Source of the DNA: an uncultured Gammaproteobacteria bacterium
Lineage (GTDB): Bacteria > Patescibacteriota > Microgenomatia > Levybacterales > UBA12049
Direction of reading: 5' to 3'
DNA: 64,000 nt
Assembly (NCBI GenBank): GCA_964512695.1
Contig: CAZEJU010000006.1
Location: forward strand, 2,591 to 66,590
Part shown: piece after piece, positions 1 through 64,000 of the stretch
Layout of the letters: each line of letters opens with the position of its first letter
How positions within the stretch are numbered: the first letter of the stretch is position 1
Made by a program: the position numbers and the translations under genes
The notes under the pieces: model-generated
Seen by the model: the letters and a program-made list of their open reading frames with translations, nothing else
Told to the model about the DNA's origin: nothing
The model's database searches: none

Positions 1-912
1 AGAATTGCTAAAGAAGAAGGAATTCAACAGATATGGGATTTAAGTCATTTCGATTATCCGGATCATCTTGACCCATTTTCTGATTTTTTTGTTTCTTCAT
101 ATGGTGAATATGCGAAAAGAGCTTTAGAAACAATACGAAAATATCAGGCAGGAACTATATTTATAGTACCGGTTTGTGAGCCCTCCTTCCACGCTTGGAT
201 GTGTGACAATGGTTTATGGGCGCCATATCAGAAGGGAAAAGGTACAGAGCTAAAAAAGCAGTGGGTGAGAGCGGCTATTAACGCTATGGATGCTATATGG
301 TCTATTGATTTTGATGTACAGTTTATTCATGCAGATCCTTATATGTACAGGCAACCTCTGAGAGTACGAAATAAAAGAGAACAGGACTTTTGTGATGATT
401 TTAATAATAATGTTAAATACCATTCATGGGATATGATTTGTGGTAAAGCCAACCCAGAGTTAGGTGGAAATCCAAAATATTTAAACTTTATAGGCATTAA
501 CTATTACTTTTATAATCAACAGATGGTCGGGATTAACGCAGATGGAACTTTCACATTTAAATCACTCTCAATTGATCATAAAAAACGATTACCATTACAT
601 GTCATTATTAGAAAGCTTGTTGATAGGTATAAAACGAATATTGTGATAAGCGAGACTGGAAGTTATAGAGAGAGAAGACCAGTTTGGTGGAATTATATTC
701 TAACAGAAATTACTGAGGTAACTTCCCGACGACTACCACTCTATGGGGTATGCGCATATCCCATACTGGATATTAGAAAAGGTGCAGGATTTATCGTACC
801 CAAGTCTGGTTTATGGGATTTCGATCAAGATACTTTGACGTATGAACGTATGCCTCATGAGCCGACATTCAAAGTTCTAGAAGAGTATTTTTCAAAAAGC
901 AGACCGGCATAA
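1..912 (+). CDS. Glycoside hydrolase family 1-like beta-glycosidase, C-terminal part (5' end lies outside the window)
   Basis: Frame 1 is open from base 1 (RIAKEEGIQQIWDLSHFDYPDHL...) and runs in-frame into the 199..912 track ORF. GH1-type motifs are present: an acid/base region IVPVCEPSFHAW (NEP-like), FIGINYYF, and a nucleophile region IVISETGS (ITENG-like). Stop at 910-912. Confidence 0.5.
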   Translation, partial: RIAKEEGIQQIWDLSHFDYPDHLDPFSDFFVSSYGEYAKRALETIRKYQAGTIFIVPVCEPSFHAWMCDNGLWAPYQKGKGTELKKQWVRAAINAMDAIWSIDFDVQFIHADPYMYRQPLRVRNKREQDFCDDFNNNVKYHSWDMICGKANPELGGNPKYLNFIGINYYFYNQQMVGINADGTFTFKSLSIDHKKRLPLHVIIRKLVDRYKTNIVISETGSYRERRPVWWNYILTEITEVTSRRLPLYGVCAYPILDIRKGAGFIVPKSGLWDFDQDTLTYERMPHEPTFKVLEEYFSKSRPA

Positions 913-920
913 ATCCAGCA

Positions 921-1931
921 TTATTCATTTGTGGCAATAGATGAATAAGAAGTTTGCATTATTTGTGTGTCGAAAACTGCAATACCATATCTCCAGGCGT
1001 TATACGAATTTGTATATGATCGTGCCTGATAAAAAAGTTGAAGTCTTCCTTCGTGAATAATTGCTGTCGCATGTCCATTTTCACCACTCTCCCAAGAATC
1101 TTTTGTAGGTTCAAGAACAGGCCCTAATGAATAATAGGGCCCCATAACATTGTTAGCAATTGAGAAGAATACGCGCTGTCTCGTTCCGCGAGGACCTTCT
1201 GGTAAGAAACAAACAGCGTTTAAAAGAATCTGTCCATTCGGCAGTTGGACTAATTGTGAGCCTTCTAAACCCCATTCATAATCTGGGTGATCATGCTGGT
1301 TATGGTGAGAGACTTCTTGATGAGTTAATATAGTGCCTAATACTTCCCATGGACCATACCATGAATTACTTTTACTTTTAGCGATATAAAGGTCTGGTCT
1401 AGCTACGCGCGGAGCCCCAGAAAATGTTATAAACCTTTCACCATTAATAATGGCAGGATGAGGATCGTATATACATGCTTGATTTGTTCCTTGTTGTGAA
1501 CGGAGTACAGTACCCAGGTTATTAAATCTATGTCCGTCTGAAGAAATCAAATGTTCTACTGTTCCGTCTAAGGCCATAAAATCTGTTTGCACGAACATGT
1601 GAAACATTTGTTCTGTTTCATCGTAAATCATTCCTGGCGCTGCTACATGATCACCCTGTAGAGCAATTTTCGCAGGCTCTTCTTCTTTCCAAGGGCCATT
1701 TAAAGAAGGTGAGGTAGCGTGAAGAATTTTCCATTTTTCTACAGCACTACTGCCACCTGATCCATATAAATGCCAGAGTTTACCATCGAACACTGGACAC
1801 GGATCTTTCGTGTCTTGGTAAGAAGGAGTAGGAATGAGTGGGCCTGTCCGAAGAGCAGGGTTTTTTAAGAATGAGGAAAAATTTACCTCTCTATATGATG
1901 GAGCTGCTTGGTAATAATTGTTATCTTTCAT
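921..1931 (-). CDS. Beta-propeller glycoside hydrolase/phosphorylase-like protein (GH43/GH117/GH130-like)
   Basis: The track ORF 921..1994 starts at a TTG; the first ATG (MKDNNYYQ) is at 1931. Repeated blade-like motifs are present: DPCPVFDGKLWHLYGSG, DPHPAIINGERFITFSG and FFSIANNVMGPYYSLGPV. It lies tail-to-tail with the GH1-like gene, which suggests a carbohydrate utilisation pair. The family assignment is tentative. Confidence 0.4.
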   Translation of the reverse strand: MKDNNYYQAAPSYREVNFSSFLKNPALRTGPLIPTPSYQDTKDPCPVFDGKLWHLYGSGGSSAVEKWKILHATSPSLNGPWKEEEPAKIALQGDHVAAPGMIYDETEQMFHMFVQTDFMALDGTVEHLISSDGHRFNNLGTVLRSQQGTNQACIYDPHPAIINGERFITFSGAPRVARPDLYIAKSKSNSWYGPWEVLGTILTHQEVSHHNQHDHPDYEWGLEGSQLVQLPNGQILLNAVCFLPEGPRGTRQRVFFSIANNVMGPYYSLGPVLEPTKDSWESGENGHATAIIHEGRLQLFYQARSYTNSYNAWRYGIAVFDTQIMQTSYSSIATNE

Positions 1932-2086
1932 GGGCAGGTAATTTGTAAGTATTCTGTAAGTAGAAGTTATACAAAATGAAAAATAAAATGTCAAACACGA
2001 CAGGTCAATACGCGTTTAGATTGCTAAAGTAATATAAAATAGTAAATATTCTTAATCTTTTAAACGTGATAACAGTAGTTTATTAG

Positions 2087-3052
2087 TTATGCCGATAGCT
2101 TTTTATGAAGCATATGTTTCAGATGATCTATACTCTTGGGATTATAAATAGAGCAGGGTATGACTTCTAATCCTTTATTTTGAAAGATTTTTGATTTTTG
2201 TTTTAAGATACTTTCATCAACGAGATCGACTTTTGTAAATATAATTAATTCTTTTTTGCTCAATAAATCTGAGCTATATCCACTAAATTCATTTCTAATA
2301 ATTGTGTACGTTTTTTCTATATCAGGATCTGTACTATCAATACAATGGAGTAACATTTTCGTTTTTTCTATATGTTTTAAAAATGTTATTCCTAATCCTT
2401 TTCCTTTTGAAGCTCCTTCTATGAGGCCGGGTATGTCAGCAAGAGCGTAATTTTCCATCATTCCGATATTTGGTTCGAGTGTCGTAAAAGGATAGTTTCC
2501 TATTTTAGGGTGAGCATTTGTTAAAGCAGCAAGTAGACTACTCTTGCCAGCATTTGGTAAACCGATAAGACCGATATCCGCAATTATTTTTAATTCAAGA
2601 TGAAGTGTTTTTTCCTCTCCAGGTGTTCCATCTTCAGCATATGCCGGGGTTTGGTTAGTAGCAGATTTAAATTCATTATTCCCTCTTCCACCTTTTCCAC
2701 CTTTTGCTATGAGAATAGATGTACTTGTATTGTTTATTTCATATACTTTTCCAGTCTCAATCTCAGTAATAATAGTTCCTATAGGTACAAATATCGTTTT
2801 ATCCTCAGCGTTTTTTCCAAACAGATTTTTCTTTTTTCCGCTAATTCCATCATCCGCAGTGATTTTCTTTTTAAATCGAAATTCTCTCAAATCGGTTAGA
2901 TGAGTTGAGCCATGAAAATAAATACTACCACCGTTGCCGCCATTACCACCATCCGGACCGCCTTTTGGTTGATGAGAGTTCCTTAGGAAAGATACAGCAC
3001 CATTGCCACCATTTCCAGCTTTTACTATAAGCGTAACATTATCTATAAGCAT
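2087..3052 (-). CDS. obg: GTPase Obg/CgtA
   Basis: The N-terminal Obg fold has Gly-rich repeats (MLIDNVTLIVKAGNGGNGAVSF...GGPDGGNGGNGGSIYF). The G-domain has G1 GLPNAGKSSLL, G2 YPFTTLEP and DIPGLIEGA. Confidence 0.9.
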   Translation of the reverse strand: MLIDNVTLIVKAGNGGNGAVSFLRNSHQPKGGPDGGNGGNGGSIYFHGSTHLTDLREFRFKKKITADDGISGKKKNLFGKNAEDKTIFVPIGTIITEIETGKVYEINNTSTSILIAKGGKGGRGNNEFKSATNQTPAYAEDGTPGEEKTLHLELKIIADIGLIGLPNAGKSSLLAALTNAHPKIGNYPFTTLEPNIGMMENYALADIPGLIEGASKGKGLGITFLKHIEKTKMLLHCIDSTDPDIEKTYTIIRNEFSGYSSDLLSKKELIIFTKVDLVDESILKQKSKIFQNKGLEVIPCSIYNPKSIDHLKHMLHKKLSA

Positions 3053-3216
3053 ACTTGCATTGTACCATGTTTCGCCTATGAGTACGCTTTTGTATATAGC
3101 GGGTAGGTGTAGTGTTTGCAGAATCCCAAGAGATTTCTTGCCTAATTCTTAGCTTCAAAGTGGCAATTGCTACTTTTATACTCTGCTTTGTAGTATAAAC
3201 TTGCTATAATTCGAAT
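3053..3216. promoter_or_regulatory. Divergent promoter region; both flanking genes have an extended -10 (TGnTAnAAT) ending 6 nt before the ATG, suggesting candidate leaderless mRNAs
   Basis: Plus strand: TGCTATAAT at 3202-3210, spacer tcgaat, then ATG at 3217. Minus strand: TGGTACAAT (revcomp of 3059-3067), spacer gcaagt, then ATG of obg (revcomp 3050-3052). No Shine-Dalgarno is present in either case. Confidence 0.4.
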
Positions 3217-4137
3217 ATGAAAGTATTAGCTACAAAAGGGTGGGATGAATATGAGCTTATCGATTCAGGAGAAGGGTGTCGTTTAGAACGATTCGGTAAC
3301 TATAGACTATCTCGCCCTGATCCTGAGGCTATTTGGCGAAAAAAACTACCTCATACTGAATGGGAAAAAGCAGATGCTTCTTTTAGAAAAGAAGTTGATG
3401 GGAAAGAAAAGTGGATTCAAAAGCATTCTTTACCCGACCGATGGAAGATGAGGTATAAAGAACTTGCTTTTTGGGCAGAGTTATCACCTTTTAAACATAC
3501 TGGAGTTTTCCCGGAACAGATAGTGCAGTGGGAGTGGATGGAGGAGAAAATTAAAAATCTCCCCCAAGAGGACTTGCTACAAAGCAGCGGCGAAAAGTCA
3601 AAAATCAAAAGTAATGAGAACACATTAAATATTCTTAACTTGTTCGCATACACTGGGATTGCAAGTTTAGTTTGCGCAAACGCAGGTGCGAAAGTTACCC
3701 ATGTAGATGCATCAAAACCCACTATTGGCTGGGCAAGAGAGAATCAAAAGTTATCAGGACTTGAAAAAAAACCAATACGCTGGATACTTGATGATGCTAT
3801 TAGATTTACTCAGAGAGAAATACGACGGGGAGTGCGTTATGACGGTATTATTATGGACCCACCTGTCTATGGACACGGCCCTCAAGGAGAAAAATGGGAT
3901 TTTAAAACGTCGTTTCCAATCTTGTTAGATTTGTGCAAGCAAGTATTATCCAGTGATCCATTGTTTATACTTATAAACGCATATGCAATTTCGTCCTCTG
4001 CTCTTATGTTAGAAAATGTATTAAAGGATATTACAAATGGGTTAGAAGGGACTATTGAAGTAGGGGAGTTAGCTCTGGAAGAAAAAGGATCAGGCCGGTT
4101 ATTATCTACAGGAATTTTCGGAAGATGGTCAAAATAA
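3217..4137 (+). CDS. Class I SAM-dependent (rRNA) methyltransferase, RlmI/YccW-like catalytic domain
   Basis: SAM-binding motif LNLFAYTGIASLVCANAGAKVTHVDAS and catalytic region GVRYDGIIMDPPVYGHG (DPP[FY]), as in RlmI/RlmK-type 5-methylcytosine methyltransferases. Confidence 0.65.
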   Translation: MKVLATKGWDEYELIDSGEGCRLERFGNYRLSRPDPEAIWRKKLPHTEWEKADASFRKEVDGKEKWIQKHSLPDRWKMRYKELAFWAELSPFKHTGVFPEQIVQWEWMEEKIKNLPQEDLLQSSGEKSKIKSNENTLNILNLFAYTGIASLVCANAGAKVTHVDASKPTIGWARENQKLSGLEKKPIRWILDDAIRFTQREIRRGVRYDGIIMDPPVYGHGPQGEKWDFKTSFPILLDLCKQVLSSDPLFILINAYAISSSALMLENVLKDITNGLEGTIEVGELALEEKGSGRLLSTGIFGRWSK

Positions 4138-4388
4138 TATGGTATAGTTTTCCGCAGTTTTTCCGGATATTCAAATATTTCAATCAGTAAGTGAAGTTGT
4201 TAAAAAATAAATGAGTGGTAAGAACTATAAGAGTAAGAACGGAAGTCAATATATGTTACAGTTATAAGTCCGCGGCCAAATTTGAAGACTTCGAAGCTAG
4301 AAAATATCTTGATACTAACTAATGTATCATCAATTATACCATAAAGAAACAGTCTTGTAAATAAAATCCCCTTGCTTATAATTTCTTC

Positions 4389-6212
4389 ATGGATGGGATA
4401 CAGAAAAACAAACTGCTTCAAGCTGCAAAGGTTCATCTTGCTAGAGTATCTGAACGAATACTAGAAACGAAAACAAGAATTGATACTTCTATTATGCAAT
4501 TGCGTAAGGAGTTAATTAAAGCTCGGGGAGAAGAGCGTGATACGAAAGAAGTGTTGTTATACCACCATTTAGACACACAGCGAAACATGGAACAACAATA
4601 TGCATCTCCTTATTTCATCCGTTGTGACGTTAAATTTGATGATGAATCAGAACAAAAAACTTTATATTTCGGTCGTTTTCCCTATACAGCTGAATCAATA
4701 TATTCTTGGGTAGCCCCTGCAGCAGTTATCCGATTTGATTCTCCGGGAAGATTCTCATATGAAATGCCTAATGGAGAAAAGAGAAGCGGAAGCTTATTAA
4801 GAAAAGATCAATTTATGATCGTAAATGGAAAGATTCTTTTCATGTCATTAGAATCGAAGGATATTCCTCGTGAATTAATATACCAAGAATACTTCTCACA
4901 GAAGAAAAAAGAATTTGTTTTAAAAGAAATTGTAGAACAAATGGAAAAGGCTCAAGATACCATTATTCGTTCTCACTATTTCGGGTCATTCCTTATTTCC
5001 GGTCCCGCAGGTTCTGGTAAAACAACGCTTGCGCTTCATAGAGCAGCTTTTCTTATCCAATCTCCTGACACAGCCTCTCTTTTCCCTGCGAAGCAAGTTA
5101 TTATTTTTGTTCATGATAATACCACAAAAGATTATTTTAGTTCGCTTTTACCCCAACTAGGAATTCATAAAGTGACTATATCAACATTTTACGAATGGGC
5201 GATGCATATTTTAGGATTATACGATAATGAATTCACATTTCGATTTGGTAGAACAGAGCAAGAGAAAGATGCATATGAATATGCAAAGAATAAAGCATTG
5301 AAATCTTTAATTGTTAAGAAAACAAAAAATGGCATCTATAAAACATTAGAAGATACTTACAAAAATTTTCTAACTGATGAACAGAAAAGATTATATGTTT
5401 TACAAAAACAAAAAGGATTAGTTGATCGTTTCGATCTAACTGTTCTCTTAAAACTAATGATTATGGAAAAAGGTCAGTTACTTGAGACTGTTGAGAAATT
5501 TGTAAAGCAGATGAATGGAAAGTACGTAAAGAAAGTTTTGCAACAGCCAGTGAAATATTCATTAATAATACTTGATGAAGCAGAAAATTATTTGATTGAA
5601 CAAATATACGTTATGAAAAGCACAATTGATCCAAAAACGAATGCTATGGTATACGTCGGAGATTTAGTGCAACGAACGTTACCTTTTACTATTTCTGACT
5701 GGCAAGAAGTGCATGAAACATTTACAGATGATCGAAAAATTATTTTACAGAAAGTGTATCGAAATTCATATGAAATACTCAAATATATCGCATCAGTTGG
5801 CTATCAAGTCAGTATTCCCGATAATGTAAAACATGGAAAGCCAGTAGAAGAATACATATTTGAAAATAAACAAGAAGAAATACAAAAAATTATTAATATG
5901 GTAGAAGAACAGAAGGAAGCAGTTATTGGTGTTTTAGCTAAATCAGAAGAATATCTGCATGATTTTCGAAAACAATTATCACAATATAAAAATATTCATG
6001 TTTTGACTATTAATGAAGCTCAAGGAGTTGAATTCAATACTGTATTTCTGGTTGGCCTTAACCGCCGGTCATTTAGTGGAGAACTTTTGCCAGAATATCT
6101 CAAAGCAGAAAGAAAGCGAGTAGATCGAGATCTTCTATATGTTGCTCTTACGCGTGCGATGAATGAATTATATATATTTGGTAGTGAAAAACTAAAGAGC
6201 ATTATTGAATAA
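4389..6212 (+). CDS. UvrD/Rep/HelD-family superfamily-1 DNA helicase (HelD-like)
   Basis: Walker A FLISGPAGSGKTTLALHRAAFL and a C-terminal UvrD motif (VLTINEAQGVEFNTVFLVG...LLYVALTRAMNELYIFG). The long N-terminal extension before the ATPase domain is typical of helicase IV/HelD. Confidence 0.7.
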   Translation: MDGIQKNKLLQAAKVHLARVSERILETKTRIDTSIMQLRKELIKARGEERDTKEVLLYHHLDTQRNMEQQYASPYFIRCDVKFDDESEQKTLYFGRFPYTAESIYSWVAPAAVIRFDSPGRFSYEMPNGEKRSGSLLRKDQFMIVNGKILFMSLESKDIPRELIYQEYFSQKKKEFVLKEIVEQMEKAQDTIIRSHYFGSFLISGPAGSGKTTLALHRAAFLIQSPDTASLFPAKQVIIFVHDNTTKDYFSSLLPQLGIHKVTISTFYEWAMHILGLYDNEFTFRFGRTEQEKDAYEYAKNKALKSLIVKKTKNGIYKTLEDTYKNFLTDEQKRLYVLQKQKGLVDRFDLTVLLKLMIMEKGQLLETVEKFVKQMNGKYVKKVLQQPVKYSLIILDEAENYLIEQIYVMKSTIDPKTNAMVYVGDLVQRTLPFTISDWQEVHETFTDDRKIILQKVYRNSYEILKYIASVGYQVSIPDNVKHGKPVEEYIFENKQEEIQKIINMVEEQKEAVIGVLAKSEEYLHDFRKQLSQYKNIHVLTINEAQGVEFNTVFLVGLNRRSFSGELLPEYLKAERKRVDRDLLYVALTRAMNELYIFGSEKLKSIIE

Positions 6213-6340
6213 AACTAAAGAAGTAAATATTTTAACCAATCATAAACACCGTTACATTTTATTATTTTTTATACTACCATTGGATTTCCTTTGCATTATC
6301 CTCAGCTGCATAAAAGTTTGGAATATTCTTATTCATAGGC

Positions 6341-6898
6341 CTATGCTGTTTTTGGTTCATCTAGTAAAACCCAATTGTTTGATACATGAGGTTCACTACA
6401 AAGATTACGATTAAAACAACATGGTCTTCTCATACCCTTATTAAGTTTATCAAGCATAACATCTATATGCTTTTGGCGTGTCTCAGGGGTTTTAACCGCA
6501 CGTATCCAACGAATCCAATCCCACCGAGCCATTGGTGTAATGTCGTTCCATAAGGCTTCAGCCTTTTGAGAAGTTGCTAAGGATTTTTTTACATCCTCAG
6601 GTACCTCCGGTTCTATCCATTCTTTCGTAGGTTGTAGTGAAACTTGTACGATATCGCCTGTTGTGGCATTCGCAAGTTCAAGCAACGTAGTATTAGGCCG
6701 AAACCAATGGCTTGGTTTTAATCCTGGTCCATACTTTCCATCTGGTTCAAGTAAGGCTTTAAAAGGAACGTTGTTAAGAGTTCCTGAAACCATTACCATA
6801 CCGCGTGAAGGAAGTTTCGCACTTGCGTCTTCAGGTAGCCTGAGAAGCGTCCATGAGTTAATGGTGATTAATGTAGTTTCAAATTTGATTACTGACAC
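6341..6898 (-). CDS. YdeI/OmpD-associated family protein (DUF1905 + bacteriocin-protection domain)
   Basis: C-terminal ARWDWIRWIRAVKTPETRQKHIDVMLDKLNKGMRRPCCF matches the YdeI/OmdA signature. The N-terminal beta region matches DUF1905. Confidence 0.55.
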   Translation of the reverse strand: MSVIKFETTLITINSWTLLRLPEDASAKLPSRGMVMVSGTLNNVPFKALLEPDGKYGPGLKPSHWFRPNTTLLELANATTGDIVQVSLQPTKEWIEPEVPEDVKKSLATSQKAEALWNDITPMARWDWIRWIRAVKTPETRQKHIDVMLDKLNKGMRRPCCFNRNLCSEPHVSNNWVLLDEPKTA

Positions 6899-6926
6899 GA
6901 AGATATTATATCAAAGAATATCGAAA

Positions 6927-7973
6927 TCAATTCCCATATGAAGGTGCTGCCTTAAAAATTACCCACTCAACTGGTCTATCTCTATCCGGCCTTACAGGTT
7001 GCAGATCGGGATACATATCAATAAAGTGTTCCCACCATGGCCTATTATTTTTATACCAATCTACAGTTTCCCCTAACCCCTCACGCAGGGAATAGTGAGG
7101 TTGCCAACCTAATTTCTGAATTTTTGTAGCATTAACAGCGTATCGCACATCATGACCTCTTCTATCTTCAACGTGTTCAATTACATCAGGTGCAAGACCT
7201 AGTCTGTCAACAATTCCTTTTACAATATCAATGTTAGCTGTTGTTTCTCCTGTACCTACACAATACCTCTCACCGGGACTTCCATGTTCCAGTACATGTC
7301 TTATTGCTCGTGCATGGTCAGTCACATACAACCATTCCCGAATTTGCTGTCCATCTCCGTAAACTGGCAGTGTATTTCCTTGAATGCCTCTCACAGTCAA
7401 TCTAGGTATAAGCTTTTCCGGCGCTTGATAAGGGCCGAAATTATTAACGCTATTTGTTATGGTGGCTTCCATACCGTATGTTGCAGTCCATGCTGTGGCG
7501 ATTGCTTCTCCCATGAGTTTTCCTGCCCCATAGGGGTTTCTTGGTGCTGAAGGAGATTCCTCATCAAAAGAACCAGCTATGGCATGCCCAAAAACTTCAT
7601 CTGTTGAAACATAATGTACACGATCCACGCCATTATGCCTGGCTGCTTCAAATACATTCAGTGTACCTACTCCGTTTATCGCTATAGCCTCTGTAGAATT
7701 TCTAATGCTTCTATCTACAGATGAAACTGCTGCTGTATGTACAACTGCATCTGGTCTCCCCATATTCCTTCGTAAGGAAGATAAATCACGTATATCTCCT
7801 TCAACAATTCGAAAATTTTGATTTCTACGTAACTCTGCTATTGTCGCAGGATTTGTCGTTTTGGGATCAAAGTTGTCAAAGCAGACAACCTTCCTCCCAT
7901 CGTTTAAAAATTCTCTACAAACTTGTGAACCCACAAAACCAGCTCCACCTGTTACAAATATTTCAGTTCTCAT
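6927..7973 (-). CDS. rmlB: dTDP-glucose 4,6-dehydratase-like NAD-dependent epimerase/dehydratase
   Basis: Rossmann motif VTGGAGFVGSQ, STDEVFG and a catalytic YxxxK (NPYGAGKLMGE). At 348 aa and immediately upstream of an rmlD-like gene on the same strand. Confidence 0.65.
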   Translation of the reverse strand: MRTEIFVTGGAGFVGSQVCREFLNDGRKVVCFDNFDPKTTNPATIAELRRNQNFRIVEGDIRDLSSLRRNMGRPDAVVHTAAVSSVDRSIRNSTEAIAINGVGTLNVFEAARHNGVDRVHYVSTDEVFGHAIAGSFDEESPSAPRNPYGAGKLMGEAIATAWTATYGMEATITNSVNNFGPYQAPEKLIPRLTVRGIQGNTLPVYGDGQQIREWLYVTDHARAIRHVLEHGSPGERYCVGTGETTANIDIVKGIVDRLGLAPDVIEHVEDRRGHDVRYAVNATKIQKLGWQPHYSLREGLGETVDWYKNNRPWWEHFIDMYPDLQPVRPDRDRPVEWVIFKAAPSYGN

Positions 7974-7974
7974 G

Positions 7975-8850
7975 TTATTTATATTTTTCTAAAGAATGTG
8001 CATTTCGATATGCTACTAACGCCTCTTGCCACGGGCGCATTGATTCGTAGACAGTAGTCATACCAGAATAAGCAGGACGACGAACTAGTGAAGGGAACAT
8101 ATCTGACGAAACCGGCTCAACTACTGCTGGTACGTTCCATGTAGATACTACTTTTTTAGCAACTTCAAATCTACTTACAACACCTTCATTTACGACATGG
8201 CGAGGTCCCTTTTTGTTTTGCTCTATTAAATCGAATATTCTGTTGACAACATCAAGCGTATATGTAGGCGACCCTTGTTTGTCTGTTACAGCTCGAATTA
8301 CATCCTTCCCTTGTGCGAGTTGGCGTAGAATAGCACCAACAAATTTAGTATCTTGCTGTGGACCTGGACCGAAAAGCCAACCAAGCCGAGCGATTAAAAC
8401 ATCGGGAACTAATTCCTTTGCTTCCCACTCTGCTACTAACTTAGTCATACCATACATATTTGTTGGAGTATGGGGTATATCTGTTTCATTATAGCCTTCA
8501 GCTTTTGGCGTACCGGGAAATACTGCGTCTGTTGAGATAAGCACGAAGCGAGCGCCGGATTCCTTGGCAAGCTGTGCCATATTCATCGTTCCTAATGTAT
8601 TAACTCTAAATGCTACTTCAGGTTTTGCATGTGCATATTCCCAATTTGTTACAGCAGCAGCGTGGATAATGACATCAGTTAATGGACCGTGTTGTTTCAA
8701 GTAAGTTCTACATTCCTCTAAATTAGTTATGTCAAATTCTGTAGAAGTCGGTGCTAGCAGGATATTAGGATTATACCTATTTTCTGTTACATTCCGAAAT
8801 TCAGTACCTAATGCACCTCTCCCACCAGTTAAAAGTATTTCTTTACTCAT
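7975..8850 (-). CDS. rmlD: dTDP-4-dehydrorhamnose reductase-like protein
   Basis: 291 aa with N-terminal ILLTGGRGALG and an RmlD-like substrate-binding C-terminal domain. It is separated from rmlB by 1 nt. Confidence 0.6.
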   Translation of the reverse strand: MSKEILLTGGRGALGTEFRNVTENRYNPNILLAPTSTEFDITNLEECRTYLKQHGPLTDVIIHAAAVTNWEYAHAKPEVAFRVNTLGTMNMAQLAKESGARFVLISTDAVFPGTPKAEGYNETDIPHTPTNMYGMTKLVAEWEAKELVPDVLIARLGWLFGPGPQQDTKFVGAILRQLAQGKDVIRAVTDKQGSPTYTLDVVNRIFDLIEQNKKGPRHVVNEGVVSRFEVAKKVVSTWNVPAVVEPVSSDMFPSLVRRPAYSGMTTVYESMRPWQEALVAYRNAHSLEKYK

Positions 8851-8930
8851 TTTTGTATCCCGTAGTATATAACATTTTATAAAAAATGTCTAGTTGAGTA
8901 TCTAATACATTTATACTATATAATAGTAAT

Positions 8931-9476
8931 GTGGACACACTAAAGATAATAAATTCGGAAAAAATATATCACAATAAACACGCTGATGTGATTGTCGATA
9001 CATTAGCATTCAAAGGTAAGCAGTGGGAGCAAGTATATATCCAGAAACCGTTTAAAGATGCAGTCGGTATACTTCCGATAGATGAAAAAGGTATATATTT
9101 AGTGAAACAATATAGACATCCTATAGGCGAGGACTTATGGCAGATAATTATGGGATCGTTAGAAAAGAACTATTCACCCTTACAAACAGCTCAAATAGAA
9201 TTAAAAGAAGAGGCAGGAATATATGCTGACAATCTTTCAGTGATTGGTGAAATATTTGCTGATCCTGGCATATCTTCTCAAAAAACAACAATTTTTTTAG
9301 CTGAAGGTTTGCACTTTACGACTCCAACTCCTTCATTCACAGAAATGAATATCGAATTAAAGCATTTCACATACAACCAGATAAATGACATGATAAAGAA
9401 TAACGATATTTCTTGCGGATATACATTAAGTGCGCTTCTACTCACTCATAAACACACGAAACTTTTGAAAGATTAA
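8931..9476 (+). CDS. NUDIX hydrolase (ADP-ribose pyrophosphatase-like)
   Basis: Nudix box GSLEKNYSPLQTAQIELKEEAGI (Gx5Ex7REuxEExGu pattern). Confidence 0.7.
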   Translation: MDTLKIINSEKIYHNKHADVIVDTLAFKGKQWEQVYIQKPFKDAVGILPIDEKGIYLVKQYRHPIGEDLWQIIMGSLEKNYSPLQTAQIELKEEAGIYADNLSVIGEIFADPGISSQKTTIFLAEGLHFTTPTPSFTEMNIELKHFTYNQINDMIKNNDISCGYTLSALLLTHKHTKLLKD

Positions 9477-9786
9477 GATTTGTATATATTAAATAGAGAG
9501 AAAAAATTATGTCCCAAATGCTGGATGGTTAACCGCCACCACCTTAAACGAACATTTCATTTCATAATAAATACGATTGTAATCTGATGTTTCTTTCTCT
9601 AGTAGTCTGTTGCTTCTATGGTGGCAAGAGAGACACCTAGAGAAATATCTTTTGTAATATAGTTCTGTGCCACTTATTCGTAGTTATATGTCTTACTGTT
9701 GCTTCTGATTTTTTAACCAACTTAAACATATACTAATTATACACAAGCTTCGAATGAGGGAAAGTTTTTATAGAATGTTTATTCAA

Positions 9787-10254
9787 CTACTCACTTAAAA
9801 CACTTAATGCCTTAAGAGCATAGTATTTAACACTTTCTCGAATATCACTTAACTGTTCTATTTCCATTTTAGTAAACCATTTACACTCATTACTTTGTTC
9901 TTTTTCTATTAACTGCTCAATCTTATCAGAATTGGCTTTGGCAAAATAAGTAAAGGTTACGTGTTCATGTATATCGTTAATTCTATGTCGGTTAACGAAA
10001 TAAGGTGGAATTAATTCATCATATCCTTCATAGTTTTTCTTATAAGTCTGCAGAGAATTGTCCAAAGTAACATCCAGTCCGACTTCTTCTTTTACTTCAC
10101 GAACTGCAGCTTGGTTTGGGTCCTCATCAAGTTCTATATGACCTCCAACACTCAGCCAGATTTTATATTTATCATGTTTTCTTAGGAGAACAGTATTTTT
10201 ATAAACAATGAATACTTCAACAGTGAAATCGACTTTTTCGTGGACATGCGGCAT
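9787..10254 (-). CDS. NUDIX hydrolase
   Basis: Nudix box GGHIELDEDPNQAAVREVKEEVGLDV. Confidence 0.75.
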   Translation of the reverse strand: MPHVHEKVDFTVEVFIVYKNTVLLRKHDKYKIWLSVGGHIELDEDPNQAAVREVKEEVGLDVTLDNSLQTYKKNYEGYDELIPPYFVNRHRINDIHEHVTFTYFAKANSDKIEQLIEKEQSNECKWFTKMEIEQLSDIRESVKYYALKALSVLSE

Positions 10255-10293
10255 AAATAAGCTATACCAAGTTATATATTAAATTAAAATATT

Positions 10294-10369
10294 TGGGGTG
10301 GCTGACGGGGATCGAACCCGCGACATTCAGGTCCACAACCTGACGCTCTACCACTGAGCTACAACCACC
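10294..10369 (-). tRNA. tRNA-His (anticodon GTG), with encoded G-1 and 3' CCA
   Basis: The reverse complement folds as a cloverleaf: GGTGGTTG/CAGCCAC acceptor with an extra 5' G pairing C73, anticodon loop TTGTGGA, T-loop GGTTCGATCC and terminal CCA. Confidence 0.85.
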
Positions 10370-10439
10370 AAATTTAGCTAATGGCTTTTGGCAAATAGCT
10401 AATAGTAAAAGTATATCACAGGACGAGGCTAGGGAGCAA

Positions 10440-10655
10440 TTATTTTTTCATAAACAGATTGACAATTATTGTGAGAATAATGCTTATTATTATTGAAGTT
10501 ACCCACGGAAAATAGAACGTAAAATTACCTTTTTTAATGAAAATATCACCCGGTAGTTTGGGTAATCCTGTTATCGACGATACGCTCAATACAACTACCC
10601 CACTGGCAATTAATAGTATACCTAGAAGAATGAGCAATTTAGCCATTTCATTCAT
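10440..10655 (-). CDS. DUF2905 family small membrane protein
   Basis: 71 aa with two TM segments flanking PGDIFIKKGNFTFYFP, the typical DUF2905 architecture. Confidence 0.55.
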   Translation of the reverse strand: MNEMAKLLILLGILLIASGVVVLSVSSITGLPKLPGDIFIKKGNFTFYFPWVTSIIISIILTIIVNLFMKK

Positions 10656-11322
10656 AAATGATTTCTCCTTCTAATACTTTTTTATCTCTTTTCGCAAAAA
10701 TCAATCCCATGATTAATCCAGTAAAAAAACCTCCTACATGTGCCCAGAAAGCTACTCCTCCTTCAGAACTTGCTAGTGATAATGATGTCGCTCCCGAAAA
10801 TATTTGAAGAATTAACCAGTATCCTAACATCAACGATGCATTAATGTTTGTCATCGAAATAAATCCGAAAAATATAACAAATGTTCTGATTTTGTGATTG
10901 GGAAAATAATAAAAGTAAGCACCCAATGCACCTGCTACAGCTCCTGATGCTCCGAGCATGGGTATATCTGAATTCGGCATGAAAAAATATTGCGCGAAGC
11001 CACCCGCAATACCTGAAAAGAGATAGAGAAAAAGATATGGCAGGTGACCTATCTGTCCTTCAACATTATCTCCAAAAATCCATAAAAACCACATATTCGA
11101 TATGATATGCAGCCAGTTTCCGTGAAGGAATATAGATGATATGAAAGGGAAAAGGGTAGATAGGTTTGAAAAGTCGATAGTCGATGGGACTAATGCGTAT
11201 TGTAAGGTAAAAGATTCAAAATCTATTAGTTGAAGATAAAAAACATAACTTGTGAGTGCAATTAACCCAAAGTTAATAAAAGGAAATTTTTTAGACGGCA
11301 CAGAATCACTAATAGGAAACAT
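10648..11322 (-). CDS. Rhomboid family intramembrane serine protease
   Basis: Polytopic membrane protein with a catalytic GASGAVAG (GxSG) and a downstream AHVGGFFTGL histidine motif. Confidence 0.8.
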   Translation of the reverse strand: MFPISDSVPSKKFPFINFGLIALTSYVFYLQLIDFESFTLQYALVPSTIDFSNLSTLFPFISSIFLHGNWLHIISNMWFLWIFGDNVEGQIGHLPYLFLYLFSGIAGGFAQYFFMPNSDIPMLGASGAVAGALGAYFYYFPNHKIRTFVIFFGFISMTNINASLMLGYWLILQIFSGATSLSLASSEGGVAFWAHVGGFFTGLIMGLIFAKRDKKVLEGEIIYE

Positions 11323-11450
11323 ACTAGTACACTAGATTCATGATTTAAGATTCATGATTCAAGTATGTAAGAGTATTGTAGCAGAACAGTTATACTTATT
11401 TAAATGTACAATGTTGACTGATAGAAATACTTGTGTTACGGTAGAGGAAG

Positions 11451-12605
11451 ATGGAAAATCAAGAGAAAAGTACTAATCGACTATCAATCCTTCTCAGGAA
11501 TAATAAAATAAAATTATTAGCTTTATTTTGTTTATTTCTCCTTTGCTTACTTATACTTATTCCATCTACTTTCAAAACCTCTCAAACAAAAAAAACGTCA
11601 GTCATTCCTACGACTAAACCTACTAGCGAGATTGAAACAATGCTTAAAGTTGAGCAAAGAACGAATAGTATGCTTGATTATATTAATACTCAGCGCCAGC
11701 CGAATGGATATTATCAATATCTTGCTCACTACGATGAGATTTGTAGAGAAGTAAACGGTAAAAAAGAATGCCCTTTCGCGGGAGGTAGAGTTTTTCCTTC
11801 AAGTAATGCATGGACAGCACTTGCTAATTTTTCCGGCTCTATAATTAATGATAATAAGACGTATCTGAATAAAGCCAAGGAAGATATTGAAAAGTTAGCA
11901 ATATATTGCAAAGACAAAATTGAGGATTGTCGCTTAGCACTTGTGCAACCTTTTTTAATTTATGATCAAACAAAACTCCATCTATATAAAGAATTTATTC
12001 TTACCCATGCAGAGACACTCTTAAGAGAATCGGATGTGCCTCTTGCTATGATCCAAGCAATAGAGAGTAGAGAACTTCTTTTTATCTATATTCTTACAGG
12101 AGAAGACCGGTATAGAGATGCTTCAATAAAACGATTAGAAAAAGCCAAAAACATTCTTGAAAACGGTACTTCATTATATGTAACCAAAGATGGATATATT
12201 TTTAAAAATAGCGCATGCTGGGTAACGCTTGCCCAAGCTTCATTTGGCCGCCTTCAAAAAGATCATCCTGAAGTTAAAGAAGCGGAAGCATTTTTAGAAA
12301 GTAATAATGTTTATGGAAATGCTGCTGGTCTTAGTCAAGCAATAGAACAACAACCATGTATAGATGCCTACTTCGAGTTAGCATTGGTTACAGGAAATGA
12401 AACACATGCACATACAGGAAAATATTTTCTCAATAATTTTATTTCTTCTTTCTGGGACAGTCCTGAGGCAAATAAAGTATGGGGTGAAGGAGGAACTGCA
12501 TCAGTATCAACGGTGTCCCAATCAGATATATTAAGAAAACATGTAAATATTACAGATTCAGCATATACTGTATATTTATTATATAGAGCGAAAACTAATC
12601 AATAA
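11451..12605 (+). CDS. Hypothetical membrane-anchored or secreted protein (N-terminal TM, helical repeat-rich body)
   Basis: A hydrophobic segment LLALFCLFLLCLLILIP follows a charged N-terminus. No recognisable catalytic motif. Confidence 0.45.
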   Translation: MENQEKSTNRLSILLRNNKIKLLALFCLFLLCLLILIPSTFKTSQTKKTSVIPTTKPTSEIETMLKVEQRTNSMLDYINTQRQPNGYYQYLAHYDEICREVNGKKECPFAGGRVFPSSNAWTALANFSGSIINDNKTYLNKAKEDIEKLAIYCKDKIEDCRLALVQPFLIYDQTKLHLYKEFILTHAETLLRESDVPLAMIQAIESRELLFIYILTGEDRYRDASIKRLEKAKNILENGTSLYVTKDGYIFKNSACWVTLAQASFGRLQKDHPEVKEAEAFLESNNVYGNAAGLSQAIEQQPCIDAYFELALVTGNETHAHTGKYFLNNFISSFWDSPEANKVWGEGGTASVSTVSQSDILRKHVNITDSAYTVYLLYRAKTNQ

Positions 12606-12607
12606 AA

Positions 12608-13534
12608 ATGAGTACTTTACGTAAAAAATTTCAGTTCTTTATTCTCATTGGATCACTGTTTTTTGTAATCGCAGGCCAATCACCTGTATCTGCATGGAAT
12701 GATGGCCCTGCTCCTTGCGGTGAATTATGCTGTGGTCCAAGCGGGGAGACTCGACAACCTGTTACCCCACAACCAGGTGAAACGTGTTGCGAAACGAGTG
12801 GAGATACTCTATGTCATTATGCATGCAGTAATCAATACTATAAATCTACGATTTGTGTAAAAACTTGTGTATATCCTACTTTACCTCCAGCACCTCCTTA
12901 TAATCCACCCCCTGAACCAGCTGCGTGTCCTTCATTTGCTCAAGGCCAAGATTGTGCTGGAATGAATGTAGCCGGTACAACTGATAGAGGGGATACCATA
13001 ACTGTTACAGCATTTTCTAAAGCACCTGTTTCCACAGAAAGTAATAGATTTAAAAGAACTACGACTTTTCAAGTTCAAAAAGACAATGTGAGAATGACAA
13101 GCTCAAATCCTATTGAAGTTGTACGTGTAAATGCATCAGAACTACCAACTGGATATACAGCTGATAATGCTGAATATTATAAGGCCTCTTGGTCATACAA
13201 AATTCCCGATATTGTTACAAGCGGTAGCAGATTTCGTATAAGCGTAAGTAATAGTTGTTCTGCGCTTTATGCACAATCGCCTAGCCAAACAACAGTTTCA
13301 TTAGAAAGTACAGTGAAAAACTATATTGTAGAAAAACAATTGAATTTTTCTAAACTATTAAGTCCGATTCTTGAAAGTAAGCTGTTTAATATTAAAGCAC
13401 ATGCACAATCCTCACAGAGTATGGGAGAAAACGCTTTACAGCTGATGCCGTTTTACCCTACTCCTACTACAACTCCAGCACTCAATCCTGCTATTGTTAC
13501 AGAGTGTGGTGCGGTATCCTTCATAGTGAACTAG
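12608..13534 (+). CDS. Secreted Cys- and Pro-rich protein of unknown function
   Basis: Signal-like N-terminus, then CGELCCGPSGE...CCETSGDTLCHYAC...CVKTCVYPTLPPAPPYNPPPEPAACP. Separated from the previous gene by 2 nt. Confidence 0.45.
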   Translation: MSTLRKKFQFFILIGSLFFVIAGQSPVSAWNDGPAPCGELCCGPSGETRQPVTPQPGETCCETSGDTLCHYACSNQYYKSTICVKTCVYPTLPPAPPYNPPPEPAACPSFAQGQDCAGMNVAGTTDRGDTITVTAFSKAPVSTESNRFKRTTTFQVQKDNVRMTSSNPIEVVRVNASELPTGYTADNAEYYKASWSYKIPDIVTSGSRFRISVSNSCSALYAQSPSQTTVSLESTVKNYIVEKQLNFSKLLSPILESKLFNIKAHAQSSQSMGENALQLMPFYPTPTTTPALNPAIVTECGAVSFIVN

Positions 13535-13615
13535 GGAAGCTGATTTAAGCACCTATACGTATTGTAAGAAATTTGTAGAGAAACAGTAAAAAGTGTTTAT
13601 TACCAAAAAAATTTA

Positions 13616-15277
13616 TTGCATTTAGTAAACAGGTATGTTACATATTTGAATAGCATGCATAAGCAAGTAGGATTCCTTCCTTGGCCACAATCAGTCATTT
13701 ATCAAATATATCCCCGGAGTTTTAAAGATACGAATAATGATGGTGTGGGTGACTTAAAAGGAGTTATAGAAAAGCTTGATTATTTCGTAGAACTAGGAAT
13801 AGATTCTTTATGGATATCTCCTTTTTATCCTTCCCCTATGAAAGATTTTGGATATGATATTTCGGATTACTGTAGTATTGATCCTATATTCGGAACACTT
13901 GATGATTTTGATGTATTACTTCAAGAGGCTCACAACCGTGAGATGAAAATAATGATTGATTATGTACCGAATCATACATCTGACCAACATCCCTGGTTTA
14001 AAGAGTCACGCTCCTCTAGGGATAACCCTAAACGAGATTGGTATATATGGAAAGATCCTAAGCCCGATGGTTCAGTACCAAATAACTGGTTAAGTATTTT
14101 TGGCGGTTCAGTATGGGAATTTGATAAAACGACAGGGCAATATTATCTTCATACTTTCTTAAAAGATCAACCAGATCTTAATTGGAGAAATCCAGATGTT
14201 ATAAAAGCTATGATGGATGTTATACGTTTTTGGATGAAAAGAGGAGTTGATGGATTACGGGTCGATGCGTTTATCATGCTATATAAAGATCTACAGTTTT
14301 TAGACGAACCTTATAAGCCAAAAGACCAATGGGATGAAAAACGAATGTATTATAACTTAGAACATATTTATACAGTAAACCATCCGGAGTTATCTCCTTT
14401 ACTTGATGTTTTCTGTGATGTTCTCGATGAATTTGGAGGGAAGTTTATGATAACTGAGACTTCTGGTCGTTTATTGACAATGGATCAGTTGATCACACTA
14501 TATAAAAAAAACAGAGAACATGCTCATGCGCCATTTAACTTTTACTTTATAAATTTACCTTGGGATGCAAAAACTTATAAAGAGTTTATAGATACGTATG
14601 ATGTTAAAGTAGGTAATGCTTCTATTCCTACCTACGTACTTGGTAATCATGATAAACCACGAGTCGCTAGCAGAATTGGCAAGGATGCTGCGAAAACAGC
14701 AGCAATGTTGCTTTTAACATTAAGAGGAATACCGACAATCTACTACGGTGAAGAGATAGGCATGGAAGATGCTGATATAAAACCTGAAGAAGCCAAAGAC
14801 CCGCATAGAACAGTCGTTCAGGGAGTTCTTGTGAGTAGAGACCCTGAAAGAACTCCTATGCAATGGAATGACAGGGGATTTGCAGGATTTTCAGAAAAAG
14901 CACCTTGGTTACCAATCAATGAAAATTTTAAAGAAGTAAATGTGGAAAATGAAAGAAAAGATTCACATTCAATGTTATCCCTTCACAAAGCTCTTCTCAC
15001 ATTACGGAAAAAACATGTACCTTTTACAAAAGGAAGTTATCAATCTTTACCAGAGAGTACAAATAAGGTTTTTGCATACTACCGAAAAACAGAAGATGAA
15101 ACTTTTCTTATTGTTTTAAATTTTACAGATTCACAATCGACAATAACATTACCTTCGTTAAAAGTTGAACCTTTGTTATCGACATATATGGATCAATCAT
15201 CAGGGGTTATAACCATCTTAAGTGAACTAACGCTCAGACCTCACGAAGGAATACTCTATAAACTAGCATCGAGTTAA
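13616..15277 (+). CDS. GH13 alpha-glucosidase (oligo-1,6-glucosidase / trehalose-6-P hydrolase type)
   Basis: Canonical GH13_31-like N-terminus: VIYQIYPRSFKDTNNDGVGDLKGVIEKLDYFVELGIDSLWISPFY, then DYVPNHTSDQHPWF and GVDGLRVDA. The first Met may be 13616 or the downstream MHKQ. Confidence 0.85.
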   Translation: MHLVNRYVTYLNSMHKQVGFLPWPQSVIYQIYPRSFKDTNNDGVGDLKGVIEKLDYFVELGIDSLWISPFYPSPMKDFGYDISDYCSIDPIFGTLDDFDVLLQEAHNREMKIMIDYVPNHTSDQHPWFKESRSSRDNPKRDWYIWKDPKPDGSVPNNWLSIFGGSVWEFDKTTGQYYLHTFLKDQPDLNWRNPDVIKAMMDVIRFWMKRGVDGLRVDAFIMLYKDLQFLDEPYKPKDQWDEKRMYYNLEHIYTVNHPELSPLLDVFCDVLDEFGGKFMITETSGRLLTMDQLITLYKKNREHAHAPFNFYFINLPWDAKTYKEFIDTYDVKVGNASIPTYVLGNHDKPRVASRIGKDAAKTAAMLLLTLRGIPTIYYGEEIGMEDADIKPEEAKDPHRTVVQGVLVSRDPERTPMQWNDRGFAGFSEKAPWLPINENFKEVNVENERKDSHSMLSLHKALLTLRKKHVPFTKGSYQSLPESTNKVFAYYRKTEDETFLIVLNFTDSQSTITLPSLKVEPLLSTYMDQSSGVITILSELTLRPHEGILYKLASS

Positions 15278-15424
15278 TACTTTTAGAATATTTATTTCAC
15301 TGGAAGAAGTGAACTAACTTCTCATGTTCTTACTTACTACTTATCGATATTTGTAACAGTTATCACACTTTATATGTAATCTAGTGATGAGGTATTTGAT
15401 TTTCTAGTAAAGGAGGTGAGTAGT

Positions 15425-15571
15425 ATGCCAAAGAAAAAAGGTCTTGGAGAAATGTTTGATGATACTCTTGAAACAATCGGTTTAAGTGATGATACTTCAT
15501 CGAAATCTAAAGATCGAAAAGGAGGTAAGACTAGTAAAGGTAAAAAAATAAAGAAATCTTCCAAAAAATAA
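15425..15571 (+). CDS. Small basic Lys-rich protein (48 aa), not in ORF track
   Basis: Strong RBS AAGGAGGTGAG lies 4 nt before the ATG. It encodes MPKKKGLGEMFDDTLETIGLSDDTSSKSKDRKGGKTSKGKKIKKSSKK and is followed by an intrinsic terminator. The antisense 89-aa track ORF 15370..15639 is therefore judged spurious. Confidence 0.5.
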   Translation: MPKKKGLGEMFDDTLETIGLSDDTSSKSKDRKGGKTSKGKKIKKSSKK

Positions 15572-15590
15572 AATATATTAGTTTCTATAA

Positions 15591-15618
15591 AAGGCTGTTT
15601 TATATCAGCCTTTTTTTT
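15591..15618 (+). terminator. Rho-independent terminator
   Basis: AAGGCTG ... CAGCCTT stem followed by T8. Confidence 0.6.
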
Positions 15619-15637
15619 GCTATAGTCTCTTCGGTAC

Positions 15638-16228
15638 ATGAAGAATAAAAGATTGGATACTATTTTAGATATTACTGTTAAATTATCCCAAATAAAAAGA
15701 AATGTACGGTATAGTCAGATATATTTTGAAAATGATGCGGAGCATTGTTATCAGTTAGCGCTAGCAGCATGGAGCGTAAATCATGAATATAACTTAGATC
15801 TTCATGACGAAAAACTTTTAAAGCTTGCTTTAGTACATGATATCATCGAAATATTCACTGGGGATTATGACGGGCACAGAAGTGAAGAGCTACAAAAGTT
15901 AAAACTAGAAAGAGATAAAGCAGCTCTTAAAGAATTTAAACGTGAATATAAACAGCTTAGTGTGTTAATTAAAGAAATAGAAGAGTATGAAAAAAAAGAA
16001 AGTTCAGAGAGCAAACTCATAAATATCCTCGATAAAGCTATTCCTATTCGTCATGTTCATAAAATAAACGATACATATTATAAAAAGAGAAAAATAACTT
16101 TAGAAAAATATGTTTCTTGGTTTTATAGTAAAGTCGCTTATGAACATTTACCTACAAAACTAAAAAATGTAGCAGATGATTTAATAGATGAAGTAATAAA
16201 AATTTATACCTCTTTGTTTTATACTTAA
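15638..16228 (+). CDS. HD domain phosphohydrolase (YfbR-like)
   Basis: HD motif LALVHDIIEIFTGDYD with an upstream His (AEHCYQLAL). Confidence 0.65.
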   Translation: MKNKRLDTILDITVKLSQIKRNVRYSQIYFENDAEHCYQLALAAWSVNHEYNLDLHDEKLLKLALVHDIIEIFTGDYDGHRSEELQKLKLERDKAALKEFKREYKQLSVLIKEIEEYEKKESSESKLINILDKAIPIRHVHKINDTYYKKRKITLEKYVSWFYSKVAYEHLPTKLKNVADDLIDEVIKIYTSLFYT

Positions 16229-16240
16229 TTTCCTGGACTA

Positions 16241-16567
16241 TTAAATATATCTTACTTGTTTATATGCTAATGCCGGTATGACTGCGATTAGCGCTACTAA
16301 AGCCGCCAAAAGAAAAGCTTGTGTTATTCCTATCTGATCAGAAACGAAACCGAGAATAAATAGTAAGAGGAGAAGCAAGCTCGTGGCGTAGCCATCATTA
16401 AAAATATGAAGTGTATTAAGCGTATTTAAAGCGTGTTTTATCTCAGAATCATAGTAGAATTGGTTGTCTTGAATAATTTCCCGTATTAACAGATCTGCTC
16501 TATTACACAATAAAAGCGTATAATATAAAATATAAGTTATGGTTTTATTAGCAATATCTATAATCAT
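16241..16567 (-). CDS. Hypothetical small membrane protein
   Basis: 108-aa ORF with two hydrophobic helices. Only weak support. Confidence 0.3.
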   Translation of the reverse strand: MIIDIANKTITYILYYTLLLCNRADLLIREIIQDNQFYYDSEIKHALNTLNTLHIFNDGYATSLLLLLLFILGFVSDQIGITQAFLLAALVALIAVIPALAYKQVRYI

Positions 16568-17690
16568 AGGATTAATTGCAACTACTTTGTTTATTTTGTC
16601 CTTTTTTCAATCGAACGAGTCAGTTTTCGTTTTTGGCTATGTAATTCCGCTGTGGTTTCAAGCACTAATAATCGCAACAGCCTTATTTATTTCATTTCTC
16701 CTTTTACGAATGAAATTCATTTTACTTTTGCTAGGAGGCATTTGGATTTATGGATGGTATTGGATTGTTACGAACACACTTGGCTATATCGGTATTGATT
16801 TTTCCTGGTACATAGATGCATTGTTAAGTATTTTTTTTATTATATTGAATACCTTAACAATTGGTTCTCATAAGACAGCTACATCGCAGCCTTCTCAAAT
16901 TATAAATAAGATTGCACCCGGTAACTCACTTGAGGATGATGTAGCAAAGGAAGTAGAAATAGAAGAACGTATTAAGGAGCGAACTAAAAATATTCTTGAA
17001 CATGTTCGAGATACAGATTTGCTTTATTTGGATGAAACATGGCTTGAAAATAAGTATTTACAACTTTTTGATGGTTTTGATATTATTTCGAAAACTACAG
17101 TTGAAAGTGATGTTAAAGCAAAAGTATCACTATTGGAAACGAACTCAAAAACAACTCGCGAATACGCACGTATTGAGACTGGTCTTATCGTAAAATATGA
17201 ACAAGTGTTAACGAAATTAGTAGCTACAAATAAAGTTCATGTTGGTATCGAGCTTCCTCTGGTAGTTCCTACTAATCCACAAAAAATCACAACTATGCTT
17301 CAAGACTTACATGAGTTTCTCAGTTTTGAAAAACCCAAAAGCCAGAAAAAAAGAAAAGCTTTGCTAGAAGTTGGCGTAGCGTTGAGGAGATTATATAATG
17401 TTAAACAGAGTCAATATATTATAATTGCTGATAGCTTCACAATTACTGAAGGTGATGAAAACTACACTTTGACGTATACTCATCCAGTCGCAAGGTATGA
17501 GGATATACCTATTGTAATAATGGGGGATTTGCCAAAATCATTAATCTTAGTAAATCATAAATCTTTATTCGCCCGAAGAGTTGGTAGTAGATTAAAACTT
17601 ACAGTACTAGGATTAGTTGTCGATAATACAGTGATGAAATCAAAAGAACAACCAGAGATTATTCTATCCATTAAGGCTGTTCAAATATAA
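16539..17690 (+). CDS. Hypothetical polytopic membrane protein with a cytoplasmic C-terminal domain
   Basis: Four N-terminal TM helices, then a roughly 250-aa soluble domain. No known motif. Confidence 0.45.
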   Translation: MVLLAISIIIGLIATTLFILSFFQSNESVFVFGYVIPLWFQALIIATALFISFLLLRMKFILLLLGGIWIYGWYWIVTNTLGYIGIDFSWYIDALLSIFFIILNTLTIGSHKTATSQPSQIINKIAPGNSLEDDVAKEVEIEERIKERTKNILEHVRDTDLLYLDETWLENKYLQLFDGFDIISKTTVESDVKAKVSLLETNSKTTREYARIETGLIVKYEQVLTKLVATNKVHVGIELPLVVPTNPQKITTMLQDLHEFLSFEKPKSQKKRKALLEVGVALRRLYNVKQSQYIIIADSFTITEGDENYTLTYTHPVARYEDIPIVIMGDLPKSLILVNHKSLFARRVGSRLKLTVLGLVVDNTVMKSKEQPEIILSIKAVQI

Positions 17691-17720
17691 TTTTAATACC
17701 ATTTATAAATCTTAGATCTT

Positions 17721-17750
17721 CAATGATGTAAGTGATGTAAATCACTTGCT
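17721..17750 (+). terminator. Hairpin terminator candidate
   Basis: AAGTGAT gtaa ATCACTT perfect 7-bp stem, followed by a T-rich tract GCTTTCTTTAT. Confidence 0.4.
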
Positions 17751-17788
17751 TTCTTTATAGTTATTCCAATACTATGGATATAGTAGAT

Positions 17789-17814
17789 AACTGACAGCAG
17801 TCTGCTGTACTGTT
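17789..17814. promoter_or_regulatory. Imperfect 26-bp palindrome about 17 bp upstream of the Nramp-related transporter start (candidate operator)
   Basis: AACTGACAGCAG t CTGCTGTACTGTT: the inner arms ACAGCAG/CTGCTGT pair perfectly and the outer arms AAC/GTT match. Confidence 0.3.
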
Positions 17815-17830
17815 TGCCATTAAGCTAGCT

Positions 17831-19237
17831 ATGAATTTTAAACCGTTTGAAAAAAAAGATTTCCCGAAACCACTCTCTCTCAAGGCACTCATCGGACCTA
17901 GTTTTATTATCCTCGGATTAGGGTTAGGAAGCGGAGAATTTATTCTCTGGCCATACTTAACTTCTAATTTCGGTATGGGGATTATATGGGGAGCTCTACT
18001 TGGTATAACATTTCAATTCTTTATGAATATGGAGATCGAACGCTATGCTCTTGTTCGCGGTGAGAGTGTTTTCATGGGATTAGCACGGAAAGTTCGGTTG
18101 ATTACGTTTTGGTTTTTACTTTCTACGTTTATTCCGTGGATCTGGCCAGGAATTGTTGCGTCATCAGGGACGTTAATAGGGCATGTTTTCGGAATTGAGA
18201 ATGTTTCACTTATTTCAGTTATGCTTCTTATTTGTATTGGTTTAATCCTCTCTTTAGGTCCTGTACTCTATAAAACAGTTGAAACCTTGGAAAAAGGACT
18301 TATTCTTCTTGGCGTTCCTACTATTTTTATATTAAGTATTTTCCTAGCGAAAATGAATCATTGGGTTGATATTTCAAAAGGAATTGTCGGTATTGGTAAT
18401 GGATATACATTTTTACCGGAAGGAATTTCTATAGCCTCATTTCTCGCAGCGTTTGCTTATGCCGGTGCGGGAGGAAATCTTAATTTAGCACAATCATTTT
18501 ATATCCGGGAAAAAGGTTATGGTATGGGTAAATATGCTGGAAAGATTACGTCACTACTTACCGGCAAAATTGAAAACGTTTCTCTTACGGGTACTACGTT
18601 CGATATGTCAAAAGAAAATCTACAGGCTTTTAAACAATGGTGGAAGAATATTAATATCGAACACTTCTTAATCTTCTGGCTCACAGGTTCGATTACCATT
18701 ATACTTCTTAGTCTTCTCGCCTATAGTACAGTGTATGGTCTTGAAGGAAACAAACAAGGAATAACATTTCTGATTACTGAGTCAAAAATTATCGGACACA
18801 TGCTATTTCCCGTCGCTGGAACTTTTTTCTTACTCGTTGGAGCTTTAACATTATTCGGAACGCAACTTACTGTATTTGACGCGACAAGCAGAATTATGGC
18901 TGAGAATACGGTGATAGCTTTATACCCCCAATTAAAGGAAAATCATTTAAGAAGATCCTATTATTGTATCCTTTGGCTACAGATTATCGCAGGAATTATT
19001 ATTTTTATGAATGGTTTCACTCAGCCACTTGAATTATTAACGCTTGCGGCAGTAATGAATGCCTTCGCGATGTTTGTTCATGTAGGGCTCACTCTCTGGC
19101 TTAATATGACCAGCCTAGAGAAAGAATTACGACCAAGTATCTTTAGAATTACAGCAATGGGATTAGGCTTTCTCTTTTATGGAGGATTTTCCCTTTATAC
19201 CATATATACAGAGGTAGTCAAATTCATGGGAAAATAG
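17831..19237 (+). CDS. Nramp-related (LeuT-fold) membrane transporter with non-canonical metal-site residues
   Basis: 468 aa with about 11 TM helices. TM1 region LIGPSFIILGLGLGSGEF aligns with the Nramp GPxFxxxxxYxDPGN motif, with DPGN replaced by GSGE. TM6 region AGAGGNLNLAQSFYI aligns with the Nramp MPHNLYLHS motif, with MPH replaced by GGN. Confidence 0.4.
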   Translation: MNFKPFEKKDFPKPLSLKALIGPSFIILGLGLGSGEFILWPYLTSNFGMGIIWGALLGITFQFFMNMEIERYALVRGESVFMGLARKVRLITFWFLLSTFIPWIWPGIVASSGTLIGHVFGIENVSLISVMLLICIGLILSLGPVLYKTVETLEKGLILLGVPTIFILSIFLAKMNHWVDISKGIVGIGNGYTFLPEGISIASFLAAFAYAGAGGNLNLAQSFYIREKGYGMGKYAGKITSLLTGKIENVSLTGTTFDMSKENLQAFKQWWKNINIEHFLIFWLTGSITIILLSLLAYSTVYGLEGNKQGITFLITESKIIGHMLFPVAGTFFLLVGALTLFGTQLTVFDATSRIMAENTVIALYPQLKENHLRRSYYCILWLQIIAGIIIFMNGFTQPLELLTLAAVMNAFAMFVHVGLTLWLNMTSLEKELRPSIFRITAMGLGFLFYGGFSLYTIYTEVVKFMGK

Positions 19238-19273
19238 GAGGTGTAATATCTGGAAATAGTTGAACACAGTAAA

Positions 19274-20056
19274 TTGCTTGATATATCAGGTAAAAGTGCA
19301 ATTGTAACAGGAGCAGTAGGCATAGGATATGGTATTGCATATCGCTTGGCCGAAGCTGGAGCTAGCGTCATGATCGCAAGCCGTAGTGAGGAAGAAGCTG
19401 CAGGGACTGCGGCAAAACTTACTGAGAAAGGATGGAAGGCAAAAGGATTACACACAGATGTATCGAATGAAATAGATGTAAAAAGAATGGTTGAGCAAAC
19501 AGTCAATACATTCGGATCAGTAGATATTTTAGTTAATAATGCCGGTATCTATCCCTCAACTCCTGTCAGCCAGATGACTTTAGAACAATTCAAAAAAGTT
19601 GTTGCAGTAAATCTTGAGGGAGTATTTTTATGTTCCAAATATACCTCAGAGCAAATGATTAAACAAGGAAAGGGTGGAAAGATTATCAATATTACGTCTA
19701 TTGATGCACTGCACCCTTCATCTATAGGTTTAGCTCATTATGATGCTTCAAAACATGGAGTCTGGGGTTTTACCAAAAATATTGCGCTTGAACTTGCTCC
19801 GCATGGAATTTGGGTCAATGCAATCGCACCTGGAGGAATTATTACACCAGGTGTTCAAAAGATACAACAGTCTATGCCAATCTCCAACGATGTAAATATG
19901 TCTGAGGTAATAAAAACATTCTTAAACAAAATTCCAATGCACAGGATGGGTGAACCTGATGAGATAGGAAAAGTTGCGCTATTTCTAGCATCAGATATGT
20001 CGTCTTATATAACAGGGACACAAATTGTCGTTGATGGAGGTGTATTACTCTCATAG
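19274..20056 (+). CDS. SDR family oxidoreductase (FabG-like)
   Basis: TGAVGIGYGIA cofactor motif, NNAGI, and a catalytic YDASKHG (YxxxK). Confidence 0.85.
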   Translation: MLDISGKSAIVTGAVGIGYGIAYRLAEAGASVMIASRSEEEAAGTAAKLTEKGWKAKGLHTDVSNEIDVKRMVEQTVNTFGSVDILVNNAGIYPSTPVSQMTLEQFKKVVAVNLEGVFLCSKYTSEQMIKQGKGGKIINITSIDALHPSSIGLAHYDASKHGVWGFTKNIALELAPHGIWVNAIAPGGIITPGVQKIQQSMPISNDVNMSEVIKTFLNKIPMHRMGEPDEIGKVALFLASDMSSYITGTQIVVDGGVLLS

Positions 20057-20417
20057 AGGGGTTATGATAAAAAATGTATTAGACCTTCTGGGATGGGGAA
20101 TAATTCTTTGGTTAATTGGTTATATATTAGGCATTATTCTTTTTTTCATTCTTCCTGTCTCACTAATTGGTTGGTTTATTATGCCAATAGGTTTACTAGT
20201 TACTACATGGGTATTACAGAAAAAAATAAAAAATAGATCTCTCACTTACTACCTTCTTCTTTCCCTGACATGGACAACAATTGCAATTCTGTTAGACTAT
20301 TTATTCCTCGTCAAACTTTTGAAACCAGAAGATGGGTATTATAAAACAGATGTGTACTTGTACTACTTATTTACCTTTACATTCCCACTAGGTATCGGTT
20401 GGCAGAAAAATAAATAA
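20025..20417 (+). CDS. Hypothetical membrane protein
   Basis: Three or four TM helices. The start is uncertain and could be the internal MIKNV. Confidence 0.35.
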   Translation: MSLMEVYYSHRGVMIKNVLDLLGWGIILWLIGYILGIILFFILPVSLIGWFIMPIGLLVTTWVLQKKIKNRSLTYYLLLSLTWTTIAILLDYLFLVKLLKPEDGYYKTDVYLYYLFTFTFPLGIGWQKNK

Positions 20418-20711
20418 ATTTGTACTTATAATTCACCACAACACGGTTCATAAAAGACATTTTTAAAGAGAATTTTTTAATCTTTTAAAAGTTTCATCTA
20501 CCTCAAGTTTATGTTATTTCTACTCTGTCTATAAGATCTTTAAGCTTTTCTAACATAAGAGGGAATGCGTGTAGTCTGCCTTTTGGTTGAGATGACCACG
20601 TTTTTTTACTGTTATTAATGCTGCATTGCATCGTTTTTGTAAATCTTCATCTAATCAGTAGGGAACATACTCATCATTATCTGAATTAATGGCTACATTC
20701 TTATACTATAA

Positions 20712-21617
20712 CTATTTGGTCTTTTGCAGTACATGCAGGTAATAGCAGGCAACACCTTTCTCGATTAATATAGGCATCAGTAATCCAGCAATAGAGTTCT
20801 TTACTAGATTGGAAGGTAAAAATACCTTGATAGTTTTTGTAACTATCTTGTGGCTAAAGAAGATCAACGCTTGCCTTTCAAACCGCTTAAGCGTAGGCAT
20901 TATTTGTTGTGAATAATCGTTTTTCTTTATAAGCTTAAGTCCAGATTCCTGTATTGTTTTGTTAAAAGCTTCAATATACTCAAAGCTATCTACTGCCATA
21001 GTTTTCTCTGTCAGCTTTTTAGCTATCGTTTCTTGATCGGATAATTGATCAATAGGCTTACGAACATAACCGTCAAATATAATAAATACACCACCTTTTC
21101 TTAACTTTTTCCGCACTTCTTTGAGTACAATATCTTTTCTATTACTATGACATAATGCCTCAATCACAAAAATAAGATCATATGAATCATTTTTATAATC
21201 TTCTAAATGGTGATAATCACCAAACCGTTGGCTGTAGTTCCGTATTTTTTGTGGCATAGGTTTTTTTGAAAGATCAATACCTTCAAATGATACAGACGGA
21301 TTATTTCTTGCAAGATAAATGCTATTCGATCCATTTCCACAACCAATCTCTAAAACCTTATTAGCTTTTAAGCTTTTAATATATTCCTGAATAATAACAA
21401 GATGCGTTAGAAGATCCTCGGGATAATAGCGATTACCTTTACTAATCCCCATATGCATGAATCCCTTTCTGTTATGGAAAAACAAATAGGCAAAATGATT
21501 TACAAGATAATAAGATAGTATTTCTTCTCTTTCCTGCTTCTCATTAATTATTTTTCCAATATCAAATGAAGAACCTATAACGGATAGATATGTATTAAGA
21601 TCGTTTTTTCTTTGCAT
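20712..21617 (-). CDS. Class I SAM-dependent methyltransferase
   Basis: Motif I VLEIGCGNGSNSIYLA and post-I acidic residues (FEGIDLS). Confidence 0.7.
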   Translation of the reverse strand: MQRKNDLNTYLSVIGSSFDIGKIINEKQEREEILSYYLVNHFAYLFFHNRKGFMHMGISKGNRYYPEDLLTHLVIIQEYIKSLKANKVLEIGCGNGSNSIYLARNNPSVSFEGIDLSKKPMPQKIRNYSQRFGDYHHLEDYKNDSYDLIFVIEALCHSNRKDIVLKEVRKKLRKGGVFIIFDGYVRKPIDQLSDQETIAKKLTEKTMAVDSFEYIEAFNKTIQESGLKLIKKNDYSQQIMPTLKRFERQALIFFSHKIVTKTIKVFLPSNLVKNSIAGLLMPILIEKGVACYYLHVLQKTK

Positions 21618-21946
21618 GACCTAGCATTTATTGTATCAAAGAAAGAGTTCAAAAAAGATATAATATAAGTATCATGCAAGGCAGACTATCAACGTATAAT
21701 ACCAGGTATTGAAAAATCGTGATCGAGCTAATGAACGAAGACTCTTTTTAATCAAGCAGTAACAGCAGAGTTAGATACATCCAGATAATCGTGTATTCTA
21801 GGCTTCGAAACAATAAAGACTTGATAGCAGTGAGAAAAAAAGGAGGACAGCTGATTCCTGAGAGGATTGATATTCACTTAAATCTATTACATACATTATT
21901 AAGGCAACTCTATACGCAGTAATTCGTGGGAAAATGTGATGAATTG

Positions 21947-22019
21947 TACGCCCGGAGGGAATCGAACCCCCAACCAAGTGATTAGAATTCACTTGCTCTA
22001 TCCGTTGAGCTACGGGCGC
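21947..22019 (-). tRNA. tRNA-Arg (anticodon TCT)
   Basis: Revcomp GCGCCCGTAGCTCAACGGATAGAGCAAGTGAATTCTAATCACTT...GGTTCGATTCCC...CGGGCGTA. The anticodon loop is ATTCTAA. No CCA is encoded. Confidence 0.8.
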
Positions 22020-22172
22020 AAGCTATCTGTAATAGAAGCCAAAAGAAACTATTGGATATTTTAGCAGTAAATTAGGATCAGTGCAATGAACCAAGACAAC
22101 AGGATAATCTCTGGCTAAACCAAATAGGAAAAATGGTGTAAAAGGTGTGCTTAAAATACACTGGTTTTTGAT

Positions 22173-23231
22173 ATGTTTTGCGTCGTTGACAAAGCTCAGG
22201 TGTTCTTTTATAGTGAAGGTATTATGCTTACAAAATTTCTTCACTATCTACTAAAAAACCAAATAATTTTTGCGCTTTTCATTATAGTTGTGGTGTGGTT
22301 TATGTTACAAATTAAATCAATAATTGCTTCTATATTCATCGCGTATATTATTATGGCTGCTCTTCTACCGCTGGTTGAATTTCTTATGAAGAAAGGCTTA
22401 CCTAAGATTGTTTCAGTTCTCATCGCATATACCAGCATTATGTTTATCGGTTTTCTCATAATCTTTCCTTTAATACCATTCTTTATCTCCCAAGTGCAAT
22501 CTCTCTTAATTGGTTTTCCTGTTTATGTCTATAAATCTGCTACTACACTGGGTTTGCCTATAGACACGGCAAGATTACAAACATACATCGCTCAGGAAAT
22601 TGATATCATAGGAGCAAATGCATTTAGCGTCACAAAGCAAGTTTTCGGAGGCTTATTCTCATTATTAACCATTCTTATCGTTAGTTTTTATTTATTGCTT
22701 AATCATGAGTCTTTTAAATTGTGGATCGCGAAAGTATTTCACGTTGATGATAGAGAAAAAGTCTATCAAATTTTAAAAAACGTGGATAATAAGCTCGGTG
22801 CATGGCTTCGAGGACAGTTATTGCTTTGTTATATTATTTGTATTTTAACATGGTTAGCTCTCACAATTATTAATATGCCATACGCATTACCACTTGCTCT
22901 CATAGCAGGTATTCTCGAAGCGTTTCCGACAATCGGTCCTATTCTCTCTGCAATTCCTGCAGTTATTGTAGCTTTAACGATTTCACCCACAACAGCTCTT
23001 ATAGTTATTTTGGTTTATACGATTATTCAGTTATTAGAAAATAACGTTATCGTACCAAAAGTTATGGAGCAAGCAGTAGGTCTTAATCCGATTGTTATCA
23101 TTATTGCAGTTTCGACAGGATCGACGTTAATGGGGATAACCGGAGCCTTATTATCTATTCCCTTTATATCTTTCTTAGTAGTTCTTTTTAATAGTATTCG
23201 TAATTCGAAGATTTCTACTTTACGCCGATAA
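22173..23231 (+). CDS. AI-2E family transporter (PerM/YhhT, UPF0118)
   Basis: 8-TM protein with the family-typical region IAGILEAFPTIGPILSAIPAVIVAL. The start may be the internal MLTKF. Confidence 0.7.
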   Translation: MFCVVDKAQVFFYSEGIMLTKFLHYLLKNQIIFALFIIVVVWFMLQIKSIIASIFIAYIIMAALLPLVEFLMKKGLPKIVSVLIAYTSIMFIGFLIIFPLIPFFISQVQSLLIGFPVYVYKSATTLGLPIDTARLQTYIAQEIDIIGANAFSVTKQVFGGLFSLLTILIVSFYLLLNHESFKLWIAKVFHVDDREKVYQILKNVDNKLGAWLRGQLLLCYIICILTWLALTIINMPYALPLALIAGILEAFPTIGPILSAIPAVIVALTISPTTALIVILVYTIIQLLENNVIVPKVMEQAVGLNPIVIIIAVSTGSTLMGITGALLSIPFISFLVVLFNSIRNSKISTLRR

Positions 23232-23802
23232 CAAGCGTCCAAGGTGTCGGCTTCTTAACTGCCACAATGCGAAGGTACTTCTCAACAAATTTTTTAAATT
23301 TTTTTGTTGACCAGTGTTGGATATGTTCTGGATGATCACCAAATTTACGAATATTTTTACCTCGTAGAAATCTTTGTATTGAAAATAAGGGTTCATTTGG
23401 CACTGAAAGAACAATATGTTTTTTCGACACTCTAATAAGTTCTTGTAAGGCTTTTTCAGGATTTTCGAGATGTTCAAGAACTTCACTACAAATAACAATA
23501 TCGAAGGAGTTGTCTTTATATGGCAGCTTATAAATGTTTCCCTTTCTTAACGTGAGATGGGGATGAAGTTTTTTACCTATTTCAATAGCAGTTTCAAGTG
23601 TATCTACTCCTTCTAAGTGTTTGCCTATATTTTCTTTTCGTAAACGCTGCAGCGTAAACCCTTCACCACAGCCTACGTCGAGAATACGTGTAGCATGTAA
23701 GTTTTTTATTGCTTTAATTAACGTTTTATTAAATCTGTTAAGAAATATTTTCCCAATGGGATTTTTCGTAGTGTGTTTTTCAAAATTGGACGTTTTTTCC
23801 AT
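23215..23802 (-). CDS. Class I SAM-dependent methyltransferase (Methyltransf_11-like)
   Basis: Motif I ILDVGCGEGFTLQRL and motif II FDIVICSEVLEHL. Confidence 0.7.
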   Translation of the reverse strand: MEKTSNFEKHTTKNPIGKIFLNRFNKTLIKAIKNLHATRILDVGCGEGFTLQRLRKENIGKHLEGVDTLETAIEIGKKLHPHLTLRKGNIYKLPYKDNSFDIVICSEVLEHLENPEKALQELIRVSKKHIVLSVPNEPLFSIQRFLRGKNIRKFGDHPEHIQHWSTKKFKKFVEKYLRIVAVKKPTPWTLVIGVK

Positions 23803-23834
23803 AACATTTCAGGTAGGCATTATAAATGGATTCT

Positions 23835-23908
23835 TGGAGCGGGTGAAGGGAATCGAACCCTCGTATCAACTTTGGAAAAGTTGTGTTCTGCCATTGAACT
23901 ACACCCGC
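23835..23908 (-). tRNA. tRNA-Gly (anticodon TCC) with encoded CCA
   Basis: Revcomp GCGGGTGTAGTTCAATGGCAGAACACAACTTTTCCAAAGTTG...GGTTCGATTCCCTTCACCCGCTCCA. The anticodon loop is TTTCCAA. Confidence 0.85.
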
Positions 23909-24260
23909 GAGTACTACGACGAAATTTATTATTATCTACCCACGGCCACTATAGATTACTTTAGGGTTATGCGGTAGTTTATATGTTTAGAATTATAGCA
24001 AAGATGGTGCGGATAGGGGAAGACCCATGAAAAACCCGCCTTGGAAACGCATTTGTTTCAACTGGCGGGTTTATATTTTTCACTATGCCAAATCACATCA
24101 AAAATAGATACATCCGGCGTTTGTTTAAAAGTACAATAAAATTGTAATCCTGAGGTATAAGGATTTTAAACTTTTAAACAAAAAACGCCGGATTATGCAT
24201 GTATATTTCTCCCATGGGAGACGTGAGCCGGGAACTAGAAGCCCGGCTCACATACTCACG

Positions 24261-24359
24261 CTAGCGGAGCAGACCTCCCCACGCCGCTAGGAGAATGACG
24301 ATTACCGCCAGGACTGCGGTAATCGTGACGAAGAACTTAGGTGGGATATCTTGCTTCAA
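24261..24359 (-). CDS. 32-aa single-TM peptide (TTG start), translationally coupled downstream of the GC-rich gene; not in track
   Basis: RBS AAAGGAGG directly follows the TAG stop of the upstream gene, then a 6-nt spacer and TTG. It encodes LKQDIPPKFFVTITAVLAVIVILLAAWGGLLR. GC-rich codon usage matches the islet. It is followed by the GAGCCGGG/CCCGGCTC hairpin. Confidence 0.35.
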   Translation of the reverse strand: MKQDIPPKFFVTITAVLAVIVILLAAWGGLLR

Positions 24360-24379
24360 ACCATTCCTCCTTTTGTCTG

Positions 24380-25537
24380 CTACTCGCAGCCAGGGCTAAG
24401 CAGCAATCTGTCCCACCACGAGCAATCCGTGCGTTTAGGTTGCTCGCGAGTAGTGTAGATCTTGTATAGTCGGTAAACCGTATAGGTCACACCGGCTATG
24501 ACAACGATTCCAACTGCAGTTGCCGTAAGCCCTACTGCGTTTGCAGCAACAGCGGCCACTACATAGTGACCGGCATTTGTTACAAGGGTCTTTCCGATGG
24601 GTACCGCGATACGCACGGCCACGTACGTACCCGCGGTCAAACCGACAGCCGTAGCAGCCCCAACCTCAAACTCCTTTCCTTCAACATTCGTACCCAGTTT
24701 TTGGCCTATGTACAGGCCAAGTTCTTCTAGGGTAGAACGGGCATTTTTGTTAGCTGCATCGACGGCTTCTGTGCCACCACCCTGGGATCTGTAGTAGTCC
24801 GCAGGGTCGGGATACCTTTCCACTCCACTGAGTTCCGAGTGTGCGTGAAACCAAGGTAAGCTTCCCGGTCTATCGCACCTCATCCATCCCATTCTCGTTG
24901 CCTGCACAATTACTACCCCATCTCGCTTGTGGGTAGCTGTTATGCAACCAGTAGGAGGTTTGGGACTTTCAGGGGAATATCTGGGTGGCGCAAACCTCTG
25001 ACCACTGATGGAATCACCCATCAGTTTGCCTGTTACGTTATCGTAACAATTTCCTCTGTTCGGGTATTCTCCTTGAGGACACACCTCCCTGCAGTATCCC
25101 GTGCCTGATATGCTGGAACACTGGCGAAGGTGATAGGTATTAGGATCCCATCCCCACACTCCTCCGTTGGGGTGTGGGCTACCCACACTTGGTTGAGTGT
25201 TTGTAGTCGGACCTGTAGCTCGCAACCCACTCGTGGGTGGAGCTATATTTCCGGTACAATCCACACAAGGCCAGTCACGACCTTGGTCGTGTACCCAACT
25301 GTTCGTGCGACCTGTCGGGTCACAGACTACGTGCTGCTGGTACTTACCAGCCCGTGTAGTCTGGCCGTTGGGGACTATTTGACCACCTAGACTACTCGCA
25401 GAGCAGCCAGGCTGTCTTTGAACAGCTGGAGCTGCTTCAGTCAGACGAGGAAGTAATAGCAGGGGTTGAACGGCCAATATGCAGGCGATACATAGACTGA
25501 TAAGCCTAAATCGCCATTGTGTCGACTTGGTGAACAT
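24380..25537 (-). CDS. Cys-rich secreted/membrane-anchored protein of unknown function (GC-rich foreign-looking gene)
   Basis: Probable start is the ATG at 25537 (MFTKSTQWRFRLISLCIACILAV..., signal peptide) with RBS AAAGGAGGG; the track start at 25573 is a GTG. There are about 20 Cys in the mature part. The C-terminus has Ala/Val/Gly-rich TM helices (VGLTATAVGIVVIAGVTYTVYRLY). Confidence 0.5.
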   Translation of the reverse strand: MFTKSTQWRFRLISLCIACILAVQPLLLLPRLTEAAPAVQRQPGCSASSLGGQIVPNGQTTRAGKYQQHVVCDPTGRTNSWVHDQGRDWPCVDCTGNIAPPTSGLRATGPTTNTQPSVGSPHPNGGVWGWDPNTYHLRQCSSISGTGYCREVCPQGEYPNRGNCYDNVTGKLMGDSISGQRFAPPRYSPESPKPPTGCITATHKRDGVVIVQATRMGWMRCDRPGSLPWFHAHSELSGVERYPDPADYYRSQGGGTEAVDAANKNARSTLEELGLYIGQKLGTNVEGKEFEVGAATAVGLTAGTYVAVRIAVPIGKTLVTNAGHYVVAAVAANAVGLTATAVGIVVIAGVTYTVYRLYKIYTTREQPKRTDCSWWDRLLLSPGCE

Positions 25538-25565
25538 CGTCCCTCCTTTAGCGGGAGTATTTTTT

Positions 25566-25619
25566 GAGAACACCGCATATAAAGTGAATTTAGTATTTCA
25601 CCTTATACACGGCGTTCTC
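25566..25619. promoter_or_regulatory. 54-bp imperfect palindrome immediately upstream of the RBS of the GC-rich gene (candidate operator)
   Basis: GAGAACACCGCATATAAAGTGAA tttagtat TTCACCTTATACACGGCGTTCTC; 19 of 23 arm positions are complementary. Confidence 0.4.
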
Positions 25620-25743
25620 TTTTCATGCATGATTTGTCAAAGTTCTAAATACAGAATAATCTTAAGAATATATTATACTACTATGAATTAATAATTTATG
25701 TGATTTGTTATAATGAACGCTGGTTAATTATTTATCTATTTTT

Positions 25744-26697
25744 ATGAGGAAATCGAAAAAGAAACTCTTCCGAAGAGGAACAGAACAAAAATATCCTAAA
25801 ATAAAGCATATATACGCACAAACTAAAAAACCAAGGCGGATTCGGAAAGTAACATCTGCTTCACAACCTCATTTTCGCCCTGTGATTAGTATGCCATTTT
25901 TGTTTTTTTCGCTTCTACTTCTTGCAATAGCATCAGTGACTTTTATCCTTTACCAAATGAGAGTAACATTTGTACTTCCTTCTGTTGAAATACCCAAGAT
26001 CTCTTTTTTTATACCGAAGGTTACTCTTCCTACTATAACTTTCCCAGAAATCTCTACACCTAATGTAGAATTTACATTGCCTGCATTACCTGATTTCAGT
26101 CATAGTATTACTACCATTCGAGATTCTCTTTGGACAGTAGCAAATTTTACTATTCATGGTATACAAAGTATCTGGAATGCGAGCATTACATTTATAGTTC
26201 GCGCGTTACGCTACTTCGATCCTCGTCCGTTATTAATAACTATCTATTACGGAATTTTTACCAGTATTCCATATCTCGTTACCTATTCTATAAAATTTTT
26301 GGGGATGATAGATCCACTGCCCCTTTTTCGTATAACCTTAGAATTTGAAATATCCTTCCTGTATATACTTGGTATGTTACTTATAGAACTTCTACAACTA
26401 ACATATGCCGGACTTATTATACTTTTTGAAATTACCTTGGCAGTGAGTCAAGCGATATTTGTTTTTTTAAACTCAGTATATAATGCATTAAAATCGGTTG
26501 TGTATAGTATATATTTGCCATTAAGCAAATTTTTTAGTGTATTGTATGGTTATACATCCCACGGGATAAAAACAATAGTTGAGTATGTAATGTTTTTTGT
26601 TATGATTGTAATAAATGCTATAGAGCCTTCTATAGAACTATTTAAATTTACCTTTAAGAATGCTGGTGAGTTTATGAAAGCAGTAAGTGGTTCGTAA
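25744..26697 (+). CDS. Hypothetical polytopic membrane protein with a Lys/Arg-rich N-terminus
   Basis: Basic N-terminus (MRKSKKKLFRRGTEQKYPKIKH...KKPRRIRK), then multiple TM helices. No known motif. Confidence 0.4.
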   Translation: MRKSKKKLFRRGTEQKYPKIKHIYAQTKKPRRIRKVTSASQPHFRPVISMPFLFFSLLLLAIASVTFILYQMRVTFVLPSVEIPKISFFIPKVTLPTITFPEISTPNVEFTLPALPDFSHSITTIRDSLWTVANFTIHGIQSIWNASITFIVRALRYFDPRPLLITIYYGIFTSIPYLVTYSIKFLGMIDPLPLFRITLEFEISFLYILGMLLIELLQLTYAGLIILFEITLAVSQAIFVFLNSVYNALKSVVYSIYLPLSKFFSVLYGYTSHGIKTIVEYVMFFVMIVINAIEPSIELFKFTFKNAGEFMKAVSGS

Positions 26698-26712
26698 TTT
26701 AGTGTATGTTTA

Positions 26713-27738
26713 TTACTGTATTTTTTCTATAAAGCTTCTATGAACTTCTGGTAGATCAAGCGATAAAGCTTCCTCTTTCGTTACCCATCTATATTCGGTA
26801 TGCTCCCAACTTAGTTGTACGTCTTCAGTAATAGTTTTGGCTATAAATCCAATCATTACAATAAAGTCTTGGTTTACTTTTGTTATGGGAAAAGTTTGGA
26901 TATGAATAGGACGTACATCAGTTACACGTAATCCTGTTTCTTCCTTCACTTCTCTGTTTATAGCATCAGTAGGGTTTTCTCCAAATTCAATTGCTCCACC
27001 TGGAAAATCCCACCCTCCAGCTCTATCAATTTTATTGGAACGTTTAAGGATAAGAATCTTCCCGTCTGGATTTAGTATCACAGCCTTACCACCAATTTTT
27101 GCAAATACTTCCGGTTCGCTATATCCATCAATAAACGTAGCTTCTGGAAACAGCCGAACTATCCCATGCTTATCCTTACCTGAGAGATAACCATGATATT
27201 GCTCAAGTTTCGGTAATTTAATTCCCATATCTAACGGTGAGAACAGGATATTCGTTTGATATTTTTTGGCGAAAATTCTTTGTTTATACGAACATTTTTC
27301 AATATCTCCCGATATGATAATGAACGGTTTATCTTCTACCTGTTCATAGACTTTTTCTTCAAAAACTTCAATGTTTTTTATTAATATCACACGTTCATTT
27401 ATATCCGGTAGTGACTGGACTGTATACACAAAGCTTTCGTGGTCACCACTTTCAATGAAGATGATTTGTTTTTTATCGGCATCATGTGGAAGTTGAGAGT
27501 TTTTAATGATCAGAGGAGCAGTCATATTTGTAAGTTCTAGAAAGGTATCTCGCGCCATGTGATAAGCACTGAAGAATAGTACTTTTACACTATGACGATA
27601 CATATCAGCGAGAAGATTTACCGTAAAATAAGAAGCACCAGACTTATCAACTCCATGGATAAGGCAGGGTAGATCTGAAAGCCGAATCTGAAGTTTAGAT
27701 TTATCCAGGAGAAGCGTATTCATGAATAGATTATACAT
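26713..27738 (-). CDS. Two-domain protein: N-terminal uncharacterised domain (about 190 aa, degenerate P-loop-like) fused to a C-terminal NUDIX hydrolase
   Basis: C-terminal Nudix box GGAIEFGENPTDAINREVKEETGLRV. The N-terminal domain has GVDKSGASYF (Walker-A-like but non-canonical) and IIFIESGD (Walker-B-like). Confidence 0.55.
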   Translation of the reverse strand: MYNLFMNTLLLDKSKLQIRLSDLPCLIHGVDKSGASYFTVNLLADMYRHSVKVLFFSAYHMARDTFLELTNMTAPLIIKNSQLPHDADKKQIIFIESGDHESFVYTVQSLPDINERVILIKNIEVFEEKVYEQVEDKPFIIISGDIEKCSYKQRIFAKKYQTNILFSPLDMGIKLPKLEQYHGYLSGKDKHGIVRLFPEATFIDGYSEPEVFAKIGGKAVILNPDGKILILKRSNKIDRAGGWDFPGGAIEFGENPTDAINREVKEETGLRVTDVRPIHIQTFPITKVNQDFIVMIGFIAKTITEDVQLSWEHTEYRWVTKEEALSLDLPEVHRSFIEKIQ

Positions 27739-27830
27739 GACGTTTATTTATAAAAGAAATCCAGTTATATAAGAAGGAAGAATTTTTAAGAATTATTTGT
27801 ATAAGCTAGATTGAAATTATTTATGGAAGA

Positions 27831-28475
27831 TTATAGACCAACTGAGTTCGCACCATATTCCGCTTGTTCCTGTGTAAATTTCTCATAGACCAATTGCTGA
27901 ATCAACCCATCTCGGGAAAATCCTTGCAAATCCATATAAGATTTTGCTTTTTGTGCAGCTTCTTCATTCCAGTTAGCCCCTGAATGGTCAGCTCCATATT
28001 CAGCATCAGCTCGAGAGAATTGTTCATACTCTAGTTGTGCTACAAGTCCATCTCGGGAAAATCCAGAGTAACTTATATAAGATTTTGCTTTTCTGACAGC
28101 ATTCTTTTGACTTACTGTTTCACCAGCAGATTGTTTGTTTTGAGTAGGTGTATTTGTTGCTTTTATAGGAGCAACCGTAGCTTGTTGGTTGGATTGTATA
28201 GTTGGCTCAAGCTGGGTGGTGGGTTGATTTTCTTAAGATACTGTTGGTGTAGGATTTTGTGATGCTGTATTAGTGGTAGTCGATTCAGGAGAAGACGCAA
28301 CCATATAAACAAAGAATGCAAATACTGCTGTAACTATCCATTTGGCTGTTTTATTCCACGTAGCGTGCTTCCACATCAGATAAAGACCTACCGGAAAAAA
28401 GAGTAGAAGAAAAAGAATAATACCGCCTGTAGTTTGATACCATTTCTTAGTTTCCATTTTCCGGATTATAAACAA
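27831..28475 (-). pseudogene. Ltp-family (phage TP-J34 Ltp-like superinfection-exclusion) membrane protein gene interrupted by an in-frame TAA
   Basis: The track ORF 28233..28475 (two TM helices plus a Ser/Thr linker) ends with TAA at 28233-28235. The same frame continues without any start codon for 133 codons. That downstream part encodes two Ltp repeats (KAKSYISYSGFSRDGLVAQLEYEQFSRADAEYGADHSGANWNEEA and KAKSYMDLQGFSRDGLIQQLVYEKFTQEQAEYGANSV) before TAA at 27831-27833. Confidence 0.55.
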
Positions 28476-28619
28476 TTTTCACAATAAATACAATAAATGG
28501 TAATTTTTTCAGTAAATGAGGCGGAAAAGTGCCTAAATTAGACAGATTTGTCCAGCAGATACCATAAGAGATTTGCAGTTTTGAAGAGATTTACTCATTT
28601 ATAGAGATAAGTTATCTAG

Positions 28620-28693
28620 TCGGGGACAGAGGACTTGAACCTCCGACCTCACGGTCCCAAACCGCGCGCTCTAGCCAACTGAGCTAGTCCCCG
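28620..28693 (-). tRNA. tRNA-Pro (anticodon TGG)
   Basis: Revcomp CGGGGACTAGCTCAGTTGGCTAGAGCGCGCGGTTTGGGACCGTG...GGTTCAAGTCCTCTGTCCCCGA. The anticodon loop is TTTGGGA. Confidence 0.8.
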
Positions 28694-28697
28694 AGAG

Positions 28698-28781
28698 TAC
28701 CGCGAGAGAGAGTCGAACTCTCATGTCCTTTACGGACGAGGGCTCTTAAGGCCCTTGTGTCTACCATTCCACCACCGCGGC
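28698..28781 (-). tRNA. tRNA-Leu (anticodon TAA), type II with a long variable arm
   Basis: Revcomp GCCGCGGTGGTGGAATGGTAGACACAAGGGCCTTAAGAGCCCT + variable arm CGTCCGTAAAGGACAT + GAGAGTTCGACTCTCTCTCGCGGTA. Confidence 0.8.
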
Positions 28782-28953
28782 GTGTAATGCGTTTACAGAA
28801 CAAAACGCATACATAATTGTACTCGAATTGTGTCTTTTATTCAACCGAAGTTCCTACAGTAGCCGATAAACGCCAGCTTACCTGCTCGAATACATCCAAA
28901 GCTTCATGGGTTAATGAGCGTAGTTAAAAAGATAAGCAGTATCGACCTTAAGT

Positions 28954-29919
28954 TTATAAAAGTGATTGTGGAGGTTCTTTGCCTAATACTTTTAATGAAT
29001 AGTTAAGAAGTTGTTTCATTTCTTCTCTACGGTTAGGACTATTGAGTAAAACGCCTATTAATTTTACTCCATCTTTTTCATAGTATGTTACTAAACACAT
29101 GCCAGCTTCGGGGGTAAAACCAGTTTTTACACCTTTAACTCCTGGATAGGAAGAAATAAGATTCGTTTCATTTGTAAGCTCGAATGCCTTATGTGTAGCA
29201 TTTGCTGGAATAGTGTATTGATACGTTGACACGACTGTTTTAAACAAAGGAAAGTTTTCTAATGCGTATTTCGTCATTACTAGCAGATCGTATGATGTAG
29301 TATACTGTTCACCATCTCCCTGGAGACCTGAAGGGTTTGAAAATCGGGTATTATAAAGACCGAGAACTCTCGCTTTATTATGCATAGCCGCTATAAACTC
29401 ATACCGCCCTGCTATGAAATTATGTGCGAAGACTTCCGCTGCGTCATTACCAGAATTAAGCATCAGTCCATAGAGAAGTTCTTCTTTATTTACTATCTCT
29501 CCTGCTTCTAGACCCATACTGTCTTCACCGACGAGATCTTCTTCATGTACCGTATACACTTCAGGCATTCCTTTATCTTCAAGTGCGATAATAGCTGTCA
29601 TTATTTTCGTTAAAGATGCCATAGGTAGTTTTTCTTTAGGATTTTTTTCAAATAGTACTTTATTATTAGTGAGATCATAGACCAACGCAGACTTTGCTTG
29701 GATTTCTGGGACATCATTAGTAGCTGCTAATATTTCCCCAATAGGTTCCCAAACATCCAGAAGCGTTACTTGTTTATTATTCTCAACTGATAAAAAATCA
29801 GGTAGAGGAGACATAAAAGCAGCTGGTAATTCTTCGAAAGGGCGGTATATATAAAAAATAAGAAACGAAGCTATACCGAGAAGCAACACTGTCATCGAAT
29901 ATGCAAACCAGAATCTCAT
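28954..29919 (-). CDS. dacA: D-alanyl-D-alanine carboxypeptidase (PBP5/6-type, peptidase S11)
   Basis: SxxK (ASLTK), SGN (LNSGNDAAE) and KTG (KGVKTGFT) motifs are present, with an N-terminal membrane/signal segment. Confidence 0.8.
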   Translation of the reverse strand: MRFWFAYSMTVLLLGIASFLIFYIYRPFEELPAAFMSPLPDFLSVENNKQVTLLDVWEPIGEILAATNDVPEIQAKSALVYDLTNNKVLFEKNPKEKLPMASLTKIMTAIIALEDKGMPEVYTVHEEDLVGEDSMGLEAGEIVNKEELLYGLMLNSGNDAAEVFAHNFIAGRYEFIAAMHNKARVLGLYNTRFSNPSGLQGDGEQYTTSYDLLVMTKYALENFPLFKTVVSTYQYTIPANATHKAFELTNETNLISSYPGVKGVKTGFTPEAGMCLVTYYEKDGVKLIGVLLNSPNRREEMKQLLNYSLKVLGKEPPQSLL

Positions 29920-29968
29920 ACAGTAGTATCATAACAAATAAGTATATGATGAGTGCTATACTACATAT

Positions 29969-30796
29969 ATGTTGAGCTTAAAAGTACTATCTCTTAATAT
30001 CATGGGTATTCCTTTTAACGCAGATAATATATGGGGAACGCTTTTCAATTCGTCACTTCCTTTACGACATAATAAAACAGCCCAGGCAATTTCGGCACTT
30101 GACCCTGATATTATTTGTTTACAAGAAGTTTTGACATATTATCAAATCCGTATCTTTAAAAAGCTTTTACCAAGCCATCCGTATACTTCGTTTCAGAATT
30201 CAGTTATAGGTCCGAAAGGAGGATTAGTGGTTTTTTCTAAGTTACCTCTTATAAAGCAAGGCTTTGTCGAATTTAAAAAAAATGGAACTTTTAGGAATAA
30301 ATCATTTATTTGGAAGTTATTAAAAAATGGCATATTGATTACAAAACTCGTCAATCATCCTGTTATTCTACTGAATACGCATTTAACAGCGAATTTTGAC
30401 TGGGATTGGAGTTTGAGTAATCGATTTGTTCCTTACCTTACTTCACAATTACAACAAATGAAGCGAACTCTAGAAGTATATAGTGATAAAAATATTGTTC
30501 TATCAGTTGGAGATTTTAATATGGACAGGAATACAGAGATCTATAAAAATTTTTTAAAAGAAAATGCAGTGACTGATATTTTCGCTGACGTAGATTATAC
30601 TTCGATGCATGAGTTCTACGCTCAGCCCGGAAAAGAACCTCCCATTACTGACTACATATTTCTTTCGAAAGAAAGATATCGTGTGAGTGTTAAAGAAAAA
30701 AATGTAGTATTTAAAGATAAGGTAACTGAAGGAAAAAAAGAGTTTTATTTATCAGACCATACAGGACTCTTTGTTACAGTCGAATGTAATTTATGA
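29969..30796 (+). CDS. Endonuclease/exonuclease/phosphatase (EEP) family protein
   Basis: N-terminal DIICLQEV and C-terminal LSDHTGLFV catalytic motifs. Confidence 0.65.
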   Translation: MLSLKVLSLNIMGIPFNADNIWGTLFNSSLPLRHNKTAQAISALDPDIICLQEVLTYYQIRIFKKLLPSHPYTSFQNSVIGPKGGLVVFSKLPLIKQGFVEFKKNGTFRNKSFIWKLLKNGILITKLVNHPVILLNTHLTANFDWDWSLSNRFVPYLTSQLQQMKRTLEVYSDKNIVLSVGDFNMDRNTEIYKNFLKENAVTDIFADVDYTSMHEFYAQPGKEPPITDYIFLSKERYRVSVKEKNVVFKDKVTEGKKEFYLSDHTGLFVTVECNL

Positions 30797-31566
30797 CGAT
30801 AATCCAAACAGTCATTCTAGCAATTATTGAAGGTATTACGGAATTTCTTCCGGTATCTTCGACTGGTCATCTTACGTTAACAGCACATGCTTTAGGTATC
30901 GAACAGACTTCCTTCGTTAAAAGTTTTGAGATTTTTATTCAACTAGGTGCTATTTTAGCAATTGTTTTCCTTTATTGGAAAACATTACTTCAGAAAAAGG
31001 AAATTTGGTTGCGTATAATTTGCGCCTTTATTCCTACAGGTATTCTCGGTTTAATTTTATATAAGGTAATTAAGACATATTTGATAGGGAACGAGTGGGT
31101 AACCATAGTCTCACTTTTTATAGGAGGTGTACTTCTGATTCTTATTGAGCTTAAACATAAAAAGAAGGTTTTTAAAAACCAAGAAATTACAGATATATCC
31201 TATAAACAAGCTTTTTTTATAGGTGTATTTCAATCTGTTTCTATGATTCCAGGAGTCTCCCGAGCAGCTGCAACTATACTAGGAGGACAATTATTAGGAG
31301 CTTCCAGGAAAACAGCAGTAGAGTTTTCATTTCTCTTAGCTCTACCGACTATGACAGCTGCTACAGTCTTAGATTTAAAAGAAAGTATGTTATCGTTTAC
31401 TGCTGATGAATTTTTTCTTCTGGGTCTAGGTTTTATGGTTTCGTGCGTAGTAGCTATTATAACTGTAAAATTTTTCTTAAATTTGATAAAAACGAACACG
31501 TTTATACCTTTCGGAATCTATAGAATTTTTATAGCTGTTCTTTACTGGTTTATTATGCTTCGTTAA
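30793..31566 (+). CDS. uppP: Undecaprenyl-diphosphate phosphatase
   Basis: BacA/UppP signature IEGITEFLPVSSTGHL and a second PGxSRSGxT-like region IPGVSRAAATILGG. It overlaps the upstream gene by 4 nt. Confidence 0.9.
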   Translation: MTIIQTVILAIIEGITEFLPVSSTGHLTLTAHALGIEQTSFVKSFEIFIQLGAILAIVFLYWKTLLQKKEIWLRIICAFIPTGILGLILYKVIKTYLIGNEWVTIVSLFIGGVLLILIELKHKKKVFKNQEITDISYKQAFFIGVFQSVSMIPGVSRAAATILGGQLLGASRKTAVEFSFLLALPTMTAATVLDLKESMLSFTADEFFLLGLGFMVSCVVAIITVKFFLNLIKTNTFIPFGIYRIFIAVLYWFIMLR

Positions 31567-31792
31567 GTTTGTGAAAATATTTATATCTTCATTTTAGGCC
31601 GTAAAATCAATCTAAACTGGGTTAGCAAATTCAGTTAAAGTGTGAAAAGTTTTTTGACCACTTTAGTATATAGTTTGCATCTTTTAATCATATTGACGAG
31701 TTTGTATGAAGCAGTTAGTATGTTATCTAATCACAGTGTATATATAAAAGTATTACTCAGTTATATCTGCCCAGTAACAGAGTAGTATAAAT

Positions 31793-32055
31793 CATCCGAT
31801 CTACGGGATGGAAAGTTTTTTTTCGCAATATTTTATGATGTTTTTTTCGTGGTTAAAAGGATGTTATAAAACTTGTATGAAAGCAATTGTTTCACCAGTT
31901 TCTCTGGGAAATTTCAGCGGTCCTATAAGTTCAGAAGTGATTTTCTAAGTTATACAAATTTTATTATGATTTTCTGCCCAAAAAATCAAAGAAACTACTG
32001 TATTTATAAAACATTACCTTTCATATCCGAATAGTACGGTATGGAAGGTTTTTTT
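31793..32055. repeat. Pair of about 31-nt direct repeats (hairpin + T-run) in the 530-bp leader of the sipW operon
   Basis: CATCCGATCTACGGGATGGAAAGTTTTTTTT at 31793-31823 and CATATCCGAATAGTACGGTATGGAAGGTTTTTTT at 32022-32055. Confidence 0.4.
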
Positions 32056-32098
32056 GTAGTTAGGGATGATTTTACAAAAAGAAGGGGGGTGAAAAAAA

Positions 32099-32671
32099 AT
32101 GATAAATAGAAGAATCGCAATAAGTAGTATGTCTATTCTCGCAGCGCTGTCTCTTATGACTGGCGCAACCTTCGCGTACTTTTCAAGCTCTGCAACAAGT
32201 ACTAACAATACTTTTTCTTCGGGAACGTTGGTGTTAGCACTTACTGACACTACTGAAACAGATATGGCAGCAGTTCAGGCATCATTTGGAGCTACTAACA
32301 TGGCACCTGGGACATGTACTGGAGATCAAGTTTTAACATTAGATAATATCGGAACAGTAGTTGCAAATCATTTAGAAATAGCTGCATCTAATACAGATAG
32401 TGCAATGGCTGGTAAATTAAGAATTAAAAAATTTATGTTTGACGGAACTGACTTACTAAACGGAATAATAGGCACTACGGCCGGTGATCCAGCGTTGAAA
32501 GATCTTAGCGATCTTGCGACAGCAGGATATGATGATATCGGTATGTCCGATCTCAATGACCATACTATAACAATGGATGTTTGTCTAGATGAATCAGCAC
32601 CTGATAGTTTACAAGGGTCAACAAACACTTTGAATTTAACGTTTGCCCTTAATCAACATGTTAGTCAGTAG
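32099..32671 (+). CDS. SipW-cognate secreted protein, TasA/camelysin-like
   Basis: Strong RBS AAGGGGGGTGA. The N-terminus has a hydrophobic core ending TGATFAYFSSSATSTNNTF, the SipW-type cognate signal motif (AYFSD-like). Located upstream of sipW. Confidence 0.6.
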   Translation: MINRRIAISSMSILAALSLMTGATFAYFSSSATSTNNTFSSGTLVLALTDTTETDMAAVQASFGATNMAPGTCTGDQVLTLDNIGTVVANHLEIAASNTDSAMAGKLRIKKFMFDGTDLLNGIIGTTAGDPALKDLSDLATAGYDDIGMSDLNDHTITMDVCLDESAPDSLQGSTNTLNLTFALNQHVSQ

Positions 32672-32762
32672 GTAGTAGTTATTTTGTCTTGCGAGTGGGG
32701 AGTGAAGCCCAACACACTCCCCACTACAAGCGGAAAAGATAGTAGATTTAAGATTTAAAAAT

Positions 32763-33341
32763 ATGAAAAACTTTCGTTCATTTTTTAATACATTCTTTAC
32801 AACCAAAATAAAAAAAATAGTATCGATTTCTCTCCAATCGATACTATTCGTTCTGCTTCTCCTAACAGTAGCGACATTCGTTTCATCGCGAACACCACTT
32901 TTCGGACAATTCCGTTCTATGGTTGTACTTACTGGAAGTATGGAACCTGTTCTTCCTGTCGGCAGTATCGTATATATCACGAAACAAATTGCTTATGATA
33001 ATAAAGATGTCATTACTTTTCAGAATAATGCAGGTCAGAATGTGACCCACAGAATTGTAGATATAGCATTCACGGATGAGGGGACTGTTTATACCACAAA
33101 AGGAGATGCCAACGAGAGAGCTGATACTGCTTTAGTACCCAACGCGAATGTTACAGGTAAAGTTTTCTTTACACTTCCATTTATAGGTAAAGTTATTAAC
33201 TTTCTTAACCGTCCAGAAGGATTTATCAGTTTAGTCATCGTTCCTACGTTTTTCTTAATCGTTATAGAGTTATGGAATATTAAAAAAGAACTTGAGAAAC
33301 ACATAGAGAAGAAATTAATGGATAGATTGCAAATCAATTAA
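32763..33341 (+). CDS. sipW: Signal peptidase I, SipW-type (S26B, archaeal/ER-like)
   Basis: N-terminal TM, then VVLTGSMEPVLPVGSIVYI (SGSMEP catalytic Ser motif), a conserved HRIV region and a C-terminal TM. Confidence 0.75.
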   Translation: MKNFRSFFNTFFTTKIKKIVSISLQSILFVLLLLTVATFVSSRTPLFGQFRSMVVLTGSMEPVLPVGSIVYITKQIAYDNKDVITFQNNAGQNVTHRIVDIAFTDEGTVYTTKGDANERADTALVPNANVTGKVFFTLPFIGKVINFLNRPEGFISLVIVPTFFLIVIELWNIKKELEKHIEKKLMDRLQIN

Positions 33342-33368
33342 TTATCTTCTCAGAGGCTGTTTTACACT

Positions 33369-34061
33369 ATGAAAAGAGTAAACATATTTTCAGCGATAGC
33401 AACTGCAGTAGTATTAGGTTTTGGATCATATACTACTACTTTTGCTCTCTTTAGTAATTCCGCAAGTTCTACCATGAATACTTTCGCAGCAGCCGCTGTC
33501 TTCCCATCCCTTACTCCGACAAGTGAGGAAGTAAACCTTACACCTAGTCCAACTGTCGCGAAAACCCCAACAGAAAATATCATATCTCCTGGAGATATTG
33601 TAATTAATGAAGTGTTTATTCACAATGGAGATAATAATGAATGGGTAGAACTTTTTAATAAAACAGACTCTCCTATTAATGTTTCAGACTGGGCTATTAC
33701 TGATAATGCACACGCCGATAACTTTCCTGATGTACCACCAATTCCAGCGAACGGTTATGCAGTTATAGTCGCAAGTGGCAGCGCTGTAATTCCTTCTATT
33801 CCTGGATCCGCAATCGTAATAGAGTTAAGTAATGATATCGGGAATAATCTTTCTTCTAGTTCAGATCGACTGAGCATAGCTGCTCCAAATGTCGGAATCG
33901 TTGACTCTATGAATTATGGGGCAGATACTAGTTTTTTTAATCCGTCCATCTCTAGTCCCAGTGCGGGGCAATCTATGAGCAGAAATCCTAATGGTATAGA
34001 CACAAATACAGCAGCTGACTGGATATTTGATAGTTCACCAACTATTGGTGGAGCAAACTAA
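33369..34061 (+). CDS. SipW-cognate secreted protein with a lamin-tail domain (LTD)
   Basis: N-terminal signal with TFALFSNSASSTMNTF (SipW-type motif). The LTD signature is INEVFIHNGDNNEWVELFNKTDSPINVSDWAITDN. Confidence 0.6.
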   Translation: MKRVNIFSAIATAVVLGFGSYTTTFALFSNSASSTMNTFAAAAVFPSLTPTSEEVNLTPSPTVAKTPTENIISPGDIVINEVFIHNGDNNEWVELFNKTDSPINVSDWAITDNAHADNFPDVPPIPANGYAVIVASGSAVIPSIPGSAIVIELSNDIGNNLSSSSDRLSIAAPNVGIVDSMNYGADTSFFNPSISSPSAGQSMSRNPNGIDTNTAADWIFDSSPTIGGAN

Positions 34062-34065
34062 CATT

Positions 34066-35013
34066 ATGAAAAAAATACACATTACATTTTTAAAAGTACT
34101 GTCAGTTGTTGTAATTGTTGGCATATGTATTACCCAATTTGAATCCTTTACAGATTTCTTCAGACCTAAAACGGCGTATGCGGTTGGAGATTTAAGTGTA
34201 GATTGGGGTGGAGGAATCGACATCGATATACCGTTATTTGACGTAAGTAATATGATCCCTGGTGATATAGAGTCACGAATCGTTATCGTAAAAAACAATG
34301 CTCCATCATCCCGTCCCGTAGGGGTCAGAAGTAAAAACATTAATAATATTGATACTCTATCAGATGTGCTAACAGTTGTTATAGAAAAAAATGGTACAGC
34401 TATATATGGCACGGGTAGTTCTACAGGAACGAAAACACTGACAAATTTTTTCACTGAAAGCAGTACCATTGATGGTTTACTTTTAAGCCATCAATCGCCT
34501 AGTTCTACAACGCTTTATGAATTTTTTGTTAGTTTTGATGCATTAGCAGGTAATGAATACCAAAATAAAAAGCTTACATTCGATCTCGAAATTGGTATAT
34601 CCATCCCTGTACCGCTGGCATGTCAACATATCGACTTCGGCTTAGCTACACCACTCTTCGGTACTAAAAAAAGTGACAGTATAACTGGTACAGCAGGTAA
34701 TGATCTCATTTACGTATTCGAAGGTGGAGATAAGGTAGATGGAAAAGGTGGAAATGACTGTATAGTGGGCGGAATCGGAGGCGACGAACTAATAGGTGGA
34801 AATGGACATGATGTAATTTTGGGAGAAGAAGGCGGGGACTCACTGGTAGGTGGTGCGGGAAATGACATGGTACTAGGAGGTAATGGAAGCGATACGATGA
34901 GAGGAGATGCAGGAAATGACACAATTATCGGGGAAAATGGTTCAGATGATGCTAGAGGAGGAGTAGGGACAGATAGCTGTGATGCTGAAGCAGAGACACA
35001 ATGTGAGCTGTAA
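34066..35013 (+). CDS. Secreted protein with C-terminal RTX-type (GGxGxD) calcium-binding nonapeptide repeats
   Basis: Probable start is MKKIHITF at 34066, just after the upstream stop; the track start at 34027 overlaps. Signal/TM, then a beta-rich domain, then about 8 repeats: GTAGNDLIYVFEGGDKVDGKGGNDCIVGGIGGDELIGGNGHDVILGEEGGDSLVGGAGNDMVLGGNGSDTMRGDAGNDTIIGENGSDDARGG. Confidence 0.6.
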   Translation: MKKIHITFLKVLSVVVIVGICITQFESFTDFFRPKTAYAVGDLSVDWGGGIDIDIPLFDVSNMIPGDIESRIVIVKNNAPSSRPVGVRSKNINNIDTLSDVLTVVIEKNGTAIYGTGSSTGTKTLTNFFTESSTIDGLLLSHQSPSSTTLYEFFVSFDALAGNEYQNKKLTFDLEIGISIPVPLACQHIDFGLATPLFGTKKSDSITGTAGNDLIYVFEGGDKVDGKGGNDCIVGGIGGDELIGGNGHDVILGEEGGDSLVGGAGNDMVLGGNGSDTMRGDAGNDTIIGENGSDDARGGVGTDSCDAEAETQCEL

Positions 35014-35039
35014 ATATGAAATATGAAATATGAGGTATG
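35012..35039. repeat. Heptanucleotide micro-tandem repeat (AAATATG)x3 + AGGTATG
   Basis: A direct read of the sequence immediately after the RTX gene stop. Confidence 0.5.
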
Positions 35040-35247
35040 AATGAAAAAACAATGAAGTCGTAAGTGTTTTAAAGGTGTCTGTTAAAACTTTGCAAGTTCA
35101 AACATCTCTTAGTTAATAACTCATAGAAAATAGTTCATAACTTTAGTGATTTGATCATGGTATATAGATAGAAGTGCTCTAAATACCGTGAACTTACTAC
35201 TAAAATATTACCCGGAAGGTAATAGGAAGAAAGGAGGTGAATAGAAC

Positions 35248-35850
35248 ATGTTAGTTAAAAAATTAACAACAGGATTGGTTACAGCTGGTTTAGTAATGTC
35301 TGCATTTATTCCTGCGGCATCTGCTGATACAGATGTAACAGTCCAAGGAAATGGTGCAAATTCAGATTCAAAGGTTAAGGTCGATAATAGTAATGTCAAT
35401 GCCGTAGAACAAAAAAGTGTTACGAATGCAATGACAGTCGTCGAAGTAAACCAAAACACTGGTGGAAATACTGCCAATAATAATACAGGCAGTGCCGATG
35501 TCGATGTTACTAGCGGCCATGCTACGGCTACCGTTGTGACTTCTGTCACAGGTGGTAATAACCATGCTACATCTAACGGTTGTGGTTGTCCAGAAGGTGA
35601 TACTACAGTTACCGTTAAGAATAATGGAGCGAATTCAGACAATAAAGTTAAAGTAAATAACAGTAATGTTAACGTTTCTTCACAGAAATCAAAGACAAAT
35701 GCTGTAACAGTTGTCTCGCTCAAGCAAAAAACCGGTAAAAATAAAGCAAACGCAAATACAGGAGGAGGCAGTAAAACTGTCACATCCGGAAATGCGACAG
35801 CTGCAGTTTCTACAACTGTAACCGGAGGTTCAAATACATTAAATCCTTAA
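35248..35850 (+). CDS. Secreted tandem-repeat protein (2 x about 75-aa Asn/Gly/Thr-rich module); paralogue of 50506..55298 proteins
   Basis: RBS GAAAGGAGGTGA, Sec signal with an ASA cleavage site. Repeats: VTVQGNGANSDSKVKVDNSNVNAVEQKS.TNA.TVV...NTGGNTANNNTG...VTSG.ATA and VTVKNNGANSDNKVKVNNSNVNVSSQKS.TNAVTVV...KTGKNKANANTGGG...VTSGNATA. A CGCPEGD linker joins the repeats. Confidence 0.6.
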   Translation: MLVKKLTTGLVTAGLVMSAFIPAASADTDVTVQGNGANSDSKVKVDNSNVNAVEQKSVTNAMTVVEVNQNTGGNTANNNTGSADVDVTSGHATATVVTSVTGGNNHATSNGCGCPEGDTTVTVKNNGANSDNKVKVNNSNVNVSSQKSKTNAVTVVSLKQKTGKNKANANTGGGSKTVTSGNATAAVSTTVTGGSNTLNP

Positions 35851-35870
35851 TTACAAAGGACTTGTATTAA

Positions 35871-35907
35871 AAAAAACCCTGCCCGCATCCTGCGACAGGG
35901 TTTTTTT
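35871..35907. terminator. Bidirectional intrinsic terminator
   Basis: A6-CCCTGCCCGC atcct GCGACAGGG-T7. Confidence 0.6.
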
Positions 35908-35995
35908 ATGGCCGTAAAGGCTGAGCTTTCTTTTTAAAAAATAGTATGGTATTCTCTAACTAGAATTTTCTCGCTGTTTATAAAAAAACTAACAT

Positions 35996-36496
35996 ATGGA
36001 TTTCTCTCTACTAAATACAGTTCGATTTTCATTACTTTTAATTGTTACTTTTCTTATCTCAAGCACTTCTTTAGCATATGCTTCATCTAAGACTGAGGTA
36101 AACGTGTCAACAAATACAGGTAATAATACAGTTAATGGCCAAACAGTTGAGTCAAAGTCTGAAACCAGAATCATAATCAATGGAAAAGAGTATGTGAACG
36201 ACAATACTGGAAAATCATATGATATTGTGGAGGAAAATAATGAAGGTCGGATAGAAGTTCACGTCAATAGTAACAAATCAGATACAAAAACTCAGATAAA
36301 AAGTAATCAAGGTTCTACCACAACAGTAACCGTAACACCCAAGCCGACAAAGACAACAGAGGTCAAAAGCTCAATGACAAAGAAATCTGATCAAAAAGAG
36401 GAAATGAAGGCTGAAAAGAAAAGTATATTAGATTCGATAAAAGCCCAACTTGATGCATTCTTCTCATCAATTACCTCATTCTTCTCAAAAAAATAA
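35996..36496 (+). CDS. Hypothetical secreted protein (signal peptide; Asn/Thr/Lys-rich)
   Basis: Signal with an AYA cleavage site. Contains NTGNNTVNGQTVES, reminiscent of the repeat family. Confidence 0.4.
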   Translation: MDFSLLNTVRFSLLLIVTFLISSTSLAYASSKTEVNVSTNTGNNTVNGQTVESKSETRIIINGKEYVNDNTGKSYDIVEENNEGRIEVHVNSNKSDTKTQIKSNQGSTTTVTVTPKPTKTTEVKSSMTKKSDQKEEMKAEKKSILDSIKAQLDAFFSSITSFFSKK

Positions 36497-37042
36497 TTCG
36501 TTTTCTTTAAGAATACCCACTACAACAAACCTATGACTGTCAAGAAAGCCAGTACAGGTATACAACGTTATTCTTTTATCCTGAGACTGTTTTAATACAG
36601 AAACCTGATCAGGGGTTACTGTAGCTGTATAATGAACATCAAATTTATATTTTTTATTATCTTCACTCGTAATTATTATTTCCTCTCCTATTTTAATTTT
36701 AGGAAGCTTACCTAATAAGTTCGGCCAATTATGACCATAAAGGATACTATTACCAGTCTCTCCTGGAACAGGGGAATGAATGAGATAAGAGACACCTTCT
36801 GTAGTTGCCTCCCACTCATTATTGATGATTTTTGATTGAATAATAGGTAGTACTATCTTAAGAGATGGAATTTCAATAGATGTGGGATTTGCTATTTTTT
36901 TAGAAGTTAAATTTGCTGTAACTTGGTGTGAATCTGCAAATGATATTCTGGTTGGTTTCGTTCTTTCAATAAACCCATAGCCTGCAAAAATATAGCAGTA
37001 TATTCCGAATATAATAAGGAATAGAGAAATTATTTTTCTCAT
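36485..37042 (-). CDS. Sortase family transpeptidase
   Basis: N-terminal TM, a conserved His region (ILYGHNWPN) and a TLxTC-type catalytic Cys motif (ITLYTCTG). Confidence 0.65.
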   Translation of the reverse strand: MRKIISLFLIIFGIYCYIFAGYGFIERTKPTRISFADSHQVTANLTSKKIANPTSIEIPSLKIVLPIIQSKIINNEWEATTEGVSYLIHSPVPGETGNSILYGHNWPNLLGKLPKIKIGEEIIITSEDNKKYKFDVHYTATVTPDQVSVLKQSQDKRITLYTCTGFLDSHRFVVVGILKENELFF

Positions 37043-37050
37043 AAGGGAGT

Positions 37051-37659
37051 TTATTTTCGATTCCAGCGAAGAAGAAAACCAGCAATGAATGAAACAGTTC
37101 CGATAACTATTAAGCTATATAAGAAACTAATATTACCCGTATTAGCTAAGCTTAGAACTGATTGAAGAGGATTTGTAGAACCAACATTATTTGATGAGCT
37201 GTTGGAACTAGAATTATTCTGACTTGGTGTAGGAGTTACTGTTGATTTACATGAGTAATCACGGTTTTTAGCAACATAAGGTCGAGGATCAAGACCCCAA
37301 GCACTACCATCAGCTATATAAATCCATCCTTCATTTTTTAAAACTTTAATCTCTTCTTCTGTATAATTGGAAGCTTTAAGCCAATTTGTCTGAACTCCAT
37401 TTCCGTTTTCTGGACAGAAACATTGCATTACTTGATCATTACCAGATAACTGATAGACTGTATCACTTCCACGTTTTTCTTCGTATTGGCCAGGAACACC
37501 ATGTGTACCAGTTGCATAATGAGATTTTACTGTTCCTTGCGGATTGACACAGGAAGGAAATGTAGGAGTTGAAGTCGCTTCAGCCGCAGGCGTAGCTGTC
37601 GCAAAGAAAACAACATGTAAAACAAAAGCAATGAGAATAGTAGCGTACTTTGGACTCAT
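37051..37659 (-). CDS. Sortase-substrate surface protein with a non-canonical LANTG sorting signal
   Basis: Signal peptide. C-terminal LANTG + hydrophobic helix ISFLYSLIVIGTVSFIAGFLL + basic tail RWNRK. Immediately upstream of the sortase on the same strand. Confidence 0.5.
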   Translation of the reverse strand: MSPKYATILIAFVLHVVFFATATPAAEATSTPTFPSCVNPQGTVKSHYATGTHGVPGQYEEKRGSDTVYQLSGNDQVMQCFCPENGNGVQTNWLKASNYTEEEIKVLKNEGWIYIADGSAWGLDPRPYVAKNRDYSCKSTVTPTPSQNNSSSNSSSNNVGSTNPLQSVLSLANTGNISFLYSLIVIGTVSFIAGFLLRWNRK

Positions 37660-37713
37660 AATATATATTTATAGGATTATAACTTATATCCTATAAAAAT
37701 GCAAGAGGTAACA

Positions 37714-38994
37714 TTATAAGTTGAAAGGGGAGGTAAAGAGTCTAATCAGCCTGGCAAACAATGATCTATTTTTGTTTTCAGGGTTAGTACCATCATTTTC
37801 TAACGTTATTGTTTGCAATTTTTGAGTATTGTCAATTACAACAGTTTTTTTATTATAACCTGGTGCTTTAACCTCTATAGTTTGTGAAGAGAGAAGGTAG
37901 GGGATTTGAAATGTACCGTTCTTGGCTGGATTATAGGTTTTTTTATTCACTGTAATAACAGCATCTGTAATTGGGAAATTTTCATTATCCACTATTTTTC
38001 CTTTTATTATCTGATGAGAGTAAAAGTTTTTAAGAACTTCTGCACCTTTACGAGGAACCCCATTTGCTGCCCATAGAGCTGTACTACCTCCGACATTCAC
38101 CCAATAATTTATACCAATTACTTCCGTTGTCGTTGAAAGCTTAGCAAATGTTTCTGCTAGCCAGATTGCTTGTTGTTCTTCGGTCATGTTTCCATGAATA
38201 TCTGGTATAGGCGCTCCCATTTCTCCTAATACGACTTTTCCAGCTCCTCGTTTCGCGTATTCTTTAATATCCTCAATTAGTTTGTCTGGTGAACCGACAT
38301 AATGGTCTATAGTAATAACACCATCTAAAGCTTTTACCATAGCTTTATCCATAACTAAACGAGCAACATCTCCATTCATAGAGTAATAATTTGCTATAAC
38401 ATCTTTCTTAATCTGTTTAAATGCTGCTTTTGTAATTTTATATTCGTTAATTAAGAACTGCCTGAACTTATAAACATCGCCATATCTAGGATCTCCTGGA
38501 CCACCGTTTTCACATTCTGGACATGAAGTAAAGATATCCCCATCTTCAAAGAGTTCTGGATTATTTAGAATAAATTGCTCGATTTTTTGTGTATGTTCTG
38601 CTTCTGTGACTTTGCCATACCCAAACCAACCCTCCCAACCAGACAAATTACCTCGAAACCAAACGCTTAAGCCATATTTTCGTGCAGTCGATACCCAACG
38701 TTTCATAAATGGAATAAATTCTTCATCATAAGGTGTCGAAATTGAAACGTGAGACGCTCCTAAATATGCAATCTGGCTTACTTGTTTTTCAATAACAGCA
38801 TCAAATGATGTATCTGAAAGTTTCTCACGAGCTACATCTCTTGAGTATTTCATGGTATCTACTGCACGGACTGGAATAGGATGTACTGCATCAGACATAG
38901 TGGCATATACTTGAACATAAAAAATTATGCTTATTACAGCAAATAAGATAAAGATTACTATTTGTCTTTTCATAAAATATTTCATACGTATCAT
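37714..38994 (-). CDS. Putative membrane-anchored glycoside hydrolase (TIM-barrel, clan GH-A-like); last gene of the polysaccharide operon
   Basis: N-terminal TM. Candidate nucleophile region VVLGEMGAP and upstream FTSCPECENGG (candidate acid/base). The family is not assignable by eye. Confidence 0.3.
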   Translation of the reverse strand: MIRMKYFMKRQIVIFILFAVISIIFYVQVYATMSDAVHPIPVRAVDTMKYSRDVAREKLSDTSFDAVIEKQVSQIAYLGASHVSISTPYDEEFIPFMKRWVSTARKYGLSVWFRGNLSGWEGWFGYGKVTEAEHTQKIEQFILNNPELFEDGDIFTSCPECENGGPGDPRYGDVYKFRQFLINEYKITKAAFKQIKKDVIANYYSMNGDVARLVMDKAMVKALDGVITIDHYVGSPDKLIEDIKEYAKRGAGKVVLGEMGAPIPDIHGNMTEEQQAIWLAETFAKLSTTTEVIGINYWVNVGGSTALWAANGVPRKGAEVLKNFYSHQIIKGKIVDNENFPITDAVITVNKKTYNPAKNGTFQIPYLLSSQTIEVKAPGYNKKTVVIDNTQKLQTITLENDGTNPENKNRSLFARLIRLFTSPFNL

Positions 38995-40610
38995 TATAAT
39001 CTACCGAGGGTTGGTTTTGTGACGAGGTCTTTTACATAAGCATTTTTTAACTGATATATGTCTGCAAATGGATAGGATTCTACCAACTCATATTTTTCTA
39101 AATGACCTGACTGTTTAACAAGTTTAAATGTCATATCATTGTTGTCATTGGTACGCATAATGATCCAACGCGCCCATACATCTGGTCGAGCTATAGCTTT
39201 ATCCCAGTACTTACCAGTTCCTTCATGAATGAATCTAGCCATAGGAAGCCCAGAAGAGAAAATAATAGCATCATGAGAAGCAGCAGATATTAAAACAAAA
39301 CCTTCTTTTTTCTCAGCATTCTCTCGTAACCAACCACTTACCTCTGTAACGTTTTTTCCTGAAGCTCCATATCTGGCATCATCAAGTGTTACTGCATCAT
39401 TACTTATATGAGAGATAATAACGACAAAAGATAAAAGTCCCAGGAGAACAGGTCGAATCGCAGTTGCTCTATGGAAAAGATATCCCACAAATATCGCGAT
39501 TGATGGCATCATTAAGATTCCATACCGAATATTAAACCATGAATTACCTGATAAACCTTGAATGAAAAGTACTGAATGTCCTAAGAATAAGGCAATAACA
39601 TTAAACATAAAAGGAGAAAGCAGTGCTAACGCTGCGTATCGTAAGCGCATAGGAATTTTCTTATCTAACCAGAGAAGACCTCCCCCTATAACACCTAAGA
39701 GCATAAGGAAAGTCCCAGAATTATAATTAACAGCATACGTATAATACTGCAATGACAATACCAAGTTACTTTTTGTTATTAAGTTTCCTGCAGATTCTAA
39801 TTGTTTCTGTTGAGCGCGTGCTGAATAAGGTCCAAATGCGAAATATAAAGGATCTTTAAAGATTAGCAAGTTCCAGACAAACCATAAAAGTATTCCAAAG
39901 CTTGCCATAGTACAGAAAAAGATAGCAACACCTTTTGCAGTTTTAAAGCCGTACTTTCTAAGGACAAATAAGACAACCATGCCAAAACTGAATAAGAAAA
40001 GAAACCACCCATCATAACGGATAAGAGTTGAAAGCATAATCCAAAAAGAAGCCATAATAAGAGAGAGAATTTTTTCATCTTTAAACCACATTAATAGCTC
40101 ATATACACCGATAGTCATAGTAGCCATCAGAAGTAATTCAGTCATAGCTGTAGATTGAAGGTAAAGTACGTTTAAGTTAGTAGCAAAAACTAACATACCC
40201 ACTGTACTTCCTAAAAGCCCTACACCTAATCTCCGTAAAAACAGAAAGATAATAACACTTACTGCTAAATAAGAAGACATAGATTGAATTGCCCCGCTTA
40301 GACCAGAATGCCACATGAAGTTACTCCAGATAGTTGGGACCATAAGTAAATGGGGAAGAGGTAACCATACACTTCCAAGTTGCGCAAATCCAGGTTTTAA
40401 ACCCTCTACAACGCGTCTCCCGATATTAAGATGGGATCGAGCATCGTTATACGCAAGCCCCATGCCATTTAAGTAGAAAACCAGAAAAGACGCAACTGAG
40501 AAAATAGATAGTACCCAAAATAACATAAACAACAGTCTCTTTTCTTCAGCATTAGGATAGTATCGTAATTTTAGAACAGGTAAAAATATGCGTATATTTG
40601 GAAATTTCAT
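38994..40610 (-). CDS. Polytopic membrane protein, GT-C-like putative glycosyltransferase (ArnT/PMT-like)
   Basis: About 13 TM helices. The first extracytoplasmic loop carries an acidic motif, AYNDARSHLNIGRRV. Start and stop overlap the neighbouring genes. Confidence 0.3.
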   Translation of the reverse strand: MKFPNIRIFLPVLKLRYYPNAEEKRLLFMLFWVLSIFSVASFLVFYLNGMGLAYNDARSHLNIGRRVVEGLKPGFAQLGSVWLPLPHLLMVPTIWSNFMWHSGLSGAIQSMSSYLAVSVIIFLFLRRLGVGLLGSTVGMLVFATNLNVLYLQSTAMTELLLMATMTIGVYELLMWFKDEKILSLIMASFWIMLSTLIRYDGWFLFLFSFGMVVLFVLRKYGFKTAKGVAIFFCTMASFGILLWFVWNLLIFKDPLYFAFGPYSARAQQKQLESAGNLITKSNLVLSLQYYTYAVNYNSGTFLMLLGVIGGGLLWLDKKIPMRLRYAALALLSPFMFNVIALFLGHSVLFIQGLSGNSWFNIRYGILMMPSIAIFVGYLFHRATAIRPVLLGLLSFVVIISHISNDAVTLDDARYGASGKNVTEVSGWLRENAEKKEGFVLISAASHDAIIFSSGLPMARFIHEGTGKYWDKAIARPDVWARWIIMRTNDNNDMTFKLVKQSGHLEKYELVESYPFADIYQLKNAYVKDLVTKPTLGRL

Positions 40611-40615
40611 AGTTT

Positions 40616-42142
40616 TTATGTACGTCTCCTTTCATAAAGAACATGGAATGCATACATTGTTATACTCGTCAAAATAATGCACGCAGCTATTAGAAATACG
40701 TAAGAATATGCAGACCAGCTGTTTTTTAAGAAAAGATTATAAATTAGCGAGCTGACCATATTATCGTCTACAAGCTGTAAATTATATTCATATGTATATG
40801 GAATAGGCTTCATAAGACTCATTGCTTCTTGTTTTGGAGGGATTGCAGCAGTTGTTACGACACCGAGAACATTTACAAAAACACTATACACAAAAGAAAC
40901 AAAGAAAAATAATGTAAAAATTACATTTTTATAGAATCTTTGAATAGCAATACTGGTCATAACTGCTAGTATGGCTGCAGACGGAATAAGATATCGTGGC
41001 CCAAATGCCCACCCCCCCCATGGATCACCGAACATCGAATAAAGAATAATATTTACACCCACTAATGATAAGAGTACGTTTATAAAAGTTACGTTTCGTT
41101 TTTTATTATATAAGATGATAAATCCCAGAATTCCAAAAAGTATTACCGGACTATAATATAACCAGGCTCTCTCGTTGCTTAAGAGTAAAACATTCATACC
41201 TTGTACCTGCAGCCGCGATTGGAAAGGAAATAAAGATTTTTTATCTTTCGCTCCACTTGCTATAGTTGAGGTCGAAGTTTGCTTTTTCCCAAATACCTGT
41301 TGGTAATCAGTACGTCCAATTGTTTGCCCAGTCTTTAAAAGAGAACCTGTAGTGGTTTTATTGTACCAAGCAAAAAGCGACATAAAAGGTAATACTCCAA
41401 TAACTATTGTGAGAATGGAAGTTCTACATGTTATGAGGAATGACTGTCTTACTTTTTCCAGTGAAAAGTGTTTTATGACTATGTAGGAAGCAATTGGAAA
41501 TAAAAGTATTATATTAGGAATGTCAACAAGAATAGCGAATCCCAGAATACATCCAAACAAGACATTTTTAACTATAGTTCTTTCTCCGATGGCATTTCGC
41601 AAGGCTAGAAGAATAAGCAATGTGGTTACATGATGTTGCGTGTATGTATTAGCGTAAGTTAATGCATTTGTTGCAAAAAGAAAAATAAGACCTCCAATAT
41701 ATGCTGTATATTTATTTGCTCCCAGTGACCTACTAATTGACGTTATAAGAAACATATTAGCTAAAGCTATCAAGGTTATCGAAAAAAAGGTAAAGAGCTG
41801 CGGCATAGAGAGAAATCTGCCAAAAAAATAAAAAGGAATACCTATAAGCGATACACCCGGTGTGAAAATAGTGTAAAATCTTTTTTTATAATAAACCAAA
41901 TCCGGTGAGGCGAATTTTGCTTGCTGGTTCGTAAAGGATAAAGAATGATTTTCCACTATAGCTTCGGTGAGCGCGTATCGGGAGGTACTGTTAGAAGCTT
42001 CATACGGTCCACCAACGTTCGTCGCTTTTTCTTTCTGGTAGGCAATAGGATTCCCTTTATCACCTTTTACAGTAAGTAAAAGAATAAGCAGTGGAATTAT
42101 AACCATACAGATTTTTGTTAAGAATTGGAATAGTCTTTTCAT
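40616..42142 (-). CDS. Polytopic membrane protein, GT-C-like putative glycosyltransferase
   Basis: About 12 TM helices with an N-terminal loop RYALTEAIVENHSL. Operon context. Confidence 0.3.
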   Translation of the reverse strand: MKRLFQFLTKICMVIIPLLILLLTVKGDKGNPIAYQKEKATNVGGPYEASNSTSRYALTEAIVENHSLSFTNQQAKFASPDLVYYKKRFYTIFTPGVSLIGIPFYFFGRFLSMPQLFTFFSITLIALANMFLITSISRSLGANKYTAYIGGLIFLFATNALTYANTYTQHHVTTLLILLALRNAIGERTIVKNVLFGCILGFAILVDIPNIILLFPIASYIVIKHFSLEKVRQSFLITCRTSILTIVIGVLPFMSLFAWYNKTTTGSLLKTGQTIGRTDYQQVFGKKQTSTSTIASGAKDKKSLFPFQSRLQVQGMNVLLLSNERAWLYYSPVILFGILGFIILYNKKRNVTFINVLLSLVGVNIILYSMFGDPWGGWAFGPRYLIPSAAILAVMTSIAIQRFYKNVIFTLFFFVSFVYSVFVNVLGVVTTAAIPPKQEAMSLMKPIPYTYEYNLQLVDDNMVSSLIYNLFLKNSWSAYSYVFLIAACIILTSITMYAFHVLYERRRT

Positions 42143-42154
42143 ATCTTATAATAA

Positions 42155-44359
42155 TTAACTGTGAACCTTTGTATTATATATGATAGGCCTATAATTTTCA
42201 ACTAAACGTGCAGCGTATACTGGTAAATAGCTACCAAATGTAGCTAAAATAGATCTAGATCTATTATAAATAGTTAAAACTTCTCTTTTAACATCGTCTG
42301 TTAGACCGACTAAATATCTTTCACTGCGGGCATACTGCTCATGTCTTAAAGACACCATTGCAAGAAGCTGAATTGTGTAATAGATTGATAGACGGATAAA
42401 GGCCTCTTTATCACGATTCGTGAGTTTTCTTTCTTTAATAAGCACTTTAATGCCTTCTATACCTATTTTTCCATACCAAAATCTGGCAATATAAGCCAAG
42501 TCGGTATTTTTTTCCGCTAAAACCATAATTTCAGAATCTAGGATACTTATGTTTTTTTTATCGATCAGTATATTTTTTTCATGTAAATCACGATGTGAGA
42601 CAACATACTCTTTTTTTATAAAAAGCGATGAAAAAATTAATTTATAGAATTCAATACTGTTAGTGAATATTGCGTGCGCCAGCGAAGGTTTTTTTATAAA
42701 AGCTAAAAGTGCATATAAAGGAAATGTATATGCCATACTATTTGACTTTCTTACCGCTAATATTTTTTTATCATCATCACTTAATTTCTTGTTTAAAATT
42801 GTAAGTCCTTTTAAACAGGCTGATAAAACTGATATCTGCGTTTTGGTGGGTTGTGTTGTAAGCATCTTACCTTCTCTATACTCCGATAAAAGTGAAAGTT
42901 CATTTGCTGATGTATGAAAGCCGATTACTTTAGGAAAATTGATTGTATACTGCTGAACTCGAATTTTATGTATTTTTTTTAACATTGATAATATTCGCCA
43001 TACGTTATATGTTTGTATGTACTCTAATGTTTTTCCTTGATAGGGTATTTGCCGAATGATAACTTTTTCTTTAGCATCATTCATATATAATCTGGTTCTA
43101 TGCACTAAATTTGATGAGGGAGATTTTAGTTCTTTTAAAAAACTAAATCCACTTACTGGAGAATAGGTAACTTTTTTATGGAGTTTTTTATAAAAGAAGG
43201 ATAACAACTTACCGTTTAGCGAATCAAGTAAGGCAAAATTGTCATTTACATTATCTTTTTTGTTATTTTCAACAATTCCGTGAAAGAATGTTAAGTATTG
43301 TTCTGTAATGCTATCCCAAGAATACCTTTTAGCAACTTTCTTATATGCCGCAATATTTGCTTTTAGTTTTCCTTTCTCTGCGGTTTTTAACAATATTTTT
43401 GCATACTCATTAAAGTTAAAAGGAACAGCTTTTTCTATGCCTGTATTTCTCGTCCACTCAAGGCCTTTTATATTAAAACTTACCACAGGAACTCCGCTTG
43501 CTAACGCTTCGAGTGTAAATAATGAAAAACCTTCATATCGTGATGGTAAAGCTACAACAGCAGCATGTTTAAGAAGCGAACGCTTCTTATTATCATATGC
43601 AGGGCCTACTAAAGAGACTTTCCCTTCTAGACCTAACTGATGGATCATATCTTCTATACGTTTTTTATCTGGTCCATGTCCTGCTATAACTAGCGGATAC
43701 ATAGTCTTACTGGAAATTTTTTTGTACGCATGAAGTAATATATCTATACCTTTCTGGCTTATGTCTAATCTTCCTAAAAATAATATGTACTTTCTCTTTG
43801 CAGGTTGATTTGTAAAATATTCATCGCCTACTCCTTCATGAATTACTGTAGTTTTAGTATGAGAGTTTAGTTCAGTTATTTTTTTAGCAGCAGAGTTTGT
43901 GCTTGCAATAAAATATTTGTAGAGTCGTGACCCATATTTCTCAACTTTATCGAAGGGTAAATGGTAAATATTGGCAAATCTATTTGCTTCAAAAGATGTA
44001 GATTTTCCAACTACTGGAATTCTTGTAAAGAGAGGAGAACATAGTGTCGAGATGGGTGCAGTAAAACACTCGATGATAATGTCAGCCTGAAGTCTTCTGA
44101 CAATAAAGGGCAGCGAAAAGATATACGCAATGTTATTCAATCTGATATTTTTTGTTCCAACTCCTATATGTCTATAATAAATTCCTTTCTCAAACCTATC
44201 TTTATATCCTGGATATCGAGAACTGATAACGGTGACTTTATGTCCTTTCTTTATCATTCGCGATGCCACTTCATATGTAGAACGTGCTTGCCCAGCACCT
44301 AAAAAAGGATTTTTAATATCATCAAAGTCAAGAAAAATTATATGTAATGATTCTTTCAT
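42155..44359 (-). CDS. Bifunctional GT4 glycosyltransferase / APH-ChoK-like kinase fusion protein
   Basis: The N-terminal half is GT4: the C-terminal subdomain has EGFSLFTLEALASGVPVV (EX7E). The C-terminal half has a kinase-like catalytic loop VVSHRDLHEKNILI (HxDxxxxN) and a DSE (DFG-like) motif. Confidence 0.55.
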   Translation of the reverse strand: MKESLHIIFLDFDDIKNPFLGAGQARSTYEVASRMIKKGHKVTVISSRYPGYKDRFEKGIYYRHIGVGTKNIRLNNIAYIFSLPFIVRRLQADIIIECFTAPISTLCSPLFTRIPVVGKSTSFEANRFANIYHLPFDKVEKYGSRLYKYFIASTNSAAKKITELNSHTKTTVIHEGVGDEYFTNQPAKRKYILFLGRLDISQKGIDILLHAYKKISSKTMYPLVIAGHGPDKKRIEDMIHQLGLEGKVSLVGPAYDNKKRSLLKHAAVVALPSRYEGFSLFTLEALASGVPVVSFNIKGLEWTRNTGIEKAVPFNFNEYAKILLKTAEKGKLKANIAAYKKVAKRYSWDSITEQYLTFFHGIVENNKKDNVNDNFALLDSLNGKLLSFFYKKLHKKVTYSPVSGFSFLKELKSPSSNLVHRTRLYMNDAKEKVIIRQIPYQGKTLEYIQTYNVWRILSMLKKIHKIRVQQYTINFPKVIGFHTSANELSLLSEYREGKMLTTQPTKTQISVLSACLKGLTILNKKLSDDDKKILAVRKSNSMAYTFPLYALLAFIKKPSLAHAIFTNSIEFYKLIFSSLFIKKEYVVSHRDLHEKNILIDKKNISILDSEIMVLAEKNTDLAYIARFWYGKIGIEGIKVLIKERKLTNRDKEAFIRLSIYYTIQLLAMVSLRHEQYARSERYLVGLTDDVKREVLTIYNRSRSILATFGSYLPVYAARLVENYRPIIYNTKVHS

Positions 44360-47300
44360 ATATTTATAGTTTCCTCTTGAGCTAGAAATATATCTCCGTA
44401 TCGTGGGAAATCCGCCTGTTTCGGTAGTACACCTTGTATAATCGAATCAAGAGCTTCTGCACTTTTCTCCCATGTAAATCTTTTAGACCAAACAGTAGAC
44501 TTAGTGGACAACTTCTGTAATAGTTTTTTATCTTCTATGGTTACCAGCATTGCAGTACAGAACGCTTCAACGTTTCCACACTCAATAAGAAGACCCGTTT
44601 CCTTATCGACAACTGAATCTTTTAGTCCATTAACGCGCGATGCAATAACCGGCGTTCCGCTAGAATTAGCTTCGATAACTGTTATACCCCATCCTTCAAC
44701 TTGTGAAGGCTGTATCATAACCCAACTTTCCGCTAGTAATTGTGCTTTAAGGTCGTTAGATACTTTTCCGTAAAATATAACATTTCTTTCTATTTTTAGC
44801 TGTTGTGCTAATTGTTGTAAAGAATGAAGACTTTCACCTTCACCAACAATTCTAAGTACCGCAGTTTTATGGGTACGCAGAACTTTCGCAAATGCTTTAA
44901 TTGCAATATCAATATTTTTATGTGGTTTTAAACGACCTAAATAAATGAATGATGGATACCTCGTTTTTTTTCTCGGTTTAAATACTGTTGCATCAATTCC
45001 GTTGTAAACAATTTCAATATTTTCTGGGTGGGAAAAACCCAGATCTATAATAGACTTTTTAGAAGATTCAGAAACTGTTATCACAGGTTTATTTCTATAT
45101 GCATACGGCATAAGTTTCGATTCCATGATTGCTACAAGCTTCGCAACAGGATAGATGAGATATTTCCTAAACACTTCTTGATGAACATGATGAATTATTA
45201 AGAAAATAGGTTTACGAACGTAGAAGGGGGAAAAAAATGGAATGCCGTTCTCACAGTCTATGACAACATCCGTCTTTTTTCTTAAAAAGAAAACATAGTA
45301 TATAACTGCCCAAATATATACAGTATAAGCTCCTCCTCGTCGGATAATACGAACTCCATCAATAATTTCGTTTCTAGGAGACTTCTTATCATTTCCACAA
45401 AATACTGTTACATCTTTTCCTTGAGTCACCCACCTTTTTGCGATTTCATGTATATATACTTCAGCGCCTCCTGACCATTTATGTCTTGTATCTCGCCAGT
45501 TTAAGAATAGAATAGCCTGTTTCTTATCAGTATTATCTTCGGTAACAATCTGATTTTCTTTACTAATAAGTGCTCCTAAAGCTTTTTCAAATGCAATAAC
45601 AGTTTTGTTATTTCTGTGGAGAAATAACATAACAAGTAAATGAAATTGCCCAAGTGCTGCCATCGTATATACAAAATCTAAAAGAGTGGCATGTCTGAAT
45701 GTAATCAGTGTTATTTGTACGAATGATAACAACACCACAGTAGCGGGGAATGTATATATATTTTTAGCCAAATAATAAGAGACAATAGTTTTAGAGATGG
45801 TAAAACAGAACATACCGAAAGAGAATGCAAATACATAGGGTAGTATATAGGATGCTTTTTCGCCAAATAATAGGGGTAACGAAATGCTTCCAAGAATCCC
45901 GAAAGCAATAAATCCAATCCCGCTCACTACGCCAGTACTAATCACTGAGTAATAAAAGAGAAGCTCTGTATTTTTATTTTTTCCTTCTAACTTACTAACA
46001 AATGGAATTACAAATTGAGTTGTTAGACCACCTAAGAAGAAAATCATCTTTCCACATAAAGAAAGTAATGCATATTTTCCTGCTTCTTCCGGGGCTAAGA
46101 AATGATTCGCAAGTAAGATATCAACACTCATGAACGTAACATTGGCAATACTTGCTAATATAGAAGCTGAAAAAAACTTACTTGGAAATGCTAAAGCTTC
46201 GGTGGAAACAGTACTTTTTATAAGTTTTATAAAACGAGGTATAAAAAATGCCGAAGAAACATATGCTAATACGAATGCTAAAGGTATAGCTATATATACA
46301 TAATTCTCATATCCAGAATAAATTAAAATTACACTTAAAATTACTTTATAGAAAGGTTCGATAAGAATTGCGCCAGCTAAGTTAATAAATAGTAACTTAC
46401 CAGATAGATAGCCTCTATCCACTGAAAACCTAAAACCAACGAGCCAAACTAAAGAAAAGAACACAAATGGAAGTATGGACTGTGTTTTAAAAAGCGACTG
46501 TAATGTCGGAGATATTATTAACCAAACTGTTGCACTTACAAGCGAAACTAGAACAACTTGATTTCTCATGAAGCCCCAGAAGGCAGCTGCAGTTTGTTTG
46601 TTATATCGACTTTCAGACAGTGCAGTTTTATGACTTATAGCTGCTTGTAAAGAAGAAAAGGGAACACTTGCAAGATATGCTAAGCTTGCGACAAGACTTA
46701 TAATACTAATTGTCTCTAATGAAATAGTAGGTATTCTATAAATTATAATGTTATAAACTAAATTCATTATATGTGCGCCTGTAACTGCCATCATTAAGAT
46801 TGAGCTTGTAATAATGTTTCTTTTATATGGCGTAAGCATTTTTATTACATTAGAAAGTATGTTAAATTGGAGAGAAAAAGATTTTCTTACAGGCTTAACT
46901 ATTGGTGTCTCGACTTCTATCTGAATAGCAGGAATAATCGCTTTCTTTTTCTTTTGTAGATGCAATCCGTGAATTGTTTTCTCCCAGTAATGAGGTTTAA
47001 AGATAAGCTGGTATAATGCAACCCATCCTGCAATACTTACCATTAACCAATATATAGGTATAAAAAGAGCTGAGTAAATTAAGTCCCACTGTTTTCTCTT
47101 CGCACATCCGATCATGTAGTAATATAAAAAGAGGAAATTACCAAATACGAGAGAGATTGCGCCCAGGTAAAAAGCAGGAGCTATATAAACGAGTTCTAAA
47201 GTTGGTCCGACAATAGAATATAAAGCAAAATAGGAAATAGTAGCAAGCCACAAGAAAGGATTGAGGAAAATAAACGTTAATTTACTTCCGATTGTCAATT

Positions 47301-49113
47301 GAAAAAGAAATGCATGGATTCCTTTACTCTTTCCAAATGACCAGATATCTCGCATGTGGACAAGATAAGACTGAAGGTAACCTTTTATCCACCGTGAACG
47401 CTGACGAATCCAGTTACGAGGGTTACTGTTAGCTTCTTCTAATGTTACTGAATCAATAATGGCTGTTTTATATCCTTCTTTAAATAACCGAATACCTAAA
47501 TCAGCATCTTCTGTAACGTTAAATGTATCCCATCCTTGCAGTTTTCTCAGGTATGATGTTCTAAAATGATTACTTGTTCCACCAAGAGGAATATTCGTAT
47601 TAATTGATTGTAATCCTGGTAATATGAGGTCAAACCATAAAGAGTATTCTGCAGAGAAGAATTTCGTTAACCAGTTCTGATGAGGATTATAATAATTAAG
47701 TTTTGCCTGTAAACAGATGGTTTTTTCAGATTGTTTTAAAAATCCAATATATGCTTTTTTAAGTTGTAATGGATCTGGTATATCTTCTGCGTCATAAATA
47801 ACTATATATTCACCCTTCGCAATGTTTAGACCATAGTTACAAGCCTTTGGCTTAGTCTTTGGTTGCGACAAAGGGACTATTACGGGTCTAACAAAAAATG
47901 GTAGCCTCATTTTCTTTATTTCCGCAATTGTGTCGGTATCGTCCTCTTCAAGCAATAAAATAACATCCAGTTTACGCTTCGGCCATTCTAATTTTTCAAT
48001 TGCATTTAAAAACTGTGGGAGAATTGCTGCTTCTTTATATAAAGGGCAGAGAATTGAATAAATGGGTAATTCATCATCCGGGATGAGATTAACCTCACGA
48101 TCATCAATATTTATCTCAGGATTATTCCGTAAGCTTCGCATGATAACGTATAGATTGAAGAGAACATCAATAAAATAAACTACGCTTATAATGGTGATAG
48201 CAGTTCTAGCAGTAGTTAATGGCCACAAAAAACTACTTGTCACGAAGAAAGCTATAAGAAGGAAAATAATAAAAAGCTGAGATCGTACGAATGTCTGTAA
48301 AGCTGTTTTGTGATAGGGGAGGCTCGTGTGGGTAATATATCTATTTTTCTTATACCCAATGCCAGCACCGATCATAGAATCTTTTCTCATAGCTGGAATA
48401 CTGATGGGTTTCATGCGCGTAAGTTTAACGAGTAACGCATTTGAACCTATTTCCAACACTTGTTTTAAGTAATGAACTTTAGAAGATCCATTTTCCCTCG
48501 GAGCAAATGCTATATCATAATTAACAATTTTATACCCGGCTTCTCTTGCTCTATAGAGAAACTCTAAATCAAATGTCCATGGAGAACGTGGAATTGCTCT
48601 TAAAGCTAAAAATACATCTTTTCTGAAAACTTTTAGACCTGATTGAACATCAGTACGTAATCCGAAAAGTGCTGTTCCAAAAAGCGATCGAAAGCCTCTA
48701 CTTAATACTCTCCGTAACTTGGATGCCTGAAACTTCTTTCTGTTTGCTACGACGATATCACCTTTCTCAAGCATGTGAATCATACCTGGAATTGCCGATG
48801 GGGGATATTGTAAATCACCATCAATCATAACCAGAACATCACCGTGGGCTTTATGAAACCCTTCAAGAAGAGAATATGATTTACCAGGTTTGCCTAGTTT
48901 TTTATAAACAAAAACCTGTGGTGATGTTTTAGATTGTTTATTTAAATATTCAAAAGTGCCGTCTGTAGACATATCATCCATATAAACAAGTTCAAACGGC
49001 ACACGCATTGCTTTTAACTCTGCCAGCAGAAGCTTGTTCAGGGTTTTTACATTGCCAATTTCGTTGAAAACAGGAATAATGACGCTTATTTTTTTGAAAT
49101 TATTTTTTTTCAT
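44356..49113 (-). CDS. 1585-aa multidomain polysaccharide synthase: GT2 + processive GT2 (QxxRW) + polytopic membrane (flippase/MOP-like?) + GT4
   Basis: aa 1-230 is GT2 (SVIIPVFNE...DDMSTDGT...VMIDGDLQYPP). aa 340-600 is a second GT2 (YDAEDIPDPLQL, QRSRWIKGY). aa 600-1150 has more than 12 TM helices (AGKYALLSL region). The C-terminus is GT4 (FLNWRDTRHKWSGGAEVY...VEGWGITVIEANSSGTPVIAS). Confidence 0.65.
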   Translation of the reverse strand: MKKNNFKKISVIIPVFNEIGNVKTLNKLLLAELKAMRVPFELVYMDDMSTDGTFEYLNKQSKTSPQVFVYKKLGKPGKSYSLLEGFHKAHGDVLVMIDGDLQYPPSAIPGMIHMLEKGDIVVANRKKFQASKLRRVLSRGFRSLFGTALFGLRTDVQSGLKVFRKDVFLALRAIPRSPWTFDLEFLYRAREAGYKIVNYDIAFAPRENGSSKVHYLKQVLEIGSNALLVKLTRMKPISIPAMRKDSMIGAGIGYKKNRYITHTSLPYHKTALQTFVRSQLFIIFLLIAFFVTSSFLWPLTTARTAITIISVVYFIDVLFNLYVIMRSLRNNPEINIDDREVNLIPDDELPIYSILCPLYKEAAILPQFLNAIEKLEWPKRKLDVILLLEEDDTDTIAEIKKMRLPFFVRPVIVPLSQPKTKPKACNYGLNIAKGEYIVIYDAEDIPDPLQLKKAYIGFLKQSEKTICLQAKLNYYNPHQNWLTKFFSAEYSLWFDLILPGLQSINTNIPLGGTSNHFRTSYLRKLQGWDTFNVTEDADLGIRLFKEGYKTAIIDSVTLEEANSNPRNWIRQRSRWIKGYLQSYLVHMRDIWSFGKSKGIHAFLFQLTIGSKLTFIFLNPFLWLATISYFALYSIVGPTLELVYIAPAFYLGAISLVFGNFLFLYYYMIGCAKRKQWDLIYSALFIPIYWLMVSIAGWVALYQLIFKPHYWEKTIHGLHLQKKKKAIIPAIQIEVETPIVKPVRKSFSLQFNILSNVIKMLTPYKRNIITSSILMMAVTGAHIMNLVYNIIIYRIPTISLETISIISLVASLAYLASVPFSSLQAAISHKTALSESRYNKQTAAAFWGFMRNQVVLVSLVSATVWLIISPTLQSLFKTQSILPFVFFSLVWLVGFRFSVDRGYLSGKLLFINLAGAILIEPFYKVILSVILIYSGYENYVYIAIPLAFVLAYVSSAFFIPRFIKLIKSTVSTEALAFPSKFFSASILASIANVTFMSVDILLANHFLAPEEAGKYALLSLCGKMIFFLGGLTTQFVIPFVSKLEGKNKNTELLFYYSVISTGVVSGIGFIAFGILGSISLPLLFGEKASYILPYVFAFSFGMFCFTISKTIVSYYLAKNIYTFPATVVLLSFVQITLITFRHATLLDFVYTMAALGQFHLLVMLFLHRNNKTVIAFEKALGALISKENQIVTEDNTDKKQAILFLNWRDTRHKWSGGAEVYIHEIAKRWVTQGKDVTVFCGNDKKSPRNEIIDGVRIIRRGGAYTVYIWAVIYYVFFLRKKTDVVIDCENGIPFFSPFYVRKPIFLIIHHVHQEVFRKYLIYPVAKLVAIMESKLMPYAYRNKPVITVSESSKKSIIDLGFSHPENIEIVYNGIDATVFKPRKKTRYPSFIYLGRLKPHKNIDIAIKAFAKVLRTHKTAVLRIVGEGESLHSLQQLAQQLKIERNVIFYGKVSNDLKAQLLAESWVMIQPSQVEGWGITVIEANSSGTPVIASRVNGLKDSVVDKETGLLIECGNVEAFCTAMLVTIEDKKLLQKLSTKSTVWSKRFTWEKSAEALDSIIQGVLPKQADFPRYGDIFLAQEETINI

Positions 49114-49116
49114 AAT

Positions 49117-49332
49117 TTATGAATTTGAATATAAATTCGAATGGTTTTTTCTAACTTTATGTTCGCGGATAAACTTTTCTAAGGAAGATTTCTGAATACG
49201 GTAATGACCACCAAATTCGATGGCTTCGAGTTTATGTTCTTTAATATACTTATATACTGTAAGAACACTTAATTTGAGGAATTGTGAGACTTCCTGCACC
49301 GTATACAATATTTCGCTTTCTATATTGTTCAT
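49117..49332 (-). CDS. Excisionase/Xis-family HTH DNA-binding protein (MerR-like HTH_17)
   Basis: YTVQEVSQFLKLSVLTVYKYIKEHKLEAIEFGGHYRI matches the excisionase-family HTH signature. Its stop is 3 nt before the start of the giant GT gene. Confidence 0.6.
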   Translation of the reverse strand: MNNIESEILYTVQEVSQFLKLSVLTVYKYIKEHKLEAIEFGGHYRIQKSSLEKFIREHKVRKNHSNLYSNS

Positions 49333-49858
49333 AAAAGTACCGGGCAGGTATTCTATTCATGCTACTTTACACAAAAAACACATCCTATAGAAGATGAGTT
49401 TAAGATTTCTTTATATAGCATATATAGGCTTATACTGTCAAGCTTTAACTATAATTTGGTTATAGTAAGTTATACTAACTTAACTATTCTATTAGTTATT
49501 TATACTCTTTTCTGTACGTAAACTTACAAATTGATACAGTGTTACTTATTGACAAGATAAGATTATTTTCTCACTATATATGTATACGAATTTTTTAATT
49601 TAAATACTTCGAATTAATGCTAAGTTAATTTTTATAAATGTGAACATATGAGGAATGTTCTCATTCGAATAGATTCGTACAAGAGGGGGTGATGATATGG
49701 CAGTAAATAAAAAAACACAAAAAGCTCAACCTAAGAAGATACACCATAAAGTTGCAAATCATTTGGAGAAACCCGTTAGTACATTATTCGGATATACGAT
49801 CATACTTATGTTCTTAGTTGCAACGCTTGTAATTCTCGCAACCTATTTTTAGTTGAAT

Positions 49859-50421
49859 TTATTCTTGTTTGGCAAAAATAAGCAATCGTTTTAAAGATGT
49901 ACCTATTGGTGTACATGTTTGTACGATTAATTGATCTTTATCTAAATTTTCCAAAAATTCGGTTTCGTTAGGCCAAACTTCTTTTTTATCAAAAACAAGA
50001 AAACGATAGTCTTTTTTCTTATATCTTAGAAAAATTATGTCGTTTTTTTGTAATTCTCCTAATCGAAAGAAGATTGTGTTATACCTAGATATCTCCCAAG
50101 GCGAACCAGATGAATGAGCAAACAAATATATCGTACCTCTAGTTCCGGGTAAAGCACTCCCTTTTGCATGTGCAACTCCTTTTTTTAAAGCTTCATTATA
50201 TATTTTCTCATTCCATGGATCGACTTTTTCCACTATAGGAGCATATGCATGAATTTTTGGAATGGCAATCGTAGTACCTTCAGATATGGCTGGTTTGACA
50301 GGCTGGGTTAAGGGGGGAAATATGTATATTTTTATAATTGGATAAAATGTGTAAAGAAGTCCAACTATCGATACTATAATTAAAAAATTGCTGAAATAAT
50401 AAAGAATTTTCGGATTTTTCA
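49859..50421 (-). CDS. Sortase family transpeptidase
   Basis: The track ORF extends to a TTG at 50464; the first ATG (MKNPKILYYF) is at 50421. N-terminal TM, a His region (LFAHSSGSPW) and catalytic LIVQTCTP (TLxTC). Confidence 0.65.
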
Positions 50422-50462
50422 TGAACTTGGGAATGATTCTACAGAAAAGCAGGAAAATTAGC

Positions 50463-50492
50463 AAAAAAAACCCCGCTTGTGGCGGGGTTTTT
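50463..50492. terminator. Bidirectional intrinsic terminator between the LPATG gene and the sortase gene
   Basis: A8-CCCCGC ttgt GGCGGGG-T5. Confidence 0.6.
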
Positions 50493-50505
50493 GCTACAAC
50501 AGAAC

Positions 50506-51654
50506 TTATACTGTTGCTGGTGATCTTCCAGATCGCAGTCTTAATGTCACACCCAGAAAAAACATTGCAATATTTCCGATGAGAAATAGTAAGAGGTTAT
50601 AGTTTCCAGTTGCGGGTAAAATCTTCTGGATTGATGTTCCAAGCACATCTCCACCTTTACCATTACTCGAAGATTTCGATTCTGAAGGTTTGGAGTCAGA
50701 AGTTGACGGAGGCGTAGTGGGTTGCACACCACCGGTAGGAGGTTTTTGCTCTTCTGGCTTTTCCTCACAGCACGTTACTTTTGCGATATTTACATTTATT
50801 GGTCCATTTACAACTTTTGCAAAATAGAAAATATCGCCAGTTTCTATTGTTACATTCGATTTTGTGTTGTTATTTGCTATGTTATTTCCAGTATCTAAAA
50901 TCCAAAGAATATCATTTATAATATTTGCAGTATTATTAACTGTTATATCATTATTTACATTATGAGTAATTGAAGCATTATTTTGCGAAGCAGAACCATT
51001 TCCTTTAATCGAAATAGCATAATTTTTATTAGTATTTAATGTAGACTCTTGATAGTTTATATTTAATGGACCGTTTGTAATTTTCTCTACGACAGTAATG
51101 TTTCCTGTTTTTATATAAACATTTCCGCTGGAATTACTGCTTCCTGTATTTCCGCCAGTGTTAGCTATTCCACGAATTGTATTCGTTATAGAAAGTGTGT
51201 TTGTACCAGTACTTACTGAGGATTGTGTTCCATTAAGAGTAATACTATTATCTGAGTCCGTGCCATTATTAGTGATTGTTGTAGAAGTTTGTCCCACCTC
51301 GCAGCATCCTGCAGTAACTATGTTAGCGTTTCCTGTATTTGTAACGTCGGTGGTGATATCTACGTCACCAGTGTCTACTCGCGAGTCGCCACCTGTCGTA
51401 TCTGAAACCGAGTTACCTCCAGTTGTACCAGAGATAGTAAAATTGTTTGAAGTATCCTGAGTATTCGATTGTGAACTTTCATTTACTTGCGTGGACGATG
51501 ATTGAATATCATTAGTAGAATTACTACCATTCCCTGCTATAACTACTTCATTTGCCAGAGCTAATCTGGAACTTGAAATAAGTATGAACATTACTATAAA
51601 GCCTCGATATATCATCTGATAGAATTTTTTATGAAAAAACATTTTTGTAAACAT
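50506..51654 (-). CDS. LPATG-anchored tandem-repeat surface protein (repeat family paralogue)
   Basis: Signal peptide. Repeat modules (AGCCEVGQTSTTITNNGTDSDNSITLNGTQSSVSTGTNTLSITNTIRGIANTGGNTGSSNSSGNVYIKTGNITV and similar). Ser/Pro/Thr-rich stalk. C-terminal LPATG + TM + RLRSGRS. Confidence 0.6.
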   Translation of the reverse strand: MFTKMFFHKKFYQMIYRGFIVMFILISSSRLALANEVVIAGNGSNSTNDIQSSSTQVNESSQSNTQDTSNNFTISGTTGGNSVSDTTGGDSRVDTGDVDITTDVTNTGNANIVTAGCCEVGQTSTTITNNGTDSDNSITLNGTQSSVSTGTNTLSITNTIRGIANTGGNTGSSNSSGNVYIKTGNITVVEKITNGPLNINYQESTLNTNKNYAISIKGNGSASQNNASITHNVNNDITVNNTANIINDILWILDTGNNIANNNTKSNVTIETGDIFYFAKVVNGPINVNIAKVTCCEEKPEEQKPPTGGVQPTTPPSTSDSKPSESKSSSNGKGGDVLGTSIQKILPATGNYNLLLFLIGNIAMFFLGVTLRLRSGRSPATV

Positions 51655-51706
51655 ATAAAATAACTGGCAGAAAGTCAGTAATGCTACTTACAAGAGGCAG
51701 GGATAT

Positions 51707-54046
51707 TTATTTTCGAAATTTTGGTAATAATATTCTCTTAGTGGCGAAGAAACCTATAAATGGTAGTAGTAAGAGCAGCCATGCCAGATTTATTCGTACT
51801 TTTGTTTTTGTATCTGTTTCTCCAAGTACTGCACTAGCGACAACTGCCTTTTTCTTTACTGTAGGATTTGTTTTAGCTTTGGCTGCTAATACTGCATTAC
51901 TGCTACCACTAGCTTGAGTATTATGCGTTGTTTGTTTATTAGCAACTGCATACGCTTGAATTGGGGTGGGTTGCTGTGTAGGTGTTACTTGAGTTTTTGC
52001 TGTATTTTTTGTTGTTTTCTGACTATTGTTGCTATTTGACTCATTACTATTTGATGGACCACCTATAGCTTGTTGAGTTTGCTTTTTCTCTTCTTGTTTT
52101 TGGCCAGGTGATACGAAATCACCCATCCAGTTACCAAACACATTTACTACTGTCACAAATAGCTTTCCACTACCAACTATATTATTATTCACGAAGTTTA
52201 CTAAATTAGCTACGATTTTCGCATCGCCTGTTTTGATTTGTGAATTTCCACCTGTATTATCATTTGTCTGGTTACCACCTGTATTTGCGCTTAGTTGAAG
52301 TGTATTGTTTACATTAGCATCATTATTCTGGATCGTTGTGTTTGTATTGGATTGATCGACAGAGGATGTATTATTCGAACCAGAGCCGTTGCCGTTATTT
52401 GATGCTGTTATATATCCGTTTTGATCTACATTAAATTCAGTTCCTTGTGATCCTGCGAAGTTTGCTCCTTCAGGCGCACCTAGAATCTTACCAATCCAAT
52501 TACCTGCTTCATTAACAATTACTAACCACATATTACCACCCACCAGATTCGTATTAGCGACATTAAGAACATTAGCATCCACGTATGTATCTCCTGTTGT
52601 TACTGACGAGTCACCGCCTGTGTTTCTACTTGCATCATTATTTCCTGTTTGTGCGTCAAAAACGAGTGTATTGGTTAGATCAGCATCATTATTTTGGAAC
52701 GTATTTGATGAATTTTCTACATTCACATCACTTGTATTAGTTGACCCTGAACCGTTATTTTTATTTGCTACATTTGTTTGTGAACCGCAGCAAGAGTTCA
52801 TAGCAGATTCTGGGAAAAGAATATCTCCTATGAGATCACCAAATATATTAACAACTGCATAAACTACATCTCCAGCTATATTATTGTTCGCGAACGTTAA
52901 AGCATTTGCAGAGACATTTGCATCTCCTGTAGTGATGTTTGAATCTCCACCCGTGTTCCTACTTGCTTCATTGTTACCTGAGTCAGCACTAAGAATAAGT
53001 TCACTTCCGATAGTAGCATCATTATTTTGGAATGTAACATTATTATTTTTAGTTTGTAAGTCTGCGTCATTTACAGAATTACTACCATTACCTGTATTTG
53101 CAACACTTGTATCTCCAGTACCGCAACCTGAAACACAGTTAGCCGCGAAATCCAGTAAAATATCTCCTACGTGATCATCGGCGATATTAAATTCGGAAAC
53201 CATAACTCCATCCACGTTTGTGTTTACAGCTGTAATAACTGTTCCAGTTACATTTGCATCACCTGTTTTTATAGAAGAATCACCTACATTATCAGATGTT
53301 GTATTTGCACCAGATACAGCATCTTGTACAAGTTTCGTATTTACATTTGCTGTATTCACTTGATTGGTTGTTGAGTTGTTTCCAATCGTTGCGGAACCAT
53401 TGTTGTTTGATTGCGTTCCATTACCACTATTTATAATACTTGCTCCTTGGCCTGATCCTGTAGGAGAAGCTGATGCATTTTGATTTCCTATTGTTGCGAC
53501 AGTAGCTGTGCTTGTAGCATCTCCAGTTTTAACTTCAGATGTTCCAGTCTGCCCATTCTGTGCAGTACCAGCTGTAGCATTCGCAGTTGCGGGAGCAGTA
53601 GGCATAGGAATAACTGGTGTCGGAACTGCTGCAGCTTCAGCAAACGACTTTGCTTGCTTTAGCGCTTCACGATATTTTCGCGCAGCATTATCTACTTCAT
53701 CTGCATCTCCATCATAGTCATCATCACCATCGATATCTAAGTTATCATCATTATTTGTTTGGGCCGGAGTAGGGGAAACTGATTGCTGTGTCTCCTGGGT
53801 TGTTGACTGCGTGGAAGACTGGCTAACGCTCTGTTCACTTTGTGTTTGGTTACTTTGTTCATTTGAAACTGATTGCTCAGGTGTAGGAGACACAGCTTCT
53901 TCTGCAAAAGCATACGATCGTGATTGAACGAAAATTTGTATAACTATTAATAGTACTGCAATGTATTTTTTAATATTCATAGTAATCTTAACTTTCTCAA
54001 TAATTTTCTCTTGATATCGTGGGGTGTACGGAAGTGCTCGTATCAC
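51707..54046 (-). CDS. 779-aa secreted tandem-repeat surface protein (repeat family), C-terminal TM anchor
   Basis: Signal MNIKKYIAVLLIVIQIFVQSRSYAFA; an acidic DxD stretch (DDDNLDIDGDDDYDGDADEVD). At least 5 modules, each opening with a Cys pair (NCVSGCGTGDTSVANTGNGSNSVNDA, SCCGSQTNVANKNNGSGSTNTSDV, GCGTGDTS...) and ending TGDANV/TGDTYV. C-terminal hydrophobic helix + KRILLPKFRK. Confidence 0.55.
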   Translation of the reverse strand: MIRALPYTPRYQEKIIEKVKITMNIKKYIAVLLIVIQIFVQSRSYAFAEEAVSPTPEQSVSNEQSNQTQSEQSVSQSSTQSTTQETQQSVSPTPAQTNNDDNLDIDGDDDYDGDADEVDNAARKYREALKQAKSFAEAAAVPTPVIPMPTAPATANATAGTAQNGQTGTSEVKTGDATSTATVATIGNQNASASPTGSGQGASIINSGNGTQSNNNGSATIGNNSTTNQVNTANVNTKLVQDAVSGANTTSDNVGDSSIKTGDANVTGTVITAVNTNVDGVMVSEFNIADDHVGDILLDFAANCVSGCGTGDTSVANTGNGSNSVNDADLQTKNNNVTFQNNDATIGSELILSADSGNNEASRNTGGDSNITTGDANVSANALTFANNNIAGDVVYAVVNIFGDLIGDILFPESAMNSCCGSQTNVANKNNGSGSTNTSDVNVENSSNTFQNNDADLTNTLVFDAQTGNNDASRNTGGDSSVTTGDTYVDANVLNVANTNLVGGNMWLVIVNEAGNWIGKILGAPEGANFAGSQGTEFNVDQNGYITASNNGNGSGSNNTSSVDQSNTNTTIQNNDANVNNTLQLSANTGGNQTNDNTGGNSQIKTGDAKIVANLVNFVNNNIVGSGKLFVTVVNVFGNWMGDFVSPGQKQEEKKQTQQAIGGPSNSNESNSNNSQKTTKNTAKTQVTPTQQPTPIQAYAVANKQTTHNTQASGSSNAVLAAKAKTNPTVKKKAVVASAVLGETDTKTKVRINLAWLLLLLPFIGFFATKRILLPKFRK

Positions 54047-54062
54047 CCCACGACTTTCAAGA

Positions 54063-55298
54063 TTAGTTTGCTTGATGGCCAGTTAGCCATTCAAGAAGAT
54101 CTCCTAGATCGAATGTGAAATCCAAATCTAAGTCGAGATCATCACCATCCATGTCTTCGGCTGCGCCGTAGACATTCATGTTACCAGAATTAGTAGCTTT
54201 AACTCCTGCTTTCGCATTACCTGTCTCGACAGAAGGATCACTTCCATCCCAAGAGGTATTGTCGTCTGCATCGTTATCTCCGGTATCAAGATCGCCATCG
54301 ACATCGTTATCGAAGTCTGAGTCGTTATCTTGATCTACATCGAGATCTTCGTCGGTATCGACTGTGATTTCGCTGTCTGATTCTGTTCCATTACCTGAGA
54401 TTTTAGCTTCTAAATCTTCGAGGCAACCGCATGAATCAACATCTGCCCAGTTAAAGTTAGCCATGTTGTCAAGGATAACTGTTAAGTAAGCATAACCTGT
54501 GTCGACAGAAACTTCGCCACCTGTGTTGTCATCTGCATCGTTGTCTCCTGTTTCAGCATCGACATCGACATCATTGTCGAAGTCTGCATCATTATCTTGA
54601 TCTAAGTCAATATCATTATCGAAGTCGAGATCGACATCGTTGTCTGAATTTGATCCGTTACCAAGAATCATTGCGCTGACTGTACCACCTTCACCATTAC
54701 CTCCTCCAATCTTTGCAGAGTTGTAGTTAGCTTGGTTTGTGATACCTACTTTTACTGTACTGTCGCCTGTTTTAACTGAGACATCGCCACCGGTGTTATC
54801 ATCGGCGTCATTATCTCCAGTTTCAGCATCAACATCAACATCGTTATCGACATCTGCGTCGTTGTCTTGATCGACATCAACGTCATTATCGAAATCGAGC
54901 GTTGCATTGTTATCTGAGCCTGTTCCGTTTCCTGAAATTAAGACTTCAGAATCGTTTTGGCAACAAGATTCGACATCTGCCCAGTTGGAATTGAGTTTGT
55001 TCTCAATATCAACTAAAACAGTAGAGTCACCAGTTTTGACTTTTACGTCTCCACCAGTGTTGTCACTCGCACTGTTGTTACCTGTGTCAGCAGTGATGTT
55101 GATATCATTATCGACATCCGCATCATTATTCTGTGTTACATTAACATTGTGTGAGTAACTGACATCTGCATCGTTATCACTATTAGATCCGTTTCCAGAA
55201 ATTGTGATTGTTGCTGCTGATGCCATAGGTGCTAATGCGTTAAGTAAGACTGCTCCGGTCGCAATAGCTGTTGTTAATCTTTTTGAAAAATTTGTCAT
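54063..55298 (-). CDS. Secreted poly-acidic tandem-repeat protein (repeat family; Asp-rich DxD arrays, candidate Ca-binding)
   Basis: RBS AAGGGGGTGA. Signal peptide with an ASA site. Modules ISGNGSNSDNDADV...DNDADVDNDVDVDAETGDNDADDNTGGDVSVKTGDSTVKV are bracketed by CC/CGC motifs (VESCCQNDSEV, DSCGCLEDLEAKISGNGTESDSE). Confidence 0.55.
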   Translation of the reverse strand: MTNFSKRLTTAIATGAVLLNALAPMASAATITISGNGSNSDNDADVSYSHNVNVTQNNDADVDNDINITADTGNNSASDNTGGDVKVKTGDSTVLVDIENKLNSNWADVESCCQNDSEVLISGNGTGSDNNATLDFDNDVDVDQDNDADVDNDVDVDAETGDNDADDNTGGDVSVKTGDSTVKVGITNQANYNSAKIGGGNGEGGTVSAMILGNGSNSDNDVDLDFDNDIDLDQDNDADFDNDVDVDAETGDNDADDNTGGEVSVDTGYAYLTVILDNMANFNWADVDSCGCLEDLEAKISGNGTESDSEITVDTDEDLDVDQDNDSDFDNDVDGDLDTGDNDADDNTSWDGSDPSVETGNAKAGVKATNSGNMNVYGAAEDMDGDDLDLDLDFTFDLGDLLEWLTGHQAN

Positions 55299-55710
55299 TA
55301 ATTATTTCACCCCCTTTCTTGACTATGATCTCCCCCGACGTACATCGGGAGGCACTTCATTCTTCCGTTCTGTTTGGTAGGAAAGATTCCTGCCAAAATA
55401 AAACGGAAACCACTCACTTCAACCTACGTTAAAATGAATAGTTTCCGTTCTTTTGTTGGACAGTTTCGTTGACATAGTGATTGTGTTTAACGTCATACAC
55501 TATAATTTCTTTCTTTGTCTTTCTGTGTTAGAAAAATTACAAATAAAATAGGCTTACATTCCTCTTACATAAAACATCCACAAAAAAAGGCATTCTTACA
55601 TGGACCACGCTGTTGCGTGATTCGTATAAGAATGCCTCCGTGTGCGGTCAGCCCTTATTTAAAAATCTAGTAACTTTTTAAAATATAAATCAGCTAAACT
55701 TTTTTGTCAA
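55299..55710 (-). promoter_or_regulatory. Promoter plus about 370-nt structured leader (candidate attenuator/riboswitch or sRNA) upstream of the repeat-protein operon
   Basis: Minus-strand sigma70-like promoter: -35 TTGACA (revcomp 55705-55710), 17-nt spacer, -10 TATATT (revcomp 55682-55687). About 35 nt downstream is a 10-bp stem GGCATTCTTA/TAAGAATGCC (55589-55636) with an inner CACGC/GCGTG tetraloop hairpin, followed on the minus strand by T7. A second stem AACGGAAAC/GTTTCCGTT (55402-55449) is followed on the minus strand by TTATTTTGG. Confidence 0.4.
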
Positions 55711-55768
55711 GTATCAAATTACTACTTATCAATACTTACTACATACTAAATACATCAAATAGTATTAT

Positions 55769-56068
55769 TTATCTAGAAATAGATTTAGAAATACCTGATT
55801 TTCTCTTTGTCTGTTGCTTATTCACGATAGAAATAGGAGAAGTCTTTTTAATATTTCTTTCTGTTATTTGGACTACCTTAAAATCTTGTACTTGTATTTC
55901 TACACTTCCCCAACCCCGAATATTTTGAATAGCTTCTAAAACTTCTTGAACGAGGTTGTCTGATATTTTTTTTGTAGAATAATCCATATCTTTACGAGGG
56001 ACAGAGATTTCAGATGAACTAAAGGGAGCATCTGCATTTACCCTTGTCTCATCTGTCCAAAATGACAC
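55769..56068 (-). CDS. Small protein with a C-terminal DUF2292 (YezD-like) domain
   Basis: VLEAIQNIRGWGSVEIQVQDFKVVQITERNIKK matches the YezD/DUF2292 pattern (FGSVxIxVQDGKVVQIE). Confidence 0.4.
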   Translation of the reverse strand: MSFWTDETRVNADAPFSSSEISVPRKDMDYSTKKISDNLVQEVLEAIQNIRGWGSVEIQVQDFKVVQITERNIKKTSPISIVNKQQTKRKSGISKSISR

Positions 56069-56098
56069 CTTGATCTCTTTAAGTTTTAATACTGTGTA

Positions 56099-56869
56099 TT
56101 ACTTAAAGGTAAACTTTATATTTTCTTTTTTACCGTTTATCTCACCGACCTGGAGTGTGATTTCTTTATCAGAATCATCAATAGGAAGTCCAATTCTTGT
56201 GTATTTAGTTGAAATTGCTTGTATCTCTACTGGATCGTTATGGATCTCTGGAGCAAGCTTTTCAGCATTTTTACCAACAAGCACTCTAAAGTAATCACGA
56301 GAATTTATAGAAACTGGAAGGGTATAATCATTCGTAACTTTTAAATTAAAGATTAAAAATGTCCTACCTTTTACAGCTAATGCACGTTTACCCTTTACTA
56401 TAATTTCATCTCGAAGTTCAGCGTTTTCGATAAAAAATTTTAATCTGCTTACTTCTTTTCCATTTTGATCTTTGAGAGGAAATAAAAATTGTTTTTGAAT
56501 TGTGTATGCAGCAGTAGGTGCTTTTAGTTCTGTTCGAACATCTTCACCTGGAATAATCGTAGAACCAGCATTCGACTTTAAAGTATTACCAATAAAATAC
56601 ACTGCAATCACAACAAAAATAATTATAATAATTACTGGAATGAAAGGAGATTTGTTAAACGTTCTTTTTCCTGTGTGAATTACTCGAGATAAACCATGAT
56701 AACCATTATTGGTGTTTTCCATAGCTAATACATTAGCTTCTTCCAAAAAAATTTCTGCCACTTTATTCTTAAAGGATACAAATATACTTTTTAGATTAGG
56801 AGTTATGAGAAGCGTTCTCTGTCGAAGAGTTGTAACTGTTGCGTTAGGTAAAGAATATAATTTATTCAT
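56099..56869 (-). CDS. Hypothetical membrane-anchored protein (single TM; DUF4352-like extracytoplasmic beta domain)
   Basis: TM segment PFIPVIIIIIFVVIAVYFI, then a beta-rich domain (IFNLKVTNDYTLPVSINSRDYFRV). Confidence 0.35.
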   Translation of the reverse strand: MNKLYSLPNATVTTLRQRTLLITPNLKSIFVSFKNKVAEIFLEEANVLAMENTNNGYHGLSRVIHTGKRTFNKSPFIPVIIIIIFVVIAVYFIGNTLKSNAGSTIIPGEDVRTELKAPTAAYTIQKQFLFPLKDQNGKEVSRLKFFIENAELRDEIIVKGKRALAVKGRTFLIFNLKVTNDYTLPVSINSRDYFRVLVGKNAEKLAPEIHNDPVEIQAISTKYTRIGLPIDDSDKEITLQVGEINGKKENIKFTFK

Positions 56870-56961
56870 GGGGTACGAAACTGTGGGGCAGGGGTTTCAA
56901 AGTTGCTCAATATTATCACGGTAAAATTTGGTTGTCAATATATCTTATTACAGTAGGCCTA

Positions 56962-57648
56962 TTATTTTTGCGAAATGGGAATATTTGCTTTTAGTTCTTC
57001 CTTTGCAAGTTGTTTGTGTACACCATTTCCATTAGTTGAACCATTTAGCGAAGATACTCCCGCAATTCTATTTATTAAAGGAGCTGTCTCCCCCTCTACT
57101 TGTTTTTGAAGTGTTCTTTCGATATACGATGTATCTATTCTATTTAACATTCTTTGCAATTCAGGATCTTCTTTGTTTATTTTCAAATGTTCATGTATGT
57201 CGCGTAAAAGTTCTAGTGCTTTTGTTATTTCTTCTTCAGCAATAAGATTTACTTGTAAATTTACTTCTTGCCGTAAACTGTCAACTTGATATGAACGGTT
57301 TTGACTAAGAAGGACGAAAACAGAAAGCACTATCGCTTCTAAAGATACAATCATCGTTAATAGTCCAAAAGGAAAAGGATCGAATGGAACAACACCTGGG
57401 ATGAGTCCAATATTGATGCTTACCCATGAAATAAACCATATGACATGAACTACTAAAAAAGGGAAGCTTCCTGAAACTGTTGTAATTTCATCTGCAATTT
57501 TATCAGTATGACTTCTTCTCGCAAGGGCTTTTGCCATGAAGGAACGGAACGTTCTTCTTCTTCTGATTAATCGCTCGTGCGCAGATGGTCGAGTAGCTTG
57601 TTGCTTATCAGCCTGCCGGTCGTGAGTAATATTTTTTTGTTTTTTCAT
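56962..57648 (-). CDS. DUF1003 family membrane protein
   Basis: Two TM helices, then LSQNRSYQVDSLRQEVNLQVNLIAEEEITKAL, the DUF1003 signature region. Confidence 0.5.
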   Translation of the reverse strand: MKKQKNITHDRQADKQQATRPSAHERLIRRRRTFRSFMAKALARRSHTDKIADEITTVSGSFPFLVVHVIWFISWVSINIGLIPGVVPFDPFPFGLLTMIVSLEAIVLSVFVLLSQNRSYQVDSLRQEVNLQVNLIAEEEITKALELLRDIHEHLKINKEDPELQRMLNRIDTSYIERTLQKQVEGETAPLINRIAGVSSLNGSTNGNGVHKQLAKEELKANIPISQK

Positions 57649-57667
57649 GGCAGTTAAAAATGACTAT

Positions 57668-57997
57668 TTAAGTATGGGTACGGGGATAACGGAAATTAAA
57701 TCTATCTTTATAGCGAAGTCCTTGGATTATAGATCCTAAGGTTGCACCCTTCACGAAGATAAATTGAAAAAGGTGTTCATAAAGAAGGAAACTTGCTATA
57801 GCTAAGACAGAAATAAAAAACCAATGGTGAATATGAAGTGTTGTCTTCTTATAATGAATTCTTAAATTAGGAAGTATTTCAAGATTTTTAATTTTTATAT
57901 GCGGTAATTTATTTTTCTTTTTTTCAGGATGAGAAATGAGGAGGGCAAAGAAATACCCGGAAAAGAATGAAAACAAAAATGTTATAACACCTATCAT
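57668..57997 (-). CDS. Hypothetical small membrane protein
   Basis: Two TM helices. No motif. Confidence 0.3.
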   Translation of the reverse strand: MIGVITFLFSFFSGYFFALLISHPEKKKNKLPHIKIKNLEILPNLRIHYKKTTLHIHHWFFISVLAIASFLLYEHLFQFIFVKGATLGSIIQGLRYKDRFNFRYPRTHT

Positions 57998-58156
57998 ATT
58001 ATTACACCTTCCTTACAATATTTATCGTATGGAATTTTTTAAAAATTGTCAATAATAACTTCTATTTGGCGTATAACTTCTTACAATCCTTTGACGTATT
58101 CCATAATCAATTTATACATATCTCTTCTATAGTAACTGTATTGAAAGGAGGATACT

Positions 58157-58237
58157 ATGCCATACGTAATAGCTTGGCTTTTAGGTGTACCTTTAAGTCT
58201 TTTAATAGTATTTTGGTTACTCACACAAATATTTTAA
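58157..58237 (+). CDS. 26-aa hydrophobic membrane peptide with a strong RBS (not in track)
   Basis: GAAAGGAGGatactATG encodes MPYVIAWLLGVPLSLLIVFWLLTQIF and ends in TAA. It resembles KdpF/AcrZ-like regulatory peptides or type I toxin-like peptides. Confidence 0.45.
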   Translation: MPYVIAWLLGVPLSLLIVFWLLTQIF

Positions 58238-58268
58238 TCGAATAAAATAGAGGTTAGACTGGTTGGAG

Positions 58269-58742
58269 TTATTTAGAAGAACGAACGACAAGTTTTGCCG
58301 TGTTAATAATGTCTCTTATTTTCCCATCTTCACCTTCTATTTCATTCGCACCTGTTAACCTCTGGTATTCTTGCAGATAATCAGAAAGAGATTGTTGTAT
58401 CTCCTTTAGTTCTTCGCGTGTTGTTCTCATTTTTAATGCTACTTGCACTACCGCTGGTTGTGAAGCAATATTCTTTTTTGTTACCTGTAAATCTTTAGCT
58501 GCAACTTTTGCTTTCTCTGTATTCTCTCTAAATGTAGGATTATTTTGAAATGCATCATCATACATTTCTCTGTGTTTTTTTAATTCTGTTTTTAAACTAT
58601 CAAGCCGTGTAATTGATTTTTTAATCATTTCTTCAAGGCTAAGAAGAACAGTTGCTTGATTATCGTCCGATGCAGTTGCGGAACCTTCATCTAGTACTTC
58701 AGCATCTACAACTTCCTCAGATTGTACTTGTGTATCATCCAT
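58269..58742 (-). CDS. Hypothetical acidic coiled-coil protein (157 aa)
   Basis: Asp/Glu-rich N-terminus and heptad-like central region (LLSLEEMIKKSITRLDSLKTELKKHREMYDD). No enzymatic motif. It may be phage-like, but I cannot place it. Confidence 0.4.
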   Translation of the reverse strand: MDDTQVQSEEVVDAEVLDEGSATASDDNQATVLLSLEEMIKKSITRLDSLKTELKKHREMYDDAFQNNPTFRENTEKAKVAAKDLQVTKKNIASQPAVVQVALKMRTTREELKEIQQSLSDYLQEYQRLTGANEIEGEDGKIRDIINTAKLVVRSSK

Positions 58743-58923
58743 AACGTATTTACTATAATCAAAATAAACTCATGAAATCAAGAGGGAAAATACTTTTTAT
58801 TTTCCATTTTATCATTTAGCATTTTCAAGTGTAATTAAATATTTTTACATTGTTCATTTAAACCTAAAATGGTAAATGGAACATGGCAAATGAAAAATGT
58901 ATGGTATATAGTACTTAAATACA

Positions 58924-59556
58924 ATGAAAAAAGAAGAGAAGGTAACATTAATAATCGATCGGTTATCAAAAGTCTATCCTCATCCCAAATCAGCTCTCAA
59001 CTATACAACTCCTTTAGAATTGCTCATTGCCACGATTCTGTCTGCTCAAACAACTGATAAACTTGTTAACACCGTAACTCCTGCATTATTTACTAAATAT
59101 AAAACAGCTAGGGATTTCGCGACTGCTTCTGTAGAAGAGATAGACCATTTTATAAAGAAAGTAAACTTTCATAAAGGTAAAGCAAAAAACATAAAAGAAG
59201 CAGCTAGAATTATTAATGAAAAATATAATGGAGAAGTACCGCAAACGATGGAAGAGCTTGATGCCTTACCAGGAGTAGCTCGAAAAACTGCTAATGTCGT
59301 TTTAGGAGGTGCTTTCGGAAAAGCAGAGGGGATAGCAGTGGATACCCATGTAATGCGTCTTTCTAGAAAACTAAAATTAACAAATGCAACTGATCCTATA
59401 AAAGCTGAATTGGATCTTATGAAAATAGTACCCAAGGAAAAATGGATTTCTTTTTCTCATATGCTCATTCTGCATGGCCGCGATATCTGTACTGCCCGAT
59501 CCCATACGTGTGAGAACTGTCCTCTAGGAGATATCTGTCCAGATAAAAAGATTTAA
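58924..59556 (+). CDS. nth: Endonuclease III (DNA glycosylase/AP lyase)
   Basis: HhH-GPD region LPGVARKTANVVL and a C-terminal [4Fe-4S] cluster loop CTARSHTCENCPLGDIC. Confidence 0.85.
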   Translation: MKKEEKVTLIIDRLSKVYPHPKSALNYTTPLELLIATILSAQTTDKLVNTVTPALFTKYKTARDFATASVEEIDHFIKKVNFHKGKAKNIKEAARIINEKYNGEVPQTMEELDALPGVARKTANVVLGGAFGKAEGIAVDTHVMRLSRKLKLTNATDPIKAELDLMKIVPKEKWISFSHMLILHGRDICTARSHTCENCPLGDICPDKKI

Positions 59557-59577
59557 ACTAAACCAGCAAAAAAAGTA

Positions 59578-61137
59578 TTACTTGGCCATCTTTCTTTTAA
59601 CAGCTACTCTCATGAGATCCTCAAGTGCGCCTTTCGTACTTCCTAGTTTTGAAGCAATACTCATTGAGCGCACTATAATAGATCCATCTTCATATACTTC
59701 GTAGTTGTCATAAATAAAACTACCTGAGTAATGAACAGGCCATGTAAATTCAATATTATCATCAACAGAGTCAATATACTCTCCTGTTTTTACAGTGTCA
59801 TAAATCATCCTTGTAAACATTTCTGCCTCTAATGGATTCATCTTAAAGTGAATTTCTAGGACTCTATTTAATTGTCTTAATCCATCAAGATTTGGTTTAC
59901 CATCAGGTTGTCTCAGTCTTTGTAGTATCTTTTCGTATCTGTTTTTTCTCCGTTCTAAAGACTGTAGAGATGCATCTTCACGACTCCTACCTTCATGTTT
60001 TAAATCTTCTATCCATTTATCCAACTGGATTCTCGTAGGTTTTGAGCCGAAGGTTAGGTCGACCAACTGCTCACCAAATCTTCCGCTATATCCTTTACTC
60101 TCTACAAATTGTAATGTCTCACTTTTTAGTGCAGCCACAAAATTTCTATTGCTTTTATTTTTATGGTACAACTCAAATCGTTCTCGTAATCCTATATTTA
60201 GCTCCTCCTTATCACCCACATAATCTGTCAGTACTTGCATGGCATCAGTATAGCTAATACCATCAGGAAACCTAAGTGTAGCTCCTTCATGAAATGCAAT
60301 TTCTGAACCATCAGTAGCACGTCCATGGGCCATATCCATAGTAATGGTTACCTTTCTATTCGGGAGACGCTGAATAGTTAATTCTTCGATTCTTTTACGT
60401 TCTGCCGGATGAAAAAGGCTAAAAGTTACAGTATCAAGAATACCCATTTGCTTCATTAAATCCGCAACAGAAACTTCCTCTATATGTGCTAAAGATGTCA
60501 TTTCACCTCGAGGTAAATATGCTATATTTGTATGCCAATCAGCAACACTTTGTGCCCCACGCGCTCCACCCGTGGTCTTTCTCTCCTCTGAAGTTGCATG
60601 TCCGAACACTCCATAATGTCTTATTCGCATAAGTTCTTCTTTATCTGTAATACTTAGGGCTCTTTTAAGAATATTTACGCCACTCGCGACTTGCCTCTCT
60701 GCAGCACGGAAAAATTTTTCTCTTTCTTTTCCTGTCATTTGGGCTAATTTCGTTATATCTACTCTTTCTAAATCTTCACCCCAAACCCATGCTATAAGAT
60801 GTGCAGGAGCAATATCTCCTTTAAAAGGTAAATAGCAGTTCTCAATTCCACGTTCACGTTTAACTGCCTCAACTAAAGCTGTTCGACCTACTGTAGTTGT
60901 CGTATGAGGGGAAGGTGTTGACGTTAGGCCTGCTGCCCCGCCATTAAATTCTTCGACTCCTCCAAAACGTTGAGTCTGCAGATAAATGCTTCTGCTTTCA
61001 TTTGTACGTTCAGCCTCTGTTGGTAGCGGAATACGAACAACTGGAAGTCTCTTATCTCCTGTTTCCGATACAAGTAGCTGGACTCCATGGTTATAAATTG
61101 TGTCTGTGATTGAAGGGTTTTCTCCTTTTCTAGCCAT
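59578..61137 (-). CDS. Conserved-looking 519-aa soluble protein of unknown function
   Basis: Long intact ORF with somewhat higher GC than its neighbours. Contains HYGVFGHATSEERKTTGGARGAQSVADWH. No signal peptide or TM, and no motif I can assign to a family. Confidence 0.45.
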   Translation of the reverse strand: MARKGENPSITDTIYNHGVQLLVSETGDKRLPVVRIPLPTEAERTNESRSIYLQTQRFGGVEEFNGGAAGLTSTPSPHTTTTVGRTALVEAVKRERGIENCYLPFKGDIAPAHLIAWVWGEDLERVDITKLAQMTGKEREKFFRAAERQVASGVNILKRALSITDKEELMRIRHYGVFGHATSEERKTTGGARGAQSVADWHTNIAYLPRGEMTSLAHIEEVSVADLMKQMGILDTVTFSLFHPAERKRIEELTIQRLPNRKVTITMDMAHGRATDGSEIAFHEGATLRFPDGISYTDAMQVLTDYVGDKEELNIGLRERFELYHKNKSNRNFVAALKSETLQFVESKGYSGRFGEQLVDLTFGSKPTRIQLDKWIEDLKHEGRSREDASLQSLERRKNRYEKILQRLRQPDGKPNLDGLRQLNRVLEIHFKMNPLEAEMFTRMIYDTVKTGEYIDSVDDNIEFTWPVHYSGSFIYDNYEVYEDGSIIVRSMSIASKLGSTKGALEDLMRVAVKRKMAK

Positions 61138-61224
61138 AAAGACCCTATATTATAGTAAATACTTGGCAAAATTACTATAGGTGTATTGTAGGGTTTATTT
61201 TTCCAATACTGATATAATTCACTT

Positions 61225-62430
61225 ATGGATATACCTCTAGCAGAACGGCTTCGCCCAAAAACTCTCGATGACTTTATAGGACAGGAACATCTCGTAGGGA
61301 AGGGAAGACCTATCCGTCGAATGATAGAAACGGGTAATGTCACGTCTATGATTCTATGGGGGCCACCTGGGGTAGGAAAAACTACACTTGCAGGAATTAT
61401 CGCTGAATCAGTAGATGCAAATTTCATATTTTTTTCAGCGGTAACCAGTGGAGTGGAGGATGTCCGAAGAGTAATCAAACAAGCAAAAGAACTAAAAGAA
61501 AAAGAAAATAAGCGAACGATACTGTTCGTGGATGAAATTCATCGTTTTAACAAATCCCAACAAGATGGTTTTCTGCCACATGTTGAGAATGGAACAATTA
61601 TTCTCATCGGAGCTACCACTGAAAACCCAGGATTTCGGGTAAATGCACCGTTGATTTCCCGCAGCCAGGTGTATGTTTTTTATGCACTCCATGAAGAGAA
61701 TCTTCAAAAAATCGCAGATAAAGCGACGAAGCAATATACAACGCACAAGTGGGATGATGATGCCATAAAGCATTTCATTAAATCTTCAAACGGTGACGGA
61801 AGAACATTAATAAATGCTATAGAATTAGCTGCTTCTATTAGCAAAAAAGTTACCCTGAAAGCTGCCGAAGAAGCTGTGCAACAAAAAGCAATTTTTTATG
61901 ATAAAAAAGGGGATTGGCATTATGATACAATTTCAGCTTTTATTAAATCGATGAGAGGAAACCAACCAGACGCGACGCTTCATTACCTCGCGCGTATGAT
62001 TAAAGCAGGTGAAGACCCACTATTTATCGCACGTCGAATGGTAATTTTCGCGGCTGAGGATATAGGAAATGCTCAACCAACTGCACTTGTACTTGCTACT
62101 TCTTGTATGCAAGCAGTTCACATGATAGGGATGCCTGAAGCTTCTTTAATTCTCTCTCAAACAGCAACCTATTTAGCTACATCTAAAAAATCTATTGCAT
62201 CGACTGTAGGCATATCGGAAGCGCTTAGTGATATAGATGAAGAAAATATAGAACCAGTTCCGCTTCATTTACGAAATGCAGCAAATAAAGTAATGAAACG
62301 CTTAGGCTATGGAAAGGGGCATGTCCGATATCCATGGCAGAGCGAAAGAGAAACAGGAGAAAAAACGAAACAGGAATACATGCCGAAGAATTTAGTTGGA
62401 AAGAAATATTATAAGAAAGACTGGGAATAA
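61225..62430 (+). CDS. rarA: Replication-associated recombination protein A (AAA+ ATPase MgsA/RarA)
   Basis: [19 protein letters not shown], Walker [12 protein letters not shown], Walker [15 protein letters not shown] and sensor GATTENP. The C-terminal MgsA helical domain is present. Confidence 0.9.
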
Positions 62431-62482
62431 ATACGAAAGACAGGCAAATGATTGCCTGTCTTAAGCGTATGAATTTCAGGGT

Positions 62483-62692
62483 TTATTCTTCAGGCTTATA
62501 TTCTTCATCTTCCAATTCTTCAATCGTCGTAATATCAGGAATGAACGTAATTTTCTCATCTATAATTACTGTTCCTTCACTTAAACCTCCTTTTTCTCCT
62601 CTAAAATCTTCATTATCAAGTCTATTTATATTCTCTTCAACACTATCGTTTTTTATATCTTCATGTTGCTTTTTATTTTTTCCCTTAGACAT
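62483..62692 (-). CDS. Small acidic protein (69 aa)
   Basis: Strong RBS GAGGAGGTGA 7 nt upstream of the ATG. Low-complexity Glu/Asp-rich sequence. Confidence 0.4.
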   Translation of the reverse strand: MSKGKNKKQHEDIKNDSVEENINRLDNEDFRGEKGGLSEGTVIIDEKITFIPDITTIEELEDEEYKPEE

Positions 62693-62973
62693 ATACTTAT
62701 CACCTCCTCAATCGTATTCCTGTTCTTAAATCGGGAATATATAACAGTTGATACTCTATTATTATCGAGTGAGAAAAAAGCGATAACGAAGTAAGAGCAG
62801 GGAAAGAATTCTTTAGATTGTCAAAATTGCAAAGTGACAAAGTTTCAGAGTTAAAACAGATACCACTTTGCCAGGTAGCAACTGGTAACCTGACTTCGCA
62901 TCTCTGCATCTTTGCAACTAGGAAACTCTGCAGCTTTCGGATGATATAATGTATACGCTATTAAATAGCAAAT

Positions 62974-64000
62974 ATGTTACAAAGTTTAAAAACTCTCTTT
63001 GGAAAAAAATATCAGCCTCTTAATACTATTAAAATATCTTCAAAAAAACTTTTAGATAATTACCAATACTTAACTTCACTTAATAGCAATATTCGAGTAG
63101 CACCTGTATTAAAAAGCAATGCATATGGTCACGGTATTACACTCATTGGAAAAGCGTTAGACAATGTAGGAACACCATTTTTCTGCGTAGATAGTATTTA
63201 TGAAGCATATGAATTGCTAAAGGCAGGGGTAAAAACAAAAATACTTATCATGGGTTATATAGATCCTGAAAACCTGAGAGTAAAAAAACTACCATTCTCC
63301 TATGCAGTATATTCAGAAGAACAACTGAAGATTATTAATGAATACCAACGTGGTGCAGGAGTTCATATTAAATTCGATTCGGGTATGCACAGACTTGGGG
63401 TACAATTAAATGATCTCCCAAGTTTTCTTGCATCTTTGAAACTATGCAAATTTGTAACTATAGAAGGTTTCATGTCCCATTTTGCAGAAAGCGAAAACCC
63501 TGATAGTGAACTGACAAAATTCCAATTAGAAAATATTAAAAAAGCGTTAAAACTTTTAAAAGAAGAATATATGCAACCGAAGTGGGTACATGTAGCAAAC
63601 TCTGCTGGTTTATTACATGAAAGCGAATTAAACATAGACAATCTCTCGAATATTGCCAGAACAGGCTTAGATCTTTATGGTATTGATCCTCGGCCAGACA
63701 AAAATGATCCAGAGTTACAACCTGTTCTCCAGCTTAGCTCGAAACTAGTGCAGATCAAGCGATTAAAAAAAGGTGATCGAGTAGGGTATAACGGAACTTT
63801 TACAGCTGCAAAAGAAATGTCCATGGCGGTACTACCCATGGGATATTATGATGGGATAGACAGAAGATTGTCGAATAAAGGAACTGTGATAATTGATGGA
63901 GTTAGTTGTCCCATTATCGGAAGAGTCAGTATGAATATAACTGCAATCGATGTTTCGAATGTTAATAGACCGTTTATTGGACAAGAAGTTATTATATTTT
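62974..64000 (+). CDS. alr: Alanine racemase (3' end beyond the window)
   Basis: The open frame from ATG 62974 runs to the window end. It has the PLP-lysine motif RVAPVLKSNAYGHG and conserved downstream regions (GYYDGIDRRLSN, GRVSMN). It is not in the track because there is no stop within the window. Confidence 0.85.
   Translation, partial: MLQSLKTLFGKKYQPLNTIKISSKKLLDNYQYLTSLNSNIRVAPVLKSNAYGHGITLIGKALDNVGTPFFCVDSIYEAYELLKAGVKTKILIMGYIDPENLRVKKLPFSYAVYSEEQLKIINEYQRGAGVHIKFDSGMHRLGVQLNDLPSFLASLKLCKFVTIEGFMSHFAESENPDSELTKFQLENIKKALKLLKEEYMQPKWVHVANSAGLLHESELNIDNLSNIARTGLDLYGIDPRPDKNDPELQPVLQLSSKLVQIKRLKKGDRVGYNGTFTAAKEMSMAVLPMGYYDGIDRRLSNKGTVIIDGVSCPIIGRVSMNITAIDVSNVNRPFIGQEVIIF

Follow-up and report, generated by a model that had tools for sequence, protein, structure and literature searches.

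A GC-rich operon at a conserved tRNA-Gly locus of AT-rich Levyibacteriota-like genomes, possibly held by selection for a structured transcript

How does a strongly GC-rich block come to lie, and to stay, in an AT-rich bacterial genome? The question is raised by a single block in the window, i.e., the whole 64-kb stretch of DNA analyzed here. Nucleotides 24220-25537 contain 53% GC against a background of ~33%, and this is the sole such block in the window. The GC fraction is 0.52-0.56 in 300-nt windows from 24200 to 25549, as compared with 0.27-0.41 on either side; at 1-kb resolution, 24001-25000 reaches 0.50, and all other kilobases, the adjoining one excepted, lie between 0.29 and 0.43. The spacer on the tRNA side (23909-24219) has a GC fraction of 0.36, and the intergenic region upstream of the large open reading frame (25538-25743) of 0.29. 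The large ORF has GC1/2/3 values of 0.574/0.545/0.473, versus 0.464/0.375/0.257 (sd 0.048/0.057/0.032) for the 38 other window ORFs of at least 200 aa, which places its GC3 at z≈6.7. Its four-fold sites are enriched in both G and C, and the encoded protein has a GARP/FYMINK ratio of 2.0-2.5 (GARP-rich, as in a high-GC proteome) versus 0.70±0.21. The compositional anomaly described in the initial annotation is therefore real, with windowed GC and codon usage foreign-looking at all three codon positions.

The same slot is occupied in two other genomes (L001 and L003), one of which is a Candidatus Levyibacteriota MAG. The shared order consists of a membrane-protein gene, the GC-rich gene, a small ORF (where present), hairpins, the tRNA-Gly promoter, and tRNA-Gly; the window neighbors are genes for an AI-2E transporter, a methyltransferase, the membrane protein, and a NUDIX protein. 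The unit was found in all three genomes sharing the locus (the check that the initial annotation had proposed at tRNA-Gly), and no additional relatives were recovered. A profile search with the neighbor protein returned L003 as its sole match; L004/P0008 was uninformative, as the contig ends inside the neighbor gene. Flanking proteins have identities of 40% and 33-35% (membrane protein), 79% (AI-2E transporter), and 61% (methyltransferase), and the GC-rich protein has identities of 58% and 34% at the same divergences. The GC-rich gene tree, ((window,L001),L003), is congruent with the flanks and with the tRNA; the tRNA gene matches that of L001 over its first 49 nt and has 68% identity to that of L003.

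Beyond this locus, the family has no known relatives, as the initial annotation had supposed. Searches with phmmer and hmmsearch of 5.8 billion and 1.84 billion proteins, using single sequences and a three-sequence profile, returned the three orthologs only, and no homolog was found elsewhere among ~15 billion proteins. A 1868-aa Cna-B-type repeat protein (P0003, E = 8e-11) was rejected because its score adds up from 12 weak matches of its repeats to a Gly/Ala/Thr-rich stretch. The large protein has no match in Pfam, NCBIfam, PHROG, PADLOC, PDB sequences, or a PDB profile search, and two curated-library hits (‘Opacity’, E 0.053; Sec61beta, 0.019) were dismissed as noise. Similarly, a protein-profile scan of genomes, metagenomes, and viral contigs found nothing, and literature searches found nothing relevant on horizontal gene transfer in Levybacteria or on Cys-rich proteins of the CPR. 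The features of the locus are collected in Table 1.

Table 1. Features of the GC-rich operon and its surroundings (window coordinates).
Feature	Coordinates	Strand	Remarks
Extended -10 box TGTTATAAT for the divergent membrane-protein gene	25706..25714	+	putative function, from consensus
-10-like box TAGTAGTATAAT upstream of the operon	25672..25683	-	12/12 identical in window, L001, and L003; putative promoter
TTGACAAATCATGCATGA, a TTGACA hexamer then the 10-nt palindrome TCATGCATGA	25623..25640	-	near-invariant in three genomes
Leader hairpin, 23-bp perfect stem, 8-nt loop	25566..25619	-	folding computed
Shine-Dalgarno AAAGGAGG of the large ORF	25542..25549	-	invariant in three genomes
385-aa ORF	25537..24380	-	preceded by Shine-Dalgarno AAAGGAGG
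Shine-Dalgarno AAGGAGG of the small ORF	24366..24372	-	6 nt before TTG; from sequence
32-aa ORF MKQDIPPKFFVTITAVLAVIVILLAAWGGLLR, single hydrophobic span	24261..24359	-	TTG start
GC-rich hairpin GTGAGCCGGG-N9-CCCGGCTCAC, end of the GC-rich block	24223..24251	-	kept in L003
CATGCAT box (24195-24201) then long hairpin ATCCGGCG...CGCCGGAT, variable interior	24112..24201	-	three-genome comparison
Terminator-like hairpin ACCCGCC...GGCGGG then TTTTT	24030..24070	-	kept in three genomes
Extended -10 box TGCTATAAT, putative tRNA-Gly promoter	23992..24000	-	CCATCTT upstream
tRNA-Gly (TCC), downstream neighbor	23835..23908	-	ARAGORN, Rfam

Upstream, the operon faces a divergent gene encoding the 317-aa membrane protein (25744-26697). 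The putative -10 box of that gene, TGnTATAAT on the opposite strand of the upstream alignment, is kept in the three genomes and marks the edge of a shared control region. On the operon side, a simple sigma-70 scan misses the TAGTAGTATAAT box because it lacks a good -35, and the TTGACAAATCATGCATGA element is possibly the -35 of a second promoter and/or an operator. With two candidate promoters, the leader hairpin would lie at +1 or ~50 nt downstream. TCATGCATR occurs only four times in the 64 kb and is therefore not a genome-wide motif; the CATGCAT box was rejected as a regulon motif, with no enrichment elsewhere in the window. The leader folds with a minimum free energy (MFE) of -39.9 kcal/mol (z = -7.9, 200 dinucleotide shuffles; MFE z-scores here and below are computed predictions), and leader hairpins of -40 to -54 kcal/mol are present in all three genomes. 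The base of the stem, AGAAyGCCG/CGGCrTTCT, is shared with L001 and L003, with covarying pairs C-G/T-G/T-A and G-T/G-C/G-C across the genomes, and the hairpin interior in L001 and L003 is unalignable, AT-rich, and 34-130 nt long. In the window, AAAGGAGG is partly paired within a small CTCC...GGAG hairpin.

The large ORF is clearly protein-coding: nucleotide identity between the window and L001 by codon position is 0.67/0.73/0.33, and every indel in the coding alignment is a multiple of three. The encoded protein has a predicted signal peptide at ~1-36 (TEA|AP), Sec-type rather than a double-glycine leader by inspection, followed by a Cys-rich ectodomain, a predicted helix at ~245-280, a Gly/Ala/Val/Thr-rich hydrophobic region at 291-357, a basic stretch, and a C-terminal C-x11-C tail (C372, C384). 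The Cys-rich, signal-peptide-bearing protein of the initial annotation is thus recovered, with 14 cysteines and not ~20, two of them within the signal peptide and eight invariant across the three orthologs. The C-terminal hydrophobic segments that it had also noted are present in the window and L001 proteins (strong at 325-357, weaker at 291-314) and absent from the L003 ortholog. Protein identity is 56-58% to the ortholog P0002 and 28-34% to P0006/L003, for which hhalign supports orthology (95%). From these features, Sec export, disulfide bonds, and membrane association of the products are predicted, and the protein is a possible adhesin or surface protein. An AlphaFold2 model computed from the three-sequence alignment was unusable (mean pLDDT 37.5, pTM 0.24), which leaves protein function to guesswork.

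The coupled small hydrophobic peptide of the initial annotation is borne out as a 32-aa ORF behind its own Shine-Dalgarno. Its L003 counterpart, with GAAAGGAGA ahead of its TTG, agrees with it in length, frame, start, and stop, and has 62% amino-acid identity; the last 13 aa are identical, and all four differences in those codons are synonymous. Two RNA hairpins lie inside the small ORF, including a perfect 11-bp hairpin at 24298-24326, in which L003 has a compensatory A-T to G-C change. In L001, the small ORF is cleanly deleted, the large gene is intact, and an equivalent hairpin and T-run immediately follow it.

Downstream, the transcript trailer (24025-24263) folds at -87.9 kcal/mol (z = -8.1). 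The arms of its long hairpin (24112-24125 and 24180-24193) are accompanied by an inner arm pair; the second CATGCAT box and the stem base are kept in the three genomes, the hairpin interior is not, and CATGCATNNNCCGGCG occurs in L003 too. The terminator-like hairpin, whose inner GAAAC...GTTTC helix is likewise kept in the three genomes, is the probable transcript end; its loop is too long for a simple terminator scan to call it. The putative tRNA promoter, within CCATCTTTGsTATAAT, is kept in the three genomes, and with a promoter of its own tRNA-Gly would be a separate unit. The AT-rich spacer between block and tRNA thus contains conserved hairpins, a terminator, and a tRNA promoter, and the GC-rich block begins ~310 nt from the tRNA, not ~100 bp as first described.

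Strong predicted pairing extends into the coding sequence itself. Against shuffles that keep the protein, codon usage, and dinucleotides, the CDS has a folding excess of z = -5.31 in the window and of -5.83 and -4.75 in the other orthologs; z is -4.5 to -4.8 when shuffling is confined to gene thirds. The 23 control genes (AT-rich window genes, E. coli genes of 51-54% GC, and phage D29 genes of 63-67% GC) range from +1.2 to -3.3 (mean -0.65, sd 1.48, minimum -3.26). One other window gene, 54063-55298, has a z of -7.2, likely from internal repeats, so the MFE statistic can be inflated by sequence architecture; the GC-rich gene has no internal repeats. Excess structure is spread along the whole CDS, except for the first 150 nt, and its hairpins are local and at non-homologous positions between orthologs. 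Perfect hairpins (stem of at least 7, loop of 3-8) are significantly enriched in the window (five versus 1.5) and in L003 (six versus 1.0) but number zero in L001, so the excess does not consist only of short perfect hairpins. In each of the three orthologs, the sense strand folds more stably than the antisense; the antisense is also over-structured (z -2.7 to -4.6), and a DNA-level cause is possible.

GC-richness has persisted over the same divergence. Four-fold sites are saturated (third-position identity of 0.28/0.23/0.35 versus 0.25/0.23/0.26 expected by chance), and GC3 is 0.47/0.60/0.63 in the three orthologs versus 0.25-0.29 in the flanks. The home-genome GC implied by codon positions 1 and 3 is similar (50/47, 63/55, and 57/56), which is not the pattern of a half-decayed gene. 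Passive decay was modeled with HKY calibrated on the flanks: with kappa 3 and a start at 100% GC3 at the split, the predicted GC3 is ~0.36 (maximum 0.46), versus an observed mean of 0.52. On the L001 branch, GC-to-AT changes number 25 versus 35 AT-to-GC (11 versus 19 at positions 1+2). The window branch has a net GC loss (68 versus 40, p = 0.009), and retention is therefore not uniform. Parsimony polarization of third positions was rejected, with ratios equal to the saturation expectation. With three orthologs, these evolutionary statistics are thin.

The reading to which we give an even chance is that of a clade-restricted, vertically inherited operon whose GC-richness is held by selection for a structured transcript. 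The operon would be an old resident of a few Levyibacteriota-like bacteria (CPR/Patescibacteria), encoding a Sec-exported protein with disulfides drawn from its eight invariant cysteines and, in two of the three genomes, a 32-aa membrane peptide with a single span, translationally coupled to it. Its transcript would be heavily base-paired, with a long perfect leader hairpin, a strong Shine-Dalgarno, three trailer hairpins, and a CDS packed with local hairpins of 8-14 bp except around the start codon. Since hairpins lie at differing positions and synonymous sites are saturated, structure would have to be continually renewed by selection. Most likely, selection for pairing would make the message of a needed envelope or secreted protein long-lived and resistant to RNase; the same selection would keep G+C 20-25 points above the genome and push the protein toward Gly/Ala/Arg/Pro. 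That structure would lead to mRNA stability, and mRNA stability to GC retention, is a chain that we infer. In its most general form, i.e., a gene-specific compositional homeostasis that holds operon GC 20-25 points above the genomic equilibrium via transcript pairing, with hairpins replaced and amino acids dragged along, the idea is put forward tentatively, at somewhat less than an even chance.

Retention by selection has to be weighed above all against a single ancient import, in which the clade ancestor received the operon from a donor of very high GC, followed by passive and incomplete drift toward AT, with the structure incidental. Under the amelioration framework of Lawrence and Ochman, horizontally acquired genes of atypical composition drift toward that of the host. 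The operon resembles such genes in its off-host GC and codon usage at all codon positions, its GARP-rich amino-acid usage, and its narrow phyletic distribution, the family being confined to three genomes; the net GC loss on the window branch fits as well. The HKY decay model is compatible with the data if kappa is 1, i.e., no transition bias, and the ancestor had a GC3 of ~100%. Saturation taken by itself as proof of maintenance was weakened by this explicit test, in which passive decay is only strained. However, with kappa of 3 or more, the best case predicts a GC3 of no more than 0.46, versus 0.57-0.61 in L001 and L003; the L001 branch is without a GC-to-AT excess; and the home GC read from position 1 agrees with that from position 3. 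Unlike ameliorating genes, the operon has kept to one locus while divergence reached saturation, mobility genes are absent, and no donor could be identified: the high-GC donor proposed in the initial annotation found no support, as no homolog was recovered from any high-GC organism, phage, or plasmid among the ~15 billion proteins. An import would also leave unexplained a z of about -5 for structure in three orthologs after synonymous saturation, a strong sign that synonymous sites are under selection. The evidence now favors active GC retention, and an ancient import, although unlikely, keeps a real share of the probability.

The initial annotation had ventured a toxin- or bacteriocin-like module. 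A large protein acting as a secreted pore-forming toxin or bacteriocin, with the small membrane peptide conferring immunity, would account for the signal peptide, the Cys-rich domain, the Gly/Ala/Val-rich hydrophobic C-terminal region, and the small hydrophobic ORF directly downstream with its own Shine-Dalgarno, an arrangement akin to that of toxin-immunity pairs. What weakens this idea is that L001 has retained the large gene without the small one: a toxin gene under purifying selection whose immunity ORF is gone would be self-intoxicating, and the small ORF is dispensable there. Moreover, the hydrophobic region is missing in L003, no processing or export genes and no match to a toxin, immunity, or defense family were found, and the gene occupies a fixed housekeeping locus in single copy, not a variable site. 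We regard this reading as improbable.

GC-biased gene conversion at a recombination hot spot, for an often-exchanged surface protein, is quite improbable in its turn. The GC-rich protein evolves fast compared with the AI-2E transporter (34% versus 79%) and is probably surface-exposed, and both G and C are raised at four-fold sites, as this process would have it. However, the required rise in GC3, from 0.26 to 0.6, far exceeds reported bacterial effects of gene conversion; the GC step matches the coding sequences exactly, whereas the co-inherited UTRs stay AT-rich; and no excess of secondary structure is predicted by it.

The block might instead be, or double as, a large structured non-coding RNA, with the ORF incidental or secondary, which we consider very improbable. 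OLE, GOLLD, and ROOL are large GC-rich structured non-coding RNAs of AT-rich bacteria, often located beside tRNAs, and a GC-rich, strongly folding island adjoining a tRNA in an AT-rich genome resembles them. Unlike these RNAs, the block is protein-coding, with the codon-position identities and in-frame indels given above and an open frame, Shine-Dalgarno, and start kept in three genomes. Its helices lie at non-homologous positions, so there is no conserved fold, and Rfam searches at the gathering score and with E up to 1 returned only tRNAs and hairpin-shaped noise (miRNA precursor models).

A recent, strain-specific islet at tRNA-Gly, or repeated independent imports to the same site, is highly improbable. 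What speaks for it is a sharp GC step near a tRNA gene, as in tRNA-associated integrative islands, and a weak AT-rich inverted repeat flanking the block (35 nt, 74%). The repeat, however, overlaps the neighbor's promoter and is not conserved in L001. In contrast to such islands, the block is found on the 5′ rather than the 3′ side of the tRNA, behind the tRNA promoter and with terminators in between, and the available relatives do not differ in carrying it: three diverged genomes share its place, leader, ribosome-binding site, terminators, and congruent branching. No integrase or transposase domain was found among the ORFs scanned around the block, no att-like or tRNA-derived direct repeats occur at it, and there was no phage or plasmid match. 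The recent tRNA-linked islet of the initial annotation is thus not upheld. Along the same lines, an integron gene cassette was rejected for want of an integrase and of attC cores (RYYYAAC/GTTRRRY), the hairpin bases reading AGAAyGCCG/CGGCrTTCT and TCCGGCG/CGCCGGA by inspection. A chimeric assembly or contaminant contig, for which nothing more than the composition step itself speaks, has a next to negligible probability because two independent Logan contigs from other read sets reproduce the junctions, L002 (SRR8893623) with 100% identity to 23879-25748 across both and L005 (SRR11524805) with 99.79% identity to 24948-26850 across the upstream one, and the same AT/GC/AT arrangement is seen in L001 and L003.

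Selection for a structured transcript has precedents in part. To our knowledge, no natural bacterial gene has been described in which a structured CDS is kept against a strong AT bias. The ompA, aprE, and cryIIIA (STAB-SD) messages are stabilized by 5′ stem-loops or 3′ hairpins. A 5′-UTR stem-loop also stabilizes the mRNA of the secreted protein VacA in H. pylori (PMC4843948). The operon resembles vacA-type mRNAs in a leader hairpin with conserved pairing rather than sequence, a strong Shine-Dalgarno close by, 3′-end hairpins, and a secreted product (predicted here), and differs in pairing that runs through the whole 1.2-kb CDS and in a G+C rise of 20-25 points. In designed mRNAs in eukaryotic cells, a structured CDS prolongs functional mRNA half-life (Mauger et al. 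2019, PMC6883848); the likeness here is that the CDS is strongly structured while its start region stays open, a pattern tied in that system to high protein output.

Genes of atypical GC are routinely taken to be recent horizontal arrivals, and here a gene looks foreign in all compositional tests yet has long been resident. If selection keeps its GC, compositional island calls could be wrong in a specific and testable way, and RNA-level selection would have overcome a strong genomic AT bias and reshaped amino-acid content. The operon would then be a natural example of the principle, used in mRNA design, that a structured CDS makes for a long-lived mRNA. The large protein itself represents a new, predicted exported family; its CPR phylum is poorly known, and proteins on the surface of these bacteria are prime candidates for a role in host interaction.

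The compositionally distinct block singled out in the initial annotation is confirmed both by local G+C content and by the deviation of GC3, the G+C content at third codon positions. Scanned in 300-nt windows, G+C climbs from 0.37 to 0.52–0.56 across ~24200–25550 and then drops to 0.30, and at 1-kb resolution the block is the sole portion of the 64-kb window at 0.50 G+C. The large ORF has GC1/2/3 values of 0.574/0.545/0.473, versus means of 0.464/0.375/0.257 in the other window ORFs of at least 200 aa (n = 38), which places its GC3 ~6.7 standard deviations from the mean of those 38. High G+C is restricted to the two coding sequences, the large and the small ORF, and the co-inherited untranslated stretches are host-like in composition. 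The GC-rich part lies upstream (5′) of tRNA-Gly and starts ~310 nt from it, farther than the ~100 first proposed. Assembly error is excluded: the junctions are reproduced by Logan contigs from SRR8893623 (100% identity, spanning both junctions) and SRR11524805 (99.79% identity with four SNPs, spanning the upstream junction).

When 5.8 billion and 1.84 billion proteins were searched, a single relative of the large protein came up, P0002 (56–58% identity); its 2.5-kb contig, L001, is the same locus from a different organism. L001 carries, in this order, the divergent membrane-protein gene, a 60% GC gene in 32% GC flanks, the conserved hairpins, the TTGCTATAAT box, and a tRNA-Gly whose first 49 nt are the same as the window's. 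One further locus, L003, was recovered from the GTDB genome set with the fast-evolving neighbor membrane protein as bait, in a MAG titled Candidatus Levyibacteriota bacterium; its order is AI-2E transporter, methyltransferase, tRNA-Gly, small ORF, a 378-aa gene (58–66% GC), and the divergent membrane-protein gene. The 378-aa product is a distant ortholog of the large protein (hhalign probability 95%), with which it shares the signal peptide, a VPPGxTT...VCDP motif, eight aligned cysteines, and a C-terminal PKRxxCxWxDxL...C tail. The neighbor membrane protein is 40% identical between the window and L001 and 33–35% identical to L003, while the window and L003 share 79% identity in the AI-2E transporter, 61% in the methyltransferase, and 68% in the tRNA-Gly gene. 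The GC-rich protein, at 58% and 34% identity, branches as ((window,L001),L003), the same as the flanks. The genes around the block are cell-envelope housekeeping genes with no integrases or transposases among them; no tRNA-derived direct repeats occur at the locus, and no matches turned up in phages, plasmids, or viral contigs. From synteny in three diverged genomes, together with the lack of integrase, direct repeats, and phage or plasmid matches, we infer that the window comes from a Levyibacteriota-like CPR bacterium and that the GC-rich operon has long resided there.

The divergent neighbor gene (25744–26697, plus strand) encodes a lineage-restricted membrane protein, with only 3–4 database sequences, whose N-terminus is nearly invariant (MRKxKKKLFRRGTxQKY) and which also contains a series of LPxI/PxIS repeats; the gene and the GC-rich operon have a common control region, and a functional link between them is possible. 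Between this gene and a tRNA-Pro/tRNA-Leu pair, the window has a 341-aa gene (26713–27738, minus strand) with a C-terminal NUDIX domain fused to a ~210-aa N-terminal region of no family. At the corresponding position in L003 (6958–7190), the NUDIX gene is absent and tRNA-Pro/tRNA-Leu lie directly next, in the opposite orientation. Elsewhere in the window, a run of large minus-strand genes (37714–49113) encodes a 1585-aa protein combining GT2, GT2-like, and GT4/GT1 glycosyltransferase domains, followed by a 734-aa GT4 protein and three 426–538-aa proteins with no Pfam family; the run probably represents a cluster for envelope glycans or glycoproteins.

Aligning the intergenic regions of the window, L001, and L003 (n = 3) revealed a conserved transcription unit, whose elements are collected in the table below.

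Elements of the GC-rich transcription unit and the adjacent tRNA-Gly in the window
Feature	Position	Strand	Remarks
Large ORF, 385 aa	25537..24380	−	behind AAAGGAGG
Small ORF, 32 aa, TTG start	24359..24261	−	behind AAGGAGG; 20 nt past the large ORF stop
tRNA-Gly(TCC)	23835–23908	−	same strand as the block
Invariant box TAGTAGTATAAT	upstream of large ORF		three-genome alignment
TTGACAAATCATGCATGA, containing palindrome TCATGCATGA	upstream of large ORF		three-genome alignment
Long leader hairpin	upstream, ahead of AAAGGAGG		three-genome alignment
GC-rich hairpin	24223–24251		downstream of coding part; three-genome alignment
Second CATGCAT box, then hairpin with variable interior	24112–24201		downstream; three-genome alignment
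Terminator-like hairpin and T-run	24030–24070		downstream; three-genome alignment
Extended −10 box TGCTATAAT, the tRNA's own	downstream		three-genome alignment

The base of the leader hairpin, AGAAyGCCG/CGGCrTTCT, is maintained by covarying pairs around an unalignable interior of 34–130 nt at 24–33% GC. Predicted leader folding energies are −40 to −54 kcal/mol in the three genomes; in the window, the z score of the native sequence against shuffled versions is −7.9 for the leader and a predicted −8.1 for the trailer. The Shine-Dalgarno of the large ORF is able to pair with an upstream CTCC (CTCCCGCTAAAGGAG; 25543–25557, minus strand), with weaker counterparts predicted in L001 and L003, and this pairing is a possible translational control element. 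Between the tRNA-Gly promoter and the tRNA, L001 (2400–2497) and L003 (4033–4160, minus strand) have a 100–170-nt leader with conserved blocks GTTCACGC..., CGTCG, and AACCTTA; it has no Rfam match and could be a co-transcribed small RNA or processing element. The window's tRNA-Gly leader (23909–23991, minus strand) is shorter and different.

The large ORF is truly protein-coding: nucleotide identity to L001 by codon position is 0.67/0.73/0.33 and every indel is a multiple of three. Coding status is also probable for the small ORF: its length, frame, start, and stop equal those in L003, amino-acid identity is 62%, and the last 13 residues are unchanged, their codons carrying four nucleotide differences, all synonymous; the ORF is nonetheless cleanly deleted in L001. 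Judged from its sequence and from what is generally known of Sec signal peptides, the large protein would be exported, with an n-region containing Arg9/Arg11, a hydrophobic core at 12–29, and a TEA|AP cleavage site. It has 14 cysteines, fewer than the ~20 initially counted, and the mature form would be stabilized by up to four conserved disulfides. A hydrophobic region at 291–357 may tether it in the window and L001, and the 32-aa peptide is a putative non-essential membrane partner. The predicted structure of the large protein is unusable (pLDDT 37.5).

The close strain of SRR11524805 differs from the window at four sites in 1.9 kb, with A/T in the window and G in the strain at all four. Two of these, 25516 and 25455, lie within the signal peptide of the large protein (Trp8 to Arg and Leu28 to Ser) and are polarized by L001 as AT-to-GC changes on the strain's side; the Trp8 change creates an Arg-Arg pair, as found in L003. 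Within the small ORF, a perfect 11-bp hairpin, ACGATTACCGC / GCGGTAATCGT (24298–24326, minus strand), is maintained in L003 by a compensatory A-T to G-C change that alters two residues (Thr to Ala, Val to Ala), and a second stem, CTAGCGG...CCGCTAG with loop GGGGAGG, lies at the ORF 3′ end. Constraint on the small ORF may act at the peptide and the RNA level alike.

Synonymous sites between the orthologs are essentially saturated: third-position identity at four-fold sites under identical amino acids is 0.28, 0.23, and 0.35, versus 0.25, 0.23, and 0.26 by chance. Ortholog GC3 is nevertheless 0.47, 0.60, and 0.63, compared with 0.25–0.29 in flanking genes of the same genomes, and the genome GC implied by positions 1 and 3 is concordant in the three orthologs (50/47, 63/55, and 57/56), which is not the expectation if third positions decay first. 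Passive decay was modeled under HKY with the host four-fold equilibrium, a window–L003 path length taken from the flanks, and the most generous start, 100% GC3 exactly at the split. The predicted GC3 is 0.46 (upper bound 0.57) at kappa 1, 0.36 (0.46) at kappa 3, and 0.28 (0.37) at kappa 6, against observed four-fold values of 0.42, 0.57, and 0.61; passive decay is strained but still conceivable. With L003 as the outgroup, the window branch has a net GC loss (68 vs. 40, p = 0.009), whereas no such loss is seen along the branch to L001 (25 vs. 35, and 11 vs. 19 at positions 1+2). For parsimony polarization the third positions are too saturated, and the comparisons rest on n = 3 sequences.

Transcript structure was assessed by permuting third bases only within groups of codons alike in amino acid, in their first two bases, and in the base that follows, a scheme that leaves the protein, codon usage, and dinucleotide counts unchanged; the folding energies are predicted throughout. 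The native coding sequences are far more stable than their shuffles (z = −5.31 in the window, −5.83 in L001, and −4.75 in L003), and shuffles confined to thirds of the gene give z of −4.5 to −4.8. Controls range from +1.1 to −2.5 for AT-rich window genes (n = 7), +1.2 to −3.2 for E. coli genes at 51–54% GC (n = 8), and +0.9 to −3.3 for mycobacteriophage D29 genes at 63–67% GC (n = 8), with an overall mean of −0.65 (sd 1.48). Per nucleotide, folding stability in the three orthologs exceeds that of genes whose GC is the same or higher: −0.46 kcal/mol/nt for L001 and L003 at 60% GC vs. −0.43 to −0.45 for D29, and −0.41 for the window gene at 53% GC vs. −0.33 to −0.37 for E. coli. The structure consists of many local 8–14 bp hairpins (median pair span ~26 nt) at positions that differ among the orthologs, and the excess covers the entire gene apart from 150 nt at its beginning, around the start codon. 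The GC-rich gene has no internal repeats able to inflate z. Folding stability is higher on the sense than on the antisense strand in all three orthologs, as is the native-minus-shuffle excess (58/55/49 vs. 29/47/37 kcal/mol), which favors selection on RNA even though the antisense excess is above zero.

A separate 411-aa ORF (54063–55298, minus strand), second in GC among window ORFs (0.42), encodes a signal peptide and four ~95-aa Asp/Asn/Val-rich repeats (…DNDADVDNDxDVDAETGDNDADDNTGGDVSVKTGDST…) with no Pfam match. Its excess mRNA structure is above that of the GC-rich gene (z = −7.2, dinucleotide-preserving synonymous shuffle); the candidate explanation is that this is probably due to self-complementary repeated GAY/GTC/ATC codons.

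Since synonymous sites are saturated and the excess is kept in each ortholog, the pairing must be constantly restored by selection acting in the current hosts. Together, the leader stem-loop, strong Shine-Dalgarno, GC-rich paired body, and 3′ hairpins would make a long-lived message, a reading by analogy that we consider evenly balanced. A 5′-UTR stem-loop raises the half-life of H. pylori vacA mRNA (PMC4843948), and functional half-life is extended when the coding sequence is structured (PMC6883848). An ancient high-GC import followed by passive decay is consistent with the base composition and with the window branch's net GC loss, but it accounts for neither the structure signal nor the L001 branch, fits poorly under realistic transition bias, and seems unlikely to us. 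GC-biased gene conversion raises local GC, yet predicts neither the pairing nor the sharp limitation to coding sequence. Two observations make a toxin/immunity pair less likely: L001 has lost the small ORF, and L003 lacks the hydrophobic region. Of the laterally acquired tRNA islet first proposed, the foreign-looking composition stands; a recent tRNA-linked insertion, or repeated imports, is contradicted by synteny, the block occupying the same slot in L001 and L003, and by missing island hallmarks. A pure ncRNA is excluded by the coding signature of the large ORF.

The GC-rich unit can be likened to compositional islands and structure-stabilized mRNAs. It is a conserved operon with purifying selection on its coding sequence, persistent high G+C limited to coding parts, and excess pairing in leader, body, and trailer. 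Selection for pairing favors G and C and would oppose genomic AT drift; the gene may have been imported long ago or may have originated inside the clade, and selection on structure is compatible with either. In these bacteria, the unit is a conserved orphan operon for an exported protein, with a foreign-looking composition of long standing, and independent evidence suggests a link between this composition and selection for heavy transcript structure.

Follow-up and report, generated by a model that had tools for sequence, protein, structure and literature searches.

The window, the 64,000-nucleotide stretch of DNA analysed here, carries on its minus strand a reading frame that runs from TTG 28475 (or ATG 28457) to TAA 27831-27833 and holds exactly one internal stop, TAA 28233-28235. 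ATG 28457 is more plausibly the start than TTG 28475. Read across the stop, the broken gene has a fused length of 208 codons from the ATG (214 aa from the TTG). Its proximal ORF (28236..28457, minus strand) is still translatable from ATG 28457 and encodes a 74-aa anchor stub (80 aa from TTG 28475), which consists of a two-helix hydrophobic module and the first ~14 residues of a linker. Two membrane helices are predicted in the stub, at 28365..28430 (minus strand, ~residues 10-31) and 28296..28352 (minus strand, ~residues 36-54), by transfer of helices 11-32 and 37-55 from an AlphaFold2 model of P0001, the closest intact homologue.

The premature stop (28233..28235, minus strand) is codon 75 counted from the ATG and takes the place of a Gln codon (CAA/CAG) of the orthologues. 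The distal 133 codons (27834..28232, minus strand), untranslated now, comprise the remaining disordered, T/Q/P-rich linker and an Ltp domain of two repeats. Repeat 1 (27978..28112, minus strand, ~residues 116-160) is a three-helix unit delimited by Pfam family PF07553, by PDB entry 4eqq and by the internal repeat alignment, and repeat 2 (27846..27974, minus strand, ~residues 162-204) is the best PF07553 stretch and is likewise covered by the 4eqq alignment. The original terminal stop (27831..27833, minus strand) follows, and all orthologues share the same ...VGL end before it. Downstream of the internal TAA, the first in-frame ATG, GTG or TTG is Met175 in fused numbering, and a restart there leaves just a 34-aa ORF (27831-27935). 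The gene is thus no intact, uninterrupted ORF, having an in-frame TAA and no restart codon for its distal part.

Two tRNA genes lie outside the gene, tRNA-Pro(UGG) at 28619-28693 and tRNA-Leu(UAA) at 28697-28781, both on the minus strand; the pair is found 143 bp upstream of the broken gene, on the same strand. An earlier note had described this feature as a split Ltp-family gene of the superinfection-exclusion type, with a single in-frame TAA, both halves in the same frame, a distal half without a start codon, and an adjoining tRNA-Pro/Leu pair. That description is accurate in every point.

The TAA change makes a palindrome, TCTTAAGA (28228-28239), which contains the hexamer CTTAAG; the ancestral form would be TCTCAAGA. 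The same hexamer is found in a palindromic context at 25660-25667 (25659-25671), and the recurrence is probably a coincidence.

Ltp domain, spacer and membrane anchor

The distal part matches PF07553 (Lipoprotein_Ltp) in two stretches, with E=1.9e-28 and 98.8 bits against a cut-off of 23.2. This clear match answers the profile check that the earlier note had proposed for the C-terminal part. The note's reading as an Ltp-family gene, with two repeats behind a membrane anchor and linker, is supported. By sequence, the distal part is also similar to Ltp of phage TP-J34, whose crystal structure is PDB 4eqq (E=5.7e-14), and it matches the 'superinfection exclusion' profile of PHROG 4980 (E=3e-38); no PADLOC model matched the window Ltp protein. 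In the AlphaFold2 model of P0001, which was run on a 35-sequence alignment, the two N-terminal helices are followed by a disordered stretch at 57-117 (pLDDT <50) and by a six-helix domain (pLDDT >90). The modelled domain superposes on 4eqq with a TM-score of 0.86 and an rmsd of 1.9 A, at 35% identity.

Members of the Ltp family are recognised by two HTH-like repeats, an acidic pI and an N-terminal anchor (PMC5137146). The window gene encodes the tandem repeat pair of PF07553, and its Ltp domain is acidic (pI 4.89), as is expected of the family. The N-terminal anchor and the low-complexity spacer (13 T, 9 Q, 7 S, and 7 P among the 58 residues of the linker) are present as well, although the stop severs anchor from domain in this copy. 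Sequence, fold, acidity and architecture all mark the gene as a member of the Ltp (PF07553) family.

It falls outside two narrower classes, 'lipoprotein' and 'prophage lysogeny-module gene'. There is no Cys in all 208 codons, and the closest relatives likewise have none. The lipobox L-x-x-C, with the N-terminal Cys that defines an Ltp lipoprotein in the strict sense, is therefore absent, and the window protein is not a lipoprotein. The lipoprotein character that the earlier note ascribed to Ltp proteins in general does not hold here, where the anchor is formed by the two-helix hydrophobic module.

This N-terminal module has the consensus KKWYQKTGxIIALLILFFPVGLYLMWK..W.K..KW, with an invariant LFFPxGL..MW motif in helix 1, and its conservation is well above that of a generic membrane helix. 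A Pfam search of the anchor stub matched no family convincingly. With the 74-aa window product as query, an exhaustive phmmer run gave 1308 representative clusters that bear the module at E<=1e-3; 156 of them reach E<=1e-10. Module-bearing proteins have 50-508 aa, and just 4 of the best 150 listed are shorter than 100 aa. In a sample of 92 module proteins, the partners include DUF4236 (seven proteins), Ltp repeats (four), DUF4352 (three), zinc ribbons and others, and most of the 92 are without any Pfam domain. Viral contigs repeat the same pattern of the module fused to varied domains; module proteins were followed at loci L101-L117 and as P0144-P0292, and were frequently on viral contigs. In other relatives the Ltp pair stands behind a different two-helix N-terminus or a single TM helix, and in a relative from a Clostridia MAG (L065) behind a classical lipobox.

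The anchor is an exchangeable, widespread and shuffled membrane-tether module. Since every family member has some tether, severing it from the domain should abolish function. The C-terminal Ltp domain would lie outside the membrane, as judged from the known surface location of the family; this topology is less certain because the same module also follows a probably cytoplasmic DUF4236 domain in some proteins. With at least 1308 representative clusters, several fusion partners and no Pfam match, the module may merit a family description. To the eye it resembles small membrane domains of the PLDc_N type.

The premature stop

Joining the two halves as one query yielded 1007 homologues, and those of the window subfamily are all metagenome-derived. 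The best ~60 are single intact ORFs of 200-217 aa that cover 98-100% of the query, at identities of up to 77%. The stop falls in a Thr/Gln/Pro-rich stretch of variable sequence. Here the nearest relatives have ...PTV(S/T)-Q-E..., their Gln being encoded by CAA in L004 and L007 and by CAG in L001 and L011. The Gln codon of the orthologues indicates that the window stop arose by a single C>T nonsense change, CAA to TAA, on the coding strand, which is G>A at plus-strand position 28235. No internal stop was seen in the ~30 relatives inspected, all of which bear some N-terminal anchor. The comparison with orthologues that the earlier note had suggested thus gave one intact ORF in the relatives, with Gln where the window has TAA.

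The distal part is undamaged, with no frameshift and with every family-invariant residue kept. Its Ltp domain has a dN/dS of 0.04-0.13 against six relatives, as compared with 0.05-0.10 between intact pairs, values of limited power as dS is saturated. This freedom from decay indicates that the break is very recent, or is an unfixed strain variant, or is a base-call error. The broken Ltp gene is also the sole clearly nonsense-split gene in the window; other adjacent long segments in the same frame, checked against Pfam, belong to unrelated families or have no match, and none looks split.

Independent evidence on the contig comes from a Logan assembly of the same population (run SRR11524805). A Logan contig differs from window 1659-4337 by one mismatch in 2.7 kb. 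Another (L120) corresponds to window 28754-32190 and is 100% identical over 3.4 kb, which argues that the window contig is accurate near the gene; it breaks off within tRNA-Leu and misses the gene by 280 bp. The Logan copy of a gene for a 317-aa membrane protein (window 25744-26697), 1.1 kb away, differs by two residues, which points to strain microdiversity in this run. Exact-protein look-ups gave no entry for the 80-aa piece, the 34-aa piece or two neighbouring proteins, and in JGI metagenome contigs an exact-pattern scan for the sequence at the stop, its variable base set to N, was likewise negative.

The stop is probably a real nonsense allele that has been fixed or has reached a high frequency, and three other accounts have to be set against this. 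Among them, the one with most in its favour, though distinctly less probable, is that the stop is unfixed, being a base-call or consensus error or the allele of a minority strain, and that the main population has an intact, functional 208-aa gene. The flawless distal 133 codons, with a dN/dS as between intact genes, fit this account, as do the sense codon just one base away, the nearby strain variants in the same run, and the 74-aa fragment, which is on record solely from the source NCBI contig. It is opposed by the agreement of the two assemblies beside the gene and by the absence of damage from the rest of the window genes. Exact intact 208- and 214-aa versions are moreover absent from a 15-billion-protein collection that includes the Logan assembly, although that assembly is in fragments and may leave the gene uncovered. 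Dispensable defence genes commonly acquire nonsense mutations, which likewise counts against an error. Recoding or read-through of the TAA, by which the full-length protein would still be made, possibly at a regulated low level, accounts for the shared frame and for the perfect preservation of the distal half. An alternative genetic code is ruled out, however, by normal coding density and by the use of TAA as the main terminator, ending 38 of the 52 long ORFs in the window, three of them in the same TAAG context. All five tRNAs of the window have ordinary anticodons, none being a suppressor, and an Rfam scan of the window found no RNA family beyond these five. With a standard code, no suppressor tRNA, no Rfam element, and no stop at this site in the ~30 relatives, so that it is not a conserved recoding site, programmed read-through is very unlikely. 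The least credible account, to which we give next to no weight, is that there are naturally two genes, one for a small protein of the membrane and one for a soluble protein with the Ltp domain. A few short anchor-only proteins (50-93 aa) among the representative clusters would agree with it. Those below 100 aa among the best 150 module proteins listed may be fragments, however; the distal part has no start codon, and an Ltp domain without anchor or signal would presumably remain cytoplasmic. Close homologues are all single ORFs, and orthologues with two separate genes, by which the earlier note would have judged its reading mistaken, were not seen. That note had left the choice between a recent pseudogene, a sequencing error and read-through; the pseudogene is favoured, an error keeps a lesser probability, and read-through is without support.

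Genomic setting and the tRNA pair

Among named matches of the Obg protein encoded in the window, the best are from Candidatus Levybacteria (65-68% identity). The closest genomic relatives of the Ltp protein are all from Patescibacteria MAGs, several of them mislabelled as Gammaproteobacteria. The broken gene is flanked by genes for a NUDIX fusion, an S11 DD-carboxypeptidase, an EEP-family protein, UppP/BacA, an AI-2E transporter and methyltransferases, and farther away by those for glycosyltransferases, an amylase, Obg and dTDP-sugar enzymes.

Several neighbouring genes have features of their own. The NUDIX fusion (26713-27738, minus strand), just downstream of the Ltp gene, joins an unannotated domain of ~200 aa to a C-terminal NUDIX domain. 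Its N-terminal domain also occurs as a stand-alone protein of ~198 aa (P0122, P0123; 41-42% identity), and its NUDIX part is similar to PDC-S07, a candidate defence protein of PADLOC (E=2e-23). In the region 42155-49113 (minus strand) there is a 1585-aa multi-domain glycosyltransferase (GT2 + GT2 + GT4), after which come a GT4 protein of 734 aa and three proteins without annotation (426-538 aa); a small HTH_17 gene (49120-49356) precedes the 1585-aa glycosyltransferase in the same frame. A sharp GC-rich island at 24100-25600, between tRNA-Gly (23835-23908) and the next gene, has a GC of 0.51-0.55 vs ~0.35 elsewhere. It contains an ORF (24380-25573, minus strand) for a Cys-rich protein of 397 aa whose N-terminus resembles a signal sequence and whose C-terminal part includes a hydrophobic stretch. 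The island gave no Pfam, PADLOC, PDB-sequence or plasmid match and has no convincing flanking repeats; its appearance is that of foreign DNA or of a chimeric join made in assembly.

The loci of the relatives share no synteny with the window or with one another. Elsewhere the family is mobile, serine integrases or phage packaging genes adjoining ~6 of 25 loci. Large serine recombinases (PHROG 95 integrase) are neighbours in L014, L015 and L018. The closest intact Ltp homologues are on phage-like contigs (L001 1-5800, L004 1-5800, and L011 3600-9700), together with a GP3_package small terminase, an HNH_3 endonuclease, a 699-aa KAP NTPase and an unannotated protein of ~1120 aa; these contigs may be Patescibacteria phages or prophage ends. 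In this general form the phage association drawn in the earlier note is true of the family.

Three other contexts were considered and rejected. A conserved operon partner was sought among the downstream ORFs of 140-156 aa, and all-vs-all BLAST gave pairwise or triple similarity among closely related loci alone. A cell-wall neighbourhood, suggested by the S11 peptidase and UppP here and by YkuD or a PBP in two relatives, is not enriched among 132 neighbours. A defence-island context was likewise discarded, as PADLOC yielded generic NUDIX, methyltransferase and helicase similarities alone.

The earlier note went further and took the tRNA-Pro/Leu pair as a sign of a prophage or integrative-element remnant. 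By this account, which is compatible with the pseudogene state, the gene would be the last remnant of an element inserted beside the two tRNA genes. The mobility of the family and the want of synteny with any relative speak for it, as do the serine recombinases beside some relatives and the terminase subunit, HNH endonuclease or KAP NTPase beside others. IMG/VR viral contigs carry full-length relatives, and a tRNA or tmRNA gene stands just upstream in L012 and L025. These two loci are, however, the only ones of 47 with a tRNA or tmRNA within 500 bp, and with four tRNA loci per ~60 window genes an estimated ~13% of genes (about 1 in 8) would be tRNA-adjacent by chance. A tRNA-targeted element leaves a repeat of the tRNA 3' end as attL/attR and an integrase, and neither is found at the window site. 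The 3' end of tRNA-Pro occurs once in 64 kb with <=3 mismatches allowed, and no att-like or significant direct repeats were detected in 25500-29100, so that the att check proposed in the note came out negative. No integrase, recombinase or phage gene lies within ~10 kb of the broken gene, which is thus not located in a lysogeny module beside an integrase; its neighbours are housekeeping genes. Its GC (0.36-0.39) is near the background of ~0.35. In three other Patescibacteria genomes, too, the intact gene is solitary among housekeeping genes. A remnant is accordingly unlikely, and the tRNA pair beside the broken gene looks coincidental. For a comparison with an empty site no close relative genome was available, the next-best homologue of the flanking NUDIX fusion being 42% identical. 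As the family is mobile and the gene is solitary here, horizontal arrival at some point is plausible, without evidence of a residual element at the site.

Interpretation and comparison with known Ltp systems

On balance, the locus is probably a stand-alone chromosomal gene for a membrane-anchored Ltp surface protein of a Levybacteria-like member of the Patescibacteria (CPR), recently inactivated by a C>T nonsense change. An intact member of the family (200-217 aa) consists of a conserved two-helix anchor, a disordered Thr/Gln/Pro-rich spacer of 50-60 residues, and an acidic six-helix, two-repeat domain. By homology, it would expose the Ltp domain at the outer surface of the cytoplasmic membrane, where the domain would bind a component of the incoming phage (the tape-measure protein in TP-J34) and block DNA injection. 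Superinfection exclusion is thus the putative function of the intact protein, by analogy with the phage system. A single C>T transition would then have turned Gln75 (CAA) into TAA within the spacer, leaving the 74-aa anchor stub as the sole product and removing the exclusion domain. Just the stub can be made because the stop is not followed by a start codon and the distal part lacks an export signal. The inactivation would be very recent, or carried by some strains of the population only, because the remaining gene is undamaged.

A more far-reaching version, which we regard as improbable, is that the TM-anchored Ltp protein of Patescibacteria is a host-owned chromosomal surface module, not a phage moron, and that the nonsense allele is a standing on/off polymorphism of the population. 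Its basis is the solitary position of the gene among housekeeping genes in several genomes and the widespread anchor module without a Pfam family. The polymorphism might then reflect phage exclusion traded off against cost, or a function of the protein in the cell-cell contacts of these episymbionts, and not simple decay.

Taken alone, a recently broken defence-type gene of one uncultured bacterium is of little consequence. It serves as a worked example of Ltp-repeat exclusion proteins that are abundant in Patescibacteria and transmembrane-anchored instead of lipid-anchored, and whose genes are found on phage-like contigs as well as singly in chromosomes. In annotation, both pieces are best entered under a single pseudogene or variant, and not as a small membrane protein and unannotated sequence.

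The closest likeness is to proteins of Patescibacteria MAGs and uncultured phage-like contigs (P0001, P0005, P0018, P0019, and P0048), which have the same full-length architecture at 60-79% identity. Their invariant anchor and repeat residues are identical to those of the window gene, but these proteins are intact, with Gln in place of the window TAA, and their genomic neighbourhoods are all different. Genes annotated 'superinfection exclusion / lipoprotein' in Gordonia and other cultured phages (PHROG 4980, 15667) are matched through the PHROG 4980 profile, and 147 phage records were matched by tblastn, with up to 85% of the query covered. Identity to cultured phages is <=38%, with no close relative among them, and the function there is mostly annotation-based.

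Ltp of TP-J34, a temperate phage of Streptococcus thermophilus, has a lipid anchor, a Ser-rich spacer and a repeat domain, and blocks DNA injection (PMC3952083); its target is the tape-measure protein of the incoming phage (PMC5137146). It shares with the window gene the order of anchor, low-complexity spacer and two tandem three-helix repeats, and the acidic pI. The TP-J34 protein is attached through a lipobox Cys, whereas the window gene encodes the conserved two-helix hydrophobic module, and the spacer is Thr/Gln/Pro-rich here instead of Ser-rich. TP-J34 Ltp is encoded in a prophage lysogeny module, whereas the window gene is chromosomal and solitary, in a Patescibacteria host, and has a premature stop.

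Ltp genes are scattered across bacterial genomes as well as phages (PMC3952083). CbpL of Streptococcus pneumoniae is a chromosomal surface protein with a C-terminal Ltp (PF07553) domain and no lipobox (PMC5137146). Like the window gene, it is chromosomal and combines a PF07553 domain with non-lipid surface attachment; it differs in its single Ltp unit, choline-binding anchor, Excalibur domain and virulence role, as compared with the two repeats and transmembrane anchor of the window gene. As CbpL shows, the presence of an Ltp domain does not by itself imply phage exclusion. Since Ltp domains without a lipobox, as in CbpL, and scattered bacterial Ltp genes have already been described, the window gene is of a known kind, an ordinary and recently inactivated member of its family.

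Follow-up and report, generated by a model that had tools for sequence, protein, structure and literature searches.

What does a bacterium build with an archaeal-type signal peptidase whose gene lies among those for a TasA-like protein, a lamin-tail domain (LTD) protein and a protein with RTX repeats? The question is raised by four co-directional open reading frames, g1 to g4, on the plus strand at positions 32099-35013 of the window, by which we mean the whole 64-kb stretch of DNA that was analysed. The host is a Levybacteria-like Microgenomates (CPR) bacterium. Attachment to other cells is the presumed way of life of CPR/Patescibacteria, and their surface organelles besides type IV pili are almost unknown. 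A first-pass annotation, with the same gene coordinates as ours, had read the cluster as a SipW-type signal peptidase with three cognate substrates forming a fibre or S-layer-like module. The cluster is most likely a variant of the tapA-sipW-tasA or Tafi kind that builds a TasA-like surface fibre, and comprises an archaeal-type signal peptidase together with a single fibre subunit and a pair of end-piece proteins (Table 1).

Table 1. Features of the g1-g4 locus and its borders, in window coordinates; a slash within a motif marks a predicted cleavage site.
Feature	Position	Strand	Description
Terminator-like hairpin	31792..31811	+	After BacA/UppP gene, upstream of operon (consensus scan only)
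g1	32099..32671	+	190 aa; TasA/camelysin-like; proposed major polymerising fibre subunit with donor strand and acceptor domain
g1 signal peptide	32099..32176	+	Residues 1-26; from TIGR04088 alignment
g1 putative N-terminal donor strand	32177..32215	+	Residues 27-39, YFSSSATSTNNTF; position homologous to TasA residues 28-38/F39
GC-rich 11-bp hairpin	32694..32725	+	g1-g2 intergenic spacer
g2	32763..33341	+	192 aa; SipW/SEC11-type (archaeal/ER-type, S26B) signal peptidase I
g3	33369..34061	+	230 aa; SipW-type signal and LTD; proposed strand-donating initiator or tip. Layout: signal (1-26), donor-strand-like segment (27-43, LFSNSASSTMNTFAAAA), Pro/Thr linker, LTD (73-184)
g3 LTD	33585-33920	+	Residues 73-184; PF00932
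g4	34066..35013	+	315 aa from ATG; ORF opens at TTG 34027; proposed acceptor-only terminator or anchor
g4 N-terminus	34066-34182	+	Residues 1-39; hydrophobic helix and long c-region ending A-Y-A/VGDL
g4 TasA-like jelly roll without donor strand	34183-34650	+	Residues 40-195
g4 RTX beta-roll	34654-34998	+	Residues 197-311; four invariant Cys
g5	35248..35850	+	Secreted 200-aa protein; two ~88-aa Asn/Thr/Gly-rich repeats; ordinary A-S-A signal
Terminator-like hairpin and T-run	35887..35901	+	Just 3' of g5 (consensus scan only)

The peptidase is of the archaeal/ER type, as first annotated, and not of the LepB type: with TIGR02228, the model of archaeal-type signal peptidase I, g2 reaches 97.5 bits (cutoff 51.85), and with the bacterial LepB-type model TIGR02227 it reaches 19.9 bits (cutoff 47). 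Its catalytic motif, previously given as SGSMEP, is in fact TGSMEP (residues 57-62) and contains Ser59; His96 lies in THRI and Asp115 in KGDAN, and the protein has one N-terminal and one C-terminal hydrophobic segment. The best relatives among solved structures were SEC11C and SEC11A, with TGSMEP aligned to SGSMEP, THRI to VHRV and TKGDANE to TKGDNNE, and this search returned no LepB hit. By its motifs g2 is thus an archaeal/ER-type SPase I with Ser-His(-Asp) motifs instead of a Ser-Lys dyad, and it is not an orthologue-level Bacillus SipW, scoring 118.5 bits with the SipW equivalog NF046067 (cutoff 190).

Upstream of the peptidase gene, g1 encodes a TasA-like jelly-roll protein with a SipW-cognate signal, in keeping with its earlier description. 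It matches Pfam Peptidase_M73 (the TasA/camelysin family, PF12389) with 34.3 bits (cutoff 22.5) and TIGR04088 (cognate_SipW, cutoff 19) with 28.4 bits for the full protein and 32.7 bits for the N-terminal 50 aa; the TIGR04088 alignment spans residues 13-44, and the 'AYFSS' on which the first reading had relied is residues 26-30. The score with the TasA equivalog NF046066 is 14 bits (cutoff 450). Structure prediction, proposed earlier as a check, gave TasA as the top Foldseek hits for both g1 and g4. For g1, modelled by AF2 at pLDDT 75, the top PDB hits were TasA 5of2 (E 1.4e-4) and 5of1 (E 3.2e-4), with probability 1.0 and TM only ~0.35, and AbpA (7ueg) ranked seventh. TasA is cleaved at A27/A28 and its donor strand comprises residues 28-38/F39 (PMC9674648). 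By sequence the N-terminal extension of g1, A26/Y27-F28...N37-T38-F39-S-S-G42-T-L44, is in register with this strand, and the SipW cut is predicted after A26 (T-F-A/Y-F), in register with the TasA site. In the monomer model the putative donor segment has no defined structure, residues 19-37 having pLDDT <50.

The claim of three cognate substrates fared differently for each protein: it stood for g1, it stood for g3 at the level of the family, and it failed for g4. TIGR04088 matches 16 of the 23 homologous g3 segments (E<=1, best E 7.9e-8), although the window's own g3, in which the annotated 'ALFSNSASS' is residues 26-34, remains under the cutoff of 19 (10.8 bits, E 0.44); neither the window's g4 nor any of its homologues (0/14) gives a match, even at E<=10. 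The lamin-tail assignment of g3 was borne out (PF00932, 53.1 bits, cutoff 34.3), and a TasA domain is absent from this protein. ORF analysis of 43 loci, together with public gene calls, established that SipW and g3 are fused in frame in 17 related loci, with the cognate signal kept internally as a third hydrophobic segment and motif. One such fusion, on LCAG01000012.1 (locus L083, 2316-3611) and with an internal A/YFSD site, is publicly called as a single 434-aa gene (TIGR02228 94.9 bits, internal TIGR04088 22.1 bits with a cutoff of 19, LTD), and a homologue search with SipW gave mainly unfused enzymes of ~190 aa. By profile match, then, the g3 family carries a SipW-cognate signal ahead of its LTD, and we regard g3 as a probable SipW substrate because of the family matches and the fusions with their internal motif.

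The hemolysin-type calcium-binding repeats noted in g4 are present (PF00353, 67.3 bits, cutoff 23), and yet there is more to g4 than 'an RTX protein': by alignment and modelling, 155 N-terminal residues form a second TasA-like domain homologous to g1. Alignment of the g1 and g4 families by hhalign gave a probability of 97.1 and E 7.4e-11. The AF2 model of g4 (pLDDT 90.7, with residues 197-311 in regular short strands at pLDDT >95) had the TasA fibre 8aur_A as its top Foldseek hit, with probability 1.0, and CyaA block V also among the hits. The family alignment begins at N37-T-F-S-S-G-T-L in g1 and at T36-A-Y-A-V-G-D-L in g4, and g4 therefore lacks the donor segment of ~12 residues. The g4 N-domain family has at least 717 cluster representatives, of which the best 150 were examined for motifs and partners; no donor-type motif was found in these 150, and their C-terminal partners were RTX in 83, LTD in 10 and an FN3-like domain with C-terminal TM and basic tail in 7. 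An LPxTG-like signal occurs in at least two relatives (P0376, by automated count, and P0340, where LPITG was read from the sequence). Variation of this kind in the C-terminal partner is what one would expect of a terminal subunit that is often anchored to the cell, and g4 itself, with no donor segment, carries its RTX roll at the C-terminus where relatives carry TM or LPxTG anchors. The predicted cleavage site A-x-A/VGDL is virtually invariant, with Ala at -1 in 113 of 114 sequences and Ala, Val, Thr or Ser at -3 in all 114. The c-region of the family is unusually long (median 13 aa), so that cleavage is uncertain and the N-terminus may instead stay on as a membrane anchor, and since the signal differs from the SipW-cognate motif, dependence of g4 on SipW is only putative.

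Gene order is conserved across Microgenomates. In each of the 38 loci that were informative on this point, the g4 homologue lies directly 3' of SipW or SipW-LTD, the stop and start codons overlapping in many cases, and nearly all related loci with sequence further upstream have at least one TasA-like gene with a canonical signal there. Profile matches with E-values of 1e-6 to 1e-28 for the module genes, in an arrangement kept at all of these loci, are far beyond chance. The pairing of LTD and RTX, previously thought unusual, is the standard arrangement across Microgenomates and not peculiar to the source genome. The hairpins listed in Table 1 upstream of g1 and downstream of g5 are probable 5' and 3' boundaries of the transcription unit, and g5, conserved directly downstream of g4 in ~17 related loci, may be the operon's final gene; Pfam and NCBIfam gave no family for g5, g6 or large g5-like proteins. 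Sortase substrates of the g5 type measure 400-800 aa. The hairpin in the g1-g2 spacer, with a comparable one at the same position in a related locus (L008), is possibly an mRNA-stabilising or attenuating stem-loop following the major-subunit gene. Among the neighbouring genes scanned, peptidase S11, EEP, BacA, sortase and CarboxypepD_reg-domain matches were seen, and the others had no family match.

On sequence, models and analogy, we think it probable that this operon encodes a fibre of the TasA superfamily, along with a SipW/SEC11-type signal peptidase of its own, and that the fibre would assemble by polar donor-strand exchange with g3 as donor, g1 as polymer and g4 as acceptor. Cleavage of g1 and g3 by SipW after A26 would bare an N-terminal strand, (Y or L)-F-S-x-S-A-x-S-T-x-N-T-F, equivalent to the TasA donor strand. 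Having the strand and no acceptor domain, g3 would therefore only donate, and may nucleate or cap one end of the fibre and display its LTD there, as has been proposed for TapA, AbpB and TafC; we accordingly put g3 forward as a strand-donating initiator or tip. The g1 subunit would take in a strand, give up its own and so polymerise. If g4 is cut at A-x-A/VGDL, by SipW or by a general peptidase, the mature protein would start exactly at the first core strand and could accept a strand and not donate one, so that it would terminate the fibre, as proposed for TafF; its calcium-binding, disulfide-containing RTX roll may then serve as a cell-surface attachment or adhesive end-piece. The proposed role of g4 as acceptor-only terminator or anchor, like that of g3, is deduced solely from sequence elements that are present or absent. 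Foldseek gives only modest matches to TasA (E 1e-4 to 4e-3, TM 0.3-0.46). The logic of tip, major subunit and anchor has precedents in TasA/TapA (PMC9674648), ABP (PMC9245690) and Tafi (PMC11821415, PMC12337348).

The operon structure and co-conservation described above, and the cognate motif in g1 and the g3 family, would also fit a reading in which one dedicated SipW processed three independent secreted substrates, TasA-like, LTD and RTX, into a fibre or S-layer-like coat with no donor/acceptor polarity. We consider this unlikely, as the motif is never matched by g4, and the complementary pattern of a g4 domain lacking the donor segment and a g3 donor-like segment lacking the domain is left unexplained. 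The evidence supports the earlier idea of a dedicated fibre-type module; the S-layer part of that idea was rejected, as no feature pointing to an S-layer was found. It is decidedly improbable that g4 stands outside the fibre as a calcium-binding adhesin or exoprotein that is exported by Sec, cut by a general signal peptidase and merely co-transcribed. The absence of a TIGR04088 match in g4 fits such a role, as does its A-x-A site, which is of the classical kind, has Gly at P2' and would suit a LepB-type enzyme (PMC10269814). Against it stand the homology of the g4 N-domain to the fibre subunit and the unbroken adjacency of g4 to SipW or SipW-LTD; a LepB-type gene was also not found in the window (queried with a B. 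subtilis SipS sequence and with motif regexes), which is weakly informative because the window says little about the whole genome. The family name Peptidase_M73 might suggest that these proteins are secreted camelysin-type metalloproteases and the module a protease/adhesin secretion cassette. This is very improbable: the Pfam match on g1 is restricted to residues 2-95, the N-terminal signal and first strands only, the nearest structures are TasA, as monomer and as fibre, and further strand-exchange pilins, and the structurally studied members of the TasA family are fibres (PMC9674648, PMC9245690). That g1 is the precursor of a ribosomally synthesised peptide with a SipW-like leader, after the JGI label on several homologues (P0123, P0127, P0133), is scarcely credible for a 190-aa protein predicted to be a TasA-like beta-sandwich in an operon with no modification enzymes, and this reading, like the camelysin protease, was rejected on fold grounds.

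With polar donor-strand assembly as the preferred reading, the locus is a concrete and widely conserved candidate fibre for CPR. For Patescibacteria, previous notice of TasA homologues goes no further than a Pfam distribution (PMC9245690). In our literature search that single distribution statement was the only link of TasA to CPR/Microgenomates, and no paper was found that combined SipW with a lamin tail domain or placed TIGR04088 in this context. The locus would offer, as a natural series of three types, a subunit that only donates, one that donates and accepts, and one that only accepts, together with at least 717 cluster representatives of putative acceptor-only terminal subunits with swappable C-terminal heads. 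The natural peptidase-substrate fusions connect the TIGR04088 signal with SipW-type enzymes by a route that does not depend on Bacillus genetics, and the notion of a 'SipW-cognate signal' may be refined, in that the motif would mostly be the donor strand of the mature protein and not the leader. More tentatively, and with considerable doubt, we suggest a three-part polar donor-strand fibre of Microgenomates not seen before, with an LTD end-piece made as a self-processing peptidase fusion (its internal signal cut in cis or in trans) and, at the other end, an acceptor-only TasA domain with interchangeable heads (RTX, LTD, FN3 with TM, LPxTG), a fibre that might serve these episymbiotic, ultra-small bacteria as a main organelle of attachment.

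Type I secreted RTX proteins of the HlyA/CyaA/serralysin class have the same GGxGxD nonapeptide beta-roll as g4, which is 29-37% identical to CyaA RTX block V in structural alignments. Unlike them, g4 bears a signal at its N-terminus and four invariant cysteines, and lacks the context of a C-terminal T1SS signal. Neither the genes of the operon nor five scanned flanking genes matched an ABC-transporter or membrane-fusion family; g4 shares only the repeat module with this class and does not belong to it. The loci of archaeal bundling pili (AbpA/AbpB) and those of AbpX type encode TasA-superfamily donor-strand filaments along with tip proteins, minor subunits and, in many cases, an SPase I, and a role of calcium in assembly has been reported for AbpX and cannulae (PMC9245690; bioRxiv 10.64898/2026.01.04.697558). 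[quoted passage not shown]

The tapA-sipW-tasA operon of B. subtilis likewise has a dedicated SipW-type peptidase between secreted proteins sharing the cognate signal, and a major subunit of TasA-type jelly-roll fold that, once cleaved, begins with the donor strand. TapA and g3 are alike in being accessory proteins with a donor-like N-terminus on a different beta-sandwich body, a TapA domain in Bacillus and an LTD in the window. Unlike in Bacillus, g2 and g1 lie under the SipW and TasA equivalog cutoffs (118 against 190, and, far under, 14 against 450), SipW is fused to the accessory protein in relatives of the locus, the additional subunit, an acceptor-only TasA-like domain joined to an RTX roll, has no counterpart, and the organism is a CPR bacterium. 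For the haloarchaeal Tafi (TafA-G), a tip or initiator with an adhesive domain (TafC), major subunits (TafA/E), a membrane-bound terminator or anchor accepting the last strand through a pilin-like domain (TafF) and a dedicated signal peptidase (TafD) have been proposed, the subunits in a linear order (PMC11821415, PMC12337348). Export would be by Sec here and is by Tat in Tafi, the operon differs from Tafi in having no DUF5305 (TafG) partner and no regulator, and g4 ends in an RTX roll where TafF ends in a membrane helix. In architecture the logic of g3, g1 and g4 would be the same as in Tafi, and relatives of g4 resemble TafF in their C-terminal TM anchors.

Four plus-strand ORFs of the window fill 32099-35013 and encode a TasA/camelysin-like protein (g1), a signal peptidase (g2), a lamin-tail-domain (LTD) protein (g3) and a TasA-like protein with RTX repeats (g4). 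The peptidase scores above cutoff on the model for archaeal-type signal peptidase I (TIGR02228, 97.5 bits; cutoff 51.85) and below cutoff on the one for the bacterial LepB type (19.9 bits; cutoff 47); its nearest solved structures are the eukaryotic catalytic subunits SEC11C and SEC11A, and no LepB chain was found among its solved relatives. Its TGSMEP, THRI and KGDAN motifs align with those of SEC11C and SEC11A; the first-pass annotation, which rightly placed the enzyme outside the LepB type, had misread the first of these as SGSMEP.

The same annotation proposed three SipW-cognate substrates, a proposal that stands for g1, stands at family level for g3, and is not supported for g4. Neither outcome that it named as refuting, a LepB-type match for the peptidase or flanking proteins lacking the SipW-type signal, was seen for g2 or g1. 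g1 passes both Pfam Peptidase_M73 (TasA/camelysin family; 34.3 bits against 22.5) and the SipW-cognate signal profile TIGR04088 (28-33 bits against 19, and 32.7 bits on the N-terminal 50 residues alone). The N-terminal 50 residues of g3, whose lamin-tail domain scores 53.1 bits in Pfam, reach 10.8 bits (E 0.44), below the cutoff, though the profile matches 16 of 23 homologous segments of its class (best E 7.9e-8). For g4, with Pfam RTX repeats at 67.3 bits, the N-terminal 50 residues gave no TIGR04088 match, nor did any of 14 homologues of its class. Judged by this profile, the g3 class does belong to the SipW-cognate family and the g4 class does not. What g4 homologues have in common is a hydrophobic helix, then a c-region that is long but varies in length (median 13 residues), and a near-invariant site, with Ala at -1 in 113 of 114, A/V/T/S at -3 and Gly at P2' in all 114, V or I at P1', and then D-L-x-V-x-W.

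TasA residues 28-38, right after the SipW cut, serve as donor strand and complete the next subunit (PMC9674648). A donor-like segment lies in the same register in g1 (A26/YFSSSATSTNNTF39-SSGTL) and g3 (A26/LFSNSASSTMNTF39-AAAA); beyond it, g3 has a Pro/Thr linker and then the LTD in place of a TasA domain. The g1 model (pLDDT 75) has TasA 5of2 and 5of1 as top matches (E 1.4e-4) and shows no structure over residues 19-37. The AlphaFold model of g4 (34 homologues) is confident (pLDDT 90.7): a helix (2-31) and a disordered stretch (33-37) precede a beta domain (43-178) and a beta-roll (197-311). In the PDB it matches the TasA fibre best (8aur_A, probability 1.0); further matches include TasA as a monomer, several donor-strand pilins and block V of the CyaA RTX region, all with weak E-values (at or above 4e-3). 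Profile-profile comparison joins the g1 and g4 families (97% probability, E 7e-11, g1 35-185 with g4 34-179), and iterated HMMs of each match the other's protein. In this alignment g4 A39/V40-G-D-L faces g1 S40-S41-G-T-L, and therefore mature g4 would start at its first core strand, without the preceding ~12 residues.

Residues 40-195 of g4, used as query in an exhaustive search, matched 717 cluster representatives, 188 of them at E<=1e-10. In every case the domain begins around residue 35-45, and the best 150 of the 717 contain no donor-type motif. As C-terminal partner, 83 of these best 150 have RTX, 10 an LTD (five Pfam-confirmed), 7 an FN3-like domain with a C-terminal TM helix and basic tail, and at least 2 a sorting signal resembling LPxTG (P0376, from the automated count, and P0340, whose sequence shows LPITG). 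The family looks like a terminal subunit bearing an end-piece or anchor.

SipW and the LTD protein form a single reading frame in 17 related loci (L004, L009, L012, L013 at 6733-7995, L015, L016, L018, L019, L020, L022, L029, L030, L033, L034, L037, L041 and L042), with further in-frame fusions in L082 (4694-5998) and L083 (2316-3611). They run from a peptidase domain, which includes two hydrophobic segments, through a basic linker and one more hydrophobic segment to the cognate motif, after which come a Pro/Thr linker and the LTD; L016 and L033 have additional middle domains. Public gene calls for Curtissbacteria GW2011_GWA1_41_11 likewise show one 431-434-aa gene, with a Peptidase_M73 gene on one side and the g4 homologue on the other; it scores 94.9 bits on TIGR02228 and carries an internal TIGR04088 match of 22.1 bits, above cutoff, plus an LTD. 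The enzyme is here joined to its own predicted signal-peptide-bearing substrate, and no other evidence speaks as strongly as this Rosetta-stone fusion for the LTD protein being a genuine substrate of SipW.

Full-length g4 homologues (40-56% identity) occur in Levy-, Woyke-, Curtiss-, Davies-, Gottesman-, Roizman-, Ames- and Woesebacteria, as well as in a single MAG of Andersenbacteria. The closest locus is L002 (Levyibacteriota), whose synteny with the window extends from an S11 carboxypeptidase to a large membrane protein. In all 38 loci having sequence upstream of the g4 homologue, a SipW ORF ends within ~0.85 kb of it, abutting it or with just an LTD gene in between. One to three TasA-like genes, each bearing the canonical signal GATFAFFSDTETS..N.F.AG..DL, are present in nearly every locus where the upstream sequence is long enough. 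One such upstream protein (L084/L085 1810-3264, 484 aa), encoded upstream of SipW, combines Peptidase_M73 with a VWA domain and is a candidate adhesin-bearing minor subunit. We note that several TPA MAGs with this Microgenomates-specific operon (L004, L006, L007, L009, L011, L014 and others) are titled 'uncultured Gammaproteobacteria', 'Saccharibacteria' or 'Nanoarchaeia'; they are probably mislabelled bins.

Features of the operon and neighbouring surface genes
Feature	Coordinates	Strand	Description
Hairpin	31792-31811	+	terminator-like, before g1
g1	32099-32671	+	190 aa
Hairpin	32694-32725		GC-rich, spacer 3' of g1
g2	32763-33341	+	192 aa
Inverted repeat	32816-32848		perfect, 13 bp, 7-nt loop, 5' coding part of g2
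g3	33369-34061	+	230 aa
g4	34066-35013	+	315 aa
g5	35248-35850	+	secreted, 200 aa, two ~88-aa Asn/Thr/Gly-rich repeats
Hairpin	35887-35901	+	terminator-like, just after g5
Sortase	36485-37042	-	Pfam Sortase 85.8 bits
Secreted protein	37051-37659	-	202 aa, adjoins sortase
Second surface cluster	49862-55301	-	sortase, then three large proteins
Sortase	49862-50596	-	second cluster
g5-type-repeat proteins	50509-51687, 51710-54082, 54066-55301	-	large

The operon may extend over g1-g5, because g5 comes immediately after the g4 homologue in ~17 Microgenomates loci, and the only plus-strand terminator-like hairpins flank these five genes. The g5 protein, whose repeat reads ..ISGNGA.S.N.V.V...N...Q.N.A...N....NTG.N.A..NTG.., matched no family in Pfam or NCBIfam. 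One g4 relative (P0293, 442 aa) has an acceptor-only TasA-like domain and then an LTD with a g5-type Asn-rich repeat inserted inside it, which connects the g5 repeat with proteins of the same proposed fibre. L002 keeps the inverted repeat within g2 (at 6703-6735), apart from a compensatory double change and a G-U pair. Folding of the 211 nt around the repeat gives z = -5.9, and it may tune peptidase expression relative to the major subunit, as a regulatory hairpin or an operator. The g1-g2 spacer hairpin has a counterpart at the same position in L008 (994-1029), the two stems spanning 11-13 bp, and recalls stem-loops after major pilin genes.

The sortase nearest g5 scores under every NCBIfam class cutoff; its 202-aa neighbour ends in LANTG, a hydrophobic stretch and RWNRK, a predicted LAxTG-type sorting signal, and the pair is also present in L002 and L008. 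The second surface cluster appears to encode a pilus or adhesin that depends on a sortase and is made of an undescribed repeat; in related loci, large g5-type-repeat proteins of this kind end in LPATG, TM and basic tail, or in a C-terminal TM.

Roles proposed in this superfamily are a donate-only initiator or tip (TapA, AbpB, TafC) and a major subunit (PMC9674648, PMC9245690, PMC11821415, PMC12337348), and in Tafi pili a terminator or anchor, TafF, whose pilin-like domain is proposed to accept the last strand (PMC11821415, PMC12337348). In the fibre considered here, g3 would be the initiator or tip, g1 the major subunit, g4 the terminator or anchor, and g2 the dedicated peptidase. Beyond domain content, we infer the processing sites, strand exchange, the cell-proximal end, and binding by the RTX roll and LTD. 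In the searchable literature, no account of a CPR version of the TasA/SipW system was found. The kind of system is already known; what sets the CPR version apart is a putative LTD initiator, a predicted acceptor-only TasA-RTX subunit and the SipW-substrate fusions.
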